NCBI GenBank assembly: GCA_016839945.1
Contig: JAEOTE010000007.1
Location: 115,799-179,798 of the forward strand
Direction of reading: 5' to 3'
DNA from: Candidatus Heimdallarchaeota archaeon
GTDB lineage: Archaea > Asgardarchaeota > Heimdallarchaeia > Heimdallarchaeales > Heimdallarchaeaceae
Length of the DNA: 64,000 bases
Shown: one piece after another, positions 1 through 64,000 of the stretch
Numbering within the stretch: position 1 is the stretch's first letter
Layout of the letters: each line of letters opens with the position of its first letter
Made by a program: the position numbers and the translations under genes
The notes under the pieces: generated by a model
The model's input: the letters and a program-made list of their open reading frames with translations, nothing else
What the model was told of the DNA's origin: nothing
The model's database searches: none

Positions 1-3000
1 TTTGTGCAAAAATATCCCAAAGTGTATGAATATTGTTCTTATGAAGTTCAGCTACACTTTGTGGATTGTCACTAATTATATCACTTAGATAATAAAATGG
101 TAAATCTAGATTTCGTTTTATCCTTGAAACCTGAATACTATTCAACTTTGAGGTTTTCACAATCAGTTCTTCGGAAACATTCAAATGTGCTATAGTTGTA
201 TATCCCGATTTGATTAACAGTTTTCTAATATTAGCATCAAATAATCCTATTTTCTTGACACTGTAACTCTTACTCTTCAATGTTTCATTGACTAACTGGC
301 TATTCATCTTATCTTGAAGAGACTTTACAATTGCTTGCTCTTGTTCAGTTAGACTTACGCTTATCGCTTTTCTTATATCTGGAATTGAAACAAAATCAAT
401 AACTTGGATTATACCTTCGTTATGGAATTTTTCCAAAAGTCTTGGTTGATTAATGAATATAAGCATTGGAGCTCTTAACTTCTCGATAATTTTCACAATT
501 TCAGAAGAATAGTCTTTAGGATCTTTGCTTTCAATATATTCAAGTAAAATTCCTATAGTTCGAATATCTTCTTTGCGTAGGAATGATAGTATTTCTTTGT
601 CCTTTATGAACGAACTAAGTCTCTTCTGTTCAGAAGACATCATCCTTTCCACTCTTGTAGAGGAAAGTTTAGGTAGAAGAGATGTACATGTTGTTTCATA
701 TTCTATTTCACTTAATGATTTACAGTAAATTAAGAAATCAAAAACAGTCTGAAGCTTCATCTTATTCATTAAGTCATAAATCTTCTTATTTTCTCTAACA
801 GGTGGAAGAGAAAAAAGATCAGTTTCTACCATGTTCTTTAATGAATCTGAGGTCTTCCAAACACTGCTTGTTTTTGATTTAGCTTGTTTATTGAATACAA
901 GCGCTTCTTCAACTGATAGGATAAAACCTTTCTTAAGGATGGAAATATTGCTTCCTGAAAGTAAATCTTTAGGTATGCTTGTTAGGCTTCCTTCCAACTC
1001 CTTCAAAGTAATTAATGAGATATTCCTTAGATTTCTTAGGAAAACTGGATCAGGGATTTGGCTCTTAATCTTATTATAATCCTCTAACAATAATTCGTCT
1101 ATACTCCTATAGGGAAGTTTTGAGATGATATCAACTTTCAACCTGTTTGGTTGAAGTAGGATTATTGTTCTTTTTAGATGATATGAGAGTTCATTATACT
1201 TCTTGCTTATCTTAGAATGAAGCTTTGAAATTGTTTTATTATAGAGTTCTTTTTCATGTTTTTGCAATAACAAAAGGTATTCTATTGAGGAATCTGACAT
1301 ATCAAGTTTTTGATCTTTTGATTCAAGATTTAATACTTGCATCAGAGTTATACCTTTATTGAAAATAGAATTAATGGCATTTTGAATATCTTCTCTTTGT
1401 TTTTTGGTTACACTTATCTTATTGAGATTCATTGATAAATATGCTAAATCTAGTAGATTGAGAGAATATTCAGTTTTTGATACTAAATCCTTAAGCACTA
1501 ACTTTTCAAATACTTTTATTTTATCAAGTAAATAATTAGGAATCTTATCTAATGATACTTCTTCATCAAAAAGATCGGAGTAATACTTGATACTTCTCTG
1601 ATTTAGAATCGCTATATCCTTTGCAGAGAATATCTTACTTTCTTTTATCACTGGATGGCTTCCAAAATTACTGCTTGTTAAAGAGTATCTTATTTTTTCA
1701 ACTTCTGCTTGTTTTAATAAGAGAATTGAAGCAAGTTCTTTGTTAGTTAATAGATAAAATTCTTCTAAATTCTTAACATAGTTCTGTATGTTTTTCCAAC
1801 TCTTAATTGTAACATCAGGAAGGAGTAAAAGCTCAATGGGTAGTTTTAGAATTCTCTTTATTTTGTTTGCCAGAGATTTGGAAAATGTGAACGTTTCTTT
1901 GTTTAAAGCAAAAATCAAATCATCCATTGTTGAATAATGTTTCTGAATTTCTTTCTTTGTTTCAGAATCGAAAATTTTCACTCTGCTTAACTGTACTTTC
2001 TTCTTAACATCTGTTTCAATTTTCTTGTAAGTTAGTGAAGAGGTAATTTCTAGGATTTTATCTTTCAATTTAGCAGGGGACAATATCATCCAAGAAGAGA
2101 TGGGTTTTATTATGAGATCTCCTATAGTGTAAATACTCTTATCTTCTAAAATCTGTAGATCTGCCTTTGTTAGAACAGCGAGTGAGGAAATGGGTTTGGA
2201 GAATGTTTGTTCAATTTTGAGACCCAAATCCGATAGTGAATCCTCTTTTTGATATAGTGTTGTTATTAAATCCAATATACTCTTAATTTTTGTTGTTTTT
2301 GTTTTCTTTGTGAACAATTCTTTAACATCGCTTTCCTCTATGTATTGATCTTTGGATATATAATTAGCTATTATACCTTCTTTTGATGCTAAGTAGTCTC
2401 CTAAGAATCCAACAATATTTGCTTTTTCTGTAGCATCACTTGTTTTCATTAAATCTCGAAAAGTTACTATTCCAGAATCTAAATAGTTGCTTTTTATTTC
2501 ATTTAGATTCTTTTGATTGATTTTTGGATAATAAAGGACAGAAGTGTTATAGACTTCTTCTGCTTTATTTTGAATTTGTTTAATCTTTTTCTCTGAAACT
2601 AACCAGTCGTAAATTGTGTTATTCATTAAATCCTCGAGATTGTAAATTCCTATAGATTTCAGATAATTTCTGTCTTGAGCTGATAGGAAGAAAATTTCTT
2701 TCAAGTTTTGTTCTGCAACGGAATCTATTCGTTGAACAATCGAATCTACTTTGAAATTCTTAATAGTATTTTGAATAGTTGTGACTTTTACTTTTGAAGT
2801 AGTTGCAATAACTTTAGGAGATAGATAGAAGATATCTGCAATAATATTAACACCTGCAGATTTCATTTTCTCTAAATCTTTAGGATCAAAATCTAGAAAG
2901 CGTAGATTCGCCAATAAATATGGAGTAATTTTCTTGAAAATGACTTCATCATCTTTGAATGTAGGTGATGTCAATATTGATTTGTATGAAGAATATCCTT

Positions 3001-6000
3001 TGTTTGATAAATCAACTTCTAATTCGGATAATGGTTCTTTAAATCCCTCTTCTTTTATACCTTTTATTAACGAGAGAGAGAGAATAATTTCATCTTGAAT
3101 ATTCTTTGGTAATTTATTAAGGAATATCAAATGCTCAATGATGGTTGTGAACCCTTTTTCATAACAATAATCTAGTGACTCTTTTGTTATTGAGGATAAA
3201 TAGCTGATATTATTGGATAATTGACTTCTGTAGTCATCAACTTCTTTTCCTTTTACTTTACTATTAGTTACGATATGACTAACAGGAACGAAGAAAAGAT
3301 GCTCAACTGTTGTTATACCTATTTGAAGGAGAGAAGTTGCTGTCTTCTTTGGTAATCCCAACATTTCAATTGAGATACCAAACTTATCAATTTTCTTCAG
3401 GTTTTTAACAAGATAATCTGGTTCTTCTTTCTGTTTTGTAATAAGCTTACTAAAACTTGCTGGCCAATTCTTCTGAGGTATAGCTAACAAATCGTTATAT
3501 GTTGTTATATTACTATTTAACAAGTCTTTAATTTCTGTATCTTTCAGCTTTAATGATTTTCCAATTAACGTTATTGGGGTTAATAAAATAGAGATGAGTT
3601 TTACAAGATTTTTCTTTTCCTCAATAGGTATTGGTATTAAATCAAGATTAAGCTCTGATGCTTGAACTAGAGATACACAACCATACTCGGAAAGAATGGT
3701 TTTGGTTTCCTTTGTTATTTCAGAGAATAGGCTTAAATCAAGACCTATTAATTTTACATTTTCTTCTAATGATTTAATATCAATAGTTGTTTTAATGGTC
3801 CTTATTTTTTCTTCTGCAACATTGATTAGTTTGGCTAAGAGTGGAGCTGGAATGAGAAGGAATTGGTAAAGGTTTCGAATGCCATTGTGTTTTAGTTTTT
3901 CTATTTGTTTGGAAGTTAGGTTACCTATATAGGATAATGGAATACTTTTTAGTGATAGAAGTAGAGGGCAAACTTCTGAGAGTAATTCTCTTTTTTCTAC
4001 AATCTTACTATCTAGTGATAAAAGCTCATCTAGATAGAGTATTTTTTCATCCTTTAATCTCTTAATAAGAGCTGAATCTGAAACAATCTTAATATCAGAG
4101 AGTTTGATCGCCCATTCTGGAGGGCTTATCTGTATAACTATACTATTAAGAACCTCTACTATTTTAGAATGCAGATCATGATTTTCCTCTTTCTCTGATA
4201 AACATAATAATCCTGATACAATGTTGTTACAATCGCTTTGAGACAAAATATTCAATTGTGCAATGTTAAGCTCAACGTTAGAAATGAGCCATGAAATTGG
4301 CTTAAACATATTTGAAGTGATTATTCTGATTAATGATTTCTCGATATCTCCAAAATCAAAAACTGGGTGAGGTATGAAATCTACTAATAATAGAGCACTT
4401 GATAATCCATATTTCATAAATTGTTCTTCTGCTTTATTTGGAAAGGAGAGAGCATGATCAATATAGTATGAAAATGTTTCTGACATTCTTGTACTCAAAT
4501 TAAATTCTCTTTGGAATATTCTTATTTGCTTTGCTACAGCTTTTGGTATACCAATTATTGTGTTGACATTTGTTGAGAGAAGTTCAATAACATGTTTAAT
4601 ACCATTATTCCATAGAACTCCTTTAGAAGAAATATCAAAACCTGGTAATGCAAGAACATTCAAACACAGAAAGCTAACTAATTGTTCAATAAATGCTATG
4701 CTTGAGATTTTTTCTATTCTTTCAGATTCTGATAGTTGTAGCAGTGCATCTGGGATAAAACCAAATATATCTTCTACAGCTTTTTTTGTTGGATCGAATT
4801 CAAGAGATTTAAGCAAGTTGATTATAGGTTCGTTAAGGGTTAATGTTCTACCTTTTGAAAGTGTGAAAGTGCCTTTCCTAGCTGAACTTATGGTTTTTGG
4901 AATTGAACCATTCAAGGCTCGTTTCAAATCCTTATCTGAACAATTAAAGAGATCAATCAACCTCAGAATTCCTTCACTAGTTAAGTTTAGTTTCTCCTCT
5001 GAAGATAACTCTGAAATTCGGTAAATTGAGATGTGACACGCGTTTAGAAAATCTCTCATATAGTCCCCAGAGACACTCAATGTAGGATATGCTTGATAAT
5101 TTGAACTATACAAATCTTGAACATGTATTTTTCCAGATTTAAGTAGAGAATTAATTTTTCCCTTTGATAAAACAAAGAAGTTTACTAACTCGACACCTTT
5201 TCGTTTAACTTCTTTCATCAAATTAGAAGGAGTGATTTTGTCCAAGTATGTTTGCACTTTTTTCTCTGACATGTTTAGTAAAAGAGAGATTGTAGAAACA
5301 TCCTCTGTAATAAAGGAGAGGATATCACCTACACCTGAATATATAAGCTTCATTACATGATGATTATCTAAACCAATAAAAGCTACAGAAGAGCGATATA
5401 GTTGCACTTCTCTAAAGATATCTAATCGAACTAGAGCAGGACGAGATTCTCTTATTTCTTCCATTCTTGATATAAAGTCTTGTACGGAGTTGATACCTAT
5501 ATCTAGTAGTTTTTCGAGATAATCTTCCTCAATTGAAGGACAAACAGTAAGAGGTATAGCAGAACTAATTCTTCTTTCTGATAACTCATCGAATGATATG
5601 AGATCTAGTGCATGAAACTCTTTGTATATTGGATTTTGCGTAATTGTAAATAACTCATCTCTATTCAATAAAGCAAGATCTATAACGGAATTTATTTCAT
5701 GATACTCCAGACGTTTAATTTCATCATAAGATAGAAAGCCTATGAATCGGATTGAGCCAGATAAGAGTTCTTTTGCTTTCTTATATACGTCAACTTGAAG
5801 TATTTCAGAGATACCTAACAAAGATGCTGAATAGAAGAGAGTTTCAATATCTGTAATCCCTAAATCTTTTAGCTCATCTAGTTTTTTCTCTGGTATTAGT
5901 TCTGATGGTCTTATTAAGTGAGATTGTGATAAACGGAAGGACACAATATCGGTGTAGGTTAGACCTTCTTTTATTTCTCTTATTTGTTTCTGGGAAAAAC

Positions 6001-9000
6001 CAGAGATTTCTGAGAGTTGCTTTTCTGGAAGTGAGAAGAAATCAATCAATGTATTAATTGAAGATTTGCTCAACTTGAGAGTAAGTTCTCTTGGAAGCCC
6101 CATGGAAGCTATTGGGATTGCTAATTCCATTATTAGTTTATTAAGAGAGTCAGTCTCCATTAAACTTGAGAAGAAAGGCGAGAGGGCAGAATGTTCCTCC
6201 AGATTTATTTCAAATACATCACCAATTATGACGTTTTTGTATTCTTCTCTACGAGCTTTTCTGATCTTAGTGAAGAAGGGTGTGATTCTAAGAGGTAACT
6301 CTAAAATTGATCGAATTAATGTTAGATTATAATGATCTGTAAGGTATTGTTTGTCTTTACCAGTTAAGTCTTTTATAACTTTTGGATCAGTAATAACATC
6401 TGATAACGTTTTATTTTCTACTTCTTGAATAACCCTGTTGAAATATGATGAATTATATACAGATGCAGGTAGTTTAGCGAAGTAATGGAAAGCTTGCATT
6501 ACTATTATTTTTGAAGAATATGTAGAAACAACTCTGTAAAGCACTGGGTCTTTAAGATCTATATCAGGAATGAAAAGTAATTGGTAAACATAATGGATAT
6601 CATTTTGTTCTAAAACCTCTAATGAAAATTCTGAAATCTCTGTAAAAATCTTCAAAGGTAAGGTGAGGTATTTCTTAACAGCTGATATCTTTATCCACAA
6701 TTCTGGATTAGAGAAATAATACTGTTCTTCTATAGTATAGAATATTTCTTGAATTGTTTGGAATCTTTCAAAGTGGAATATTGAATCTTTACTCAATAAT
6801 CTTTGTTCAAGTTTATCAAACAATTGAGTTTCAAAAGCAAAAATACCCTTTTGTTCATACATTGCTTGAATGCTTGAGGATGTCAGAGAAGTTATTATAC
6901 TTTCAGCATCCTTTGGAGAGATTTTTATGAGTTTGCTTAGTTTTTGAGATGATGCAAGAATAAACTCAGATATTGTTTTTATTCCATTTTCTCTTAGAAT
7001 TTCTGTTTGACTAAATGAGAGCGATGGTAAGAAATAAACAGGTAGTGAGAAGTAGCCAAATATATCTGAAAAGTCTAAAGCACTTTTTATTGTTTCAAAT
7101 CTTTCATCTGGTATTCCTGTTTTTTCCATCAGAACTTCAGGAGAGGATAACATAAAACCAAGTAAAGTCCTTATTTTTGCTTTTTCTAATAGTTCTATGA
7201 TTTCAGGATCTAGCATATCAGAAATATGATCCAAAGATAGATTCAAGATAGCTTTAAAGGATTCAATAACATCCCATGGTAAAATTTCCTCATTCCACTT
7301 ATCTTTTGAAGTTGAGAAGTATAAATCCTCAATTGTCATTATGTTATTTTCATCCAACACTCTGACAATTCTAGGTTCTAATATTCCTAATTCAGAAAGG
7401 TCAATTCCAGTATCACTTATTCTAACATTCCTTTGAAGAAGTATAGCTTCTTCATTATCTACTCCTAAGAAAGAAGCAATATCTTCAGATTTACTTACTA
7501 GTAAATCAATAATTTTAGTGATTCCATTATTTCTCAAAATGTTGAGTTGTTGGGTTGTCAAGGTTCTAGTTTGGACCTCTTCTATTTCTTGTGTTTCTTC
7601 GGATTCTTCAACTTGAACAGTTTTCTTGATGATTTTCTCCCATGTTACTAGTGTTAAAGGAGACCTCAGTAGCTTTCTGAACTTATCAATGACATTCCAG
7701 TTAACTACTGCTGAAGAAAAAGTGAGAGGGTGGGCTAAGTAAAAAATCTTATCCACTGTATCATAGCCAGAAAGTATTAGTGATACAATTTCGTGTGAAG
7801 AAAATCTCTCTGATTCTTCGTATTCAAATGATATTAGAGAAGTATATTTATTTCCTGATTTTTCAAAGAAATGAGTACCTTTTTTCTCAATTGCGAAAAC
7901 ATCTATTAATTGCTGGGTTTCTTGAGTAGACCTTACTAAAGTAGCTGCTAACTCATCAATAGTATATTCAAATAATTGATGAATAGCTGTTATCCCTCTG
8001 TTCCTTAATTTATCAAAATCTTCAAGAGTTAACTTACTTATTCTAGAAATTGGTAAACCTAGAGTTTGAACGAATTCATCATATTCACTAATTAGTAAGA
8101 TTTCCTTACTAAATTGATCAGTTTCTGAAAATGTTCTATTCTTGATATTATTGTGAAGCTCAATAACAAGTTTTCTTTCTTTAGCAGTGTTTAACTCAGA
8201 TTCAATAATTTCTGGAATAAGATCTAAAAATTGTCTTACTGTTACAATATTTCTTAATTTCAAACGAAGAAGAGCTTCTGTAAGCAGAGATAAATCCTTG
8301 AATTTGTCTGGATATAGTTGAGTAAGTTCGATTATTTCCATATTCGCTAATTGATTTAAATGTCGAATATTTTCCCAAAAACCTGTATTCAATGTTGGTT
8401 TTTCAGTAGGGTAAACACTGTATAGATCTTGGATTGTTAGGTTATGTTTTTCTATGAATTGAACTAATCTTGGATATTGGTTACTAAGTAAACTCAAACT
8501 CTTTCCAAATTCTGTTCTATTCTTTTTTACTTCTTCTTCACTTATTGATTGTTTTAAATCCTTTACCCTTTCTTCTGATATGTTTAATACATCAGATAAA
8601 TCAGAATTAGACCAGATTGAGAACCTGCCAATACAGTTTATTCCTATTTCTTGCAATAAATATGATTGCCTTCTTAATGAAGGAAATGCAAAAGATATAG
8701 GAGTTAATAAAAGATTTGCAGTTTCTAGATATGTTCTTTTTGCTTCTCCTGTTAGATTGTAAGCTTCAGGAGGATTGTAAAAAATTTCCTCAATAGATAC
8801 TATTCCTGCAGTTTTTAGTGTTTCTTGATGTTTTATCCATTTGAATATTGGAGTTCCAAGACTCTTTTTTATTCTCTCAACATCTTTTTTTCTCAAACCT
8901 AACTTTCTTAATTGAGGTGATGGAAATGCTAAGAATGCAGTAGTTGTAAAAATTTGAAGATTAACTAATTGTTGCTCAATATCCTTTGGTATTACTTTAA

Positions 9001-10140
9001 CGTGAGACAAATCTTTATCTTTCTTTGACTCTCGAATGTGAGATATTAATTTGTGTTTTGATTCCTTGAGTAGTAGATCACCTATCAATTTGTAATCTCT
9101 TTTCAAAATTGATGCTGTGGGTAAAGAGATTAGGTTAGTAAGAGTCTTTATACCTTTTTGAGATAGAACCTTTATGGCTTCTGTTTCCTCTTCCCTAAGT
9201 ATTTCATCAGAAATTAACTCAAATTTAGATAGTTCAATAGATTCTGAGGATTTGACTAGAGTATCTAGAAAGGTATTGTACAAATTCCTCTCTAGTTCCT
9301 TTATTACAACAAGATCATCTAGTTTAGCATTAATTAAATCCTCAATTGTTTTTATTTTTCTTCTATGAAAAGCGTTCTTAGTATAAGCATCTGTCCAATC
9401 AGGTTTCATCTTAGTTACATTGGTCTTAGAAAATGTAGGAAACTTATCACATAGTTGAGAAAAAATATTTTGCAGGTAATTAACTAAAACAGCTGTTACT
9501 TCTGTTTGATAGTTTACTGAATATGGTAATTTTGTTTGGTAAAGAAATTCTTCAATGGTTGTATCTTGAGATATCAAACCTTTAGAATTATCTTTTAGAT
9601 ACTCAAAAGTTGGAAATAGTGTATCTATTTTTATGTCATCAACTTTGGTGAGTGAAGCCAGAAGTTGTTTTCTTTTTTCTGATTTAGCTTTACTTGTTTT
9701 ATCCTTGGTTAGTAAGTACTGATGAAGGAGCTGTTCTTTTTTATTTTCGAAAAGTTTCTCTAGTAATCCAGTAACTGTTTGTAGTTTGTTAAAATCTGTA
9801 GCGAAATAATGGTAACTGTTTTGTATCCATCTTCGATATAAAGCCTCTTTTAATGTGATTATAGTTTTTTCATTTTGAGTAAATCTTCTTTCTATAGTTC
9901 TACTTACAAAGAGTTTAGGATCAAAACTAGGGCTCATTCCCTCTCTATCAAGTTCAGATATCGTTCTAAGTTTGATATTGTAGATATCTTGTTTAGTAAG
10001 TTCTAACAGTTTTGCTATATTATCAGATGGTGTTATGAGAAAATCAGAAATAGATTCAATATTGTTTGTTCGAAGAACTGATTGAATTCTTGATGGACAC
10101 CATACATTAGCACCAAATAATCTTCTTCCCAAAGGCATGA
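1..10140 (-). repeat. Protein-level degenerate tandem repeat array (about 40 or more HhH/SAM-like units) in the Top6B C-terminal extension
   Basis: Recurring L-x-x-x-G-I-x-T-I-x-D/E-L/F core, e.g. LRTNNIESISDFL, LSQKGIKTLTNLI, LKTAGIVSIEEIF, LRNNGITKIIDLL, LRENGIKTISEFI, LKDLGITDIETLF, LKHNGIRNLYQFL, LLQIGITTVEHLF, LKSIGIYNLEDLM, LIKSGYTTIAHLN. No DNA-level repeat identity noticed. Confidence 0.85.
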
Positions 10141-11839
10141 AGAGCTTAACTTTTTTTGTTGCACCATGAGCCAAGGCCGCAGCAATTCTGTCAGTTTCTA
10201 ACCTAAAATCAGTATAATTAACTGCTTCATCTTCTAAAATTTTTGTTAGATTATCTATGATTATTGGTGCAGATCTTACAAAGCGTGATAATCTTGCATG
10301 CTCTCTTCTTCTTCTTTTAGCTCTGCTTAAAAATGTCTTTAGTCTTCTCCCCAACTGCATTAATGCTAATCGTATCTCTTCCTCAATCTCAGGAACAATG
10401 GATATATATTCTTTACTTGTTTCTGGAAAAGGAATCTTAGTACTTACTACTGATACAGCTACAGCTAGAGGATCAGATTGCCTTGTTAACCCATATTCAT
10501 TCCATCTTATTGAAGAAACAGTATGAGAAATAACATCGTTCCCTGCTCCAAATATGAGTGGGATACGATTTGCGTACCTATAAATTATTTTATTATCTTG
10601 AACGGTAGCTCCCTTTACTTGCGAAGCTTCATTTACTCCCCCTCCATAACCTATTGCTACTTCTACAACAAAGGGATGACCAGAATAAGCTTTAGGAGCT
10701 CTTGTTACAGCTTCTACAAATTTAGGTTCCAGTTCTTTTTCTAAACCCCTCCTTAATCTATTCGATCCTAATGGTGATAAAGCAGTACCTTTTGGATCAT
10801 CAAACTGAAATATTCTATCTCTTTTTCTTTTAACATCTTTCGCTTCTTGGTAAGCTTTTACAAAACCTTCATGAACTATTCTTCTGATTTCGTGAGAGGT
10901 AATATCTTTTGGAGATTTGTTTGGATCAATCTCTAAAAGTTGGAAGAAACCTTCTGCTATTTCCTCATTTACTCCCATGAATTGTGTTGCTAGAAATTGC
11001 TTGAGTGTTTTGCTTTGACTTGCAGTTAATTCTGCCTTGAACTGAGTAATATCACACCCCCATGGATGAATTTTAACTGGTTGAGGAGGGGGAGGCATAT
11101 CATCTACAACACTAAGAAAGTCCAGATCTTCATATTCACCTTCTTTATCTGCAGGAACTTTGATTTTAAAACTGGAATAAGGGGTAATAATTGCTAATTG
11201 CTTAAAATATTCTTTTACGCTATTCTTAGCAAGCCTCCATGCTCCTGTAAAAGTGATTGATATTTCTGTTCCAGGTTCTTCAAGATAGTTTGGATCTCCT
11301 GGTAGGTACTCACGTTGTTCCATGATTACAGGTTCGTTCTTTTCAAGATTTATCATTAAATGAAGCTCATGGGTAATATCATCCATAAAGTATCTGCTTC
11401 GTATTTTTGCAGGTAAGTCAACAGATGACATAGAGTATAGCAAACACATTTTTGCTCCTAAACCAAAACGACCTCGTGTTTGAATTACTCCGTATTTTGT
11501 TCCAGTCAATACTCTCCCAAAAAGTTCAGCAATCTGGTGTCCAGGAACTCCTATCCCATTATCTTTACAGGTTAGTTGTAGAAAATCTAGATGCTTTTCT
11601 AATTTTCTGTATTGCGTAACATCAAGCAATTCATTTATTTCTCTGCTGGAAAGTTTTCTTAAGTCTAAATCAATAACAGGATTAATTCCTCTTTTTTCTG
11701 CTGCATCTAGTCCATTCTCAACTAACTCTCTGATACTTGTGAAAACAGCTCTCATTGAATTACCAAAACCAGCAATGGCTCTGTTTTCATTAAAGAAAGC
11801 AGCAGCTGACATTTTTTTTGTAACTGTATCTTCTGACAC
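1..11839 (-). CDS. top6B: Giant DNA topoisomerase VI subunit B fused to a long HhH-like repeat array (>=3946 aa, 3' end outside window)
   Basis: Manual translation from GTG at 11839 (SD-like AAGGTG upstream): MSEDTVTKKMSAAAFFNENRAIAGFG...RELVENGLDA (GHKL N-box)...CKDNGIG (G1)...GTKYGVIQTRGRFGLGAK (G2)...GTEI...HPWG...RYANRIPLIF...RWNEYG (WxxY)...STKIPFPETSKEY (switch Lys). The same frame reads ...LHKNNIHTLWDIFAQ at bases 2-46. The ORF track has no minus-strand ORF in 1-11.8 kb, as expected for one ORF with no stop in the window. Confidence 0.93.
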   Translation of the reverse strand, partial: MSEDTVTKKMSAAAFFNENRAIAGFGNSMRAVFTSIRELVENGLDAAEKRGINPVIDLDLRKLSSREINELLDVTQYRKLEKHLDFLQLTCKDNGIGVPGHQIAELFGRVLTGTKYGVIQTRGRFGLGAKMCLLYSMSSVDLPAKIRSRYFMDDITHELHLMINLEKNEPVIMEQREYLPGDPNYLEEPGTEISITFTGAWRLAKNSVKEYFKQLAIITPYSSFKIKVPADKEGEYEDLDFLSVVDDMPPPPQPVKIHPWGCDITQFKAELTASQSKTLKQFLATQFMGVNEEIAEGFFQLLEIDPNKSPKDITSHEIRRIVHEGFVKAYQEAKDVKRKRDRIFQFDDPKGTALSPLGSNRLRRGLEKELEPKFVEAVTRAPKAYSGHPFVVEVAIGYGGGVNEASQVKGATVQDNKIIYRYANRIPLIFGAGNDVISHTVSSIRWNEYGLTRQSDPLAVAVSVVSTKIPFPETSKEYISIVPEIEEEIRLALMQLGRRLKTFLSRAKRRRREHARLSRFVRSAPIIIDNLTKILEDEAVNYTDFRLETDRIAAALAHGATKKVKLFMPLGRRLFGANVWCPSRIQSVLRTNNIESISDFLITPSDNIAKLLELTKQDIYNIKLRTISELDREGMSPSFDPKLFVSRTIERRFTQNEKTIITLKEALYRRWIQNSYHYFATDFNKLQTVTGLLEKLFENKKEQLLHQYLLTKDKTSKAKSEKRKQLLASLTKVDDIKIDTLFPTFEYLKDNSKGLISQDTTIEEFLYQTKLPYSVNYQTEVTAVLVNYLQNIFSQLCDKFPTFSKTNVTKMKPDWTDAYTKNAFHRRKIKTIEDLINAKLDDLVVIKELERNLYNTFLDTLVKSSESIELSKFELISDEILREEETEAIKVLSQKGIKTLTNLISLPTASILKRDYKLIGDLLLKESKHKLISHIRESKKDKDLSHVKVIPKDIEQQLVNLQIFTTTAFLAFPSPQLRKLGLRKKDVERIKKSLGTPIFKWIKHQETLKTAGIVSIEEIFYNPPEAYNLTGEAKRTYLETANLLLTPISFAFPSLRRQSYLLQEIGINCIGRFSIWSNSDLSDVLNISEERVKDLKQSISEEEVKKNRTEFGKSLSLLSNQYPRLVQFIEKHNLTIQDLYSVYPTEKPTLNTGFWENIRHLNQLANMEIIELTQLYPDKFKDLSLLTEALLRLKLRNIVTVRQFLDLIPEIIESELNTAKERKLVIELHNNIKNRTFSETDQFSKEILLISEYDEFVQTLGLPISRISKLTLEDFDKLRNRGITAIHQLFEYTIDELAATLVRSTQETQQLIDVFAIEKKGTHFFEKSGNKYTSLISFEYEESERFSSHEIVSLILSGYDTVDKIFYLAHPLTFSSAVVNWNVIDKFRKLLRSPLTLVTWEKIIKKTVQVEESEETQEIEEVQTRTLTTQQLNILRNNGITKIIDLLVSKSEDIASFLGVDNEEAILLQRNVRISDTGIDLSELGILEPRIVRVLDENNIMTIEDLYFSTSKDKWNEEILPWDVIESFKAILNLSLDHISDMLDPEIIELLEKAKIRTLLGFMLSSPEVLMEKTGIPDERFETIKSALDFSDIFGYFSLPVYFLPSLSFSQTEILRENGIKTISEFILASSQKLSKLIKISPKDAESIITSLTSSSIQAMYEQKGIFAFETQLFDKLEQRLLSKDSIFHFERFQTIQEIFYTIEEQYYFSNPELWIKISAVKKYLTLPLKIFTEISEFSLEVLEQNDIHYVYQLLFIPDIDLKDPVLYRVVSTYSSKIIVMQAFHYFAKLPASVYNSSYFNRVIQEVENKTLSDVITDPKVIKDLTGKDKQYLTDHYNLTLIRSILELPLRITPFFTKIRKARREEYKNVIIGDVFEINLEEHSALSPFFSSLMETDSLNKLIMELAIPIASMGLPRELTLKLSKSSINTLIDFFSLPEKQLSEISGFSQKQIREIKEGLTYTDIVSFRLSQSHLIRPSELIPEKKLDELKDLGITDIETLFYSASLLGISEILQVDVYKKAKELLSGSIRFIGFLSYDEIKRLEYHEINSVIDLALLNRDELFTITQNPIYKEFHALDLISFDELSERRISSAIPLTVCPSIEEDYLEKLLDIGINSVQDFISRMEEIRESRPALVRLDIFREVQLYRSSVAFIGLDNHHVMKLIYSGVGDILSFITEDVSTISLLLNMSEKKVQTYLDKITPSNLMKEVKRKGVELVNFFVLSKGKINSLLKSGKIHVQDLYSSNYQAYPTLSVSGDYMRDFLNACHISIYRISELSSEEKLNLTSEGILRLIDLFNCSDKDLKRALNGSIPKTISSARKGTFTLSKGRTLTLNEPIINLLKSLEFDPTKKAVEDIFGFIPDALLQLSESERIEKISSIAFIEQLVSFLCLNVLALPGFDISSKGVLWNNGIKHVIELLSTNVNTIIGIPKAVAKQIRIFQREFNLSTRMSETFSYYIDHALSFPNKAEEQFMKYGLSSALLLVDFIPHPVFDFGDIEKSLIRIITSNMFKPISWLISNVELNIAQLNILSQSDCNNIVSGLLCLSEKEENHDLHSKIVEVLNSIVIQISPPEWAIKLSDIKIVSDSALIKRLKDEKILYLDELLSLDSKIVEKRELLSEVCPLLLSLKSIPLSYIGNLTSKQIEKLKHNGIRNLYQFLLIPAPLLAKLINVAEEKIRTIKTTIDIKSLEENVKLIGLDLSLFSEITKETKTILSEYGCVSLVQASELNLDLIPIPIEEKKNLVKLISILLTPITLIGKSLKLKDTEIKDLLNSNITTYNDLLAIPQKNWPASFSKLITKQKEEPDYLVKNLKKIDKFGISIEMLGLPKKTATSLLQIGITTVEHLFFVPVSHIVTNSKVKGKEVDDYRSQLSNNISYLSSITKESLDYCYEKGFTTIIEHLIFLNKLPKNIQDEIILSLSLIKGIKEEGFKEPLSELEVDLSNKGYSSYKSILTSPTFKDDEVIFKKITPYLLANLRFLDFDPKDLEKMKSAGVNIIADIFYLSPKVIATTSKVKVTTIQNTIKNFKVDSIVQRIDSVAEQNLKEIFFLSAQDRNYLKSIGIYNLEDLMNNTIYDWLVSEKKIKQIQNKAEEVYNTSVLYYPKINQKNLNEIKSNYLDSGIVTFRDLMKTSDATEKANIVGFLGDYLASKEGIIANYISKDQYIEESDVKELFTKKTKTTKIKSILDLITTLYQKEDSLSDLGLKIEQTFSKPISSLAVLTKADLQILEDKSIYTIGDLIIKPISSWMILSPAKLKDKILEITSSLTYKKIETDVKKKVQLSRVKIFDSETKKEIQKHYSTMDDLIFALNKETFTFSKSLANKIKRILKLPIELLLLPDVTIKSWKNIQNYVKNLEEFYLLTNKELASILLLKQAEVEKIRYSLTSSNFGSHPVIKESKIFSAKDIAILNQRSIKYYSDLFDEEVSLDKIPNYLLDKIKVFEKLVLKDLVSKTEYSLNLLDLAYLSMNLNKISVTKKQREDIQNAINSIFNKGITLMQVLNLESKDQKLDMSDSSIEYLLLLQKHEKELYNKTISKLHSKISKKYNELSYHLKRTIILLQPNRLKVDIISKLPYRSIDELLLEDYNKIKSQIPDPVFLRNLRNISLITLKELEGSLTSIPKDLLSGSNISILKKGFILSVEEALVFNKQAKSKTSSVWKTSDSLKNMVETDLFSLPPVRENKKIYDLMNKMKLQTVFDFLIYCKSLSEIEYETTCTSLLPKLSSTRVERMMSSEQKRLSSFIKDKEILSFLRKEDIRTIGILLEYIESKDPKDYSSEIVKIIEKLRAPMLIFINQPRLLEKFHNEGIIQVIDFVSIPDIRKAISVSLTEQEQAIVKSLQDKMNSQLVNETLKSKSYSVKKIGLFDANIRKLLIKSGYTTIAHLNVSEELIVKTSKLNSIQVSRIKRNLDLPFYYLSDIISDNPQSVAELHKNNIHTLWDIFAQ

Positions 11840-12003
11840 GATTGCTACACCTTACATTAAACCTTAAATTAGTTTCTACTATTTTATGATATATGTTATT
11901 TATAACTAGTATGTTTATATTAAACGTATTAGTATTTAAAGATAAATTTTACCGGCAAAAACTCTGAAAAGGAGGAAAGAGGTAAAAAGAAAAATAGAAA
12001 AAG

Positions 12004-15000
12004 TTATTTCTTTTTCAATTTAAATTCTGGAGAAGTTCTATGAAGTACAACTGAAGTTATAGCAAAACCTATTGTAACAAAGAATAATGCACCAAAAGCT
12101 CCTATAGTTCTTGAAGTATCAACTTTATCTATTTCATCCAAGAATTGACCTTTTATGTCATCATAATATACTTCAGTAGCTATAGTTCTGTCATACTGCC
12201 AGAATAGACTACTCATGTCACCAGCAAAACCTGGATTTCCTTGATGCCATGTAGGATATTGATGAACTTTATCAACATGCATTGGATTACTGCCATATTT
12301 TGATGGATTTAGGAGTGAGAACATTTCTACGTGTTGTTCAGCTCTAGAGTTATAGTCTAATCTGTCCTTTCTATCAACAACAGTTCCAGTTTCTCCTTCT
12401 ACTAGCATTTCAAGCTTGTGTTGAGGATCAGTAGTTCTTCCAGGTAAGGAGTTTGTTAAATGCACATCAGAAGGTTTCAAACCCATATTATGCATTTGAT
12501 CCCAAATACCTGTGTAGATAAAGGTTGTATTAATAAAATTAGCTGCGGTCATCCAATAGGTTTGTTCATTGTATGTTTCTTTTACTGGAAAATCAGATTG
12601 ACAGAAGTAATAAAACACTACTTCATCATAGTACAAAGCGTAATCGTTTGCTAGATAAACAAAAGGTCTAAAGAAAGATTCAAACCATTGATTTCGTTCT
12701 CCTCCTTCTATTTGAGGATAACCTATGAATGAATCATATGTTGAATTGTAAACTGCTTCTTCTTGTAAATAAGGCCAATATTCAAATTGAACTTTCGAAT
12801 GGGCATACCAACATTCTAAGTATGTATGAAGCTCATCTTTATTTTCGAGAGTGAATGTTTCTGATACTGGTTCTATTTGGTAGTGGATTAAACCTTCAGA
12901 ATAATCTGCTAGGTAAAGTTCATTTCCATCTGCATAAACTCCATAAGCTTTTCCTAGGTGATCAGATCCATTAAGTCGATAAAGCTCCGATGGAGAGCTT
13001 TTTGATGACACATTAACTACTGTGAGCCCATCTTCTCCTTGTGTTAGGAAAACTTTGGTTGAATCAATGTAGAGATTATTGTAATATGATTCACTTGGAT
13101 CGAAACCATACTTCCCTTCTAGTGTAAGGTCAGCTCCAATACTGAATATAAGTAATCCTTCTACTTCATCAAGTACATAGAGATATGAACCTTCAACCTT
13201 TAAATCAAGGATATTATTAAGTTCAGTGAAGTTTGCTGAATCATAATGCTGATACAGTTCATCAGGTTCGAAAGTCAGGCTGTCTAATCGGACGATATCT
13301 ATTCCATCAGTCCCCAAACCAACATAAGCATTTGTTCCACTTACAGCAATAGATAATGCATCTCCTGAAGTTTCATTAAATGTAGAAAATGTGTTACTTA
13401 GCGTACCATCATCTGAAATCCCTACAGATGTAATACCATACTCCCCATTGGCAATATAAAGATAATAAGTAGGACTAGTGGTGCCAAATAAACCATAATC
13501 AATATCGTGCATATCAGCTCTTCCATAGTTAGTCCATTGTTCCAATTCTTCGATGAATACAGGTTCAGTTGCATTCAGGACTTCTAAACCTCGTTCTCCT
13601 TCAGTTGCATAAATAATAGAGTCAATAACTGTAAGTGAAGTTACTTCTCCTGAATAGTCTCCATATTGTCCTACTGCTAAGAAAAGTGGATGAGTTGTAT
13701 TTACAATTTTAATATCATTTTTACCTTCAATTACATATGCCATTCCGTCTTTAACAAAAACATCCATTGATTTTGATCTCTCAAAAGAAGGAATATTGCC
13801 AATTGCCAAGATTTTACCTACATCTTGAATATTATTTACTCCAGTTCTATGAGCATAATAAAGATCGTTGTTCCAATCGACATCTGTTGATTCAAGAGTT
13901 TGATTAACAATCAGTGGAAACTTTTTATTTCCTAGAAGGACATCTTCAACACCAGTTAACCATTCTAGTGTTGTTCTTCTACAAACGTATGAGATTTGAT
14001 TTTCAAATAACCAGTTGAGTGAAGGTTTTCCTAAGAGGAAATTCATATATTCAGCAAATGATTTTGCATGAGTTTTTTCAATTTCAGTGTCAATACCATA
14101 TATATCTGTTAATAATTGCTCTACATCAACTATTAAATCATCAACAGCTGTATAATCCAACCCTCTAACTAGATCTAAGAAGAATTTAGCAGATCCTTTA
14201 TCACCAGTTAAAATTGAATAATCTTTACCATTATATGTAGCATTGTATAAGATCCTGTAACTTGTTGCTCTGTCAAAATCTAAATCTGGAAAAGCAGGAC
14301 GAACACTAATCCAATTGTGTGGTATGTAAGTTCCTATATCTATTAAATTTTCTTCGTTTGCAAAGGTTTGGTTTAATACAATAGAAGCTAAATCTTGATC
14401 GCTATAACCAAAACTATCTTTAAAACCAAGTAGTTCTTGTTGCAGAAGATAAGAAGCAACATAAGCTTGGAAACCGTATTCGGTTCCATTTCCAAGATGT
14501 TCTAGATAATAAGGCCACATATAATTGAAATTTAAAACATATTCGTTTCCAGTTAATTCTGATGAATCTTGGTTTAAGATATATTGTTTTCTTTTAGTAA
14601 AAACAACATAATCATCTTGTCCCTCTACTGAACTAAATTCTTTAACGGTTTTGTTAATAATAACATCGAATGTTAAATCTCCTTGAACCGTTATGTATCC
14701 TATACGAGCATTATAGTCTACAAATGCTTCCCTATCACTCACATTATAAAAAGTAAAAGTAGCTGTATTATAATATCTTGATTCATTGTTTTGAACTCCC
14801 ATATACATCCAATCTGAAAAATCGTCGGATCCTGTATAGGGTACAATATCATCTTCACTAATTATTCCATAAGCAAAAATTCTTTCAGTAATCTCTGCCA
14901 TGCTGATTTTTGATCTTAAAGGTAGTAAGATACCCATTGCTATTGAAGATCCTAATGTTACAATAATAATCATTGCTCCTAATGCGGTTCTTAATCTAGC

Positions 15001-15006
15001 TTGCAT
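12004..15006 (-). CDS. CD36/scavenger-receptor-class-B-like membrane protein with inserted LVIVD-repeat beta-propeller
   Basis: N- and C-terminal TM helices. CD36-like blocks FYNVSD, RRTTLEWLTGVEDVLL, RTGVNNIQDVGKI, HKLEMLVEGETGTVVDRKDRLDYN, LFWQ. Central LVIVD repeats (YATEGERGLEVLN, AYVGLGTDGIDIV, LYVLDEVEGLLIF, LYLADYSEGLIHY). Confidence 0.75.
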   Translation of the reverse strand: MQARLRTALGAMIIIVTLGSSIAMGILLPLRSKISMAEITERIFAYGIISEDDIVPYTGSDDFSDWMYMGVQNNESRYYNTATFTFYNVSDREAFVDYNARIGYITVQGDLTFDVIINKTVKEFSSVEGQDDYVVFTKRKQYILNQDSSELTGNEYVLNFNYMWPYYLEHLGNGTEYGFQAYVASYLLQQELLGFKDSFGYSDQDLASIVLNQTFANEENLIDIGTYIPHNWISVRPAFPDLDFDRATSYRILYNATYNGKDYSILTGDKGSAKFFLDLVRGLDYTAVDDLIVDVEQLLTDIYGIDTEIEKTHAKSFAEYMNFLLGKPSLNWLFENQISYVCRRTTLEWLTGVEDVLLGNKKFPLIVNQTLESTDVDWNNDLYYAHRTGVNNIQDVGKILAIGNIPSFERSKSMDVFVKDGMAYVIEGKNDIKIVNTTHPLFLAVGQYGDYSGEVTSLTVIDSIIYATEGERGLEVLNATEPVFIEELEQWTNYGRADMHDIDYGLFGTTSPTYYLYIANGEYGITSVGISDDGTLSNTFSTFNETSGDALSIAVSGTNAYVGLGTDGIDIVRLDSLTFEPDELYQHYDSANFTELNNILDLKVEGSYLYVLDEVEGLLIFSIGADLTLEGKYGFDPSESYYNNLYIDSTKVFLTQGEDGLTVVNVSSKSSPSELYRLNGSDHLGKAYGVYADGNELYLADYSEGLIHYQIEPVSETFTLENKDELHTYLECWYAHSKVQFEYWPYLQEEAVYNSTYDSFIGYPQIEGGERNQWFESFFRPFVYLANDYALYYDEVVFYYFCQSDFPVKETYNEQTYWMTAANFINTTFIYTGIWDQMHNMGLKPSDVHLTNSLPGRTTDPQHKLEMLVEGETGTVVDRKDRLDYNSRAEQHVEMFSLLNPSKYGSNPMHVDKVHQYPTWHQGNPGFAGDMSSLFWQYDRTIATEVYYDDIKGQFLDEIDKVDTSRTIGAFGALFFVTIGFAITSVVLHRTSPEFKLKKK

Positions 15007-15138
15007 ACTTTATCACGATATCGTCTAATTTATTGTTTCGTCTCACAAGATATATTTAAAGGTAATGACTAGAGCATTACTTCTGAGACTGAATTGAAAG
15101 AAGGAAGATTTGTGCTATTATATATTTTGTGCAATGTA

Positions 15139-16395
15139 TTAATTTTCGCTATTTTCTGCTCTTACTTTAATAAGATAGTTAGGTTTTTCCCATATAACAT
15201 CCAAATCTGAAAGGTCTATGGTTCCCATACTCTCCTCATTTTCACCATAAATTTCTACAAAAATCTTCGAAAACAAATCATATTTACCCAAGATTTGATT
15301 TGGTAACATGTTACTTGTGAAAATTCCTCTAATAAGCGCACCATTTGTTCTCTTAGGAAGGATTGAGAACATTACATCAAGGTTCGAGTAATTTCTTCTA
15401 ATCTTCTGATATTCCTTTGTAATTAATCCTTGGTTACCTGGCTGGATTACTAGGAAACCTCTAGTGGATTGATCCTCTGTTATGAAGTTCCAAGCAAGTT
15501 TATTATTTTCTATTAACTTCGATAATACAGGATTATTGTCATAAACATCGACTGAATATATTAAGCAAGGTCCTTTTGTTTCGTTGAAGATTCTTAGAAA
15601 ATTACTTAAATCTATATGGTAGAACTCTGAGGGTGTTTGTGATGCAATAAGAAGATCTGAAATAATATGAGCCTCTCTATCATATAGTTTAGATTTCAAG
15701 ATATCTAAATCTACATTCGTATTGGCTTTTATTAAGCTATTTTCATCATACAAAATAAAGGGTACATCAATATCTGTTGATTCTTTCATTAACCTATGAA
15801 TGGTTGTAAGAACATTGAATTCTTGGATTATCTCTATCTCATGTGGTGGAATATGAAAAGACAAGATAGGCTGAAGGTTTTTTTCTTTTAGGTATTCAAC
15901 TATTTTAGTTATTAACCCAATAGTAAAAGCATCGTTTTCTACAAATATGAAAATAAGAGAGGTATCTTTAAATTGTTTGTTTAATTCTTGTGTTACTTTT
16001 TCTTTATTCTCCTCAAACCATGCAATTCCTCTTGAAAAAGTATTTTCCAACAATTTCAATGTAGGAGTCTCAAGAAAAGGAATGTTAGCACCTAAATCTT
16101 GTGATAGGTTTGAACGAGAAATCAAAAGTGAGGACGGAAACTTATCTTTAATTTGATTATTCATCGCTTTAAGAATCTCAAACCCATAATTTTCAGTAAA
16201 TATTAAACCAGAGGAGATTTTATTAATCTCAGCTTCTACAAAAAGTGTGTCTGATGATTCGCTTCCAGATAATTGTTTATCTGTCGTTTTGCTTTGTTTT
16301 ATTATTGATTCAAAATTAAAACTATAAAGTGCATTATATTTTTCAGGAGGATCTCCCTCTATTTTTTTTCCTTTTTTTCTGAATAGCGCTTTCAT
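15139..16395 (-). CDS. Degenerate tubulin/FtsZ-fold protein lacking the GGGTGS signature
   Basis: Collinear with 19344..20483: HIPPHE/VVPEKDE, QEFNV/VQYNA, PFILYDENSL/PVILFDNEKL, YHIDLSNFL/YNANLKDFF, RGFLVI/LGYLTI, IRGIFT/IRGILT. Confidence 0.65.
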   Translation of the reverse strand: MKALFRKKGKKIEGDPPEKYNALYSFNFESIIKQSKTTDKQLSGSESSDTLFVEAEINKISSGLIFTENYGFEILKAMNNQIKDKFPSSLLISRSNLSQDLGANIPFLETPTLKLLENTFSRGIAWFEENKEKVTQELNKQFKDTSLIFIFVENDAFTIGLITKIVEYLKEKNLQPILSFHIPPHEIEIIQEFNVLTTIHRLMKESTDIDVPFILYDENSLIKANTNVDLDILKSKLYDREAHIISDLLIASQTPSEFYHIDLSNFLRIFNETKGPCLIYSVDVYDNNPVLSKLIENNKLAWNFITEDQSTRGFLVIQPGNQGLITKEYQKIRRNYSNLDVMFSILPKRTNGALIRGIFTSNMLPNQILGKYDLFSKIFVEIYGENEESMGTIDLSDLDVIWEKPNYLIKVRAENSEN

Positions 16396-16482
16396 TTTAC
16401 ATCACTTTTTCAAATACAGATATTTCACCTTTCTTTTAAGACTTTTTCATTGATGATTTGGATAAATTGTTTATTCATTAAA

Positions 16483-17907
16483 TTAATGTTTCCCAGCTAA
16501 TGTTTCTTGAACATTGAGAATTTGTATAGTGTTAGTTTTACCAGCTAAACCAACTATGGAACCTGCAACAAGAACAACATTATCTTCAGGATTAATTAAT
16601 TCTTCAGATTGAAGTTTGTGAATAGAGCTATATACAAGTTGTTCATATTCAGTTTCATAATGATGCAAGATAGGCTTAACTCCCCATAATAACCTTGTAG
16701 ATCTCAAAGTTGTTTGAGCTGGAGTTACTACATATATTGGAATTGGAATTCTATTTCTTGAAACCATTCTTGCTGAATAACCTGTTTGAGTTAGTGCGAT
16801 TATTGCTTTGGCAGACATTCTCTTTCCTAAATTCACAGCAGCTTGGCCTGTTTCAAAACCAATTGGATTCTCTTCACTTATCAAATCTGGAACTGTACAA
16901 TTGAAGTTCTTTTCTGCTTCATTAATAATATCTTTCATTACTCTTACTACTTGAAGAGGGTATTTTCCTGTTGCCGTTTCTGAAGACAGCATGAGAGCAT
17001 CAGCTCCATCAAAGACAGCATGTGCAACATCACTAGCTTCTGCTCTTGTTGGTATTGATTCTTTGGTCATAGATTCAAGCATCTGAGTAGCAACTATTAC
17101 AGGTTTGGCATAAGACATTCCTAGATTAATCAGATTTTTCTGAACAACAGGAACTTTAGCAGGACCAACCTCAATAGCTAAATCACCTCGAGCCACCATT
17201 AATCCATTACTATATTTTAAGATCTCTTTGATATTTGTCAATGCATCTTGATGTTCAATTTTTGCAATAAGTGGAATTGGTTTCTTTAATGATGTTTCAA
17301 CAATTTCATTCACTTTCTTCAAGTCATCAATACATCGTACAAAAGAAACAAAAAGGAAATCAGTTTCCAAACTGCATGCTTTTTCTATATCTAAGAGATC
17401 TTTTTCAGTTGGTACATGAATAGATAAATCAGCATCGGGAACGTTAATTCCCTTATGAGAAGAAATTTCCCCACCATCAATAACAACACAATCGATTAGA
17501 TTATTTTCTATTGATTGGACTTTTAGTTTTATAAAACCATCATTTATGAAGATGAATGAACCTTTCTTAACCTCTTCTGGAAGTGATGGATAATTAACTG
17601 GAAGAAGTGTTTTTGTACCAACAATTTTATCTGAAGTTAGTTGAATTCTATCATTTTCAACAAGGTCAAATTTTTCTTCTAATTTACCAAGACGGATTTT
17701 GGGACCACTTATATCAATAGCTATAGCTAAAGAATCACTTAGTTCTCTTAATTTGTTAAAAACTGTTTCATGAGTATTATGGTCACCATGCGAGAAATTT
17801 AATCTTGCAATATCCATCCCCTCAGAAATCAATTGCTGAAGTGTATCTTCTGAACTAGAAGAAGGCCCTATTGTGCAAACTATTTTTGTTAATCTCAAAT
17901 CTATCAA
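16483..17907 (-). CDS. pyk: Pyruvate kinase
   Basis: TKIVCTIGP, RLNFSHG, GPKIR, KIE, MVARGDL, ATQMLESM, PTRAEASD, MLSSETATGKYP. Confidence 0.97.
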   Translation of the reverse strand: MIDLRLTKIVCTIGPSSSSEDTLQQLISEGMDIARLNFSHGDHNTHETVFNKLRELSDSLAIAIDISGPKIRLGKLEEKFDLVENDRIQLTSDKIVGTKTLLPVNYPSLPEEVKKGSFIFINDGFIKLKVQSIENNLIDCVVIDGGEISSHKGINVPDADLSIHVPTEKDLLDIEKACSLETDFLFVSFVRCIDDLKKVNEIVETSLKKPIPLIAKIEHQDALTNIKEILKYSNGLMVARGDLAIEVGPAKVPVVQKNLINLGMSYAKPVIVATQMLESMTKESIPTRAEASDVAHAVFDGADALMLSSETATGKYPLQVVRVMKDIINEAEKNFNCTVPDLISEENPIGFETGQAAVNLGKRMSAKAIIALTQTGYSARMVSRNRIPIPIYVVTPAQTTLRSTRLLWGVKPILHHYETEYEQLVYSSIHKLQSEELINPEDNVVLVAGSIVGLAGKTNTIQILNVQETLAGKH

Positions 17908-17972
17908 AATAAAGTTCTCAATTAGTAATAAAATTCTTCCGCAAAAAGATAGAAAGCATTAAAAATAAGCGA

Positions 17973-19343
17973 GTGCTATATTTTTTTGTTATGGACTCCA
18001 ATTCTTCAAAACCTGTTTCTGTTAAAGCAAATTATGTTGTTCCAGATGACGTTGAACTCCCCAATTTTGATTTCGAGAACCTTATAATAGAGCACTATAA
18101 GAAATATCCTAGAACAGCTGCTCTAGTGGAGAATCCCACATATGTTAAAGCTATAATGCAACCTTTTAGAAAGTTTTACTTGGTCCCTTTAGCTTTATTT
18201 AAACTAAAACTAAACACAATTCTTTCCTTGAGATGGAAAGAATATCTCAAGTTATGGATATATGTTGTAATAATGTTTATACCAACATTACTTTTTACAA
18301 TCATACCTTTAGAAAAAGCTTTTGAAGGTTTTTCAACAAGTAGATGGATTGCTGATATACTTTTTAATGTAGGAATACCTATACTTATTGCTATTCTACT
18401 CTCATTGTTTTATTTGAAATACACACATGATGGATTTTTGGGATTAACTTTGGCAAAAAGAATTGAATGGCTAGAGAAACCTGTAAGGGAATATTATACA
18501 AAATATTATGATCGAAAACTTCCTAAGAACCCATTTATTATTTTAGCATCTCTTGCTACAGGAATTGGAATACAAATTCCATTGATACAGTTTTCAAATG
18601 CAAATGGGTATAATGCAGCTGCGGCTTTTGGAATCATTGCTTGTATCTTTAACCCTGTACTATTCTATATTTTCTTCGTAGCCTCTTATTATATGATTAT
18701 CAACACAAGATTGTATTCAAAAGTTCTCAAACCTATTAAGGATAGAATTAAAACATATATGAAAGAATATGGAACTCTATTGAACAGAGAAAATTATGAC
18801 ATTATTTGGTCTTTGGGAGACAAATGGAGTAAAGGTCGTTCAATTCGTCAACTAGAAAACATTCCAACAGCAGGTATTCTATCTACTTTGATAATAATAA
18901 TAGCTATGGGGATGGGTAATGCAAATGAACTAATTTATGCCTTAGCTGGTGAAATGCCTTTAGTTAATTTTGAATTTCTTTTCATCCATGTGGGGCAACC
19001 TGTAACAGTACTAGTAGTAACGATTTCAGCGCTTGTAGCTGCATTAATGGTATTAGTCGTTTTGTTACCTCTAATTATATTTCATTCTAGAATGAAGAAA
19101 TTCAAAATCAAAGCTTTAATGGAACTTGATAATTATATTTTCGCAAATGTTGTTGAGTTTGAAATAAGGTATGCTGAAGTGGCTAAGCAAGAAAATGTAA
19201 CAATGTTTCAGCTTCGTGAATACATAGCTTCAATGCGAACGTTTCCTATTTCAACTTCAAAGTTGTTTAGAACAATAATGGCGGTAATTATCTGGATCTT
19301 GAATATGTTGAAGATTATCAGATCAGTAGGAGGAGGATTATAG
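17973..19343 (+). CDS. Polytopic membrane protein of unknown function (likely start ATG 17991)
   Basis: About 6-7 hydrophobic segments; stop abuts the ATG of the next gene, with GGAGG SD inside its 3' end. Confidence 0.8.
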   Translation: MLYFFVMDSNSSKPVSVKANYVVPDDVELPNFDFENLIIEHYKKYPRTAALVENPTYVKAIMQPFRKFYLVPLALFKLKLNTILSLRWKEYLKLWIYVVIMFIPTLLFTIIPLEKAFEGFSTSRWIADILFNVGIPILIAILLSLFYLKYTHDGFLGLTLAKRIEWLEKPVREYYTKYYDRKLPKNPFIILASLATGIGIQIPLIQFSNANGYNAAAAFGIIACIFNPVLFYIFFVASYYMIINTRLYSKVLKPIKDRIKTYMKEYGTLLNRENYDIIWSLGDKWSKGRSIRQLENIPTAGILSTLIIIIAMGMGNANELIYALAGEMPLVNFEFLFIHVGQPVTVLVVTISALVAALMVLVVLLPLIIFHSRMKKFKIKALMELDNYIFANVVEFEIRYAEVAKQENVTMFQLREYIASMRTFPISTSKLFRTIMAVIIWILNMLKIIRSVGGGL

Positions 19344-20483
19344 ATGTCTTGGTTAAAACGCAAACTTTTCAAGAAGAAGATTTCTGTAGCTATTATTGGA
19401 GTAGGTAATGCTGGATGTAGAATAGGAGAACAAATTATTCATCACCTTAGGGAGAGCAAAATCACAGTAAAATCATTAGCTATAAATCATGAAGATAATT
19501 TTCATCCAAAAATCAATAATTATTCAGATGAATTCTGGTTTGGATCAAAGAAGAATCTATCATCAAACTATGAGTTAGAAGATGCAATGAGTGATTTGAA
19601 GAAAAAGGAAATAGATTTACGAGACAAACTTGAGAAAGTTGTTTTTTACAAACGAGATGATAGAAGAAGTGATGATGATTTAGCTTTGCATCTTATTGTA
19701 GGAAGTGGAGGAGGTACTGGTAGTGCAGGATCTATGATTGCTAGTAATCTAATTACTGATATAGTAGGTGATCCCCCCACTGTAATCTTTGTAGTTCCTG
19801 AAAAAGATGAACCATCACTAGTTCAATATAACGCTGCAAAAGCTCTCTTCCACTTAGGATTCGACTTAAAAGGTCCTTATTGCCCAGTAATTCTCTTTGA
19901 TAATGAAAAACTATTGAATTTTTATTCAGATGAACAGATTGAGCAAGCTCTTGAAAAGAGTAATGAAATACTAGCAGAGACTTTAACAACTACAATTCTT
20001 GCTGCTTTACAAGAAAGCACTCATGAAGAGTATAATGCTAATCTCAAAGATTTCTTTAGCTCCTTCACAAGAGAAGCTAGAGGATTAGGAGTGATTGTTT
20101 CTCTTGACAAAGAATTTGAAACTTTAGAAATAGCTCAAAATATCAGATTTTCTGATCTTTTCTTCGGTGAATTAGATGAAAATTCAAGCTTGACAGCTGA
20201 TGTAACAAGGGCAAAACTTGGATATTTAACAATTTCAACACCAACAACTTATCAATCAACGTTCGAAACAAGAAAAATAGTAAAGAAATTTGAAAGAGGA
20301 GATATTAAAGCAGCTCTCAACTCGATAGATGAACCATTTCTTACAATTAGAGGAATCTTAACAGGTATTCATCCGGATTATGTTGATCGGTTCTGGGAAA
20401 TACTGGAAAAGGGAAGAGATAGCAGAAAAAATATTCTAGAAATTGAATCAAAAATAAGAGAATCCTATATAAGTTTAACATAG
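19344..20483 (+). CDS. Divergent tubulin/FtsZ/CetZ-superfamily GTPase
   Basis: T1 IIGVGNAG, T4 GSGGGTGSAG, T5 VVPEKDE, YNA, T6 LFDNEKL, T7-equivalent NANLKD; basic/aromatic N-terminus MSWLKRKLFKKK. Confidence 0.88.
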   Translation: MSWLKRKLFKKKISVAIIGVGNAGCRIGEQIIHHLRESKITVKSLAINHEDNFHPKINNYSDEFWFGSKKNLSSNYELEDAMSDLKKKEIDLRDKLEKVVFYKRDDRRSDDDLALHLIVGSGGGTGSAGSMIASNLITDIVGDPPTVIFVVPEKDEPSLVQYNAAKALFHLGFDLKGPYCPVILFDNEKLLNFYSDEQIEQALEKSNEILAETLTTTILAALQESTHEEYNANLKDFFSSFTREARGLGVIVSLDKEFETLEIAQNIRFSDLFFGELDENSSLTADVTRAKLGYLTISTPTTYQSTFETRKIVKKFERGDIKAALNSIDEPFLTIRGILTGIHPDYVDRFWEILEKGRDSRKNILEIESKIRESYISLT

Positions 20484-20525
20484 ACGAAAAGGAAATCTCT
20501 TATAAACCACTTTGATGATAGAAAA

Positions 20526-21509
20526 TTGAACATAATGAGTGATAAGAGTATTTGCCCTAGTTGTAATAGGGAAATTAAACCTACATCAAAATTTTGTAAA
20601 TTCTGTGGAGTAACACTGAAATCTTGCCCTTCATGTAATGAGTTTAATAAGGTGGAAGATGCTTTTTGTGGGTCATGTGGAGAAGATATTAGCAAATTGA
20701 TTATACCCATACCTCATAGAAAGGAAAGTGAAGATTCAGCTTATGCGCCAATAATTGAAGAAATAGAAGAAGGTGAAAAAAGACCAAAATTAGTAGTTTG
20801 GCCACCACAATATGCAGAGGCTAGACCACAAATACAACCAAAACCTACTCCTGAATTATTTGAAGAGGGAACCCAATATGAACCTACAAAAGTTCAATAT
20901 CAGTATAGTAAAGTTAAACCAATTGGATTTTTAGGAGGACCATTACCAACTTCGAATGTTCTAAGTGTAACACTTGAAGCTTTTGGACTAGCGTTAGCTC
21001 TTGTGGCAGCTGGAATTGTGATTGTAAGCATTGGTTTTGCATTCTTCGAGTATCTAGTGTTTCCAGTAATAACTGGAATTTTGGGAGGAGCTCTACTCTT
21101 ATCCGCACCATTTTTTGGAATCTATTATGTGAGTTCTAACTGGCTTTACAAAGCTTTTCAAATCAAGAGACCTGTAAAAATAAGAACAGTAATCCTGAAT
21201 TATACATTAGGAACATTGTTATTTGCCATATTTGGTATGATGTTAGCACCAATCTTTATACAAGGAGGAGCACTAGCTATTACTTTTTCAGTAGTAGGTG
21301 GAATAGTATATCTTATGGGATTAATAGTAATTCCATTAAAAGCATATCTTGCTGATTTGGTTTATGTTAAAGCTGCAATGAAGCATAGAGATAAAGAAGA
21401 GGAAGATAAAGCACAAGAAGAAAAAGACGTTGAAGAAATAGAGAAAAAAGAAGAGAAGGGAAAAAAGGAAGTTAAAACTTCTAAGAAGAAAAAGGAGAAG
21501 AAAAAGTAG
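20526..21509 (+). CDS. Double zinc-ribbon membrane protein with charged C-terminal tail
   Basis: CPSC-CKFC-CPSC-CGSC, Pro/Glu linker, 4 TM segments, E/K-rich tail; likely start ATG 20535. Confidence 0.8.
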   Translation: MNIMSDKSICPSCNREIKPTSKFCKFCGVTLKSCPSCNEFNKVEDAFCGSCGEDISKLIIPIPHRKESEDSAYAPIIEEIEEGEKRPKLVVWPPQYAEARPQIQPKPTPELFEEGTQYEPTKVQYQYSKVKPIGFLGGPLPTSNVLSVTLEAFGLALALVAAGIVIVSIGFAFFEYLVFPVITGILGGALLLSAPFFGIYYVSSNWLYKAFQIKRPVKIRTVILNYTLGTLLFAIFGMMLAPIFIQGGALAITFSVVGGIVYLMGLIVIPLKAYLADLVYVKAAMKHRDKEEEDKAQEEKDVEEIEKKEEKGKKEVKTSKKKKEKKK

Positions 21510-21576
21510 AATATCATAATAGTCATATTCATCGAAAAAAATAAATAGGTTTTACCTTTGAATGGAGTGAGTAAAA

Positions 21577-22146
21577 ATGAGTGAAAACACTTCTGATGCA
21601 ATTTATAAAATAATTAAAGAAAGAAGAAGTATTAGATCCTTTAAGGATCAAGAAATTCCTGAAAGTAACATCAAAAAAATCTTAGAAGCGGGTTGGATGG
21701 CTCCTAGTGCAGGAAATAGACAACCTGTGGAATTAATTATTGTGAAAGATAAAGCAACAAAACAAAAATTATCAGCACAAAGATTTGTAGATGAATCTCC
21801 TTTACTAATTGCTGTAGTTGTTAATCTGGAACGAACAAAGTCTAGATATGGTGAAAGAGGACAAAGGATGTATATTTATCATGATTCAGGAGCTGCAATT
21901 CAGAACATGTTACTTATGAGTAAATCATTAGGTTTAGGATCATGTTGGATAGGAGCTTTTAATGACGAAAGAGTATCAAGGTTTCTTGAATTACCTGAAC
22001 ATGTTTTACCTATGGCCTTGATTACTATTGGTTATCCAAACGAAGATCCAGATCTTCCTAGAAAGATACCTTTAGACAAAATAACACATGAAGAAAAATA
22101 TGAGGAGCAAAAAATCAAAGATTATCTAATGTCTCTTGTTGATTAG
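21577..22146 (+). CDS. Nitroreductase family protein
   Basis: RRSIRSF, APSAGNRQP, AIQNMLL..GLGSCWIG, ITIGYP. Confidence 0.95.
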   Translation: MSENTSDAIYKIIKERRSIRSFKDQEIPESNIKKILEAGWMAPSAGNRQPVELIIVKDKATKQKLSAQRFVDESPLLIAVVVNLERTKSRYGERGQRMYIYHDSGAAIQNMLLMSKSLGLGSCWIGAFNDERVSRFLELPEHVLPMALITIGYPNEDPDLPRKIPLDKITHEEKYEEQKIKDYLMSLVD

Positions 22147-22158
22147 CTTTGAGTTTTT

Positions 22159-22743
22159 TTACCCTATTTTTTGCAAAAGTTTTACTTTCTGAGCGGAATC
22201 ATCAGTTTCCACAATTCCATTATTGCGTAAATCATGCAAAGCTCTGATGATAGCTGCAGGGGTAAAACCTGTTGTTTTAACTAGTTCATCTCGTGTCCAT
22301 TCTTCTTTATCAGCAACACCTTGAAGGAGAAGGAGAATTTTAGTATGAGGATTTGCAGCAAAAACTTTCTCAAATAGAATTGTATAAATTGCTAATAACT
22401 CTTGGAGATCTATTTCTTGTGCTCTTTCTTGAGTCATTTCTTCATACATTTTTCTAAGACCTGACATCTGCTCTTCAACGCTTTGTAGCTGTGCTTTATA
22501 TTCTGCTGCTTCTTTTTGTAACCCTGTTACTTTACCGTCTTTTGAATTGTATTCATCTTGAAGTTGTGTAAACTTATTATCGATTTCCTTTAGTCTATTT
22601 TTTAAATCAGCATTTTCTTTTACTATGTCGTCAGAGAAATTTGATAGTTTTGAGAGAACTGAAGGTAATTTTTCAAACTTATCTTTGATTTGTGAATAAA
22701 GCTCAATGAATTCTTCTAGAGGAGTTTTACCAGTTGCTTCCAT
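22159..22743 (-). CDS. Coiled-coil protein with C-terminal winged helix
   Basis: Heptad-rich aa ~10-110; WTRDELVKTTGFTPAAIIRALHDLRNNGIVE wHTH pattern. Confidence 0.75.
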   Translation of the reverse strand: MEATGKTPLEEFIELYSQIKDKFEKLPSVLSKLSNFSDDIVKENADLKNRLKEIDNKFTQLQDEYNSKDGKVTGLQKEAAEYKAQLQSVEEQMSGLRKMYEEMTQERAQEIDLQELLAIYTILFEKVFAANPHTKILLLLQGVADKEEWTRDELVKTTGFTPAAIIRALHDLRNNGIVETDDSAQKVKLLQKIG

Positions 22744-22844
22744 AATGGTTACTTATTTCATAAAACACTATTTTAACTTTATGTCCGTTTAATGGATTCT
22801 CACATGCGAAAATTTATTATAGAATCTTTTTTAGCAGTTGAGAT

Positions 22845-23549
22845 ATGGATACAATTATTCTTTGTGGGGGTCTAGGCACACGAATCAGAACTATAACAAA
22901 AGATAGTCTACCTAAAGCTATGATTCAATTATCAGGTAAAACGATTTTAGAATGGGAACTCAATTGGCTGAGAAAGAATAATATTCAGCATGCAATTTTA
23001 GCTGTTAGGCACCTTGCTGCATATATAGAAGAGCAATTTGGTAGAGTATATGAAACTGAATATGGTGAGATAGAGATTAGTTATAGTATAGAAAGGGAGA
23101 AATTGGGATCAGGAGGAGCAGTTCTTTTAGCTAATCAATTTGTCTCAAGCAAAAATGCAATCATAATGAATGGAGATATAATTACAAATTTTGATCTTTC
23201 TGAGATGATAACGATGCACATTACTAGTGAAATTGAAGGAACTATTGCAGTTGTAAAAATGCGAAGTCCTTATGGCATCGTTGAAATAGAAGATAAGAAA
23301 AAAATATCGGAATTTAGAGAAAAGCCTATTCTTGATCATTGGATTCATGCAGGGGTGGATGTTTTTGCCAAAGATGTTCTTGAATCATTCCCAGAGAAAG
23401 GTCAAATGGAAGAGACTATTTTTGTAGAAATGGCTGAAAAGAAGGAACTTATTGCTTATAGAGTAAACCCAGAATATTATTGGAGAAGTATAGATAATCC
23501 AAAAGATCTGCAAGAAGCAGAGAAAGAGTGGAAAGGATTAGATGGATAA
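22845..23549 (+). CDS. Sugar-phosphate nucleotidyltransferase (NTP_transferase family)
   Basis: ILCGGLGTR..LPKAM, LGSGGA, NGDI, FREKP, WRSID. Confidence 0.92.
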   Translation: MDTIILCGGLGTRIRTITKDSLPKAMIQLSGKTILEWELNWLRKNNIQHAILAVRHLAAYIEEQFGRVYETEYGEIEISYSIEREKLGSGGAVLLANQFVSSKNAIIMNGDIITNFDLSEMITMHITSEIEGTIAVVKMRSPYGIVEIEDKKKISEFREKPILDHWIHAGVDVFAKDVLESFPEKGQMEETIFVEMAEKKELIAYRVNPEYYWRSIDNPKDLQEAEKEWKGLDG

Positions 23550-24371
23550 TAACGGACTATTTTGAGATGGATCCCAATCAAACCTTTTTTGATAAAAAGA
23601 GTTCTTAAATCCTAAATTTTGATAGAGTTTTTCAGCTCCACTTCCCCTTTGAACCTGCAAACAGAAATTTGCTGAAGGATTATCATCTATTACTGATTTC
23701 ATATAGTTGGACATCATAATCTTAGCATACCCTCTTCTACGATAGCGGTGTCTAGTACCAACACCATAAAAACCGTGAAATGGGAGATTTTTATGTGTAC
23801 AAAAGCATCCAACATCTTTTCCATCAACATATCCTATGTAGAATTCTACTTGGTTTTCAATTTGAGTTGTAACCATTTGCGAAATATATTTTCGAAGATG
23901 TTTTGGATAACTAAAAGAATCAAAAAAAACATCAACCCATTTACTCAATTTCTTGGAAGAGAGTAATTCTAATTCCAACAGATTATTAGGGATTAGGAAT
24001 GAATTCTCATCACTTTTCCAAGTCATCAGAGAGATGTCTTGATAAAACGCTATGAATTTTTTCTGACGAAGTATCTTCGAATTAGTCTGAAATAAATCAT
24101 CAACATAGTGCTTAATTATAAAATATTCCTTACCATCAGAAAAGAATGAAAAAGAGAAATTAAGGAATTCTGAGAAGTTCTTTTCTCCATATAATGTAGG
24201 AGTTACATAACTGTAAGTTTCAATTGATTTATTCTTGATAAAATAGCCTAATTCATTTTTTACACTTTCAGAGTCTGGCATGAAGTAATAGAACTCATAT
24301 TCATTTAAATCAAGAAACATCCTATCTTCATTTAAGTTTTCATTATTTTTCATTCTTCTAATCTTTATCAT
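23538..24371 (-). CDS. GNAT family acetyltransferase
   Basis: VGTRHRYRRRGYA acetyl-CoA motif, LYQNLGF. Confidence 0.85.
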   Translation of the reverse strand: MIKIRRMKNNENLNEDRMFLDLNEYEFYYFMPDSESVKNELGYFIKNKSIETYSYVTPTLYGEKNFSEFLNFSFSFFSDGKEYFIIKHYVDDLFQTNSKILRQKKFIAFYQDISLMTWKSDENSFLIPNNLLELELLSSKKLSKWVDVFFDSFSYPKHLRKYISQMVTTQIENQVEFYIGYVDGKDVGCFCTHKNLPFHGFYGVGTRHRYRRRGYAKIMMSNYMKSVIDDNPSANFCLQVQRGSGAEKLYQNLGFKNSFYQKRFDWDPSQNSPLLSI

Positions 24372-24471
24372 TTTCTGGAAAAATAAATGTATCCTTTCAT
24401 TTCAAATTAGAAGTTTTTTTCATTTAGCAAAAAACATTTAAAGCAACAAATTCTTTGCAGTTTGAAATCGT

Positions 24472-24771
24472 ATGAGTTCTAAATGGAAAGAAGAAACCAG
24501 AAAGGATTTCATTAAAAACACTGTTCGTGGTGTCATAGGAGTTTTAATTCTAGTTATTCTATTGGTTATTAAATTAACTTGGGAAGGAATATATAATTGG
24601 TTTTATACAAAAGTAGCTCCAGGTGCAAACACATCAGGGGGAATGTGGCAAGATCCACTCTTATTATTTAGTCTATTACTACTTATTCCTGTTTTAGCCT
24701 GTGGAGTGGCTTTAACTATAAGTGGAGGATGGAAGGCATATAGATTAGCTGTTCCACCAAAAGAAGAATAA
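24472..24771 (+). CDS. Small 2-TM membrane protein
   Basis: Two hydrophobic segments; fills an intergenic gap. Confidence 0.7.
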   Translation: MSSKWKEETRKDFIKNTVRGVIGVLILVILLVIKLTWEGIYNWFYTKVAPGANTSGGMWQDPLLLFSLLLLIPVLACGVALTISGGWKAYRLAVPPKEE

Positions 24772-24838
24772 ACTTACTTTAGGTTTTAAATCTATTTCAT
24801 ACAGAAAAGTAATTATTTTTGATTTTTTAGCATCAAGT

Positions 24839-25288
24839 ATGGAAAGAATAGATAAGAATCTGGAGTATAATGAATTCTGCTTTGGTTGCGGAGAAGACAA
24901 CCCAATAGGTGCAAAACTTGATTTTTTCAAAATTTCTGATGATAGTGTAAAATCTAATTTTCTTGTTCCAGATACTTGGTGTGGTTGGGGAAAAATTATT
25001 CACGGTGGTTTACAGACCGTCTTACTAGACGAAGTATCTGCATGGGTTATTGTAGCATTACTTAAAGAACAAGGATTAACAATTAAGGCTCAAATAGAGT
25101 TTTTCAAACCTTTATATGTGGAAGAAGAAGTGGAAATTCTAGGTAAGGTTGAAAAAGTAGATGAGCGAGACATAACAATAACTAGTGTATTAAAAAACAA
25201 AACTGGAGAAACATGTACTAAAGGGACATTTGTTTATAGAAAAGTTGAGATGGATAAAATCAAAAAAGTTGCTAAGATCCCGCTTTAG
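24839..25288 (+). CDS. PaaI-type hotdog-fold thioesterase
   Basis: CFGCGEDNPIG, IHGG...LLDE. Confidence 0.92.
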   Translation: MERIDKNLEYNEFCFGCGEDNPIGAKLDFFKISDDSVKSNFLVPDTWCGWGKIIHGGLQTVLLDEVSAWVIVALLKEQGLTIKAQIEFFKPLYVEEEVEILGKVEKVDERDITITSVLKNKTGETCTKGTFVYRKVEMDKIKKVAKIPL

Positions 25289-25497
25289 CAACTATCATGA
25301 AATATAGCTACAGTTGGACAGGATGTTACACATGCGCAACATTCTATACAATCATCTACGTTATCTGCATAGGATTTACCATCCTTAATAACAAATACAT
25401 CTGAAGGACAAACATCCACACAATCAGCAGCTCCTGTGCATTTATCAAAATCGATTTTTATTACCCAATCATCTGAAACAAATTCTTTAACTGACAT
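25285..25497 (-). CDS. Dicluster ferredoxin (probably 7Fe: 3Fe-4S plus 4Fe-4S)
   Basis: CTGAADCVDVCP (second Cys replaced by Ala) and CIECCACVTSCP. Confidence 0.9.
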   Translation of the reverse strand: MSVKEFVSDDWVIKIDFDKCTGAADCVDVCPSDVFVIKDGKSYADNVDDCIECCACVTSCPTVAIFHDSC

Positions 25498-25557
25498 AAT
25501 TATCAGAATGTGTTCTGTTTCCTTGCTTTTATATTTTCCTCCATGTCGTATAGATTT

Positions 25558-25977
25558 CTAGCAAAGACCGCAAGGAACTAGTGTAGGTACTGTTGCTGCA
25601 AGAATGGTGAAAATTATCTGTAGAATAGAAATTACAAGTAAACTGTAAAGCAAAATCTTAGAAATAGGTAAAGTGAATTCTTCATTTCCTTTCTTAATAA
25701 AATATGTATGTATTGAAAAAGCGAATATACCTCCTAGTGATAAAACAAAGGAGAATATTGCACCAATTACACTTGCTAGATAGAATTCTATCATTCCATA
25801 TAAGATCAAAGCAAGCATTGGAATGTGGATAATAACAAAGAGAGTAATTCCTCCTTTCATTTTGAATAATTCCCACTCTTTCCAATATGCTGATTCAATC
25901 TCATGACAGATTAATAATATTGCATTAACGAAATATAACCAAAAAGCAATTATCAGGGCAATTTCTGAAAAAACCAT
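25558..25977 (-). CDS. Small 4-TM membrane protein (DUF6713-like)
   Basis: HEIESAYWKEWELF, H-containing TM helices. Confidence 0.7.
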   Translation of the reverse strand: MVFSEIALIIAFWLYFVNAILLICHEIESAYWKEWELFKMKGGITLFVIIHIPMLALILYGMIEFYLASVIGAIFSFVLSLGGIFAFSIHTYFIKKGNEEFTLPISKILLYSLLVISILQIIFTILAATVPTLVPCGLC

Positions 25978-26059
25978 AATATAAGATAACTTTACTAAAA
26001 AATAAGTTTTACTTAAAAATGCGCAAAGTATTTGATATCATACATAATATGTTATATTT

Positions 26060-26812
26060 ATGAGATTTGAAGATAAAAAAGTAATAATAACTGGGGCTAG
26101 TTCAGGAATAGGAAGAGCAACAGCAATCAAATTTAGGAAAGAAGGTGCAGAAGTTCTCCTAGTTGCAAGATCAGAAGATGTATTGAAGGATTTAGCATCA
26201 GAGTTAAATTCTATGTCTCTAGCAATGGATCTTACAGCAAACAAAGCCGCGGAATTGATTATTGGTGAAGCAACTCTCCTTTGGGGTAAAATTGATGTTT
26301 TAGTTAATGCTGCAGGAATTATTAAATCTGGAACAATTCTTGATACAACCATTGAAGATTTTGACTATATGATGAATTTAAATCTCCGTTCAATTTTCCA
26401 TTTAATGCAAACTGCTATCCCTTTTCTTAAAGAAACAAAGGGGAATATTGTGAATATATCTAGTGTAACTGGAATCAGAGCTTTTCCAAACATATTAGCT
26501 TACTGTGTTAGTAAAGCCGCTTTAGATCATCTTACAAGATGTTCAGCATTAGAACTAGCTCAGTTTGGAGTCAGAGTTAATGCAGTAAATCCTGGAGTTG
26601 TAATAACTAATTTGCACAAAGCAAGTGGAATGTCTGTAGAAGATTATGCGAAATTTTTAGTACATAGTGAAACAACCCACCCACTTGGAAGAGCAGGGAC
26701 AGCTGAAGAAATAGCAGATTTGATTCTGTTTTTAGCATCAAATAAGGCTAGTTGGATTACTGGAGAAACAGTTAGTATAGATGGAGGAAGATTCCTTACT
26801 TGTTTACGTTAG
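26060..26812 (+). CDS. Short-chain dehydrogenase/reductase
   Basis: TGASSGIG, NAAG, YCVSK, VNPG, DGG. Confidence 0.96.
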   Translation: MRFEDKKVIITGASSGIGRATAIKFRKEGAEVLLVARSEDVLKDLASELNSMSLAMDLTANKAAELIIGEATLLWGKIDVLVNAAGIIKSGTILDTTIEDFDYMMNLNLRSIFHLMQTAIPFLKETKGNIVNISSVTGIRAFPNILAYCVSKAALDHLTRCSALELAQFGVRVNAVNPGVVITNLHKASGMSVEDYAKFLVHSETTHPLGRAGTAEEIADLILFLASNKASWITGETVSIDGGRFLTCLR

Positions 26813-28260
26813 CTTAAACTAAACTTTACTCCTAAGCCTTTTTGTATTACATCAGAATGAAATGAATTGAATTCATCAGGCTTTTCAGTATGTATAGGCA
26901 TAACATATTTAGGATTAATTTTCTGAATCATTTCCTTAATATCATAACCAGAAGCATGTCCTGAACAATGAACTTGTTCATAAGGATGCATTCCAAAGAA
27001 CATCAACCAGTTTATAGCTTTTTTAAGGTCTAACTCCATTTCTTCATCGACAGGTTCAGTTACAGATCGAATGAAAATGGATCCTTCTTGAGGATTAATG
27101 TCAAACAAATTTTTTAATTCAAAGAAATCACATCTATATACGAAATCCTTAGGATTTTTACTTATATCATCAGCTGTGACACTATTTGTTCTATCAATAA
27201 GCTTATTTTCCCAATACAGGTAATCTCTCATTTGTATCTCTACAGGATAATTAATATCGTTTAGAATACCCCATCTCTTTTTAGGTATAAAGATACTAAT
27301 TTCATCAATAGTTGGCATATTTTTTACACCATTCTCCTCAAGAACTCCTAATGTGTAAGCTTGTTTTAGATTAACAACTAAGGATCTATCAGCATGTTTA
27401 GCTGCTTCAATAAATGAACGCATACGATCCATATCTCGAACAGGAAAATTGACTGTTATTAATCCAGGAACATTTTCCACTAATGAAAATAGTTTTTGTT
27501 GAAGATCCATTTCACCGAAAGAAGTTGGTTCTTCAATATTAGTTCCTTCACTAATGATTAGAACAGGATCAAAGGATTTAGCTTTTTCTACAAAAAAGTC
27601 ACTTTCAGTACCTCTACGTCCATGAAAACGGATATCCCCTGTATAAACAATAGCTCCTTCACTGGTTTCAATAATAAAAGAATTAGCTCCAGGTACAGAA
27701 TGATCAACAGGATAAGTATGAATAGTAAAATCATCAATTTTTGTCGTTGTTTCAAGGATATTAAATTCCCTTTTTATCCTAGAATCTTTATCTTTAACTA
27801 GTTTCGAAGAATCTCTTTTACTAGGTCTGAGTTTGAAAGCTTCTTTGATAAAAGTATATTCATGAAAACCAAAAGCAGTTTCCTCAAGTGCTTGAAGAAT
27901 AGCTTTACAGCCTATAGAACAGAAAACAGGAATATCAGGTCTGATGAATGATAGAAAACCTGCATGATCTAAATGAGGATGCGAAAGAACAATTCCATCA
28001 AATTTAGGTTCTTTTGAACTTTCTCGCAAACGTCTTTCATAGTCTGGCCGATATAAACCATCTAAATCAGGTAACAAACCTAATTTTAGAAAATCACTAA
28101 TATAATTCCATTTTCGTGGTTGAAGATAGGGTGTAAAAAAATCTCCCCATCGTCCAAAACTTAAACCAAAATCAAAGAAGATTCTGGTATCTCCATCTTC
28201 TATTAGAATCTTATTTCCACCAATTTCTCCTACTGCACCATGAAGTGTTATTTGTGTCAT
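26809..28260 (-). CDS. Metallo-beta-lactamase/beta-CASP nuclease (RNase J-like)
   Basis: True start probably ATG 28260 (MTQITLHGAVGEIGGN); DFG, HPHLDH, DHS, YTGD, EGT, HCSGH, PIH. Confidence 0.88.
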   Translation of the reverse strand: MTQITLHGAVGEIGGNKILIEDGDTRIFFDFGLSFGRWGDFFTPYLQPRKWNYISDFLKLGLLPDLDGLYRPDYERRLRESSKEPKFDGIVLSHPHLDHAGFLSFIRPDIPVFCSIGCKAILQALEETAFGFHEYTFIKEAFKLRPSKRDSSKLVKDKDSRIKREFNILETTTKIDDFTIHTYPVDHSVPGANSFIIETSEGAIVYTGDIRFHGRRGTESDFFVEKAKSFDPVLIISEGTNIEEPTSFGEMDLQQKLFSLVENVPGLITVNFPVRDMDRMRSFIEAAKHADRSLVVNLKQAYTLGVLEENGVKNMPTIDEISIFIPKKRWGILNDINYPVEIQMRDYLYWENKLIDRTNSVTADDISKNPKDFVYRCDFFELKNLFDINPQEGSIFIRSVTEPVDEEMELDLKKAINWLMFFGMHPYEQVHCSGHASGYDIKEMIQKINPKYVMPIHTEKPDEFNSFHSDVIQKGLGVKFSLS

Positions 28261-28351
28261 CAGTAATATATAAATTAAGTAAATATAAAAAATATAGCTA
28301 GAAGAAGGATTCCAAAAAGTTCTAATATAATCCATACTTAAAAGGACTAGA

Positions 28352-28600
28352 ATGAAAGGAAGAAAAAAATCTATTGAAGATTTTTGGAAAAGAAATAGAA
28401 AACATATTGTTATGGCATTCATAATCCTTCTAGGTATTATGCTCAGTCTTTCAATTTTTGGTATTATTTTTACAATTACAAGAAGGCATGAACTCTCTGA
28501 TATTGATGTTATAGCAAATTTGGTGATTTATACAGGGAATGCAATTGTAATGAGTATTCTTCTCTTTGCAACCTTCAGATTTAGAATTCGTGGAATATAA
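28352..28600 (+). CDS. Small 2-TM membrane protein
   Basis: Basic N-terminus and two TM helices; no overlap once the upstream gene start is corrected. Confidence 0.6.
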   Translation: MKGRKKSIEDFWKRNRKHIVMAFIILLGIMLSLSIFGIIFTITRRHELSDIDVIANLVIYTGNAIVMSILLFATFRFRIRGI

Positions 28601-28659
28601 AATTATCTAGATTTTTGGAAATTCTCAAAATTTTAATAGACTAAAACAAGTGTTTTCAT

Positions 28660-28947
28660 ATGAGAATGCTAAAATGTCCAAATTGTAATACTTTGCTTGA
28701 TATATATGTTGGAGCACTTCGACCTATGGAAGCAGTAGCTGCAGAAATGTTACAGAAAGGTGTAATACTTCATTGTCCTAGTTGTCATTCACGTAATTTT
28801 GATATTTCAGAGATAGCATGTCCTCAATGCAATGAAAATAAACTTCAATCTTCTATGTTAGAACAAACTGTTACTGCACAAATTCCTCAAAAATTAGAAG
28901 GAAGAATCCACTGCACTAACTGTGAGTTTAAGATACATGTTTGGTAA
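28660..28947 (+). CDS. Small zinc-ribbon protein (4 CxxC)
   Basis: CPNC, CPSC, CPQC, CTNC. Confidence 0.8.
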   Translation: MRMLKCPNCNTLLDIYVGALRPMEAVAAEMLQKGVILHCPSCHSRNFDISEIACPQCNENKLQSSMLEQTVTAQIPQKLEGRIHCTNCEFKIHVW

Positions 28948-28974
28948 AAAAAATCAATCCTGAAAAAGGATTGA
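28946..28974 (-). terminator. Hairpin plus U-tract between convergent genes
   Basis: TCAATCCT-gaaaa-AGGATTGA 8-bp stem (28954-28974), followed on the minus strand by a T8 tract. Confidence 0.5.
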
Positions 28975-28992
28975 AATCTGAATTTTTTACTG

Positions 28993-29976
28993 CTATCTTT
29001 TTTCAACAATGATTTCTACAACATCAGTATCATTAAGTTCATGATCTAAGCCAACTTGTTGTCCTTCAAATTCAGCGGAAGGTCCCCAAACTCGGGCATA
29101 TTTGAATCTTTCAACAAAACTACTATGAATTTTCCTTGTAACATCTAATACAGTTGAACCTTCTGCTAGAACAAAAGGTTGTTCAAGATCAGCTTTTTGT
29201 CCAGGTTTCTTTGTGTAAACCCGAACCATCTCAAGTTGTTCAACAAGTGCTTTTTTAAGATTTTCCAGTGAGTCTACATGCATAATCGATATAGGGATTA
29301 TTGGAAAAGGGCTAATTTCCTGAACTATCTTGAAATTCTCTTCAGTCCCAGGTAAATCTCCTTTAGTAGCGATAATCACAAACTTATATTGAGACTCACC
29401 ATCTACAAGTAATTTGGAATCTTCAAGTTGCTTGATAAGAAAATCATACTGCCTTTGAATATCCATAGATAAATCTATGACTAGCATTATAGCATCACTA
29501 GTTCTGGCTACTCGAACAATTTGTCGATTGATATTCCAATCTTCTCTCCAGTCAAGAAATCCAGGGACATCAACTATCTGTATTCTCAAATCTTCATACT
29601 CAAGTGTGCCAGCATGAGCAATGCGAGTTGTGTGGAGATATGCACCTACTTTGACATCTGTATTTGTTATAGCATTCATCAGAGTACTTTTACCAACATT
29701 AGATAAACCAAAAAGTGCGATTCGACCATCTCCAGAGGAGGGAATGTGAAATGGATCATATATCCTGCCTTTTTGTTTAGGTTTCTCTTTAATTTCAGCA
29801 ATCATTCCTTCTAGTTCTCGAAGTTGAAGTTTGAATACACCCATCTTGTCTAATTTCTTATTGTAAATATCTTCGATAATGTCCTCTAATTCAGCAATGA
29901 GAGCTTCTCCTTCAAGATTCCTTATCCTTCTGGCTATATTGAATCTATACCACTTTATTTTGGTGTAATTACTCAT
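28993..29976 (-). CDS. DRG/OBG-family GTPase with C-terminal TGS domain
   Basis: G1 GLSNVGKST, G2 YLHTT, G3 DVPG, G4 TKGD; TGS RVYTKKPG...ARVWGPSAEFEGQQVGLDHEL.D.DVVEI. Confidence 0.92.
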   Translation of the reverse strand: MSNYTKIKWYRFNIARRIRNLEGEALIAELEDIIEDIYNKKLDKMGVFKLQLRELEGMIAEIKEKPKQKGRIYDPFHIPSSGDGRIALFGLSNVGKSTLMNAITNTDVKVGAYLHTTRIAHAGTLEYEDLRIQIVDVPGFLDWREDWNINRQIVRVARTSDAIMLVIDLSMDIQRQYDFLIKQLEDSKLLVDGESQYKFVIIATKGDLPGTEENFKIVQEISPFPIIPISIMHVDSLENLKKALVEQLEMVRVYTKKPGQKADLEQPFVLAEGSTVLDVTRKIHSSFVERFKYARVWGPSAEFEGQQVGLDHELNDTDVVEIIVEKR

Positions 29977-30120
29977 TATACCACCTCATATTTTCTTTTT
30001 TTATTACTTCAATTTTACGCAAATCAGCGATTCATTTTTTGATTACGATATATTTTCGAAAACTAGCAGCAAGTTTGTTAAAATGAATTTAATAGAAAGA
30101 AATTAAGACTTTCTCGAAAA

Positions 30121-30240
30121 ATCATCAATAACAATGTAGACTACTCGCTACTAATCTTAGTACAAACATGATTAGAGCGCGAGATCCCCTCGCATGAAGT
30201 CATACACAAAGTACAGGGATTGACATTGTTATCAGGATAG
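30121..30240 (-). ncRNA. Candidate structured ncRNA or 5' leader (multi-branch fold with pseudoknot)
   Basis: GC-richer island in a non-coding gap. Helices 30128-37/30223-32, 30139-42/30198-201, 30147-56/30170-78, 30179-83/30189-93; loop 30184-88 complementary to 30216-20. G-U pairs favour the minus strand. Confidence 0.5.
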
Positions 30241-30362
30241 GATAAATTAATACAATTAAAAAACTTTTGACATGAAATAGTGTTTGAAAAATTATTTAAA
30301 ATTTAAAAATGCTAAAATGTATTTTAAGGATTTAGATATAGAAATTGAAGAAAAAGAGAGAA

Positions 30363-30596
30363 TTATTGATCTACACAGATCATTGTCATTGTAGAACGAA
30401 CTTTCTCCAACACTCTGAGGTTTTCAGTAACGATTTTCTTCAAAGAATCAGTATCTTCAGCTTCAATTTTGGCTATCAAATCGTAAACACCATAAACGAT
30501 GTGAACCTCTACTACATTGGGCATGGTTTTAAGTTGTTCCATAACGCTGCTTTCCTCTCCAATCTCACAATTTATTAAAATGTAAGCTGATGCCAC
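30363..30596 (-). CDS. Stand-alone Lrp/AsnC ligand-binding (RAM) domain protein
   Basis: AYILIN..G....VYGVYDLIAKIE...V.STMT; no HTH. Confidence 0.92.
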   Translation of the reverse strand: MASAYILINCEIGEESSVMEQLKTMPNVVEVHIVYGVYDLIAKIEAEDTDSLKKIVTENLRVLEKVRSTMTMICVDQ

Positions 30597-30703
30597 TTTT
30601 ATTTCACCGGGCTGAAAATGATTAAAGGTTTATAAAAAGATTCCGCATTTTGTTTAGTTTAAAGAGATTTGTTATCATACAGAAGAAATAAGGTGTGTAT
30701 AGA

Positions 30704-31420
30704 CTATTTTTCTACAAGTTCCTTTAGTTTTTTAGCTGATTTGATATTATGTTCTAAATCACTAGGATTAGGAACCATTCCATCCCAACCAGATTTTTCT
30801 ACAAACGTTTCGAAATGTTCATACAATTCTTCAGCAGTAAATTTTGCTATCTTTGTTGGAGTGTCAAAACCAGCAGAATGGTATAATTTAGCCAATTTTG
30901 ATTTTACATATCCAATTCTAGTGATATCTGAAAGTTCTACCAATTCTAAAATACCTTTTTCTGGAATATCTAATTGTTTTGCTAGCTCTTTTCTTTGTTT
31001 TATTGTTTTTCCTACTTCAAGCATTTGTTCTACATTTTTAATACCAATACTTGCTAGTTTTCTAACATATTCCAGGTTTACTTGATAGAAATTTTTGAGA
31101 GGAAAAATCCTTCTGGATTTCTTAGTTCTTACTTCTCTAAGTTTTGCGGTATGACTCAATAGTTCTCTGTTTTCAATAAATTTGAAATAATTCATTAAAA
31201 CATATAAAGATCCTTTCGCTGAAGTTTTCAGGACTTTTTCAATTTTCTCTACATATAAATCGATATCAGTTTTGTTTATATCAACTAGTCCCTTTTCCAT
31301 TTCTTCCTTCAGGAAATTTGCGAATTTATTAACAGCTGCAACATTCCTGTCAATAACTTCATCCTTTTTTCCTTTCCTCTTAAGAAATTTCCTAAACTCC
31401 GCTTCATTCAATAAAAGCAC
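30704..31420 (-). CDS. Integrase-N SAM-like domain plus DUF4332 (HhH) protein
   Basis: N-terminal F..FL..KG...F..FL helical bundle; KLASIGIKNVEQML, LSDITRIGYV, LYHSAGFDT. Confidence 0.75.
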   Translation of the reverse strand: MLLLNEAEFRKFLKRKGKKDEVIDRNVAAVNKFANFLKEEMEKGLVDINKTDIDLYVEKIEKVLKTSAKGSLYVLMNYFKFIENRELLSHTAKLREVRTKKSRRIFPLKNFYQVNLEYVRKLASIGIKNVEQMLEVGKTIKQRKELAKQLDIPEKGILELVELSDITRIGYVKSKLAKLYHSAGFDTPTKIAKFTAEELYEHFETFVEKSGWDGMVPNPSDLEHNIKSAKKLKELVEK

Positions 31421-31432
31421 CCTATTCTTTAT

Positions 31433-32332
31433 TTACTGCTTTTTCTTCAAAAATCTATGCCATCGAGTTATTTCATTTTCCAACCAATTACCTTCAGGTC
31501 TGCAACTGAAGGACCAATTTGTAGAGCCAATATCAAAATACTTAGGTAAATCTTCATCTTTCAATATTTTACTAATCGATATTTTTTGTTTGATTTTTGT
31601 TTTCAAAAAGCTGATTAAAGAATCATAATATAATCTGACAGATTGTATATAGTCTTTCTTAACTGGATTACCATGACCAGGGATGAACAGATCAATATCC
31701 ATATTTTCCCAAGTTTTGTACATTTCTGGAGTATCATAGGAAGTTCGTGTTAGTTGTGGATATGTTACAAGTAGATTATCCCCAGTGCACATTATTTTTT
31801 CTCCGGGAATAAGAACAATAGCTGATTCAGCTGTATGATTACCTATAACTTTGAATATAATTTTACGTTCTTCTTCTCCAATTTCTAATTCATCTTTTAC
31901 GGTGATATTGGGGATAAACAAATCTGCGTTTTCTATATCTTCTGCTATCTCAGAATCTTCTTCCCTATAGTCTTTTGCTCTTTCCTTTCTTTCCTTTGTG
32001 CTTAAATAACCCGAATAGCTTCTTTTTAGACCTGTTATTCCCCTCTTAGCAATCACAACATCCACATCTTTGAAAACTTTCATAGCTAGAATATGATCCC
32101 AATGGATGTGTGTTAGCAATAGATAACTAGTTTTTCTTTGAAAATGCTCTTCCATTTGTTTTCGGAATTCCATAATAGCTTTACTATATACTCCGCAATC
32201 AACAAAAATGAGCTGATCTGGTAAAGCGATACAAGTAATAGTAACTGTTTGAGGAGCGTCATTTACTATGCTTCTTTTTTTGTCTAAGAAATTAGCAATG
32301 AAGATGTTGTCAGTTATTTTCTGAACTTGCAT
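31433..32332 (-). CDS. MBL-fold metallo-hydrolase (cyclase-like)
   Basis: VDCG, THIHWDH, HT, TGD, IPGHG. Confidence 0.9.
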   Translation of the reverse strand: MQVQKITDNIFIANFLDKKRSIVNDAPQTVTITCIALPDQLIFVDCGVYSKAIMEFRKQMEEHFQRKTSYLLLTHIHWDHILAMKVFKDVDVVIAKRGITGLKRSYSGYLSTKERKERAKDYREEDSEIAEDIENADLFIPNITVKDELEIGEEERKIIFKVIGNHTAESAIVLIPGEKIMCTGDNLLVTYPQLTRTSYDTPEMYKTWENMDIDLFIPGHGNPVKKDYIQSVRLYYDSLISFLKTKIKQKISISKILKDEDLPKYFDIGSTNWSFSCRPEGNWLENEITRWHRFLKKKQ

Positions 32333-32422
32333 AGTAGATACAAGTAATAAGAACTAATAAGCATTAGGTCTAGAAGTTCAAAACTACGAAACAAAAATAA
32401 AGGGTTAATTCGAAAAGAAGAT

Positions 32423-33601
32423 ATGGTAGAATTCTCTCTTAATCATGTTAATCAATTCATTCTTAGAAAACAGCATTTTACCAATGAAACGAAAACAGAC
32501 GATATATTAGCTATAGCTAAGGACATTGGTGGATTACATAGCACCAGTCAAACTTCACCTTACCTATCTTTGTACAGCCGGACTAATAATTTTACAAAAA
32601 ACCAATTAGATGAAGAAGCATACAAAAAGAAGAATCTGGGAAAGGTTCGATGCGTAAGAAAAACTATATTCATACTACACAAAGATGTTTTGCCATGGGT
32701 AATTAATGCAACAAAAAAACAGCATGCTAAACGTCATATAGACTATCTAGCAAATCTTGGAGTAAAAGAGGAGAAATATCAGAAGATAGTTGATGATATG
32801 CTAAACGTTCTCAAAGGAAGAAATCTATCGGTTTCTGAAATAAAGGAAGAGCTCAATAGTCAAGAAAATATCTCTGCTATGGTGAACCTTGCGTGTGATA
32901 AATTTCAGATTATTAGAAACAAACCCATCAAAAGTTGGAGAGATAGAAGACACACTTACTCATCTTTTGAAGAGTATTTTCCAAATATGAATCTAAAACA
33001 ATATAGTGAAGAGGAAAGCAGAAAATTACTTGTTAAGTACTATCTAGAAAGTTTTGGTCCTGTAACAGAAAACGATATTGTTTGGTGGACTGGTTTTAAT
33101 AAAACTGAAACAAGAAAAGCTTTAGCAGAATTAGAAGGAAGTATTACTGAAATCTCTATATCAAATGATGATAAAGTGTATATTATACTTCAATCCAATC
33201 TAGAGAAATTACAAAAAATGAGTGTAACAGATGAACTAACCCTAAGCATTCTACCTGATTTAGATCCTTATACTATGGGATACAAAGATAGAGACAGATA
33301 CATCGATGAAAATTATTATGATTATATTTATGATCGTTCTGGAAATGCAACGACAACAATATTAGCAGATGGTAAAGTTATAGGAGTTTGGGATTTCGTA
33401 GGAACAAAAATACCAATGATTAAGTTTCACTTTTTTGAACAACAAAAGAAAGAAACCTATGAGAAAATAAAATCACAATTAAAAAAAGTTGGATCTTTTA
33501 TTTTCGATACAGAAGTTCCTCTAAAGGAGTGTAAGGAAATGGATCCATTGAAAACTAGAACTCCAGGTGAAGTACAAACTCCTCTTAAACACTGTAAATA
33601 G
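32423..33601 (+). CDS. HTH_42 / AlkZ-like winged-helix DNA glycosylase family protein
   Basis: GGLHST..PYLSLYSR, R.T, YLESFGPVT..DIVWWTG, LPDLDPYTMGYKDR, DGKVIGVW. Confidence 0.88.
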   Translation: MVEFSLNHVNQFILRKQHFTNETKTDDILAIAKDIGGLHSTSQTSPYLSLYSRTNNFTKNQLDEEAYKKKNLGKVRCVRKTIFILHKDVLPWVINATKKQHAKRHIDYLANLGVKEEKYQKIVDDMLNVLKGRNLSVSEIKEELNSQENISAMVNLACDKFQIIRNKPIKSWRDRRHTYSSFEEYFPNMNLKQYSEEESRKLLVKYYLESFGPVTENDIVWWTGFNKTETRKALAELEGSITEISISNDDKVYIILQSNLEKLQKMSVTDELTLSILPDLDPYTMGYKDRDRYIDENYYDYIYDRSGNATTTILADGKVIGVWDFVGTKIPMIKFHFFEQQKKETYEKIKSQLKKVGSFIFDTEVPLKECKEMDPLKTRTPGEVQTPLKHCK

Positions 33602-33637
33602 ATCCAGAATATTGAGAACTCTTCCAAAAAAATAAAT

Positions 33638-34630
33638 ATGTTAAACTCCCTTATAGTTATTGAAGTCTTTCAGCACAATGGTGAAGGGGTTATGAAAAAA
33701 AAGACAATATATTTTGGATTTACAATAGTTGTTTTTATTTTGTTAACAAACACAGTCTCTAGAGCTGGTTCGCTACAATATGTAGGCGTAAAAGTTGGGG
33801 ACACGTTCAAATACAAGATCACGGATGGACATATTTTAACAAAATTTAATGATACTGTTTATCTAAATGACAGTGATTTAAACATTCAGGGAAAGAAAGT
33901 GGACATTCGAATTACAGCAATAGGTGAGATTCTATTAGAATCATTCTTTGGGTACCCAATGGAAGAAATAATAGTAAATGTAACAGAAACAATTGATGGA
34001 GAAGAATATGAAGGTTATACACTCTTAGATGAATGGTATCAGATGTTCTCAGTAATTTTCTTATCTTATATTGGAATTACTCTTTCTTTTGATCCTGAAT
34101 ACTATGAATTTCATCCTCCAGATTCCAGTACAACAGATGTTGAGGAGTTCTTGATGTTACCCATTTTCGCTACAACTAATTCAAGTTTTTATCAAGAATT
34201 GGTAGATCAAGGAGGAATCTCAACTGCACCTCTTCAACCTCAAGGGGGAGCTCCATCAAAAATGGTTTTAGAAGGAATTCAAATAACATTTGACGGAGAA
34301 AGCAAATTTACGTTAAACGCAACAATGGAAGACTCGACATCAGGAACAATAAACGTAGATGTTGAGTGGAACACAAGTGCAATACTAGAATTTTATGTGT
34401 TCATAGATACTCAGAATGGAGTGGTAAAGGAATTTTATCTTAATTTCGAAAATGATATCATAATTGGACCTAATACTACAATTAATGAGATTACATATGG
34501 GTTTAAAGAAGAAAAAACTTCAGGGAATGGAAATACTTTTACCCTAGATTACTCCTTAATGTTATCAATTTATGTTAGTGCAAGTCTCTTAGTAGTTTTT
34601 GTAATTGTAAAGAGAAAAAGAAATAAGTAA
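33638..34630 (+). CDS. Secreted protein with C-terminal TM anchor (likely start ATG 33692)
   Basis: Signal peptide MKKKTIYF..., GVKVGDTFKY, C-terminal TM plus KRKRNK. Confidence 0.8.
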   Translation: MLNSLIVIEVFQHNGEGVMKKKTIYFGFTIVVFILLTNTVSRAGSLQYVGVKVGDTFKYKITDGHILTKFNDTVYLNDSDLNIQGKKVDIRITAIGEILLESFFGYPMEEIIVNVTETIDGEEYEGYTLLDEWYQMFSVIFLSYIGITLSFDPEYYEFHPPDSSTTDVEEFLMLPIFATTNSSFYQELVDQGGISTAPLQPQGGAPSKMVLEGIQITFDGESKFTLNATMEDSTSGTINVDVEWNTSAILEFYVFIDTQNGVVKEFYLNFENDIIIGPNTTINEITYGFKEEKTSGNGNTFTLDYSLMLSIYVSASLLVVFVIVKRKRNK

Positions 34631-34646
34631 TTTTTCTCTTCTTTAT

Positions 34647-35399
34647 CTATTTTTTCGCAATAATCATAAAGCGTGAATCTCTAACTTCTATGAATCCTTT
34701 AACCATGATTATCTCATGGAGTTCGAAAAGCTTTTCCTTATATTTCTCGATGGAAAAATCTGGAATTGCCCAAGGTATGATTTTACAATAATAAGCAATA
34801 GCACCTACATCAAAAAATCGAACAATTGGAAAGGCTTCATACTTCTCTAATACAGTGAACCCAAATTCTTCTAACTCTTGAGATGCAAACTCCAAATGCC
34901 AATCATTTTCCTCAAAATGAGCTCCTAAAAGATCTGCAAGATCCTTGTCATTCTCTCCACCAACTTGCTTATTCACAAATTCTCCATCTTTCTTTAGAAT
35001 TCGAAAAACTTCCTTTGGATCATAAGATTCATGCTGATTTATTATTAACTCAAATTCTTCATCTTTGAATGGTAAATTGCTCTCATCTTCTATTTGAAAA
35101 ACTTTAACTCCTAAAGGCTCGAGTCTTTGCTTAGCTACAGGAACGTTAGGCAAATATGCTTCTGTAGCACAAGTATGCTTTGGAAAAGGTTGAAAGTTTG
35201 TTGCTAGAAATTCTCCTCCTCCGGTACCCATGTCAAGGAGAGATTTAACTCTTCTAATCCTTGGTAAAATCTTGCTAGGATAGCTCCAAGGCAAAGGGGA
35301 CGATACCATTCTATCTCTGATATGAGAAAAATCCCAGCCCGTAAATGGGTGTTCATATTCATGAATCATGAATTCCATTAATTCATCTTTTGAAAACAT
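34647..35399 (-). CDS. Class I SAM-dependent methyltransferase
   Basis: GWDFS, LLDMGTGGGE, LPFKDEEFELI, RILKKDG. Confidence 0.92.
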   Translation of the reverse strand: MFSKDELMEFMIHEYEHPFTGWDFSHIRDRMVSSPLPWSYPSKILPRIRRVKSLLDMGTGGGEFLATNFQPFPKHTCATEAYLPNVPVAKQRLEPLGVKVFQIEDESNLPFKDEEFELIINQHESYDPKEVFRILKKDGEFVNKQVGGENDKDLADLLGAHFEENDWHLEFASQELEEFGFTVLEKYEAFPIVRFFDVGAIAYYCKIIPWAIPDFSIEKYKEKLFELHEIIMVKGFIEVRDSRFMIIAKK

Positions 35400-35479
35400 T
35401 AAAGCAACCTAATGATATGTAAAAATAACCATTATTTATTTTTTTCATTATCCTTTCTTTTGGGTAAATTTATTAAGAT

Positions 35480-36676
35480 ATGACTTTTACTCTATTCTGC
35501 AAGCGAGATGTAAAGATGAGTGGATTAAAGTCTTATATCATGAAAAACAAACAAATGTTTACTTTTCTTGTAGCTGTTCTACTTTGTGCAGCAATTCTCA
35601 TACCAATTATAGTCAAACAGACCTCAAAAGACAAGACAATTATTATAAGATCTAATAGAGATTTTAGGAAGTATAATTTACCAGGTTCTGGTACATCAAT
35701 TGATCCATATATCATTGAAAATAACACAATTAAGACCTCAAATGATTATGCCATTCTTATTGCAGATGTAACAGAATACTTCATTGTAAGAAACAATAAT
35801 CTACAAGCAGCAACCGCAAGTATTTCCATTTCTTTGGTTGCATCTAATAGAACTCAACTTATTAATAACACTTGTACAAATAGCAACATAGGGATTTATA
35901 TCTCAAATTCTCCTGGATGCTACATTTTTGGAAATAATTGTAGTAACAATTTTATTGATGGAATTCAAGTAGAGTCTTCTGGATATGAAGATACCTCAAG
36001 TTACTGTACTATAGCAAACAATACTTGTATAAATAATGTTGAAAATTCCATTGTTATTTGGGAAACACCATATACTTTACTAGAGAACAATACATGTATA
36101 ATGCCAAATAAAAATGTGATACAAATATATCACAAATGTGGAATAGTTCTTTTTAAATCAGGTAATGCTATTGTTCGCAATAATGTAATTATAAACACCG
36201 GAATTCAATTCGGTAATCATCCTGTTTATCTGATAACTTCTATAATTGAAGATAACTTAATTAATGGAAAGGAATTTGGTCTTTTTTATAATACAAAGAA
36301 TTTAACTATAGATTCATCTAATTATGGACAACTGTACTTCTTTAATTGTTCAGACATTGAAATCAGAGATCAGAATATTATAGACAACTATACTCCTCTA
36401 GAATTAGAAAATTGTACAAACATACAAATAGTAAATAGCTCTTTCAATTATAATTACAAGTATGGTATTGTTCTTAGAGGATGTCACGATATTCTGATTG
36501 AAAATACAGAGAGCAGCTATAATTACATGGGTGCATATGTATGGTATTCTACAAATGTTACAATTGATTCCTGTATCTTTACTAATAATTATCTAGGGTG
36601 CTTTGTCGATCAATCTACCTATACATTGACAGATAACATCTTTAGTGACAACGAAGAAGATTTTATAGAAGTTTAA
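35480..36676 (+). CDS. Membrane-anchored right-handed beta-helix (NosD-like) protein
   Basis: N-terminal TM; PGSGTSIDPYIIEN; repeated I.NNTC.N...GI units. Confidence 0.88.
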   Translation: MTFTLFCKRDVKMSGLKSYIMKNKQMFTFLVAVLLCAAILIPIIVKQTSKDKTIIIRSNRDFRKYNLPGSGTSIDPYIIENNTIKTSNDYAILIADVTEYFIVRNNNLQAATASISISLVASNRTQLINNTCTNSNIGIYISNSPGCYIFGNNCSNNFIDGIQVESSGYEDTSSYCTIANNTCINNVENSIVIWETPYTLLENNTCIMPNKNVIQIYHKCGIVLFKSGNAIVRNNVIINTGIQFGNHPVYLITSIIEDNLINGKEFGLFYNTKNLTIDSSNYGQLYFFNCSDIEIRDQNIIDNYTPLELENCTNIQIVNSSFNYNYKYGIVLRGCHDILIENTESSYNYMGAYVWYSTNVTIDSCIFTNNYLGCFVDQSTYTLTDNIFSDNEEDFIEV

Positions 36677-36705
36677 TAACTAAATTTCTCTCTTAAAACT
36701 AGAAA

Positions 36706-37245
36706 CTATTTATTCATTCTTTCATAGAATTTTTGTATCATTTTAGCGGTTTTGTGTGGGGACTTAACATCTTCTGTGGTTTCATTAAAGCAGTAGAGTT
36801 TAATGATTATTCTATCACCGTATGAAGTAGTTATTTCACATCTAATTGAACCTAATTCTTTAGCATAAAGTCCTTTAATTTTAAACTTAGAGATCTGTTC
36901 CCATGCAATACTTTTTTCTGTATTATCTTTAGCTACAATTTTCAAACCTTTATTAGTAAATATGTATGTATTTTTATCTCTTGAAATTCTTTTACGATCA
37001 TAACCAAAGATAGTAAGACCTACTAAGAGAAAGAAACCTTCTACCATCATTAAAATAATGGAGCCTATACCAAAATAGAATACAATAGTAAGAATAATAG
37101 TTGTTGTGGAAGGAAAACAAAGAATTATTGGCCATTTTGTTACTTTGCCTAATGTTTGTGGTTCTAATTTGATAACATCCAGTTTATCTTCTGTAACTTT
37201 AGAGAATGTTGAAAAATTATCATTAGTAGCTTCGTTACCAGTCAT
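36706..37245 (-). CDS. 2-TM protein with probable bacterial PH-like C-terminal domain
   Basis: Two TMs then YIFTNKGL...SIAWEQISKF. Confidence 0.65.
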   Translation of the reverse strand: MTGNEATNDNFSTFSKVTEDKLDVIKLEPQTLGKVTKWPIILCFPSTTTIILTIVFYFGIGSIILMMVEGFFLLVGLTIFGYDRKRISRDKNTYIFTNKGLKIVAKDNTEKSIAWEQISKFKIKGLYAKELGSIRCEITTSYGDRIIIKLYCFNETTEDVKSPHKTAKMIQKFYERMNK

Positions 37246-37314
37246 TATTTATTGCAGATATTATTCAACATTTAAATCTAATGCAAAAGATGAGAGTTGG
37301 AAATTAAGAATTAT

Positions 37315-37758
37315 CTAAGAACATTCTGGTTGAAATTTTTTATTAATAACATCATACAATGCAGGGACAATTTTAACAAGCATATCCTTAGTTAAATTAC
37401 CTTTGGATTCGAATTTTTTCAATATTTTTTGTATCATCTTATAGTAGGGAATAGGGTTTGTATCTTTTGGAATCAATAATCCCAGAGATGCATAGGTTTT
37501 ATCTCTGAAAGTATTTTTTTCAAAATTGGGAATTAAACGTGTTACACAAACTGCCTGGAGATTGCCAATATGAGTGACTAACATATCTCCATCTTCACAA
37601 GCCATAGGCATGCTCTTTAAACAGATATCTCGATTGACTGTTTCACCTATTTTTACTTCAGGGTAAAAGTGCAATAGTTCGTTACCTATGTCTGTCATTC
37701 CAGTTAGAAAAACAGCTCTAGTCTGAAAATCCTTTGAATCGCTTGACTTTGGCTTCAA
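37315..37758 (-). CDS. Stand-alone uDENN/longin-like protein
   Basis: VFLTGMTDIGNELLHFYP...ICLKSMP...R..YASLGLLI followed by helices; TTG start with GGGGG SD. Confidence 0.55.
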   Translation of the reverse strand: MKPKSSDSKDFQTRAVFLTGMTDIGNELLHFYPEVKIGETVNRDICLKSMPMACEDGDMLVTHIGNLQAVCVTRLIPNFEKNTFRDKTYASLGLLIPKDTNPIPYYKMIQKILKKFESKGNLTKDMLVKIVPALYDVINKKFQPECS

Positions 37759-37894
37759 TTTCGAACCCCCAAGTTCTATAACATTTTTGTTGATGAGCTT
37801 TAATAAAGGTTACTCACATAGCTTTTCTAAAAAAACTGAATTACTATTATAAAAAATGATGAGATAAAGAAAAAAAAGAGTTCAGGAATTACTC

Positions 37895-38467
37895 TTATTC
37901 TTCACTAATTTCTCTCCTGTCTGCTTCTTTTTTAATAACGATAACTTCTGCTAGAAAAGCTAAGAAAAAGATTAACGTAACAATAGCTGGAACAAAACAA
38001 AGCAAACCTATATAGAACAGATTTAAAACAAGCCAGAGCCAAAAACCTCCAAACATCAAACTTACTGTTACAACAAAAAGGAGAGCTGTTAAGATAATTA
38101 TTCTTCTATTGGATACATCAATTTGTGTATCAGTAAGACCTTTAATCTGTTCTTCAATTTTCCTTTCACCTGTTTTTTCCCTAATTAAAAGTACTACTTT
38201 TCTGAAATAAGGAACTATGAAATAAAGTAACACAAACAGTGCAGAAAGTGTTAGTATTGTAAAAGGAATACCTAATGCTAGAAAGACGCTATCACTGTTC
38301 TTCACAGTGTAATAATAACCCATGATTGAAGTAATAACAAAAATCAGAAAATGAATTATCCATACAAATACAAGGAGTGTAAGTCGATTTCTTCTTTCAA
38401 TTAGAATGAATGGAGAATAATCTTCCAACCACCAGAATCTCTTTGTCATTTTTGAAATATTAATCAC
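37895..38467 (-). CDS. 4-TM membrane protein with internal duplication
   Basis: Two helix-plus-TM-hairpin units; PYFR motif; paralogous to the neighbour. Confidence 0.7.
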   Translation of the reverse strand: MINISKMTKRFWWLEDYSPFILIERRNRLTLLVFVWIIHFLIFVITSIMGYYYTVKNSDSVFLALGIPFTILTLSALFVLLYFIVPYFRKVVLLIREKTGERKIEEQIKGLTDTQIDVSNRRIIILTALLFVVTVSLMFGGFWLWLVLNLFYIGLLCFVPAIVTLIFFLAFLAEVIVIKKEADRREISEE

Positions 38468-38544
38468 CTTTTCCTAAACATAACCTTATCGTTTTTTAAC
38501 ATTTATATTTTTTGGGGAGAGGATTTACGTATTGTTTTGTTTGT

Positions 38545-39123
38545 TTAATTTGGAGATTTCCTCTTCTTACTTTCTCTTTGTGCTGCAAGAAAATATGGAA
38601 GACCATAATATCCGATAACGAAAGGTAAGAAGGAACTTAGAGCAGAACTAATTACTGCAATATTTAATGACAGAACACTCATAGTGATAGTATTGTTCCA
38701 CCAAGCCCATATTGCTGCAGCCAATAATAAATCGTAGAAGATACTCGCTAATAGCAGTAGTAGTCTGCTTCTTTTTAGTTCGGACAATAGAAGATCATCA
38801 GTGAACTCTTTTAATCTATCATATCTAGTAAATATCGTGTCTGAATCTGTTCTTCTTCTATATCTTTCCTTAGAAAGAAGTCTAAAGTAAGGTAAAAAGA
38901 GAAACATAAAGAGAAATGAAAAAATTTCGAAGGCTAGAGCACAAACTCCTGGGAGAATAATATAGCCATCACCTACAAAATAGGCCATAAAAGCGAAGAT
39001 AGTGACAAAGAATAAAGCTATAAGACCTATACCTATCATAGAATAGGAAACACTAAGGACAGAGAATCGAGTTTTTAACTCTTCATCAGTTAAATTTCTT
39101 ATCTTTTCATATCTAACTGCCAT
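38545..39123 (-). CDS. 4-TM membrane protein with internal duplication
   Basis: LTDEEL-TM-TM-LPYF..KE..RR and FTDDLL-TM-TM-LPYF..RE.KKR. Confidence 0.75.
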   Translation of the reverse strand: MAVRYEKIRNLTDEELKTRFSVLSVSYSMIGIGLIALFFVTIFAFMAYFVGDGYIILPGVCALAFEIFSFLFMFLFLPYFRLLSKERYRRRTDSDTIFTRYDRLKEFTDDLLLSELKRSRLLLLLASIFYDLLLAAAIWAWWNNTITMSVLSLNIAVISSALSSFLPFVIGYYGLPYFLAAQRESKKRKSPN

Positions 39124-39254
39124 TAAAGTACACCTTGCACTTAAATAAATATTAGAGTGTTCAGATATTTATTATTTCTGTATTATTTCGCAATAAAATA
39201 TGAACCCTTTTAGAAATGAATTCTTGGAAAATTATAATAAAAAAAATTAATCAT

Positions 39255-42200
39255 TCATTTTGCTTCTTCGATTGCAGCTAGAATGATTTGAGCTGTTCTT
39301 TGACGGATAGCATATATTTGTTCCTTAATTTCAGCCAAAGATTTTTGTGATTTTAGTTTAGAAATAAGCTCATCAATTTCATTATAAATAAACTCGCTGT
39401 AACTTAAAAGATAATTACCAAAATCAGCTTGAGTAAGCATAATAATTGATAAATTTTCATACCCTCCTCTTGCAGTTTCTTTCTCAATTTGAATAGCATG
39501 AACAAAACCAATAAGGCCTTCATTAGGAAGATTCATAGCACTAATTTTCCTTCCTTGATGAACATCCTCAAAACCTAAGGCAGAATAAGATTGATCACAT
39601 ATTTTAAGTAAGAAATTCTCTGTTCCTACATTGAACATCCCTCCATAATCGTACTCAAAAGAATGATCACTAATCAAAGGAATTGGACCTTTTTTCTGTT
39701 CAAAGATACTTAAAACTACTCCAGGACAAATTTCATTTAATCTCCTTATAAGGTCCTGTGATTCCACTTTTTCAAGATATTTTTCAAATGGTTTTCTCTT
39801 TGTAGCTTTATAGACTATAAACGATACTAAAGCAAGAAGAAGAATACTTGCACCAATCATAGAATAGAGTAAAACAGGGGATAATCCAGCTTTTATTGTT
39901 TTAACAATTTCTTCATATTCAAAATGTACATCCCCCAATATTTCTGAACCTTCGAAAGTTGCAGAAATTGCTATCTGTTCGATTTCTTCAGATAAAAGAA
40001 AGTCAACTGATGCTATTCCATCTGAACTTGTTATATCAGATTTAGTAACAAATTCATCGTATCCTTCTATAAGTGCATTCACAGTTCCTCTATCAGATTT
40101 ATAGAAGATAAAAATGATAAAGGAAACTTCAAAACCAGCAACAGGGGTACCATTGAGAAATGTTAGATTTCCAGTAATAACAACTGAGCTACCAACAACT
40201 ATTTCTAAATTGGAAACAGAGATAGATAATTCTAAAGGAATTGGATTAATAGTTATTTCATAGCTTTGACTCTTATTTGTACGACCAAAATAGAAGGCAG
40301 ATTCAGCTTCAATAAGTAGAGTGAAATTCCCTTTGTAATCAACAAGAGTTGAAGGAAAACAAAACTGATAAATGAAATCACTTAGCTTTTGGAAATACAT
40401 CAATGTTCCATTTGCGATTATTTTTGTTACTTCAAGTTCATTCATTAATTCATCTAACAAATTTATAGTAATAGTGATATTTTCTCCATAAATACATGAA
40501 TTTTCACTAGCTTCTAGTACAGTTAGACTTCCTTCTTTCTTAATTGTAAATGAAAGAACAAGCTCAATCTCATTTGGTGAAGTTCCTTCGCCTGTATTGT
40601 CTCTTAGAATGATTGTTAGATTGTATAATCCAACTAAAGCTGGAACTTGAATTAGCCAAGGATCGTTCAAAATCTGTCCTGTATCATTATTCCAATAATA
40701 AATAAATAATGATAAATCAAGGGTAGTTGTATTATCATACCAGAGTTCTGATCCAGCTTCAAGATAGTTAAAAGTTGAAGCATCAACATATTCTCCTAAA
40801 TCATCATCGAAAACGTAAAGAGTTGATTCAGGAGGAGTAAAATCAACCTCAAAATTAAAGAGATAGGTATTATTGTTTCCAACTACATCTTCAGCAAAGA
40901 TTGCTAAGATTGCAATCTCACCTGTTGAATAAAGTGGCATAAGGTTTACTTCAAAATCACCACTACTATCAATAATAACCTCAAGTGGGAATCCAGGGAG
41001 AGCATCCCAATAAAATTGAATAAATTCTATAGTTTGTTTTGAAACATCAGCAGCATTGAAAAGAAGGCTTGTATCATCGTTAATTGAAGAGTATTCAAAT
41101 GGGAAGGTGAGTGTGATTTCTGGTGCTTGGCTATCGATTGTTAGCTCATAAATTATAATTTCTTCATTACCTAATGAATCACTTGCGTTTATGATAAGTA
41201 CACCATACCCATCACTATAATCTAAAATTATTGTATCAGTAAATATCAAATACCCAGATCCAGCCCAAGAGTATGTTGACATAACACTAGAATCATCATC
41301 TGTTATAGAAAATTGAATAGTAGAATTGTACGAAACAAATATAGAACCACTAGGTAGAGTTACTAATCCTTCGAAGCTGATAATTGTTATAACTGGAGCA
41401 TTTGAATCAACTAAGAAATAGATAAACTGGATTGCACTATTTCCTGCTATATCAAATACATAAAGTGTGAAATTGTGATATCCATCTAACAAAGAAGATA
41501 GAACAATTTCAAATGGGGAAACAAGAGTAATATTATCCTGTCCATCAATAGAAACTAAAACATATAAGTTCTCAACTAAAGTAGCATTATCAGAGAGAAT
41601 AAGATTAAGCACATCTGAATTCTTAAAACGCCCACCATCATAATCCAGAATTGAAGAGTCTATTACAGGATTTTCTTGATCTATTCTAAACTCAAAGACA
41701 AAAATATATTCTTGATGATCTATAGAACCAACAATAATAGTAAGGTAGTGAATTCTGCTAGAATCAGTTGGAAGAGCATTTATACCATCCAATGTAAGAA
41801 TTTGTCCTCCAACAAGATATGGATTGCCATTTTGAAAAGAGTCTTCATTCCATTTGAAAAGTAGAGTACCATTTGTGCCACTTATTGTCACTTCAACTTC
41901 ATTCCCCCCTTGATACCATGATTCATTCAGCATATCTCTCAACTCTACAAGAAGAGTACCGCTACTAACATTGAATCTATAAAATTGGGAAGAGAAGTTA
42001 TTAAACACATCTTCAGCTGTAACTGTAAGATTATGATATCCTTCAGTTTCAGGTAAGTATGTTCGGTAGATGGTTTCTTCGCTAGGAGACCAAGGTAAGA
42101 AGATATTATCATCCCATTTATAATAAACATCTAAACTTTGAGAAAAATCTGTGATATTTACTTCTATCAGCTTTCCAGCTGCTTGAACAGTATCATTTAG

Positions 42201-43676
42201 AACATTATCAAGAGAGATAATTGGAGAATTAGAATCAATACCAAAATAATAGAAATAATATTCTGTAATAAAGGTGTCATTCATGCAAATAGAGAGCTCA
42301 TGATAACCTTCATCAAAGGGAACAGACAAATTATTACCAGGTAGTGCAAGTAAGTCAATTATTGTTCCATTGTTATCCCATTCTGCCGTAAGATTATTTG
42401 CTCCAAATACTGTGAAATCAAGAAATGAGGTTGATTCTATAATTGTATCATTAGAAGGATTATTTAGTATAAGATAGCTTTCTGTTGGATCATAACCTAT
42501 GTCATATACTTCAATTGCAGTATTATTATAATCATCATTCGCTCTTACTTCGAGATAATGCCAACCTTCTGTTGTAGGTAAGGTTGTATTACATGTATCA
42601 GTAAATGGTGTGTAACTATCTAAATCCCATCTATAAGAGCTACTTGTTGCTCCAGAGACAGTTATTTGGATATCTCTTTCTTCATAATAATAAGAGGAAT
42701 TTGTTATGCCTATAACTTCAATCTCAGGGTAAGTAGCACTCTTATGATAAATCTGCATTCCTAAAATTCTATCATATGCGCTAAAACTATAACTATTAGA
42801 ATACACACCATCGATAATATCCCAAGAATATTGTCCGCCTGATTTGTGGCTAGAAGTTAATCCTACTTCTGCCCAAGCACTTAAATCTGAAACTTTCCCT
42901 TCAAACGTAAGTTTTAATCTATTTCCAGAAGGTATTATGTATGTATCATTGAGTGTTAGTTCAAAGACTTTCTTATTTGCCATTGACATCCCATGAGGAA
43001 GAATTTCTTCATGCGATGCGATTTCTGTAATATTACCAATAGTTGGGTTGAATATAGATACCCTCACTCTAATAGTAAAATCAACAGTATCATAATAATA
43101 AGTAGATATATGAGAAAGGACATGTATCTTTCCTTTTATATTTGTAGATTCAGAGAAAACAGGTGAAAACATACTAGAGTTAATGTAAGGGGAAGTTTCT
43201 TCAGTAAGAGGATAATAGGTGTCAACTTGATCTGGCCAAGTTTGAGGTTCTGTTTCATCCATAAGGAAAGTAGTAGTGAGTGTTGAAGGAGCATTATTTC
43301 TCATAGTTTCATATTTTTCGAGAACATAGACAGATCCATCGTTGTCTAAATCCACAAATTCGTTATGAGTAAAAAAACCATTGAGAATATAATCTCCTTC
43401 AATAAATGTACTTGATAGTACACCTGGAGGTTTACCTTTATATCCAGTTTTAATTGAATCCACATTACTGATAGGATTTGATGATACAATCTGGTCATCT
43501 TGAACTATTGATATTTCATCTAGTTCAGGAAAAGATAGTTCATAGTAAACTAATGAGTTAAAAAAAGAAAAAATGATAATAAAAGCAATAATTGTGTTTA
43601 AATTCCTCTGCATTCTTGAACGCCTAAATTGTGGCTTTATCCCCAGTTCCTTTGTCATAAAGAAAAGGTAATACAA
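39255..43676 (-). CDS. Single-pass surface receptor: Ig-like repeat ectodomain plus cytoplasmic folliculin/SMCR8-like uDENN domain
   Basis: N-terminal signal/TM; ~90-aa repeats (Y.WD...EG.H.L.V.A.D...N...D...P.I); TM near 39800-39870; tail IFEQKKGPIPL...EGLIGFVHAIQIEKETARGGYENLSIIML. Confidence 0.8.
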   Translation of the reverse strand: MYYLFFMTKELGIKPQFRRSRMQRNLNTIIAFIIIFSFFNSLVYYELSFPELDEISIVQDDQIVSSNPISNVDSIKTGYKGKPPGVLSSTFIEGDYILNGFFTHNEFVDLDNDGSVYVLEKYETMRNNAPSTLTTTFLMDETEPQTWPDQVDTYYPLTEETSPYINSSMFSPVFSESTNIKGKIHVLSHISTYYYDTVDFTIRVRVSIFNPTIGNITEIASHEEILPHGMSMANKKVFELTLNDTYIIPSGNRLKLTFEGKVSDLSAWAEVGLTSSHKSGGQYSWDIIDGVYSNSYSFSAYDRILGMQIYHKSATYPEIEVIGITNSSYYYEERDIQITVSGATSSSYRWDLDSYTPFTDTCNTTLPTTEGWHYLEVRANDDYNNTAIEVYDIGYDPTESYLILNNPSNDTIIESTSFLDFTVFGANNLTAEWDNNGTIIDLLALPGNNLSVPFDEGYHELSICMNDTFITEYYFYYFGIDSNSPIISLDNVLNDTVQAAGKLIEVNITDFSQSLDVYYKWDDNIFLPWSPSEETIYRTYLPETEGYHNLTVTAEDVFNNFSSQFYRFNVSSGTLLVELRDMLNESWYQGGNEVEVTISGTNGTLLFKWNEDSFQNGNPYLVGGQILTLDGINALPTDSSRIHYLTIIVGSIDHQEYIFVFEFRIDQENPVIDSSILDYDGGRFKNSDVLNLILSDNATLVENLYVLVSIDGQDNITLVSPFEIVLSSLLDGYHNFTLYVFDIAGNSAIQFIYFLVDSNAPVITIISFEGLVTLPSGSIFVSYNSTIQFSITDDDSSVMSTYSWAGSGYLIFTDTIILDYSDGYGVLIINASDSLGNEEIIIYELTIDSQAPEITLTFPFEYSSINDDTSLLFNAADVSKQTIEFIQFYWDALPGFPLEVIIDSSGDFEVNLMPLYSTGEIAILAIFAEDVVGNNNTYLFNFEVDFTPPESTLYVFDDDLGEYVDASTFNYLEAGSELWYDNTTTLDLSLFIYYWNNDTGQILNDPWLIQVPALVGLYNLTIILRDNTGEGTSPNEIELVLSFTIKKEGSLTVLEASENSCIYGENITITINLLDELMNELEVTKIIANGTLMYFQKLSDFIYQFCFPSTLVDYKGNFTLLIEAESAFYFGRTNKSQSYEITINPIPLELSISVSNLEIVVGSSVVITGNLTFLNGTPVAGFEVSFIIFIFYKSDRGTVNALIEGYDEFVTKSDITSSDGIASVDFLLSEEIEQIAISATFEGSEILGDVHFEYEEIVKTIKAGLSPVLLYSMIGASILLLALVSFIVYKATKRKPFEKYLEKVESQDLIRRLNEICPGVVLSIFEQKKGPIPLISDHSFEYDYGGMFNVGTENFLLKICDQSYSALGFEDVHQGRKISAMNLPNEGLIGFVHAIQIEKETARGGYENLSIIMLTQADFGNYLLSYSEFIYNEIDELISKLKSQKSLAEIKEQIYAIRQRTAQIILAAIEEAK

Positions 43677-43748
43677 TTTTAACTATAGACTCATAGATAA
43701 TTTAAGTAATATTATAATTGCAACTAGAAAAATAGAATACAATAAATA

Positions 43749-45800
43749 TCAAACTAGCTTTCTTCGATATGAACGAGACCATTGTTGTTTAAATTTCTCA
43801 ACATCATCTACACTTACAAAAAGATCATAACTTATGAGAAAATCCTTATCATTACTCTCAAGTTTTGCTTTAGTTAGAGCTCGAGCCTTTGAATTCTCTT
43901 TAATAACTTGCATATCTTTTTTAGATTTTAATTCTGCTTTTGCTGGATTTTTATTTGATACCATAAATACAGAATCTTCATTGAAAACAACTTCTACACC
44001 ATCTTCAGGTATTCCCCCCACTTCTCCTTTACTGAATTCGAGTGTTGTTAAGTCTTCTAATTGATTATAAATTAAGCGTGATTTAGTAGGCTTTGGTTTA
44101 CTTGTATATCTGTCCATCGGCATTTCTATATCACCAAAGATAGGTGCAGCTTTAGGGTCACTTTCTGGTACAACGGGCAATATCAAACATGATTCGTGTT
44201 CTTCTCCCCACCATATCGTGTTTTCAGCAGGAGAAGGTGAAGGCCATATGTTAGGAAAATCAGAACCAGCAAAAACTAACTTCAAACAATGTCCTGGTTT
44301 AAATATCCATGAAGTAGTGTCAAGCTCAATATCTAACTTTACTTGTTTTCCAGGAGTTAGAGGTTTGGGTTCTGTATGTGATTCACGATGAGTAACATTA
44401 AGTACACCCCAAGTAATCAAATCTGAAGAACCATCAGGAGCAAGGTCGAATAATTTCGTAACTATATTTACGACTGGTGCTGTAGCACTGAAAGTTAATC
44501 GTACTTGAGGTCTCCCCATAATTTCTATCCTCTCTGTTAAAGGATCTGTAATGTAAGCTAGAGATTTAGTATCGTCAAAATCACGAGCATAATCACCACC
44601 AAAAGCGATAGTTTTATTCCAACTAGGATACCCCATTCCTACCGATGCAAAATAGGTATAATTATCACAACCACTTCCCTCAAACTCTTTCTTCAATGTT
44701 TTTTTAGAACATAAGTAGAAGTTTTCCTTGCGAGAATCTTTTATAGGCCATGTAGGAATATTTCTCCAATAACCAGAAGAAATTTGAGGAATTGATTCTC
44801 GACCACTTGTTTCCCTCATATATGCTATGAAATTTGGTTCTTCTAAGATCCCTGTATCTATTCTTTTTAACCAATGATCAAACCAACGTACTGCTTGTGG
44901 CATGAAATTTATTGCTGGACCAGGATAACCCCAATCTGGAAATACATGTCCCCAAGGACCCATAAGTAATTTCTTGGGGGCCTTTAAATTTTCGAACATC
45001 CTAATAGCACAGTTACGATACATATCTAACCAAGCTCCAATGATGAAAACAGGACATTCTATCAAATCATAATTTGGACGTAGAGAAGCTGGTCTCCAAT
45101 AAGGTTCATCATGTTGGTATTCTAACCAATTTAACTGATAGGGAGAATTACCTGCAAGATGTTCATCCCAGATTTTCTCAAAACTCTCACCAATATATTC
45201 AGGAGGAGGTAGAGCATTCATAGAAACCATCATAGTTGCCCATCCTGCTAAATCATCAATCGCACTTAAAGCTCCCCCAACATAATGTACATCATCTGTG
45301 TAACGATCATCAGTTCCATAGAGTGGTATAATTGTTTTCAGATGAGGTGGACGGTGCATTGCTACTTGAGTAGCAGTGAAAGCTGCGTAAGAAGTACCCA
45401 TCATCCCTACGTTTCCATTACACCAAGGTTGAGCTGATACCCATTCAACAGCATCATAACCATCTTCTTGTTCCTGCAAAGGATATTCATCAGTTACTGT
45501 ACCTTCTGAACCATCAGTTCCACGAACACCAAGATGTATGAAGACATAACCATGTCTAGCAAGATAATGAAAAAAGTTACCTCGCCAGATTGTACGGAAA
45601 TCAGAAGAACGATAGGGATCATAGTTGATAACAGCAGGAAAAGGACCTTCTCCCTCTGGATACCAAGCTTTAGCAAATAGACGAATTCCATCTCGCATTG
45701 GAATTTGCCAATTCTTCACCTTAAGATCATAAATTGGTTTAGAATGAGGTTTAGGTAAATGATTCATCCATGAATTGGGATTGTCTTTCATTTTAATCAA
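43749..45800 (-). CDS. CocE/NonD (peptidase S15) family hydrolase
   Basis: IPMRDGIRL, RGTDGSEG, QPWCNGNVGMMGTSY, GPWGH, WFDHWLK, PepX_C-like domain. Confidence 0.95.
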   Translation of the reverse strand: MIKMKDNPNSWMNHLPKPHSKPIYDLKVKNWQIPMRDGIRLFAKAWYPEGEGPFPAVINYDPYRSSDFRTIWRGNFFHYLARHGYVFIHLGVRGTDGSEGTVTDEYPLQEQEDGYDAVEWVSAQPWCNGNVGMMGTSYAAFTATQVAMHRPPHLKTIIPLYGTDDRYTDDVHYVGGALSAIDDLAGWATMMVSMNALPPPEYIGESFEKIWDEHLAGNSPYQLNWLEYQHDEPYWRPASLRPNYDLIECPVFIIGAWLDMYRNCAIRMFENLKAPKKLLMGPWGHVFPDWGYPGPAINFMPQAVRWFDHWLKRIDTGILEEPNFIAYMRETSGRESIPQISSGYWRNIPTWPIKDSRKENFYLCSKKTLKKEFEGSGCDNYTYFASVGMGYPSWNKTIAFGGDYARDFDDTKSLAYITDPLTERIEIMGRPQVRLTFSATAPVVNIVTKLFDLAPDGSSDLITWGVLNVTHRESHTEPKPLTPGKQVKLDIELDTTSWIFKPGHCLKLVFAGSDFPNIWPSPSPAENTIWWGEEHESCLILPVVPESDPKAAPIFGDIEMPMDRYTSKPKPTKSRLIYNQLEDLTTLEFSKGEVGGIPEDGVEVVFNEDSVFMVSNKNPAKAELKSKKDMQVIKENSKARALTKAKLESNDKDFLISYDLFVSVDDVEKFKQQWSRSYRRKLV

Positions 45801-45958
45801 TCATTTTGAATAACCATCGAAATAATTTAAAGATTTACTCTAATATCGTTGAACTAAATCCGTAAAATGTATATAAGTGAGACTTGAGATTTAGTAGATT
45901 AATTTTTTAATTTCGATATATCACAATTTTTATATATAACAATAATTTCATATTCGTC

Positions 45959-46516
45959 ATGAAACCGATTTTTTCACCAACCAAAATGCTTGATTCTTTA
46001 ATTTTAATGCAGATAGTGATTGAAGGACCTCAGCATGGTTATGCTCTAGCATTATCAATTGAAGAGGATTTTGGATGGAAACCTAGTCAAACTGCAGTCT
46101 ACAACTCATTGAAATCAATGGAGAGCGAAGAGTTGGTAATGGTAGAAGAAAAAATAGAAAGTGGGCGTGTTCAAAGAATTTATTCAGTTACAAAAAAAGG
46201 TCGAGAAGTTTTCAGAGAGACTGGAAGACGTATGAGGGAGCATATGATTAGAAACATGTCACATTTTTATTCGTTTATGCAAAAGGTAGGTAGTATTGAA
46301 AACTTGGAAGAATCGGAAGCACTTCAAAGAAAAATTCATGCCATGTTTGGAAATTTAAGAAGAATCTCTCATTTGACTTTAATGTTACAAAGAGAGGCTC
46401 CTAAAGAAACTCAAGAAGTTATTGAGAATACACTTACATCTCTCGAAAAAATTGCTAAGAAATTTGATATTGAATGTCCTGATATGGAGGAATTGAAGAA
46501 AGAAACTAAGGAGTAA
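45959..46516 (+). CDS. PadR family transcriptional regulator
   Basis: PQHGYAL, PS..AVYNSL..ME, R.YSVTKKG. Confidence 0.92.
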   Translation: MKPIFSPTKMLDSLILMQIVIEGPQHGYALALSIEEDFGWKPSQTAVYNSLKSMESEELVMVEEKIESGRVQRIYSVTKKGREVFRETGRRMREHMIRNMSHFYSFMQKVGSIENLEESEALQRKIHAMFGNLRRISHLTLMLQREAPKETQEVIENTLTSLEKIAKKFDIECPDMEELKKETKE

Positions 46517-46522
46517 AAAACA

Positions 46523-48760
46523 ATGTTAAAATTACTAAAATTTTCAAAACCTTACTTATTATTAATTGTATTTTCAGTTGGTTTGTTATTTGCACAAGCT
46601 AACTTGGAATTAGCATTACCTGATTATCTATCCAATATTGTTGACACTGGAATCCAACAAGGGGGAGTAGATAGTTCAGTTCCTGAAGCTATTCGCGAGA
46701 CTGAAATGGGAAGGATACTTATCTTCATGAGTTCTGAAAACCAATCGATTTTATTAGAAGATTATACTCTAATCAACGATACTTCTTCTGATTATGATAC
46801 GTATCTAGAGAACTATCCGATATTGGAAAATGAATCAGTTTATGTCCTCAATGATCTAAAGAAAGCTGAAATAGAAGAATTAGAATCTATAATAATAAAA
46901 CCTATAGTGGCAGTTTTCACAATCGAACAACTTGTAGCTACAGGTAATGTAACACTAATTAACGAAACTCTTGGAGTAGATCTTTCTTTATATCCTCCTG
47001 GAACAGATGTTTTTGATATCTTGAGTGTTTATCCAGTTGAAATCATAGATATAATCCTTGATGGTATCACTCTTAACTTTGAAGCAATTGGAGAAACGAT
47101 GCTTGATCAAGTTGCAGTTGTAGCTGTTAAGAGGGAGTATGAAATCATTGGTATGAATACGGATAGAATACAGAACAGGTTTATCTACAAATCTGGAGCT
47201 TTGATGATACTGATGACATTGCTAGCAGTAATCTGTACAATTTCAGTCAGTTTTTTGGCATCTAGAACAGCTGCAGGGATGGCACGTGATATACGAAGTG
47301 ATTTGTTTAGGAAAGTTGAAAGTTTCTCCAGTATTGAATTTGATAGTTTCTCTACTGCATCTCTAATTACTCGTTCAACCAATGATGTTACTCAAGTGCA
47401 AGGTGCTATTTACATGATAGTGCGTCTTGTTGCTTATGCACCTATACTAGGTATAGGAGGGATTATTCGAGCTCTCCAGAAAAGCAGATCTATGTGGTGG
47501 TTAATTGGTGTTGCAGTTCTTGTGCTGATAGTGCTTATAGGTATTGTTTTTGTTTTAACTCTTCCAAAGTTCAAAATTATGCAAAAACTAACAGATCGTC
47601 TCAATCTTGTTGCCCGAGAGAGTCTTTCTGGTATGCTAGTTATCAGAGCATTCAATATGGAGAAATATGAAGAAAACAGATTTGATAAAGCTAATATAGA
47701 TTTAACATCTGTTAGTCTATTTGTTACTAGAGTTTTTGTAATCATGATGCCTTTTATGATGCTTATTATGAATGGTCTTGTGGTAGGTATCATCTGGGTC
47801 GGATCACATAAAGTTTCTGAAGCAGCTATGCAAGTTGGTGACATGATGGCCTTCATGCAATATGCTATGCAAATAGTATTTGCTTTCCTTATGCTAACCA
47901 TGATGTTTATTATGATTCCTCGTGCATTTGTAGCAGGTAATCGTATCCAAGAAGTATTAGCAACAGAACCAGTAATCAAAGATCCTCAAGAACCTGAAGA
48001 ATTTGATAAACCATTCAAAGGTAAAGTGGAATTCCGCAATGTATCTTTCCGTTATCCAGGAGCAAAGAAAAATGTTCTTCAAGATATTAGTTTTACTGCT
48101 GAATCTGGTCAAACTACAGCTTTCATCGGTGCAACGGGCTCAGGAAAATCAACAGTAATCAATCTGGTTCCAAGGTTTTACGAAGTGACGGAAGGTTCCA
48201 TATTAATTGATGGTGTGGACATAAGAGATGTAACGCAACATGATCTTCGAGAAGTGGTTGGTTATGTACCACAAAAGAGCTTCCTTTTCTCTGGTACGAT
48301 TGAAAGCAACTTACGATTTGCTGATGAAGATGCGAGTGATGAAGCTCTTCATTCATCAATAGATGTTGCTCAAGCTGCAGAATTTGTATACTCAGAGGAT
48401 GTAGGTATAGAAAGTGAAATTGCTCAAGGTGGTATGAATGTCTCTGGTGGTCAAAAACAGAGACTTTCAATAGCTAGAGCATTAGTTAAGAAACCACCAA
48501 TCTACATATTCGATGATAGTTTTTCACAATTAGATTTTAAGACTGATGCAAACTTACGAAAAGCTCTAAGAAAACAAATGGGAGATAGCACACTCTTAAT
48601 CGTTACACAAAGAGTTTCAACTGTTAAAAATGCTGAACAAATCATTGTATTAGATGATGGTAAAATTGTTGGCAAAGGGACACACGAAGAGTTGCTTGAA
48701 ATAAATGATATTTACCGAGAAATTGCCACATCACAACTTGAACTGGAGGATCAATCATGA
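46523..48760 (+). CDS. Heterodimeric ABC exporter, degenerate-site subunit (TM287-like)
   Basis: TMD plus NBD; GATGSGKS, SGGQKQR, non-canonical Walker B FDDS, switch TQR; large extracellular insert. Confidence 0.95.
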   Translation: MLKLLKFSKPYLLLIVFSVGLLFAQANLELALPDYLSNIVDTGIQQGGVDSSVPEAIRETEMGRILIFMSSENQSILLEDYTLINDTSSDYDTYLENYPILENESVYVLNDLKKAEIEELESIIIKPIVAVFTIEQLVATGNVTLINETLGVDLSLYPPGTDVFDILSVYPVEIIDIILDGITLNFEAIGETMLDQVAVVAVKREYEIIGMNTDRIQNRFIYKSGALMILMTLLAVICTISVSFLASRTAAGMARDIRSDLFRKVESFSSIEFDSFSTASLITRSTNDVTQVQGAIYMIVRLVAYAPILGIGGIIRALQKSRSMWWLIGVAVLVLIVLIGIVFVLTLPKFKIMQKLTDRLNLVARESLSGMLVIRAFNMEKYEENRFDKANIDLTSVSLFVTRVFVIMMPFMMLIMNGLVVGIIWVGSHKVSEAAMQVGDMMAFMQYAMQIVFAFLMLTMMFIMIPRAFVAGNRIQEVLATEPVIKDPQEPEEFDKPFKGKVEFRNVSFRYPGAKKNVLQDISFTAESGQTTAFIGATGSGKSTVINLVPRFYEVTEGSILIDGVDIRDVTQHDLREVVGYVPQKSFLFSGTIESNLRFADEDASDEALHSSIDVAQAAEFVYSEDVGIESEIAQGGMNVSGGQKQRLSIARALVKKPPIYIFDDSFSQLDFKTDANLRKALRKQMGDSTLLIVTQRVSTVKNAEQIIVLDDGKIVGKGTHEELLEINDIYREIATSQLELEDQS

Positions 48761-50655
48761 CTCACGGACCAGGACCTGCAGGAAGAAGACCAAGAAGAGG
48801 AGGACCCGGTCGAGGTGGACCAGTAGTTGGAATGATGAAAGGAGACAAAGCAAGTGATTTCAAAGGAACGATGCGTAAGCTAATCAGATATCTTGGCAGA
48901 TATAAGGTAGTGATACTTATTGCAATTTTTATTGCAGCAGTATCCACAGCAGCGAGTATCTTTGGTCCAAAAATCCTTGGTCGAGCTACAACTACATTGT
49001 TTGAAGGTTTAATCGAAACAGTGAGAGGAACAGGTGAGATTGATTTTGATGCTATCAAGATGTTCATTTTCATCACACTAGCACTATACATTGGATCAGG
49101 TATATTCGCTTATATTCAAGGTTGGATAATGGCTAGAGTCTCAACAAGTATTGCTTATCGATTTCGAAGAGATATTTCTTTGAAAATTAACAAAATGAAA
49201 CTCAAATATTATGATAAGACCACACAAGGTGAAATTCTTTCTCGTATCACAAATGATGTGGACACAATCAATCAAACTTTGAGTCAGAGTATCTCACAGA
49301 TAATCACTTCTGCTGTAACAGTTGTAGGAGTACTAGTAATGATGTTTACTATCAGCTGGATGATGACATTAGTAGCAATAGTAATCATTCCTATATCTGG
49401 ATTGGTAGTTGCGTTTATTGTAAAGAAATCTCAAAAGCATTTTGACAAACAACAAGAATACATTGGACATGTAAATAGTCATGTAGAAGAGATGTATGGT
49501 GGACACGTTGTAATGAAAGCCTTTAATGGAGAGGAAAAAAGTCAAGAAAAGTTTGAAAAATTCAACACCACACTTCATAAATCTGCATGGAAATCACAAT
49601 TCTTCTCAGGATTAATGATGCCTGTAATGAACTTTGTTGGTAATCTAGGTTATGTAGGAATTGCCATTATGGGAGGATGGTTAGCTATTCAAGATGTAAT
49701 TGGTGTAGGAGATATTCAAGCTTTCATACAATATGTACGTTCATTTACAAGACCAATTGCTCAACTAGCTAATGTATCCAATGTTCTACAACAAACAGCT
49801 GCAGCTGCAGAAAGAGTATTTGAATTTATAGAAGAACCTGAAGAAGTAGCAGAAACAACAGAACCAGTTAAACTAGAAGAAGTAAAAGGTCTAGTGGAAT
49901 TCCGCAATGTGAACTTTGGTTATTCTCTAGAAAAAACTGTCATTCACGACTTTTCAGCCATAGCAAAACCAGGACAAAAAGTTGCAATCGTTGGTCCAAC
50001 CGGTGCAGGAAAAACTACAATGGTTAAACTGCTTATGCGCTTCTATGATATCAATGATGGTGCAATCCTTGTAGATGGTTCAAACATCTATGATTTCACT
50101 CGTTTAGATTTACGTAATATGTTTGGTATGGTCCTTCAAGATACTTGGTTATTTAATGGAACTATACTAGAAAATATCCGTTATGGACGTCCAGATGCAA
50201 CAGATGCAGAAGTCGTAGCAGCAGCTGAAGCAGCTCATGTTGATCAGTTTGTTCATACACTAGCAGGAGGTTACCATATGGAGCTTAACGAAGAGGTGAC
50301 AAATGTGTCTGAAGGGCAGAAACAGCTTCTAACAATTGCAAGAGCAGTGTTAGCTGATCCTCCTGTCCTTATTCTTGATGAAGCTACTAGTTCAGTTGAC
50401 ACCAGAACAGAAATACTAATTCAACGAGCAATGGATGAGTTGATGAAGAACAGAACAAGCTTTGTTATCGCTCATAGATTATCAACTATTAGAAATGCAG
50501 ACTTAATACTTGTAATGAATGAAGGAGATATTGTAGAACAGGGCACACATGAGGAATTACTTGCAAAATGTGGATTCTATGCTGAACTGCATAATAGCCA
50601 ATTTGAAGTTACTGAGGAATTACCTGAATTTGCACAAATAGAAGCATGTGATTAA
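48757..50655 (+). CDS. Heterodimeric ABC exporter, consensus-site subunit (TM288-like)
   Basis: GPTGAGKT, SEGQKQL, LDEATS, AHRL; ATGA overlap with the upstream gene. Confidence 0.95.
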   Translation: MTHGPGPAGRRPRRGGPGRGGPVVGMMKGDKASDFKGTMRKLIRYLGRYKVVILIAIFIAAVSTAASIFGPKILGRATTTLFEGLIETVRGTGEIDFDAIKMFIFITLALYIGSGIFAYIQGWIMARVSTSIAYRFRRDISLKINKMKLKYYDKTTQGEILSRITNDVDTINQTLSQSISQIITSAVTVVGVLVMMFTISWMMTLVAIVIIPISGLVVAFIVKKSQKHFDKQQEYIGHVNSHVEEMYGGHVVMKAFNGEEKSQEKFEKFNTTLHKSAWKSQFFSGLMMPVMNFVGNLGYVGIAIMGGWLAIQDVIGVGDIQAFIQYVRSFTRPIAQLANVSNVLQQTAAAAERVFEFIEEPEEVAETTEPVKLEEVKGLVEFRNVNFGYSLEKTVIHDFSAIAKPGQKVAIVGPTGAGKTTMVKLLMRFYDINDGAILVDGSNIYDFTRLDLRNMFGMVLQDTWLFNGTILENIRYGRPDATDAEVVAAAEAAHVDQFVHTLAGGYHMELNEEVTNVSEGQKQLLTIARAVLADPPVLILDEATSSVDTRTEILIQRAMDELMKNRTSFVIAHRLSTIRNADLILVMNEGDIVEQGTHEELLAKCGFYAELHNSQFEVTEELPEFAQIEACD

Positions 50656-50658
50656 AAC

Positions 50659-51363
50659 TTATTGAATATACTTGAGGATATCAGAGAATTCTCTAACTAT
50701 TATGATATCCTCAAAGTTATGTTGCTCTAACGGATCAAAGAGGATTGGAACCATTCCAACTCTCTGAGCCATCTTTACATCTAATTCGTAGTCATCACCA
50801 ATGTGAACAATTTTCTCTGGATGTTCTGTTTTCATTTTTTCTAATGCAATTTCATATATCTCAATCTTATTTTTGTGGTAACCTACTTCTCTCGTGTGGA
50901 CAAATATGTCAAAGAATTCCAATATTTCCAATCTCTTCATTACAGATAAGAACAAATCTGGAGAAGCATGAGTTAATAATCCCATCTTAATTCTTTGAGT
51001 ATAAATATGCTTTAGAGTTTCTTTGCATTCAGGATATAATCGAAAGGTTGAGCCAGTACTGAACTCTTGATCAAATTCTTCACGAACTACATCTTGAGAA
51101 CCTTCAGGATCAATTCCTATTGTTATAAGTACTTGAGAGTTTAGCCTGTGTCTATCAGCATCTGATAAATCAATAAAAAATTTATTTATCTTATCATACT
51201 CTCTGTTTTGTCTAAGCATTCCTTCCCATATCCTTGGATCATCATGGGAGATTTCTACTCCTAACCTTTTAGCAATTTTTGACCAGATATTAGTTAATGC
51301 ATAACGTGAATCTATTAATGTTCCAAAGAAATCAAAATAAACACCTTTAATTTTTTTTGACAT
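50659..51363 (-). CDS. HAD-superfamily hydrolase
   Basis: FDFFGTL, K, HIGDD..LD. Confidence 0.88.
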   Translation of the reverse strand: MSKKIKGVYFDFFGTLIDSRYALTNIWSKIAKRLGVEISHDDPRIWEGMLRQNREYDKINKFFIDLSDADRHRLNSQVLITIGIDPEGSQDVVREEFDQEFSTGSTFRLYPECKETLKHIYTQRIKMGLLTHASPDLFLSVMKRLEILEFFDIFVHTREVGYHKNKIEIYEIALEKMKTEHPEKIVHIGDDYELDVKMAQRVGMVPILFDPLEQHNFEDIIIVREFSDILKYIQ

Positions 51364-51382
51364 TTAGTTCACTCTGTCTGAA

Positions 51383-52102
51383 TTATTCTTCTTGAATAAC
51401 AAAATCATCTCTTTCTTCAGGGGGCCATCCTCTAGGAGTCGAACCTCCTTTTCTGAAACGAAAGTCACAGTAAGGACCTCCGCCAGCAATAGTCTGTGTT
51501 CGTTTAAATTCTACATTCTTCAGAACATTAAATGGAGCATAATCTGTCATGCAGATATATGGGAGTAACTCTTCTCCTCCATGTTTACTGAAGAACTTTT
51601 GTACAGCACATTCATGGAAATTAACTCCCCAGTCAAATTCTTCTCCATCTCCATCAACAAATACCATTTTCCAATTCTCTGGATATGCTTTTTTTATCAT
51701 CAAATCGATTTTCTTCTTATAGCTGTTCTTAATATAGGAAGAGAATAATAATTTAGATGTTAAGAATTTCATAAGTTTAGATTGTTTGAAAGATTGCCTT
51801 TCTCTTATTTCATACATTATTTGAGCAATATTTCTAACAGAAGATCCTTTCCTTCTTAATACTTTAAATAATGCTAAGATCATAATTGAATCAAAAAAAT
51901 CGTTTAGAGAAAAATTTTCTTTTCCACCAATGTAAGGGACATGAGTTAGAAGAGTCTCTACTTCTTTGATAGTCTCTAAAATAATTGAATCGATTTCACT
52001 AGCTGAATAATAATTGGAAAGAATTTTAGTAACAATCTTAGATGATTTGTTAAATCTTCTAAATAACTTCTTTTTTTTGTAGCTATATTGAGTTTCAGAC
52101 AT
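51383..52102 (-). CDS. L-2-amino-thiazoline-4-carboxylic acid hydrolase family protein
   Basis: PYIGG, EC...F, ELLPYIC.TD, RTQTIAGG.PYCDFRF. Confidence 0.82.
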   Translation of the reverse strand: MSETQYSYKKKKLFRRFNKSSKIVTKILSNYYSASEIDSIILETIKEVETLLTHVPYIGGKENFSLNDFFDSIMILALFKVLRRKGSSVRNIAQIMYEIRERQSFKQSKLMKFLTSKLLFSSYIKNSYKKKIDLMIKKAYPENWKMVFVDGDGEEFDWGVNFHECAVQKFFSKHGGEELLPYICMTDYAPFNVLKNVEFKRTQTIAGGGPYCDFRFRKGGSTPRGWPPEERDDFVIQEE

Positions 52103-52185
52103 AATTGGTATATAGAATCATTCAGTATAATATATTTTTGCCTTAAAGTAATAGAATCTTGAGCTAAATAGGTGATTTACTAAAT

Positions 52186-53190
52186 ATGATCCTCAATTTT
52201 GTGCGGAGACTTTTTAAGGAAACATTACCTACCCTTTTTTTGATACAAATGAACAGAATCAATAAAGTTTTGGTAATTATATTGATAACAATCCTATTTA
52301 CATCCAGTAATGTAAGGAGTGCCACAGCACCAAATCTGCTCGAAGTATATACAGGAATAAGTATAACTGGAGACCTTAAACAACAGGCTATTCTTGGAAC
52401 TATGGAGTTTAGTATAGGCAAGGTTTGGTATGATCCTTATACTGATGAAAATCTTGTAGAAATGGCTAGAAATATGACAGATTCAACACCAGACCCACCC
52501 TATAATGTCACGAAACAAATAGCAACTTCTTGGATTGTGGAAGATAATAGAACAGTACTCTTACCAGCTATCAGTTTATACACAGAGACCGTAGAAGACG
52601 CAGTATTAGTTTTCTTAAACATAACGGATTTAACGAACGTTCAAGAAGAAGATTTAATAGTCACATATCATGGAGTGAATTACACTTACATGGACATAGA
52701 TACTATGTCACAGCTTTATGCAAATGTTAGTTTTTTCGTTCTAAGTTTTCTACTTGGAAATGCTCTTGAACTGCAATTAATGCCTTTGTCTAGATATGCA
52801 ATTTCACCTCAAGCAACAATAGGTCAGGAGATTGACTATGGCAATTATACAGGAGAAGTTATGGGATTCAAGGATTTTTATATCAGTGAGACAGAAAAAT
52901 ATGAAGTTATTGAGGTGCATCATGAAGAAGAAACTGTATGGGTTGACTTTGGAGGGATTCCTGAACCATACATATTGGGTGAAACAACTTTCCTTTATGA
53001 AAAACAAACGGGTATTGTCATGTATTGGCTTGAATATAATTCTTCAGCAGATATTTACTATTATTTCAATGCGACAAAAGTTGTTGGAATCGCTCCAGTT
53101 GTATCAGAATTTACAACATCATCCTTAATCTTTCTTAGTACTATTCTAATTGCTATACCAATTATCATATACAGAAAAAAGAAAAAATAA
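52186..53190 (+). CDS. Secreted protein with SEF/PEF-like C-terminal anchor (likely start ATG 52249)
   Basis: Signal peptide; ends VVSEF-TM-RKKKK. Confidence 0.8.
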   Translation: MILNFVRRLFKETLPTLFLIQMNRINKVLVIILITILFTSSNVRSATAPNLLEVYTGISITGDLKQQAILGTMEFSIGKVWYDPYTDENLVEMARNMTDSTPDPPYNVTKQIATSWIVEDNRTVLLPAISLYTETVEDAVLVFLNITDLTNVQEEDLIVTYHGVNYTYMDIDTMSQLYANVSFFVLSFLLGNALELQLMPLSRYAISPQATIGQEIDYGNYTGEVMGFKDFYISETEKYEVIEVHHEEETVWVDFGGIPEPYILGETTFLYEKQTGIVMYWLEYNSSADIYYYFNATKVVGIAPVVSEFTTSSLIFLSTILIAIPIIIYRKKKK

Positions 53191-54774
53191 TCATTTTTCT
53201 ATTTCTTTTTTTTTTCTTATTAAAATCACTTCTAAACTTATGAGTGATGAAAAAATAATCAATGTACTAGTTAAACTATATTCCACCGATTTCGTTGTTG
53301 TTTCAAAAGTTTCATCTGAAAACTCTATTTCATATATAACATATTTCAATTGATCTTCAGCTAAGTTTATCGGCATATAAGGAGCAGGTTCTCCAGCCAT
53401 AACATCATCTTCCGAAAGTACATTTATGCCACTAACATAACCTTGTGGACTTACAGGAGTTAAGAAATGTATTGGATCACCATCTTCTTCTGATCCAAAA
53501 ATAGGTAAGAGTATTTCAACAGATACAGCTGAAGTTGAATTAGCAAAGGGACTACATTCGATTTCATATAAATCAAAATGACCAGAAGCATCATCCCAAT
53601 GGGATATGTTGAAGAAGATTATATCACTGGGATCTTCAGTGGGATTTATACCTGCACGAGTTATATTAGCTCTAATGGTTGAAAACACCACATGAGTTCC
53701 AAAGGGGTTAACCCTGCAAACTAACATCTCAGATGTAGCACTTTGTAAGCTGTTTGCTTCCTTCCCGAGAATTAAGATTAAATCACTTATATGAGTATCC
53801 CCCTCTTCTTGTTGAATTTCTAAATGTATTAGCAAATCATCTCTGTCATTAGCAAAAGAACAAGTTACTGTTTTTGTTTTAGGATCTGCAGAATTTAGTA
53901 AGGATCCAGCAGCTGTTTTACAAATGAGTACAGTAGGGACAGGATAGGAAGGTACACTATCCCAAAAATACTCTTCTTTCTTACCATCAAGAACATATTC
54001 AAGTTTAGATGTGAAATGAGATTTCAAGATTACTTCAGATAATTGAGTCATATCACCAGGATACACTAACTCAATTGGCACTCCAGTATCATGATTGATA
54101 GATAATCTGAGATAATTGAAATTATTAACAACAGTGCTGAAATTAGGTCGATTAGTCAAATCTTTGACTTTGTTGCCCCACACTTGGAAAACAACAGCTA
54201 CTGAATCACCATCATCGAATTCCCATTCTGAATCTAAGTCACTCTCAGGATATCGAATATCATCAACGATCACATAAAACTCATCTTCTCCCACATCAGT
54301 TTGTTGCACATTTACATCTTCATAACCACCAAGATCAGTATCAAAAGCAACATGAGTGATATTAACATAAGCAACATCCCTAGCTTCACGAAGAGATGAA
54401 TCTACAATTATACCATCGAAGATACCATTGTTTCCAATGAAGATTATCTCTAGCCCATAAACAACAATATCCTGTTTGGGGATATAGATCCCGATGTATA
54501 GTTTTGAATCATTATAAGCAAAATAAGCAAGTAGTACAATAGTCTCACCAGTTCTATCCATATTATCAAGAGTAATAGTTATTGGTGTAAGATCAGACCA
54601 TTGAGAAAAACCACCATCTAAGGTAAGATAATCAATCTCTGGTGCAACATACTCCCACTTCGATGCTAATCCACTACTAACTTCTATTCTCATAACAAAC
54701 AATGTTGTTACTAAAGCTAGAATTAGGAAGATAGAAAAGAAATATTTGTTCGATGATTTCATTCTTATCACCAA
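53191..54774 (-). CDS. Secreted protein with two probable DOMON/CBM9-like domains and C-terminal TM anchor
   Basis: LTLDG....W..L..AYNDSKLYIGI and VLDG..EE..W...ANDRDDLLIHL; TM plus RKKK. Confidence 0.65.
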   Translation of the reverse strand: MVIRMKSSNKYFFSIFLILALVTTLFVMRIEVSSGLASKWEYVAPEIDYLTLDGGFSQWSDLTPITITLDNMDRTGETIVLLAYFAYNDSKLYIGIYIPKQDIVVYGLEIIFIGNNGIFDGIIVDSSLREARDVAYVNITHVAFDTDLGGYEDVNVQQTDVGEDEFYVIVDDIRYPESDLDSEWEFDDGDSVAVVFQVWGNKVKDLTNRPNFSTVVNNFNYLRLSINHDTGVPIELVYPGDMTQLSEVILKSHFTSKLEYVLDGKKEEYFWDSVPSYPVPTVLICKTAAGSLLNSADPKTKTVTCSFANDRDDLLIHLEIQQEEGDTHISDLILILGKEANSLQSATSEMLVCRVNPFGTHVVFSTIRANITRAGINPTEDPSDIIFFNISHWDDASGHFDLYEIECSPFANSTSAVSVEILLPIFGSEEDGDPIHFLTPVSPQGYVSGINVLSEDDVMAGEPAPYMPINLAEDQLKYVIYEIEFSDETFETTTKSVEYSLTSTLIIFSSLISLEVILIRKKKEIEK

Positions 54775-54918
54775 CAGTCTTATCTAGATACTTATACATT
54801 GGGACATTTAAATCATTGGTGAAAAATAAGAATTCATAGAAAATTTATAAGTGTTTTAAAATGCCTTTAAATGTTAAAATCATTTAATAACAAAATTAAC
54901 TTTTAAGGAAGTAAAAAA

Positions 54919-55227
54919 ATGGCACATGATGTAAAAATAACAGTTGTAAAGCAGTTTGGACCAAAGGATATCATAGGAGAAGAATTCATTCGTGAATCAG
55001 GGAGACCAATAACAAAATGCTATATGAAGGAAGGCAGAGAATTTCAAGTAAAAGAAACAGGTGACATGCCAGATGATTTCTGTCATCACGCTTGGTATGG
55101 CATATACAAGAATGTTAATCTGCTTAGATATGGGGCAAAGTTTGAAGATTGGACTGGTGAAGATACAATCTATGGAGTTTGTCCAGATGGAATAAGACCT
55201 GTGATTTTTAAGATAGAAAGAATCTGA
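54919..55227 (+). CDS. TIGR04076 family protein
   Basis: VKITV, C..EG.EF, P..FC..AW, CPDGIRPVIFKIERI. Confidence 0.88.
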   Translation: MAHDVKITVVKQFGPKDIIGEEFIRESGRPITKCYMKEGREFQVKETGDMPDDFCHHAWYGIYKNVNLLRYGAKFEDWTGEDTIYGVCPDGIRPVIFKIERI

Positions 55228-55228
55228 G

Positions 55229-57181
55229 CTAAGCGTAGAATGAACCTAAAATATTCCAATGGATCATCCACCAAACGAACACGATGGATATAGCAGCTAT
55301 TATCGAAGCGTTTATTCTGATATTAATAGATCCTTGTTTTTTTATCCAAAGGAACATAATTAATCCAATTAAGACTAGAAGACTAAATGCTAAAATATAA
55401 GGTATAACAAGAAGTACTCGCGTAATTGGGAAGACAGCTTCTGTTACCAGCAGAATTCCAGAAAAACCACCATACAAGACTATAAAACCTATGAATCCCC
55501 ATCCAGTAATTAATGTTGCAAGTTTTGTGAATCTCTCAATTTTTGTTTCTGGTAAATATTTCTCTTCTTTCATGATTTTCCTTCTTATTGGTAAATATGC
55601 CAAAGAGATCAGTATAGTTAGAACTATAACCGAACAAATACTCCAAGCAATTGGAGGATTATCAGCACCACTTAATCTTTCTAATGCATTCGCTGGAACA
55701 TGACTATAAAACATGTGAGTTATCTTTCCTTCAGTATCTTCTTTAAACGCTAAGTAGAAACCATACTCTGGTTCTCTAAATAGCAACTCACCTACCTGTA
55801 CATATTGAATTCCAGAAACAACTAGATATCCATCTTTATCTATAGTTACATGTTTGTATTCGATAAGATAATTTATCACAGCAGGAGTACTATAAGGACC
55901 ACGTGTCCATCTGTAGTTTCCAATGAATTTCTTGCCAGTTTGTTTAAAATTGGGATCAGGTTCTAATTCTGAAATTGGTTCAGCAGGATAAAAATAGTCC
56001 ATAAATTCGTAAACCACATCCCAAATTGGATCGATATGATATGCATTATAACTTACAAAAAATCCAATCTGCTCTTCGGGTATTAGTACTAACTCAGATC
56101 GGGTGTAGGAAACAGAACCTCCATGATTTAGTATTCTTTTTCCATTTATTGTCAATTCAAAAAATCCATGGGCGAATCCATCAAGATTAGGATGGTGAGA
56201 GAAATGACGTGTATGCATTTCTTGAGTAGTTGCTTCTTCTAGAATACGGTTAGAATTGAAACTACCATTATTGAGATGAGCTCGCATAAAATAACTAATA
56301 TCTAGAGCTGTTGTTTTTAATGATCCTGCTGGATCATATCCCATACCATATGGATCAATGACTAAAGGGTGTAGATTAGAGTTTTTATCTATTGAATACT
56401 CTGTTACAAGATCTTCTTCTAAACCAGCAGATAAATAATTCCAAAATGTTGAACGTTTCATTCCAAGGGGAGTTAGTATTTTTTCTTCTACATATGGGGG
56501 AAAAGGTTTTCCTGCTATTTCTCCGACAATGTAACCTGCTAAAGAAGCACCATAATTGGAATAAGCTGATACTTCTCCCGGCGGTCGAACGCATTTAGGC
56601 ATATACTCTATGAGAAAATCTTCTAATGAGAGATAAATATCTTTGTTAAATGACCCAGTATAAAAGAAATAGTCTTCAAAACCCAGACTATGACTCATAA
56701 GATCATACATAGTTATGGGACCATAAGGCATTGGAATTTTGAACGCTGTAAGATAGTTATTAATATCTACATCAAGATCTAGAAGACCTTGTTCATAGAG
56801 TTGCATGACAGCTGTCCAAGTGAATAGTTTAGAAACTGATGCTATTCGAAATATAGTTGAATTTGGAGAAACAGCTTTAGATTCCTCTATGTTTGCATAA
56901 CCATATCCTTTGAGATACAATATATCGGTTGCATTAACAACTGATAAAGTAACACCAGGAAGAGTATAATCAATTATTTGATTCTCTAAAAGGTTATCAA
57001 AAAACAGTTGTAGTTCTGTTTCATTGTTGGGATCTTTGACGAGTGTTGGTTGATGGTTGTTATTTTTAAAACTTAAATCATTAAGAGATGAGTTATTATA
57101 GTATTCAGCATTTGTATTGGAAAGGAATGGAATGGAAATTATACTAAGAATAAAAAAGCAAATGAAGATTATTTTTTTCAT
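55229..57181 (-). CDS. Membrane-bound serine hydrolase (beta-lactamase/PBP family)
   Basis: SVSK, YSN, HGG motifs; signal peptide; C-terminal TMs. Confidence 0.93.
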   Translation of the reverse strand: MKKIIFICFFILSIISIPFLSNTNAEYYNNSSLNDLSFKNNNHQPTLVKDPNNETELQLFFDNLLENQIIDYTLPGVTLSVVNATDILYLKGYGYANIEESKAVSPNSTIFRIASVSKLFTWTAVMQLYEQGLLDLDVDINNYLTAFKIPMPYGPITMYDLMSHSLGFEDYFFYTGSFNKDIYLSLEDFLIEYMPKCVRPPGEVSAYSNYGASLAGYIVGEIAGKPFPPYVEEKILTPLGMKRSTFWNYLSAGLEEDLVTEYSIDKNSNLHPLVIDPYGMGYDPAGSLKTTALDISYFMRAHLNNGSFNSNRILEEATTQEMHTRHFSHHPNLDGFAHGFFELTINGKRILNHGGSVSYTRSELVLIPEEQIGFFVSYNAYHIDPIWDVVYEFMDYFYPAEPISELEPDPNFKQTGKKFIGNYRWTRGPYSTPAVINYLIEYKHVTIDKDGYLVVSGIQYVQVGELLFREPEYGFYLAFKEDTEGKITHMFYSHVPANALERLSGADNPPIAWSICSVIVLTILISLAYLPIRRKIMKEEKYLPETKIERFTKLATLITGWGFIGFIVLYGGFSGILLVTEAVFPITRVLLVIPYILAFSLLVLIGLIMFLWIKKQGSINIRINASIIAAISIVFVWWMIHWNILGSFYA

Positions 57182-57399
57182 TTTTACACCAATACAGAAA
57201 ATCAGCCACTTACATTTATAAAATTTTGCAAAAACAGTATAAACTTCAAAATAGAAAGGTAGCTTAATAAGTGCTCAAGAGTGATTGAGAAAGATTAAGA
57301 TTAAAATTTATTCTTAACTTTTATAGGAGTTAAAGAAGTCTATTTATTGTGTATGATTAAACATAGAAGGGTGTATATTCAGAAAAGGAGTAAGTAATC

Positions 57400-58197
57400 A
57401 TGAATGATGATTTAAAAAATCAGAGAATAAAATTGATTGAAGACAACATTTCTGCCCTTTTAGCGAATTGGAAAGATTTAGAAGGTGCTGAATTTATTCA
57501 TGATTCTACAAAAATTCAACTTGTTACAGGTATGCCCTTCGCTTTCCTAAATTCAATTGCAAATACAAATTTTACTGGGAGTAATATTGAAAAGCAAATA
57601 GAAGATACGTTAGTTCCATATAGAACAAAAAAAGTTCCTGTCCTTTGGTGGATTGGACCAAATTCAAAGCCTGATGATTTAGATATTTATCTTGAAGATT
57701 TAAATTTCAAAAAAGGAGATGAACCACCGGGCATGTATATGAATCTAAAAAAATTAGACTTATCCTATAAGAGAATACCTGAACTTAGAGTAGAACTGGT
57801 CCAAAATGAAAAACATGTAGAAGATTGGGTTTCAGCATTCATTGCAGGTTTAGGTGGTACAGAAAATCAAAAGAAACATTTCTTTAAATCAGAAATGGCT
57901 TTACTTCAAAAAAGTGATTATGTCAGATTTATTGGTTATTGGAATGAGGAACCAGTAACAACATCTGCTTTAATTCTTGATGAAAATGTTGCAGGGGTAT
58001 ATTTAGTTGTTACTAAGCCTGACCATAGAGGTAAAGGATTAGGTACTGCTATAACAATTGCTGCTCTTAAAAACGTATATGAGAGAGGTTATCAAGAAGC
58101 AATATTACAGAGTTCTCAAATGGGGTATAACATATACAGAAGGATAGGATTTGAAGAATACTGCAAATTCAAATGGTATTTCTACAGATTTGAATAG
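57400..58197 (+). CDS. GNAT family acetyltransferase
   Basis: VVTKPDHRGKGLG, LQSS.MG..IYRRIGF. Confidence 0.92.
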   Translation: MNDDLKNQRIKLIEDNISALLANWKDLEGAEFIHDSTKIQLVTGMPFAFLNSIANTNFTGSNIEKQIEDTLVPYRTKKVPVLWWIGPNSKPDDLDIYLEDLNFKKGDEPPGMYMNLKKLDLSYKRIPELRVELVQNEKHVEDWVSAFIAGLGGTENQKKHFFKSEMALLQKSDYVRFIGYWNEEPVTTSALILDENVAGVYLVVTKPDHRGKGLGTAITIAALKNVYERGYQEAILQSSQMGYNIYRRIGFEEYCKFKWYFYRFE

Positions 58198-58404
58198 TAG
58201 ATGTTTTGTTAATCTTGGTTGAAAAAAGAGAAAAAAGAGAATTTCTAATAGAAGATAAAACCTAGCCAATTCCAATATCAGTGTTAAGAATTGAATTTCT
58301 AGTAATTATTGCATCATTTAGTAAAATGATCTGTTTATCAAAGAGGATTAAAACATAAAGAGAGAAACAGTACTAACTCTGAAAAGGTATAAATAGAAGG
58401 TAAA

Positions 58405-59367
58405 GTGAATATCAAGTTGATAACCTTGTTGAAAAAGAAATTATTTCTAGATATTATTTTATGCGGATTATTAGTAACTATATTATTAGGATCCTATTTT
58501 GTTAGTTCTGAAACAACACAAGGTGACCAATGTTGGGGTACTATAAAAGATACTTACACGTACATGCATGATTTCGATTATTATAACTATAAAAAAGATA
58601 ATCCATTGACTAAAATCAGGGAGGAAATAACTTTCTGGGATGTTAAGAGTGAAGGGAATAACATATCATTTCGAACAGACTTAAAGGAAATTTTCTTAGG
58701 TATAGTAAACTGTGAGAGTGAAGAATGCTATGATGAATATCGAGAAGCATGGAAGTATGATAGCGTAACAGATAGTTTTGAAGTTACTTATAGATATGAT
58801 AATATATCTCAGAAATTAGGATTTGTAGACCCACTCAATAACGAATCAGATTTCTTGGAATTAAATGTAGATATACCTCTGAATCCTGTCGAACTTGGTA
58901 TTTACCTCATAAATTATTGGGGTGGTTTGGGATTTACTTTCCTTCCTGTATCACATTATAATTTTTCTTTTATGCCGGATTTTAGTATTTATGAAGAAGC
59001 TTATTCTGATTTTGAGATTAGTTTTAGTGAAATATTCAAATTTAAAAGAAAGAAATTTGAAGGATATAGTTATGAGTTTTCTTATACCTATGAAGATCAA
59101 ATCTATGAAGGACTTAATTTCAAGCAAGAATTGTACACTAAATTTTCTTACAATATCCAAGGAGTTCTTTATCATTTTTATCATCATGATAAGTATTTTG
59201 AAGGAAGTTCTTCATCATATGAATTGACAAGAGAAAGTTTTTTGGATTATTCAATTGAAACTTATGATGATAGTTTGGTTATTGCTACTTTTTCTGCTGT
59301 ATATGGAATAAGTGGAATCTTAGTATTTGTTATTGTTCTTATTGGCAGGAAAAAAAAACAAACTTGA
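58405..59367 (+). CDS. Secreted protein with C-terminal TM anchor
   Basis: N-terminal hydrophobic segment, Tyr/Phe-rich body, YNIQGVL, TM plus RKKK. Confidence 0.75.
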   Translation: MNIKLITLLKKKLFLDIILCGLLVTILLGSYFVSSETTQGDQCWGTIKDTYTYMHDFDYYNYKKDNPLTKIREEITFWDVKSEGNNISFRTDLKEIFLGIVNCESEECYDEYREAWKYDSVTDSFEVTYRYDNISQKLGFVDPLNNESDFLELNVDIPLNPVELGIYLINYWGGLGFTFLPVSHYNFSFMPDFSIYEEAYSDFEISFSEIFKFKRKKFEGYSYEFSYTYEDQIYEGLNFKQELYTKFSYNIQGVLYHFYHHDKYFEGSSSSYELTRESFLDYSIETYDDSLVIATFSAVYGISGILVFVIVLIGRKKKQT

Positions 59368-59390
59368 ACCGCAATTGAATTTCTCAAAAA

Positions 59391-60224
59391 TTGTTTATTT
59401 TGAAGGAAGATTTAATAGATAAACAAGATTCTGTTTTATTTATGCCGTTTGTAGATAATAAAGGAATAAAAATACATTATCAAGTTGAAGGAAAAGGTTA
59501 TCCAATAATATTAATAACAGGTTTTCAAGGATCAATTGAAGACTGGTATAAATCCAATTATGTTGTTTCACTAAAGCAAAAATATCAACTTATACTGATT
59601 GATAAAAGAGGACATGGGAAAAGTGACAAACCTCACAATCCTGAGGACTATATACAAGAGAAACTTGCATCAGATATTATAGCAGTTATGGATGAGTTAG
59701 AAATTGAGAAAGCACATTTCTGGGGATATTCGTTTGGAGGATATATTGGGATAATTCTAGCTAAATATAATCCGGAAAGGTTTCACACATTTATATTTGG
59801 AGGAGTTTCTCCTCAAGAAATACAAGAAGAACAGCAAGAAAGAATGAATATGTTCTTTAATTCTATGAAAGAAGGTCTTAAAGGATATATTGACTTTCAT
59901 GATAAACATGGAATTGAAATAACTCCTGAATATAGAAAAGAGATAGAGAGTTGGGACTTTGATGCACTAAATGCAGCAACTAGGAGTGAAGATATATTTC
60001 AAAACATGGAGCCACAATTACTGCAACTAGATGCACCTGTTTTATTCTATGCGGGAGAAAATGATGAATGGTATCATCATCCAAGACAAGTAGAATTTAG
60101 CAAGAAAATGAAAAATGCTAAAGTAGTTGGAATTCCTGACCATGGTCATGGAGTTAATAGAGAAAAAGATTTAGTTCTACCGCGCGTACTAGAGTTTCTG
60201 GAAAATGTAGAAGAAAATATGTGA
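59391..60224 (+). CDS. Alpha/beta hydrolase (likely start ATG 59442)
   Basis: DKRGHGKSDKP, GYSFGG, GEND, GH. Confidence 0.92.
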   Translation: MFILKEDLIDKQDSVLFMPFVDNKGIKIHYQVEGKGYPIILITGFQGSIEDWYKSNYVVSLKQKYQLILIDKRGHGKSDKPHNPEDYIQEKLASDIIAVMDELEIEKAHFWGYSFGGYIGIILAKYNPERFHTFIFGGVSPQEIQEEQQERMNMFFNSMKEGLKGYIDFHDKHGIEITPEYRKEIESWDFDALNAATRSEDIFQNMEPQLLQLDAPVLFYAGENDEWYHHPRQVEFSKKMKNAKVVGIPDHGHGVNREKDLVLPRVLEFLENVEENM

Positions 60225-60315
60225 GTTTACAAAAAAATAAATTGAATAAAAACCTGATAGAAAAACTTTCATTTAAAAAAATACATTTAAGAAGGTTTAT
60301 GCTACTTATCATTTT

Positions 60316-61098
60316 ATGCCGTTTGTAGAAAATGAGGGAGTAAAAATCCACTATGTTGTTGAGGGACAAGGAGCACCATTAGTAATGCTACATGGAGGAC
60401 CTGGTAGTCACCAAGAATGGTATGCATGTAATCACGTACATACTCTAATGAACCAATATCAACTCATTCTTCCTGATCTCAGGGGGAACGGGCAGAGTGA
60501 CAAACCTCATGATTCGGAATCATATTCAACGAAGCATTATACCTCTGATATTATTGCAATTTTAGATAATTTGAACATAGACAAAGCTCATTGTTGGGGA
60601 TATTCACTTGGAGGATACTTAGCTTTTTGTCTATCTAGAGATTATCCAGAACGGTTCCTCAGTTACATTATAGGAGGAGCTCAACCTATGGGATTAAGTG
60701 CGGAAGTAAAGGAATACCAAAATTCTATCAGAGAAAAACTCAAGAGAGGAGCAGAAGGTTTAATAGAGCATCTCAAGGAGAGAGGAGATACTATTTCACC
60801 AGAAACTGAGAAACACTTTAGAACTTGGGACTTTGTAGCAATTAACGCATGGTCAGATAATGAAGATATATTTAGCAAAGTAGATGAACATCTCCCAGAA
60901 CTTGATGAACCATTTCTGCTTTATGCAGGAGAATTAGACGAATGGAATCCTTATCCCCATCTTGTAGAAATTAGCAAGAAAATGAAAAATGCAAAAACAA
61001 TCCTCTTTGAAGCAAAAGGACATACAGTACAATTCATTCCAGGAGTTGTTCTTCCTCATGTACTAGAATTTCTTGAAGGAATAGAAAAAAAGGAATAA
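60316..61098 (+). CDS. Alpha/beta hydrolase, tandem paralog
   Basis: HGGPG, DLRGNGQSDKP, GYSLGG, GELD, GH. Confidence 0.93.
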   Translation: MPFVENEGVKIHYVVEGQGAPLVMLHGGPGSHQEWYACNHVHTLMNQYQLILPDLRGNGQSDKPHDSESYSTKHYTSDIIAILDNLNIDKAHCWGYSLGGYLAFCLSRDYPERFLSYIIGGAQPMGLSAEVKEYQNSIREKLKRGAEGLIEHLKERGDTISPETEKHFRTWDFVAINAWSDNEDIFSKVDEHLPELDEPFLLYAGELDEWNPYPHLVEISKKMKNAKTILFEAKGHTVQFIPGVVLPHVLEFLEGIEKKE

Positions 61099-61145
61099 TG
61101 TTGCTTAGTTCTATTATTAATATTGTAAAACTGAAATCCAATCAT

Positions 61146-61694
61146 TTACATGCTTTTTGTACTTCTATTATCTAGTTCAGATTTAAATTTCTGTATTTGT
61201 TTATATTCGATAATTAGAAAAACTCCTGGAAAAATTCCAGGAACCATCCAAATTAAGAAGTAAAGAGCGAGTAATTCTCCTGATGACATTGATATTGATG
61301 TTAATACTATAGAAAGAATCACGAAAAACATAGTTATAACTAATAATATTATTGAAAGAATTCTTTTTTTCTTAATTTTCTCTGATAATTCTTCATCTGC
61401 AAGCTTTGTTAAATCTTTGATACTTCTCTTCTTAGTACTATCTCTTCTCGAGTAAACAAATCTAAATAATGTAAATGAAAAAGCCAATATGAAGACTATT
61501 GTGCAAGGAATAGCTAAGAGAGCAAACCATTCATCAATAAATCCCCACATAAAATATCCTGCAAAAGAACCTATTAACCCCCCAGATAAAGAGATAACTA
61601 AGATTATTTTAGCTTTAGTATTATCAGTTTTAGAATAAATCTTAGACAACTTATCAACAGAATCAGGCGTTTCTTCAGTTGGAACTTGTGTCAT
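61146..61694 (-). CDS. 4-TM membrane protein related to 37895/38545 family
   Basis: LADEELSEKIKKKR-TM-TM-...ELDNR. Confidence 0.65.
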   Translation of the reverse strand: MTQVPTEETPDSVDKLSKIYSKTDNTKAKIILVISLSGGLIGSFAGYFMWGFIDEWFALLAIPCTIVFILAFSFTLFRFVYSRRDSTKKRSIKDLTKLADEELSEKIKKKRILSIILLVITMFFVILSIVLTSISMSSGELLALYFLIWMVPGIFPGVFLIIEYKQIQKFKSELDNRSTKSM

Positions 61695-61836
61695 AACAAA
61701 AAAAATTGATTAGTTTTCTATTTAAAAGTTGTTACAGAATTTAGAAAGAAAATTAAAACGCAAAAGAGATTGGAATTCTAGACTTTGGTAATGATGTTGT
61801 CGATTAAAAAGATTTAAACTAGGTAAAGGTAAAGAA

Positions 61837-63432
61837 TTAAGCCATACTCAGTATAGCTCTACTTCTTAGTTTGAAGATCCAATGACTGATAAAGGGGAAT
61901 AACACTCTTAGGGTTCTCTTACTTGCACTGAATCTATTGATTATGTGCTTAGCAGTATTCATACCTGAATAGAAACAAGGAGGTAATCCTCCACTTACTA
62001 TATTTGCACCAGCAAAGAACAATCTTCTTATTGGAGTTTTTCTACCTATTCTTCCTGAACCTTCTCTTGCTCCATACCAAGCTCCTTCAGTATTCAGAGT
62101 ATATCTTTCAAAAGTTAAAGGTGTTGCAATAAGTTTTGAGGTAATATGCTTAGACAAATCAGGGATCATATTCTCTGCTAGCTTAATGAGTTTATCAGCA
62201 TAATACTTCTTTATTCTATTGTACTCTTTACGATTTTCAAACTTCCATTTATTTCTCCAATTATAAGGAGCAAATGTGAACAATATAACTGAAGATTTAC
62301 CCTTGTTTAGCAATCCTCGATCGATTTTAGTTGGAATTCTAAGTAAAACTTCTTTTGGGTTGAAATCGTTTTCAAGGTATCCTCTAACACATTCTTCTGG
62401 ATCTAAGTTATAGACTAGATGTGATGGATAGTCTTTAAGTTCCTTATCTAATCCTAAGAACACTGAAAAACCTGAAATAGATTGATTTAGTTTGGCTATT
62501 TTAACCAAGTATCTATTGGGTATTTTCTTGTAATCCACATACTCAAATATGGTTCTTTTTAGGTCAGCATTAGAGATAATCCATTTTCCTTTAATAAAAG
62601 TCCCGTCTGATAGTTCTACCCCTATTGCTGTTCTTCTCTTTGTTATTATTCTTGATACTTTGCTTTTATATCGAATCTCTCCACCTTTGTTCTCGTATGT
62701 ATTTACCATGCTTTCTGCGAAATTTAGCATTCCACCTCTAGGGTAAAAATACCCATCGAAAACAGGAGAGAAAAACATTATAGCTGCTGCTGTTGCTTTT
62801 ATTGAAGCTGATGGTATTCCATACCACAGAATATAGACTGAGAGTACTTTTTTCAGCTGTTCATTGGATATGAATTTGGTAAGGAAATCTTTGTATGACA
62901 TAAAAGCATATTTTCTCATCTGAGGACATTTCAATCCTATTTTCAGGATATCCTTAAATGATGGATCTACTCCTTCTTTTACAGCATTGTTAAATTCATT
63001 ATGTATCTTCCTAAGTACTTTGAAAAGTTTCTTGATTTCATCTTCATTCTCTGGAAATTTCTCAATGAGTTCTTCTTCATACTTAATAGGATCTGCATAC
63101 ATTGTAACAGTCTTATCTGGAAAATGTAAAACTTCTAAGGGATCAACTCTGATATATTCAGGATTAATACCCAAACTAGCTATCGATTGTCGGAAGTTTT
63201 GATTTTCTCCGCACATAACTAAGCCTTCGGCTCCAGAATCAAAGTAGTAACCATTGTGTCTAAATCCACTTATGTATCCACCTGGTGCATTATGTTGTTC
63301 TAAAATCAGTGATTTCATCTCGGGTTTTAATGTCTGCAAAGTAAGACCTGCAGAGAGACCACCAATTCCTGAACCAATGATTATAACATCGTAAGTTGCT
63401 ACTTGTTTTGGCATACTATCATCGAGATTCAC
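61837..63432 (-). CDS. Phytoene desaturase (CrtI)-like FAD-dependent oxidoreductase
   Basis: IIGSGIGGL, EQH..PGG, FDSG, YPRGG, SNAD, TPLTFERY..N.EGAWYG, LFFAG. Confidence 0.9.
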   Translation of the reverse strand: MNLDDSMPKQVATYDVIIIGSGIGGLSAGLTLQTLKPEMKSLILEQHNAPGGYISGFRHNGYYFDSGAEGLVMCGENQNFRQSIASLGINPEYIRVDPLEVLHFPDKTVTMYADPIKYEEELIEKFPENEDEIKKLFKVLRKIHNEFNNAVKEGVDPSFKDILKIGLKCPQMRKYAFMSYKDFLTKFISNEQLKKVLSVYILWYGIPSASIKATAAAIMFFSPVFDGYFYPRGGMLNFAESMVNTYENKGGEIRYKSKVSRIITKRRTAIGVELSDGTFIKGKWIISNADLKRTIFEYVDYKKIPNRYLVKIAKLNQSISGFSVFLGLDKELKDYPSHLVYNLDPEECVRGYLENDFNPKEVLLRIPTKIDRGLLNKGKSSVILFTFAPYNWRNKWKFENRKEYNRIKKYYADKLIKLAENMIPDLSKHITSKLIATPLTFERYTLNTEGAWYGAREGSGRIGRKTPIRRLFFAGANIVSGGLPPCFYSGMNTAKHIINRFSASKRTLRVLFPFISHWIFKLRSRAILSMA

Positions 63433-63905
63433 TAGGAGTCATTCATAAAGTACTGCTTTCAACAAAAATCATTATATGCAGATAAATTAGGTTAGAGAGG
63501 TTTTAGTTGCATTTTAGAAATTGACTCGTGAAATTTGACACTATCACTACTGAGACTAGCTTGAATATTTACTTGGCTAAATATCAAGATAAAGAGGAAT
63601 AGAACGAAATAGAAAGGTTTCATTTTCATATGTATCCTATAACGGTTTATAATCTCAAAAGTAAATTTTGTCCTTCCATTTTAAATAAGAGTTCTTTTTT
63701 CACCTTGTAAGAAGATATCTAAGTCTATTTTTAAGCCTTCTATTTCCTTTTTAGAAACTGAACACCTTTTTGGAAGATATGTCTGGAAGACAATAAGATA
63801 GGTTATTAGAAAAACCTTCTTATGAGAATAGCTGTTTTAAATTGATATCAATGACAATATATAGTTAATCAAGTACAATTACTTATTTGTAGAATTAACG
63901 ATTCA

Positions 63906-64000
63906 TTATACTTTGCATCTTTCATCTAAAAGAAAGGAAAATGAGAGACTTAATACAGCTCTGGCATCGTTAGAATTAATTTCCTCATTCTTTGCATGTG
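63906..64000 (-). CDS. C-terminal end of a gene entering from beyond the window
   Basis: Frame reads ...HAKNEEINSNDARAVLSLSFSFLLDERCKV* (TAA at 63906-63908); too short to assign. Confidence 0.35.
   Translation of the reverse strand, partial: HAKNEEINSNDARAVLSLSFSFLLDERCKV

Follow-up and report, generated by a model that had tools for sequence, protein, structure and literature searches.

Topoisomerase VI is usually the main type II topoisomerase of archaea and is the ancestor of the meiotic Spo11/TOP6BL proteins, and the archaea of the Heimdall group are the closest relatives of eukaryotes. Known archaeal ATPase subunits (Top6B), such as those of S. shibatae (2zbk_B, 530 aa) and M. mazei (2q2e_B, 621 aa, with an Ig-like C-terminal domain), are far smaller than the protein described here, and the M. 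mazei enzyme is a preferential decatenase (PMC8837201). For Asgard Top6Bs, Villain et al. 2022 (PMC9348778) reported lineage-specific globular C-terminal extensions in gyrase-encoding archaea and proposed a division of labour between topoisomerase VI and gyrase; the text of that paper mentions neither a HhH array nor a size of thousands of residues. An Asgard C-terminal domain is also listed by Brinkmeier 2022 (PMC9665070), whose text likewise has neither a HhH array nor such a size.

A comparable layout is known from topoisomerase V of Methanopyrus kandleri, a type IC enzyme in which tandem (HhH)2 domains, thought by its authors to confer processivity, come after the topoisomerase domain (PMC9489208). 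Its catalytic domain is unrelated to that of the present protein, it has AP-lyase activity, and it carries 12 such domains as against about 50-57. Streptomyces TopA likewise has a Lys-rich low-complexity C-terminus, which there stabilises DNA binding and whose lysine repeats confer processivity (PMC5714199), but TopA is a type IA enzyme with its tail near the core, and the likeness is one of analogy, not homology. The fold of the repeated unit is shared with the Rad51/RadA N-terminal domain, the RNA polymerase alpha-CTD, NusA AR1/AR2 and the C-terminal domain of AF1548, where it is present as a single or paired copy; some uncharacterised proteins contain about 4-11 copies resembling the alpha-CTD. 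The original prediction knew of no arm-bearing Top6B, and our literature searches, covering the text of openly available papers, likewise returned no description of this architecture.

The window analysed is a stretch of 64,000 nucleotides from a Candidatus Heimdallarchaeota archaeon (genome G000, contig C89, positions 115799-179798); we give window coordinates for features inside it and C89 coordinates for those beyond its edge (Table 1). A minus-strand frame opens with a GTG at 11839 and continues uninterrupted to the window edge (3946 codons), as had been predicted. It leaves the window by about 673 bases and ends at C89:115125, giving a complete product of 4170 aa, with no N in the sequence, that is identical to database record P0003. 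This is the longest ORF of the genome and eight times the normal size of the topoisomerase VI ATPase subunit; its absence from the default ORF list is due solely to the frame leaving the window. A stop, a terminal domain and a downstream top6A had been sought past the edge, and all three are there: the product closes with a lysine-rich tip, and the start of top6A (469 aa) lies 1 base past the top6B stop. The search for a second, normal-length top6B by tblastn found none in this 88%-complete assembly. NCBI labels the close relatives Ca. Heimdallarchaeaceae or Heimdallarchaeota.

Table 1. Features of the top6B-top6A locus. Residue numbers are those of Top6B, except in the last row.
Feature	Position	Strand	Basis and details
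Top6B GHKL ATPase domain, about aa 1-250	11090..11839	-	E38, N42, D93; G2 box 122-128
H2TH region, about aa 255-345	10805..11077	-	Alignment to 2zbk_B; short basic insertion relative to S. shibatae
Transducer and basic stalk, aa 349-545	10205..10795	-	PF09239 E 1.9e-54; WNEY at 446; switch K476
Neck and first two arm units, aa 546-720	9680..10204	-	Conserved across giant forms; 9 basic vs 3 acidic conserved columns
Arm of five-helix (HhH)2-type domains, in-window part, aa 579-3946	2..10105	-	Profiles, AlphaFold
Last arm units, aa 3947-4089	Beyond the window's left edge (C89)	-	Profile and AlphaFold
Lys/Thr/Ser/Pro/Ala-rich tip, aa 4090-4170	Beyond the window's left edge; gene end C89:115125	-	24 K, 2 acidic
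PCNA-box-like motif KQTTLLD, aa 4141-4147	Beyond the window's left edge	-	Conserved motif
top6A	C89:113714-115123, beyond the window's left edge	-	Ubiquitin-like domain about aa 1-84; Y210; TOPRIM E295, D347, D349

The N-terminal 545 residues are wholly Top6B. Residues 7-544 score above the cut-off for PRK04184 and TIGR01052, the core aligns end to end with S. shibatae 2zbk_B (E 1e-84), the H2TH region is continuous in that alignment between the GHKL domain and the transducer apart from the short insertion, and PDB sequence matches to this part are to Top6B only; the type IC catalytic domain of topoisomerase V is not present. Among 85 relatives the switch lysine is invariant. The WKxY motif reads WNEY in the query; its Trp is invariant and its Tyr nearly so, while the Lys varies, with WNEY and WKNY each found in 18 of the 85. 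The arginines of the basic stalk are conserved. The GHKL motifs, H2TH region and switch lysine noted at the outset are all present. With the WKxY lysine, which varies, as the one exception, all features open to sequence analysis mark the query as a true Top6B. With known archaeal Top6Bs it has in common the GHKL domain, H2TH, transducer, switch lysine and the operon with top6A; it differs by (HhH)2-type domains that add about 3,600 residues and by a basic tip, by WNEY in place of WKxY, and by a partner Top6A with an N-terminal ubiquitin-like domain. Since the catalytic residues are intact in Top6B and are also retained in Top6A, the query is likely an active topoisomerase VI.

The arm that follows the core shows no BLAST self-matches at E<0.1 because its repeats are too degenerate, and profiles were therefore needed. 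An HMM for which other families alone supplied the seeds picked up 20 query units scoring at least 6 bits, compared with 0 in the reversed tail and 0.05 in shuffles. A family-profile scan found 40 units between aa 579 and about 4090, with neighbours spaced 50-68 aa apart, and none in controls or in the core. AlphaFold models of aa 1255-1740 (486 residues; pLDDT 87, pTM 0.71) and aa 3095-4095 (1001 residues; pLDDT 90, pTM 0.67) together contain 21-24 units in 1,487 residues, some of them where the sequence signal is absent, and extrapolation from these two models predicts about 50-57 units for the whole arm. The expected 40 or more repeats are thus borne out. The pTM values suggest that the units are packed against each other in a defined way. 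There are two types of unit, which tend to take turns so that the pattern repeats about every 120-125 aa, and two beta-hairpin inserts lie near aa 1325-1340 and 1398-1426.

In the models, the unit of about 60 aa takes the five-helix (HhH)2 fold of the Rad51-NTD/alpha-CTD/SAM-like class, as had been proposed from the repeat motif. VIA-align placed the unit of the AlphaFold model closest to the RAD51D N-terminal domain (Z 8.3, rmsd 2.2, 59 aa), with RAD51C (Z 7.6), the alpha-CTD (Z 6.9), the C-terminal domain of AF1548, NusA AR1/AR2 and many SAM domains among the further matches. These Z-scores are middling, and a Pfam match to PF21794 (E 5.5e-21) is in line with them. Foldseek against the PDB gave no match at E 0.001 or better, and the best TM in an Atlas structure search for the arm was 0.30; topoisomerase V was not listed in any fold search, which counts neither way. 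No stand-alone copy of the array occurs elsewhere in the genome. A profile search of 1.84 billion proteins returned 35 matches with an E of 1e-30 or lower, each of which fits an arm orthologue or a fragment of one. Among the weaker matches are uncharacterised proteins in which a few alpha-CTD-like or HhH domains stand in tandem; in such proteins we saw neither arm-scale arrays nor arrays on a type II topoisomerase.

Continuity of the frame was judged from independent assemblies and from dN/dS. A search of 400 genomes of the phylum identified 20 family genomes, two of them single-contig, with frames of 4140-4305 aa at top6B, and the alignment of 24 family members is almost gap-free. When distant members are compared, about 78% of core residues are identical, and 28-53% of those in the arm. 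For seven pairs, dN/dS was 0.02-0.09 in the core and 0.04-0.23 throughout the arm. These sequence comparisons indicate that the giant frame is not an assembly artefact; together with the models, they show the arm as a folded chain of domains under selection. In two assemblies, real splits or sequencing errors divide core and arm into two or three ORFs (L069:4969-15809 and L080:1369-8183).

To place the query among its relatives, we used a tree from a quick IQ-TREE run with midpoint root and SH-aLRT supports only. The search of Asgard genomes for long Top6Bs, as originally suggested, recovered arm-bearing forms of about 1,100-4,300 aa across the Heimdall group, and all of them form one clade (SH-aLRT 100). 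A short form, f7 (six units in about 1,110 aa), branches as the sister of all the others, which comprise f28 (about 2,290 aa), Hodarchaeales (2,310-2,460 aa), two branches of 2,940-3,140 aa, Kariarchaeaceae-like proteins (3,470-3,920 aa) and the query family (about 4,200 aa). We take f7 and f28 to be probably Gerdarchaeales and Wukongarchaeia. The arm-bearing form is the standard Top6B of most of the class, so that the idea of a new system particular to this window gives way to that of a remodelled known enzyme. Sampled plant and algal Top6Bs (about 670-800 aa) fall outside the arm clade; the arm therefore arose later than that split, or was lost. The notion that every long Asgard Top6B bears an arm was rejected, as Loki-type and other Top6Bs of 960-1350 aa contain no units and owe their length to insertions before the transducer. 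In some of these (L056-L062, L066, L067) the insertions resemble repeated H2TH units, with no relation to the arm. The end of the f28 arm consists of about 600 aa of charged helical sequence without units.

Both subunits have been remodelled in this one clade of the lineage nearest eukaryotes: B acquired an arm that reaches as much as seven times the size of the enzyme, and A acquired a ubiquitin-like domain. The latter is found in every giant-arm lineage inspected (f1, f3, f4, f5 and f28), and not in f7 or the other families shown. The assignment of the Top6A N-terminus as a ubiquitin-like beta-grasp domain draws on sequence profiles: the f28 orthologue passes the Pfam ubiquitin cut-off (27.4 vs 25.4 bits), the best PDB match of the N-terminal alignment profile is polyubiquitin (E 0.0011), and the query N-terminus alone gives a weak match to FERM_f0 (E 0.004). 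An Atlas feature search for the domain returned sub-0.9 leads only, and a complex prediction with Top6B 345-770 scored 0.00, which is evidence neither way. Elsewhere, a 747-aa Top6A (L063:5357-7600) has a long Lys/Thr/Ser-rich N-terminal extension.

Other type II topoisomerases accompany the arm. Genomes of families f1-f6 encode gyrB in 68 of 71 cases, all with a single top6B, while gyrB was found in 0 of 12 genomes of f7 and 0 of 5 of f28; a second, short top6B is present in 10 of the 12 and 4 of the 5, respectively. Every arm-bearing lineage thus has a second type II topoisomerase, either gyrase or an ordinary topoisomerase VI. A strict pairing of arm and gyrase was rejected, given that f7 and f28 have arms and no detected gyrase, which differs from the statement of Villain et al. 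2022 (PMC9348778) that extensions never occur without gyrase. The links between arm and gyrase come from few lineages and are not independent events. The arm clade bears on the idea that topoisomerase VI specialises where a second type II enzyme exists. At a Hodarchaeales locus (L052:4372-17001; also L078, L071 and L080), gyrB, gyrA, top6B and top6A form a head-to-tail cluster, and at an f28 locus (L055:3362-17606) ordinary and arm-bearing topoisomerase VI operons stand in tandem with a 968-aa HEAT-repeat gene between them.

The basic tip, its conserved motif and the Top6A ubiquitin-like domain all lie outside the window. Of 25 complete family members, 24 retain the motif within a stretch that cannot otherwise be aligned, and its pattern, which was picked after inspection, occurs in 41 of 113 proteins compared with 2.6 in shuffles. 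A PIP box calls for Gln at its first position and for Leu, Ile or Met at its fourth, close to a disordered C-terminus, and the tip has these features, with Q4142 and L4145 at positions 1 and 4 conserved in the same proportion. The PIP-box aromatics at positions 7 and 8 are missing from the query, which has Val and Ser; some relatives (P0051, P0069, P0078) have Phe or Tyr at position 7, and similar motifs bearing these aromatics are found in other branches. The genome encodes PCNA (contig C38), and the motif resembles the C-terminal motif of a 350-aa protein of the same genome that is probably FEN1. The motif is PIP-box-like and a candidate PCNA contact. Kariarchaeaceae-like proteins have a basic tip in which the motif was not found, Hodarchaeales g14 proteins have little basic tip and a short conserved end motif, and the C-terminus of one relative consists of two SAP domains.

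We read the query as a working topoisomerase VI specialised as a tethered decatenase, to which we assign a probability of roughly 0.4, and we infer each functional step from the architecture, fold, conservation and co-occurrences described above. The A2B2 core would perform ordinary ATP-driven strand passage. The ancestral arm would have been a short DNA-binding tail of six GhG-bearing units, as in f7; its later amplification would have produced a semi-rigid spacer, with inner units that have lost their hold on DNA. The far tip may anchor the enzyme, its lysine-rich tail on DNA and probably also via PCNA; so anchored, the enzyme is proposed to remain on newly replicated chromosomes and could unlink daughters at a distance from the anchor. 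Gyrase, or the second ordinary topoisomerase VI, would take over routine supercoiling and thereby free the arm-bearing enzyme to specialise. It is possible, if somewhat doubtful, that the strand-passage core of this remodelled enzyme has two arms, each with dozens of helical domains, that connect it to PCNA or to distant DNA. If so, the enzyme would be a type II topoisomerase of long reach that is coupled to replication or bridges chromosomes, and its mode of targeting would be one without known precedent in the family from which Spo11 arose. Against the proposed anchor stand the lack of PIP aromatics in the query motif, the apparent absence of the motif in Kariarchaeaceae-like proteins and the little basic tip in Hodarchaeales g14. 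A mere tether, moreover, does not explain the tightly held arm length within families or the conservation of many single arm positions.

Alternatively, the arm might, as originally suggested, wrap or track DNA over its whole extent, in which case it would be a processivity clamp built into the enzyme or a collector of crossings; we consider this rather unlikely. Arm and topoisomerase V share a fold class, and the 12 (HhH)2 domains of the latter loosely encircle DNA with few direct contacts (PMC9489208), so that the GhG hairpin signature may be dispensable. The signature is retained in f7, at 50% and 38% at the two hairpins with positive charge nearby, but it occurs in only 0-1% of units in the query family, the Kariarchaeaceae-like and the Hodarchaeales giant forms, and at 0% and 7% at the two hairpins of f28. 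Hairpin surroundings in the giant forms are mostly neutral to acidic. The arm as a whole is near neutral in the query family and net acidic in most other families; in the query it is mildly basic in the proximal 600 residues and the distal third and holds a conserved basic cluster (K1676, R1680, K1684), yet the conserved mid-arm columns include 142 hydrophobic, 14 acidic and 6 basic ones. Loss of GhG and the charge pattern weaken the DNA-wrapping idea; with GhG lost in giant arms and kept in f7, the arm seems more spacer- or tether-like than a DNA wrap. Overall, of the original prediction the in-frame fusion of Top6B to a (HhH)2 array stands, while DNA binding by the units themselves is not supported as stated, and neither is a new system particular to this window. 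The clade offers a natural series, from six GhG units to arms of about 1,800, 3,000 and 3,600 residues without GhG, which permits a direct test of a DNA-binding tail turning into a spacer or scaffold.

It is unlikely that the arm instead serves as a protein scaffold that organises a larger topology machine; its units would then bind gyrase, RNA polymerase, RadA, replisome parts or one another, much as the acidic repeats of NusA or SAM domains bind partners. NusA AR1/AR2 and many SAM domains among the fold matches would fit this, although Z-scores of 5-8 indicate a common fold only. The neutral to acidic arm surface, the gyrase-topoisomerase VI gene cluster of Hodarchaeales and the acquisition of the Top6A ubiquitin-like domain in the same clade also point that way, but f28 has a long arm where gyrase was not detected.

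A role of the arm and a histone-H1-like tip in organising the chromosome, in an order poor in canonical histones, is improbable. Arms are longest and basic tips strongest in an order where PF00808 histones occur in 7 of 46 genomes, compared with 36 of 36 in the rest of the class. This order is a single lineage, however, and the coincidence therefore counts as one event. Genome G010 combines a canonical histone with a frame of at least 4240 aa, histone-rich Hodarchaeales also carry a 1,800-aa arm, and a 4170-aa enzyme is unlikely to be abundant enough. In the query genome no canonical histone was found, but the description as a genome without histones was rejected after a six-frame scan: three divergent histone-fold ORFs of about 57 aa, missed by PF00808, lie on contigs C59, C53 and C34. 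We take these to resemble alpha3/face-to-face-type histones. The order UBA460 has likewise been reported to be poor in canonical histones (PMC10919886).

Misassembly, chance fusion or functionless neutral repeat expansion is largely refuted, for although frame breaks cut the arm from the core in two other assemblies, full-length frames recur in 20 family genomes, two of them single-contig, the alignment is colinear and almost gap-free, purifying selection acts along the whole arm, and the tail lacks the self-similarity that might cause a misjoin.

Several neighbouring genes were recorded. Upstream of top6B on the same strand, window positions 12004-15006 encode a protein of 1000 aa that has a hydrophobic stretch at its N-terminus and weak LVIVD repeats; this gene does not adjoin top6B in the other families inspected. 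A 379-aa divergent tubulin/FtsZ-family GTPase (19344-20483; PF00091 E 2e-8) is directly preceded by an unannotated 456-aa gene (17973-19343), and the sole match of a 1473-aa ORF (39255-43676) is a weak Ig-like one (Big_13). At another locus, an Alba gene (L002:5202-5645) is convergent with top6A, and a small Ras-like GTPase and a HEAT-repeat gene follow farther along.

Follow-up and report, generated by a model that had tools for sequence, protein, structure and literature searches.

Two tubulin-fold paralogs, A and B, and a dedicated membrane protein, MEM, are encoded in almost every genome of one Asgard order (Heimdallarchaeaceae, Kariarchaeaceae); in a set of 400 Asgard genomes they are all but absent outside it. 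For this module, contained here in a window of 64,000 nt (the whole stretch of DNA that was analysed), we tentatively favour a model in which A forms a membrane-linked polymer and B acts as its GTP-locking plus-end cap. The parts of the locus are listed in Table 1. Both open reading frames and every motif quoted in the preliminary description of this DNA were found where it had placed them. The term divergent pair used there applies in so far as A and B point apart, but 2.9 kb lie between the two, holding the pyruvate kinase and MEM genes; the MEM stop codon abuts the ATG of A. MEM as a dedicated part, the ancestral operon and the role reversal in Kariarchaeaceae (see below) go beyond that description. 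Pyruvate kinase is a passenger, since it is absent from the locus in some genomes; missing between B and MEM in five of them (by coordinates, two read fully), it is unlikely to be part of the module. No RNA families were found in the window, and a promoter scan of the window, built for bacterial promoters, stayed at chance level.

Table 1. Coordinates of the A/B/MEM locus and its sequence features (positions in the window)
Feature	Position	Strand	Remarks
Paralog A	19344..20483	+	379 aa; T1, T4, T6, helix-7 Asn and catalytic T7 Asp236 intact
Paralog B	15139..16395	-	418 aa; tubulin-fold pseudo-GTPase; T1, T4, T6 Asn and helix-7 Asn lost; first T7 Asp kept, catalytic position Asn
MEM, dedicated membrane protein, 6-8 TM, no known family	17973..19343	+	likely start 17991
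Pyruvate kinase	16483..17907	-	order-wide syntenic neighbour
A N-terminal basic/aromatic peptide, candidate membrane-targeting helix	19344..19379	+	conserved in family
A loop T1, residues 19-24	19398..19415	+	motif
A loop T4, residues 120-127, GGGTG signature	19701..19724	+	motif
A loop T7, residues 231-236	20034..20051	+	Asn233 only in this genome; Asp236 invariant
B dead T4 equivalent, residues 152-160	15916..15942	-	profile/motif comparison
B loop T7, residues 260-265, D-x-x-N	15601..15618	-	in predicted contact on the GTP face of A
B N-terminal basic/hydrophobic peptide	16363..16395	-	conserved in family
Double-zinc-ribbon membrane protein, 3' of A, possible accessory	20526..21509	+	near A only in Heimdallarchaeaceae

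A matches the Pfam Tubulin profile above the cut-off (35 bits vs. 33); for B no match was obtained in Pfam, NCBIfam or, by phmmer, PDB sequences, and its profile finds CetZ weakly (E 0.033). The tubulin fold previously suggested for B was borne out by structure: its confident AF2 model (pLDDT 88.6) matches CetZ, TubZ, BtubA, FtsZ and tubulins with VIA Z scores of 26.5-19 (26.5 to CetZ/TubZ; next fold at most 9.4) and known structures in Foldseek with an E value of 5e-17. The A model likewise matches CetZ/TubZ/FtsZ/tubulin structures with the two-domain tubulin fold, and profiles of A and B align over 302 columns (98.2%, E 5.7e-14), a plain BLASTP alignment reaching only A145-341 (E 5e-4). B carries an additional N-terminal arm of ~60 aa, and neither a T3 GxG nor an FtsZ tail was found in A. 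In the tree A and B are sister paralogs in a clade of their own (100/100) outside FtsZ, CetZ, TubZ, Asg.Tub and true tubulins, as the preliminary description had proposed with regard to FtsZ1/2, CetZ and OdinTubulin; the deep branching order is not settled by this tree, and the B stem is very long (1.64).

Comparison with individual families gave the same separation. Haloferax CetZ1/2 and Methanosaeta CetZ (PDB 4b45, 4b46, 3zid) are among the top structural matches for A and B, with which they share the C-terminal helix H11 and an archaeal origin apart from division FtsZ, and two orthologs are auto-named 'Tubulin-like protein CetZ' by NCBI. However, the CetZ clade (99/97) excludes A+B, the GQAG T1, GVG-x-D T3 and S-E-type T7 (DSSE) present in 9/9 CetZ each were found in neither A nor family B, and A/B are asymmetric partners accompanied by a TM protein of their own. 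TubZ/RepX of Bacillus plasmid/phage type III partition systems (PDB 4ei7, 2xka) is the top Foldseek match for both proteins and has a D-x-x-D/E T7, yet A/B are chromosomal, single-copy and vertically inherited, have no neighbouring TubR/centromere gene and fall outside the TubZ clade. No plasmid match was found for the module, which in the complete Heimdallarchaeaceae genomes (G005, G006) lies on the chromosome among housekeeping neighbours. As to FtsZ1/FtsZ2, there is no PF12327 (FtsZ_C) match at the locus, the TIGR00065 score is 21.8 vs. 295 bits, and A/B lie outside the FtsZ clade. The Asg.Tub proteins (Santana-Molina et al. 2023, PMC9871819) are also CetZ-like Asgard paralogs of unclear function; identity with A/B is ruled out by the separate clade and by different neighbours, Asg.Tub being a Hodarchaeales/Thorarchaeia family beside 1,100-1,300-aa genes. 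The FtsZl1 operons, proposed for membrane remodelling, similarly combine a tubulin-superfamily gene, additional to canonical FtsZ, with membrane proteins (Makarova and Koonin 2010, PMC2875224), but A/B have T6-H7 and a C-domain, and their loci have no above-cut-off Tubulin_2 (PF13809) match, coiled-coil extension or vWA gene.

On 13 contigs of sister families B-MEM-A forms a co-oriented three-gene operon with MEM between B and A, the ancestral arrangement. In Heimdallarchaeaceae B stands apart from MEM-A and has changed orientation; it lies within ~5 kb of MEM-A in 23/27 genomes, the other four being contig breaks. Together with the order-wide presence, these data support the co-occurrence looked for at the outset and show that the genes stay linked. 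The B profile scored no better than 2e-16 outside the order, and a spread beyond it was discarded, the lone Hodarchaeales match being a 4-kb contig nested inside Kariarchaeaceae and probably misbinned. MEM, which has conserved cytoplasmic stretches, with cytoplasmic segments at about 245-300 and 372-430, gave no Pfam or NCBIfam match and only unnamed clusters with low recognition in Atlas; its profile found no credible match in ~350 Asgard genomes outside the order, and no more than 19 matches among 1.84 billion representatives. Two distant MEM copies are without an adjacent tubulin gene on their contigs. FtsZ and a SepF-like gene are located elsewhere in the genome, and one Kariarchaeaceae genome has both AtubAB and the A/B module at separate loci. 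The three-gene module was described in no paper found in a search whose coverage excluded subscription papers.

Motifs were counted in 29 A and 24 B orthologs of Heimdallarchaeaceae and in 12 of Kariarchaeaceae. The A pocket motifs T1/T4/T6 are present in 27-29/29 Heimdallarchaeaceae orthologs, and the final catalytic T7 Asp is present in all 29 as well as in 12/12 Kariarchaeaceae. Asn233 of T7 occurs in 1/29, the genome studied here, and 18/29 have Asp at that position. The 'complementary motif loss' put forward earlier is therefore overstated as a family trait, as neither the pocket nor the catalytic Asp is lost from A. The dead pocket of B, in turn, is a family trait: T1/T4/T6 are lost in all 24 orthologs, 23 of which keep the first T7 Asp and 20 of which have Asn at the catalytic position. 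T1 and T4 of B are indeed lost, but IFVENDAFTIG, quoted for both, corresponds to T4 alone; the counterpart of T1 is FTENYG (66-71). B is not a decaying pseudogene, which is ruled out by full open reading frames and a dN/dS of 0.13-0.23 in ten genome pairs, indicative of purifying selection. In Kariarchaeaceae, judging from these motifs, the roles look reversed: B appears to be an intact GTPase (T1 and helix-7 Asn in 12/12, GGTG-type T4 and T6 present, catalytic Glu kept in T7), and A has an eroded pocket. The basic/hydrophobic N-termini noticed before are conserved among A and among B orthologs, full-length Heimdallarchaeaceae copies having a net charge of +2 to +8. OdinFtsZ1, an Asgard tubulin-superfamily protein although a canonical FtsZ, is tethered to liposomes by an N-terminal amphipathic helix (PMC12583498) and offers a precedent for these N-termini as putative membrane-binding peptides.

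The direct A-B contact proposed in the preliminary description is supported by a predicted heterodimer, which passes with an ipSAE of 0.88 vs. 0.00 for the best control, the controls not being tubulin cousins; 58/80 solved pairs and 2/110 mismatched ones attain the mark used. At least 90% of contacts recur between runs, partner pLDDT is at least 88, and the interface sets A T1/T2/T3/T5/H6-H7/H11 against B T7/H8/H10/S9. The predicted complex is like solved tubulin/FtsZ protofilaments, so the passing score may reflect model memory. Conservation of the B minus face is 0.51 vs. 0.27 for its plus face (protein mean 0.39), and the A minus face is its most conserved surface (0.77), its plus face (0.56) being below the A mean of 0.67; as minus exceeds plus in 3/4 groups, part of this contrast is structural. 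Two sister genomes (G007, G011) have lost B from the locus and keep A. There, the plus face of A bears 8/11 of its private changes and the minus face none (p 0.0014; 28/99 in control pairs), and 7/11 lie in or beside the predicted interface (p 5e-5), in a test that represents a single evolutionary event and in which two T5 variants were already known before the count. Surface conservation, the predicted complex and these contact-face changes together suggest that the T7 face of B docks on the GTP face of A, which we consider likely. Relaxation of the A plus face upon B loss could indicate a face serving mainly B, which would count against A-A polymers.

The A Asp/B Asn pattern and the predicted dimer would fit a heterodimer of the AtubAB/BtubAB type with one catalytic and one non-catalytic T7/H8 residue, but Kariarchaeaceae B keeps Glu. 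As in alpha/beta-tubulin, BtubA/B and Asgard AtubA/B (PMC13394414, PMC13371889), a duplicated pair is operon-encoded, one partner appears non-catalytic at T7/H8 and a head-to-tail dimer over GTP is predicted. In contrast to them, however, B is by sequence without a nucleotide pocket, and the Atub+Odin branch (100/100) excludes A+B.

According to the model that we favour, a CetZ/TubZ-grade gene would have duplicated at the base of the order to give A and B, and A, B and MEM would make up one membrane-linked, non-division cytoskeletal module. In Heimdallarchaeaceae A would be the working GTPase, its basic N-terminus and co-translated MEM keeping it at the membrane; for MEM an anchoring role is somewhat favoured. 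A rather probably polymerises, and would do so in head-to-tail fashion, Asp236 of one A driving hydrolysis in the following subunit. The pseudo-GTPase B would dock through its T7/H8/H10/S9 (minus) face on the GTP-bearing (plus) face of A, and its Asn at the catalytic position would lock the GTP, like the beta-tubulin Lys at the N-site. Because the B plus face is without a pocket and unconstrained, nothing would add on top; B would either stabilise the plus end as its cap or act as a sequestering partner, and would set filament length and position. Of the heteropolymer and the capping pseudo-GTPase suggested at first, capping fits best, and strict alternation fits Heimdallarchaeaceae poorly (B plus face unconstrained, B deleted in one A-keeping lineage); that B caps rather than alternates is the better bet. 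Local membrane or cell shaping would be the likely output, and we regard a shape function as evenly balanced.

A non-polymerising membrane switch, with MEM on the A minus face and B over the A GTP face in a nucleotide-gated regulatory trimer, appears unlikely. It would agree with the strong conservation of the A minus face, unchanged after B loss while the plus face drifts, with the unconstrained B plus face, with translational coupling of MEM to A and its conserved cytoplasmic stretches, and with the missing T3 GxG; the invariant catalytic T7 Asp of A in both families, however, is best explained by its touching the GTP of a neighbour subunit. To our knowledge, every characterised relative with such elements polymerises. 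We are similarly doubtful of an alternating ABAB heteropolymer, convergent on alpha/beta-tubulin, with A as the locked N-site and B as the exchangeable site. Such a polymer would be ancestral and retained in Kariarchaeaceae, where an intact B pocket with a catalytic Asp in an otherwise eroded A is textbook E-site geometry, and reduced in Heimdallarchaeaceae to a static filament whose dimers meet without nucleotide. The A(+)/B(-) contact and the single operon of sister families are consistent with it; the below-average conservation of the Heimdallarchaeaceae B plus face, the survival of A after B deletion and the T7 Glu of Kariarchaeaceae B, unlike beta-tubulin, speak against it. That A and B are independent paralogs linked by descent, B having a separate structural role and no A binding, would suit the separation of B from MEM-A with changing orientation, its loss in one lineage and its very long stem, but is improbable given the selectively conserved B T7 face, the passing interface and the changes on the matching A face upon B loss. 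A division accessory replacing the second FtsZ that the order is without is very improbable: there is one canonical FtsZ per genome order-wide and the module is retained near-universally, but A/B are not FtsZ-derived (no FtsZ_C match or tail), are unlinked to ftsZ or sepF, and are missing from Hodarchaeales, which also have one FtsZ.

Asgard archaea are close relatives of eukaryotes, and the order adjoins the eukaryote-related Hodarchaeales. AtubAB/true tubulins are found in ~1% of Asgard genomes (PMC13394414) and so are too rare to serve as the general tubulin-type cytoskeleton in Heimdallarchaeia; the A/B module, in contrast, is nearly universal in its order, two complete Heimdallarchaeaceae genomes included, hidden under 'hypothetical' or 'CetZ'. 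Its states, from two roughly intact pockets through an eroded A and a dead B to a deleted B, make a natural series that bears on the step from homopolymer to asymmetric dimer or cap, a question in alpha/beta-tubulin origins, and A, B and MEM are amenable to in vitro expression and assay. It is possible, although we would not count on it, that the pair is a second, independent asymmetric tubulin-type heterodimer, membrane-anchored, whose GTP role, filled by B in Kariarchaeaceae, passed to A in Heimdallarchaeaceae with the A(+)/B(-) contact preserved, so that one partner turned into an end cap built into the system. If true, B would be without precedent among prokaryotes as a tubulin-fold capping protein that comes with a dedicated integral membrane anchor.

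The 379-aa (A) and 418-aa (B) tubulin/FtsZ-fold paralogs, with the motifs quoted in the preliminary description, were both found in the window sequence. They are not adjacent; pyruvate kinase and the membrane-protein gene MEM intervene. B gave no match in Pfam, NCBIfam or PDB sequence searches; the A and B profiles align over 302 columns (98.2%, E 5.7e-14). AF2 models of A and B were confident (pLDDT 85.1 and 88.6, respectively), and for both the best structural matches were TubZ and CetZ, then FtsZ and tubulins. VIA aligns 309 residues of the B model with CetZ at Z 26.5 and rmsd 3.9, with unrelated folds below 9.4; the 418-aa protein therefore does adopt the tubulin fold, on which the preliminary proposal depended.

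Features of the window and of loci in related genomes
Feature	Position	Strand	Description
A	19344-20483	+	379 aa; above Pfam Tubulin cut-off
B	15139-16395	-	418 aa; tubulin fold by AF2 model
MEM	between B and A		456-aa membrane protein; stop codon abuts A start
LVIVD-repeat protein	12004..15006	-	1,000 aa, hydrophobic ends; constant neighbour in Heimdallarchaeaceae only
Coiled-coil protein	22159..22743	-	194 aa, winged-helix-like; kept near A in Heimdallarchaeaceae
Long ORF	2..11839	-	at least 3,946 aa, open at window edge; fusion of a topoisomerase VI subunit B N-terminus (PF09239 at 349-515) with a very long tail bearing helix-hairpin-helix/RAD51D_N-like matches; relatives have long versions at same place
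L111	8001-9380		distant MEM copy
L112	5674-6981		distant MEM copy; contig end
L256	504-1664		A of B-less lineage
L257	2064-3236		A of B-less lineage

Judging from homologue names, the window belongs to Heimdallarchaeaceae and the sister family is Kariarchaeaceae. Among 30 other Heimdallarchaeaceae genomes A and MEM each occur in 29 and B in 26. In 23 of 27 genomes of the family B and MEM-A are no more than about 5 kb apart, the remainder being contig breaks, and in five B and MEM stand head to head, about 200 bp or less apart. The order's other families carry a tight co-oriented B-MEM-A operon on 13 contigs, and all three genes are present in 12/12 Kariarchaeaceae genomes. Outside the order, about 350 Asgard genomes yielded no credible MEM match, and no match to B scored better than 2e-16; only 19 MEM relatives appeared among 1.84 billion representatives. 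A complete operon on a 4-kb contig of a Hodarchaeales-type bin (L065, G052:C52) has a B nesting inside Kariarchaeaceae, and is therefore a case of misbinning or transfer. The distant MEM copies L111 and L112 had no tubulin-like gene on the DNA examined. One canonical FtsZ per genome, and in Heimdallarchaeaceae a SepF-like gene, are encoded elsewhere than the module. SepF (PF04472) was detected in 27/30 Heimdallarchaeaceae genomes; the same query gave no match in 16 sister-family genomes, all with FtsZ.

The Heimdallarchaeaceae A orthologs retain T1 and GGGTG (each 27/29), the T6 Asp-Asn and the helix-7 Asn (each 29/29); the first T7 Asp is kept in 18/29 and the catalytic Asp in 29/29. Asn at the first T7 position is confined to the window genome among these 29, and T3 shows no GxG in the family. 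B of the same family has lost T1, T4, the T6 Asn and the helix-7 Asn in 24/24, keeps the first T7 Asp in 23/24 and has Asn at the catalytic position in 20/24. With A complete and B dead, the "complementary loss" proposed for the pair is thus not shown by Heimdallarchaeaceae. In Kariarchaeaceae, B has G-x-G-G-x-G and the helix-7 Asn (12/12 each), a GGTG-type T4, Asp-Asn and mostly D-x-x-E. The T1 of Kariarchaeaceae A carries Asp, its T4 is GATG-type in 8/12 and the helix-7 Asn is missing in 12/12, yet the catalytic Asp is kept (12/12). Judged by these motifs, the pocket-keeping paralog varies by family, the apparent roles being reversed between the two; in a third family both are eroded. In two complete Heimdallarchaeaceae genomes (L058 in G006, L059 in G005) the T1 of A has drifted to an Asp-containing form resembling Kariarchaeaceae A, and B carries Asp at the catalytic T7 position. 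The dN/dS values of B (0.13-0.23, vs. 0.04-0.10 for A) reject a decaying gene.

In a tree of A, B, FtsZ, CetZ, TubZ, Asg.Tub, AtubA/B and OdinTubulin, A and B form a single branch (support 100/100; B 99/98, A 92/86), which bears out their proposed distinctness from FtsZ1/2, CetZ and OdinTubulin; so a single duplication, older than the divergence of the families, gave rise to the pair. The branch took no settled position among the other families. The long stem of Heimdallarchaeaceae B (1.64) is consistent with a burst of change at pocket loss. Assignments of A/B to FtsZ, CetZ, TubZ, AtubAB/OdinTubulin, Asg.Tub and FtsZl1 all failed. The published Asg.Tub group is a separate family, with up to two paralogs per genome (L081-L095, L245), each directly behind a 1,100-1,300-aa gene, and one copy adjoining two small-GTPase-like genes. 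One Kariarchaeaceae genome holds a true AtubA/B pair and the A/B/MEM module at separate loci (L097, G037:C52; L071/L078). The searchable literature gave no description of the module; a 2026 preprint uses as outgroup a "CetZ-related Asgard clade" that the passages covered do not characterise, and trees may therefore already include members without a name. A/B is a real, new variant within the tubulin superfamily.

Conservation, a predicted complex and a B-loss lineage agree on an A-B contact. Conservation by structural element was set out before complex prediction was run: in B, T7/H8, H10 and S9 lie above the B mean and T1, T2, T5, T6 and H11 below, and by interface positions the minus face (T7/H8/H10/S9) scores 0.51 and the plus face 0.27. 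The A+B complex with GTP and Mg was predicted with a score of 0.88 (best control 0.00, no tubulin cousin among the controls); of solved pairs 58/80 pass the mark applied, and of mismatched pairs 2/110. Contacts agree to at least 90%, partner pLDDT is at least 88, and T7/H8/H10/S9 of B sits on T1/T2/T3/T5/H6-H7/H11 of A. This is the geometry of solved tubulin protofilaments, so the prediction may stem from model memory. In sister genomes G007 and G011 (86-89% complete) B is deleted at the locus and was not found elsewhere in them, which means that A can be retained in the absence of B. Their A has 11 private changes at conserved sites. Eight of these map to the plus (GTP-bearing) face and the minus face has none (p 0.0014; 28/99 in control pairs), in a comparison that rests on one evolutionary event; seven of the 11, including E153K, E156A/D, L190R and K362D, lie in or beside the predicted interface (p 5e-5). 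In the B-less lineage (L256, L257), A has acquired a C-terminal tail that is acidic and rich in Glu and Thr.

We propose that the module works in like manner to asymmetric tubulin pairs. In tubulins it is established that the T7/H8 acid of an incoming subunit hydrolyses the GTP below, and a non-acidic residue, e.g., the beta-tubulin Lys, locks it (PMC13371889). B with Asn265 on A's GTP would leave that GTP locked, and B would bring neither a nucleotide nor a conserved top surface, so growth would halt. The invariant Asp236 of A would require a GTP-bearing neighbour and, B being dead, only A would qualify in Heimdallarchaeaceae; hence we tentatively favor, at somewhat under even chances, an A polymer with B as plus-end cap, tethered by basic N-termini, for which OdinFtsZ1 is a precedent (PMC12583498), and probably also by MEM. 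MEM, A and B might instead form a non-polymerising switch, which would be favored by the very highly conserved minus face of A and by a plus face that drifted once B was lost, yet we regard this as unlikely. We give equally little credence to an alternating ABAB filament, which fits Kariarchaeaceae better than Heimdallarchaeaceae. Independent action of the two paralogs is improbable, and a division accessory is very improbable. We infer a possible cellular role in shape or membrane remodelling from the CetZ-like grade, the membrane linkage and the separate FtsZ.
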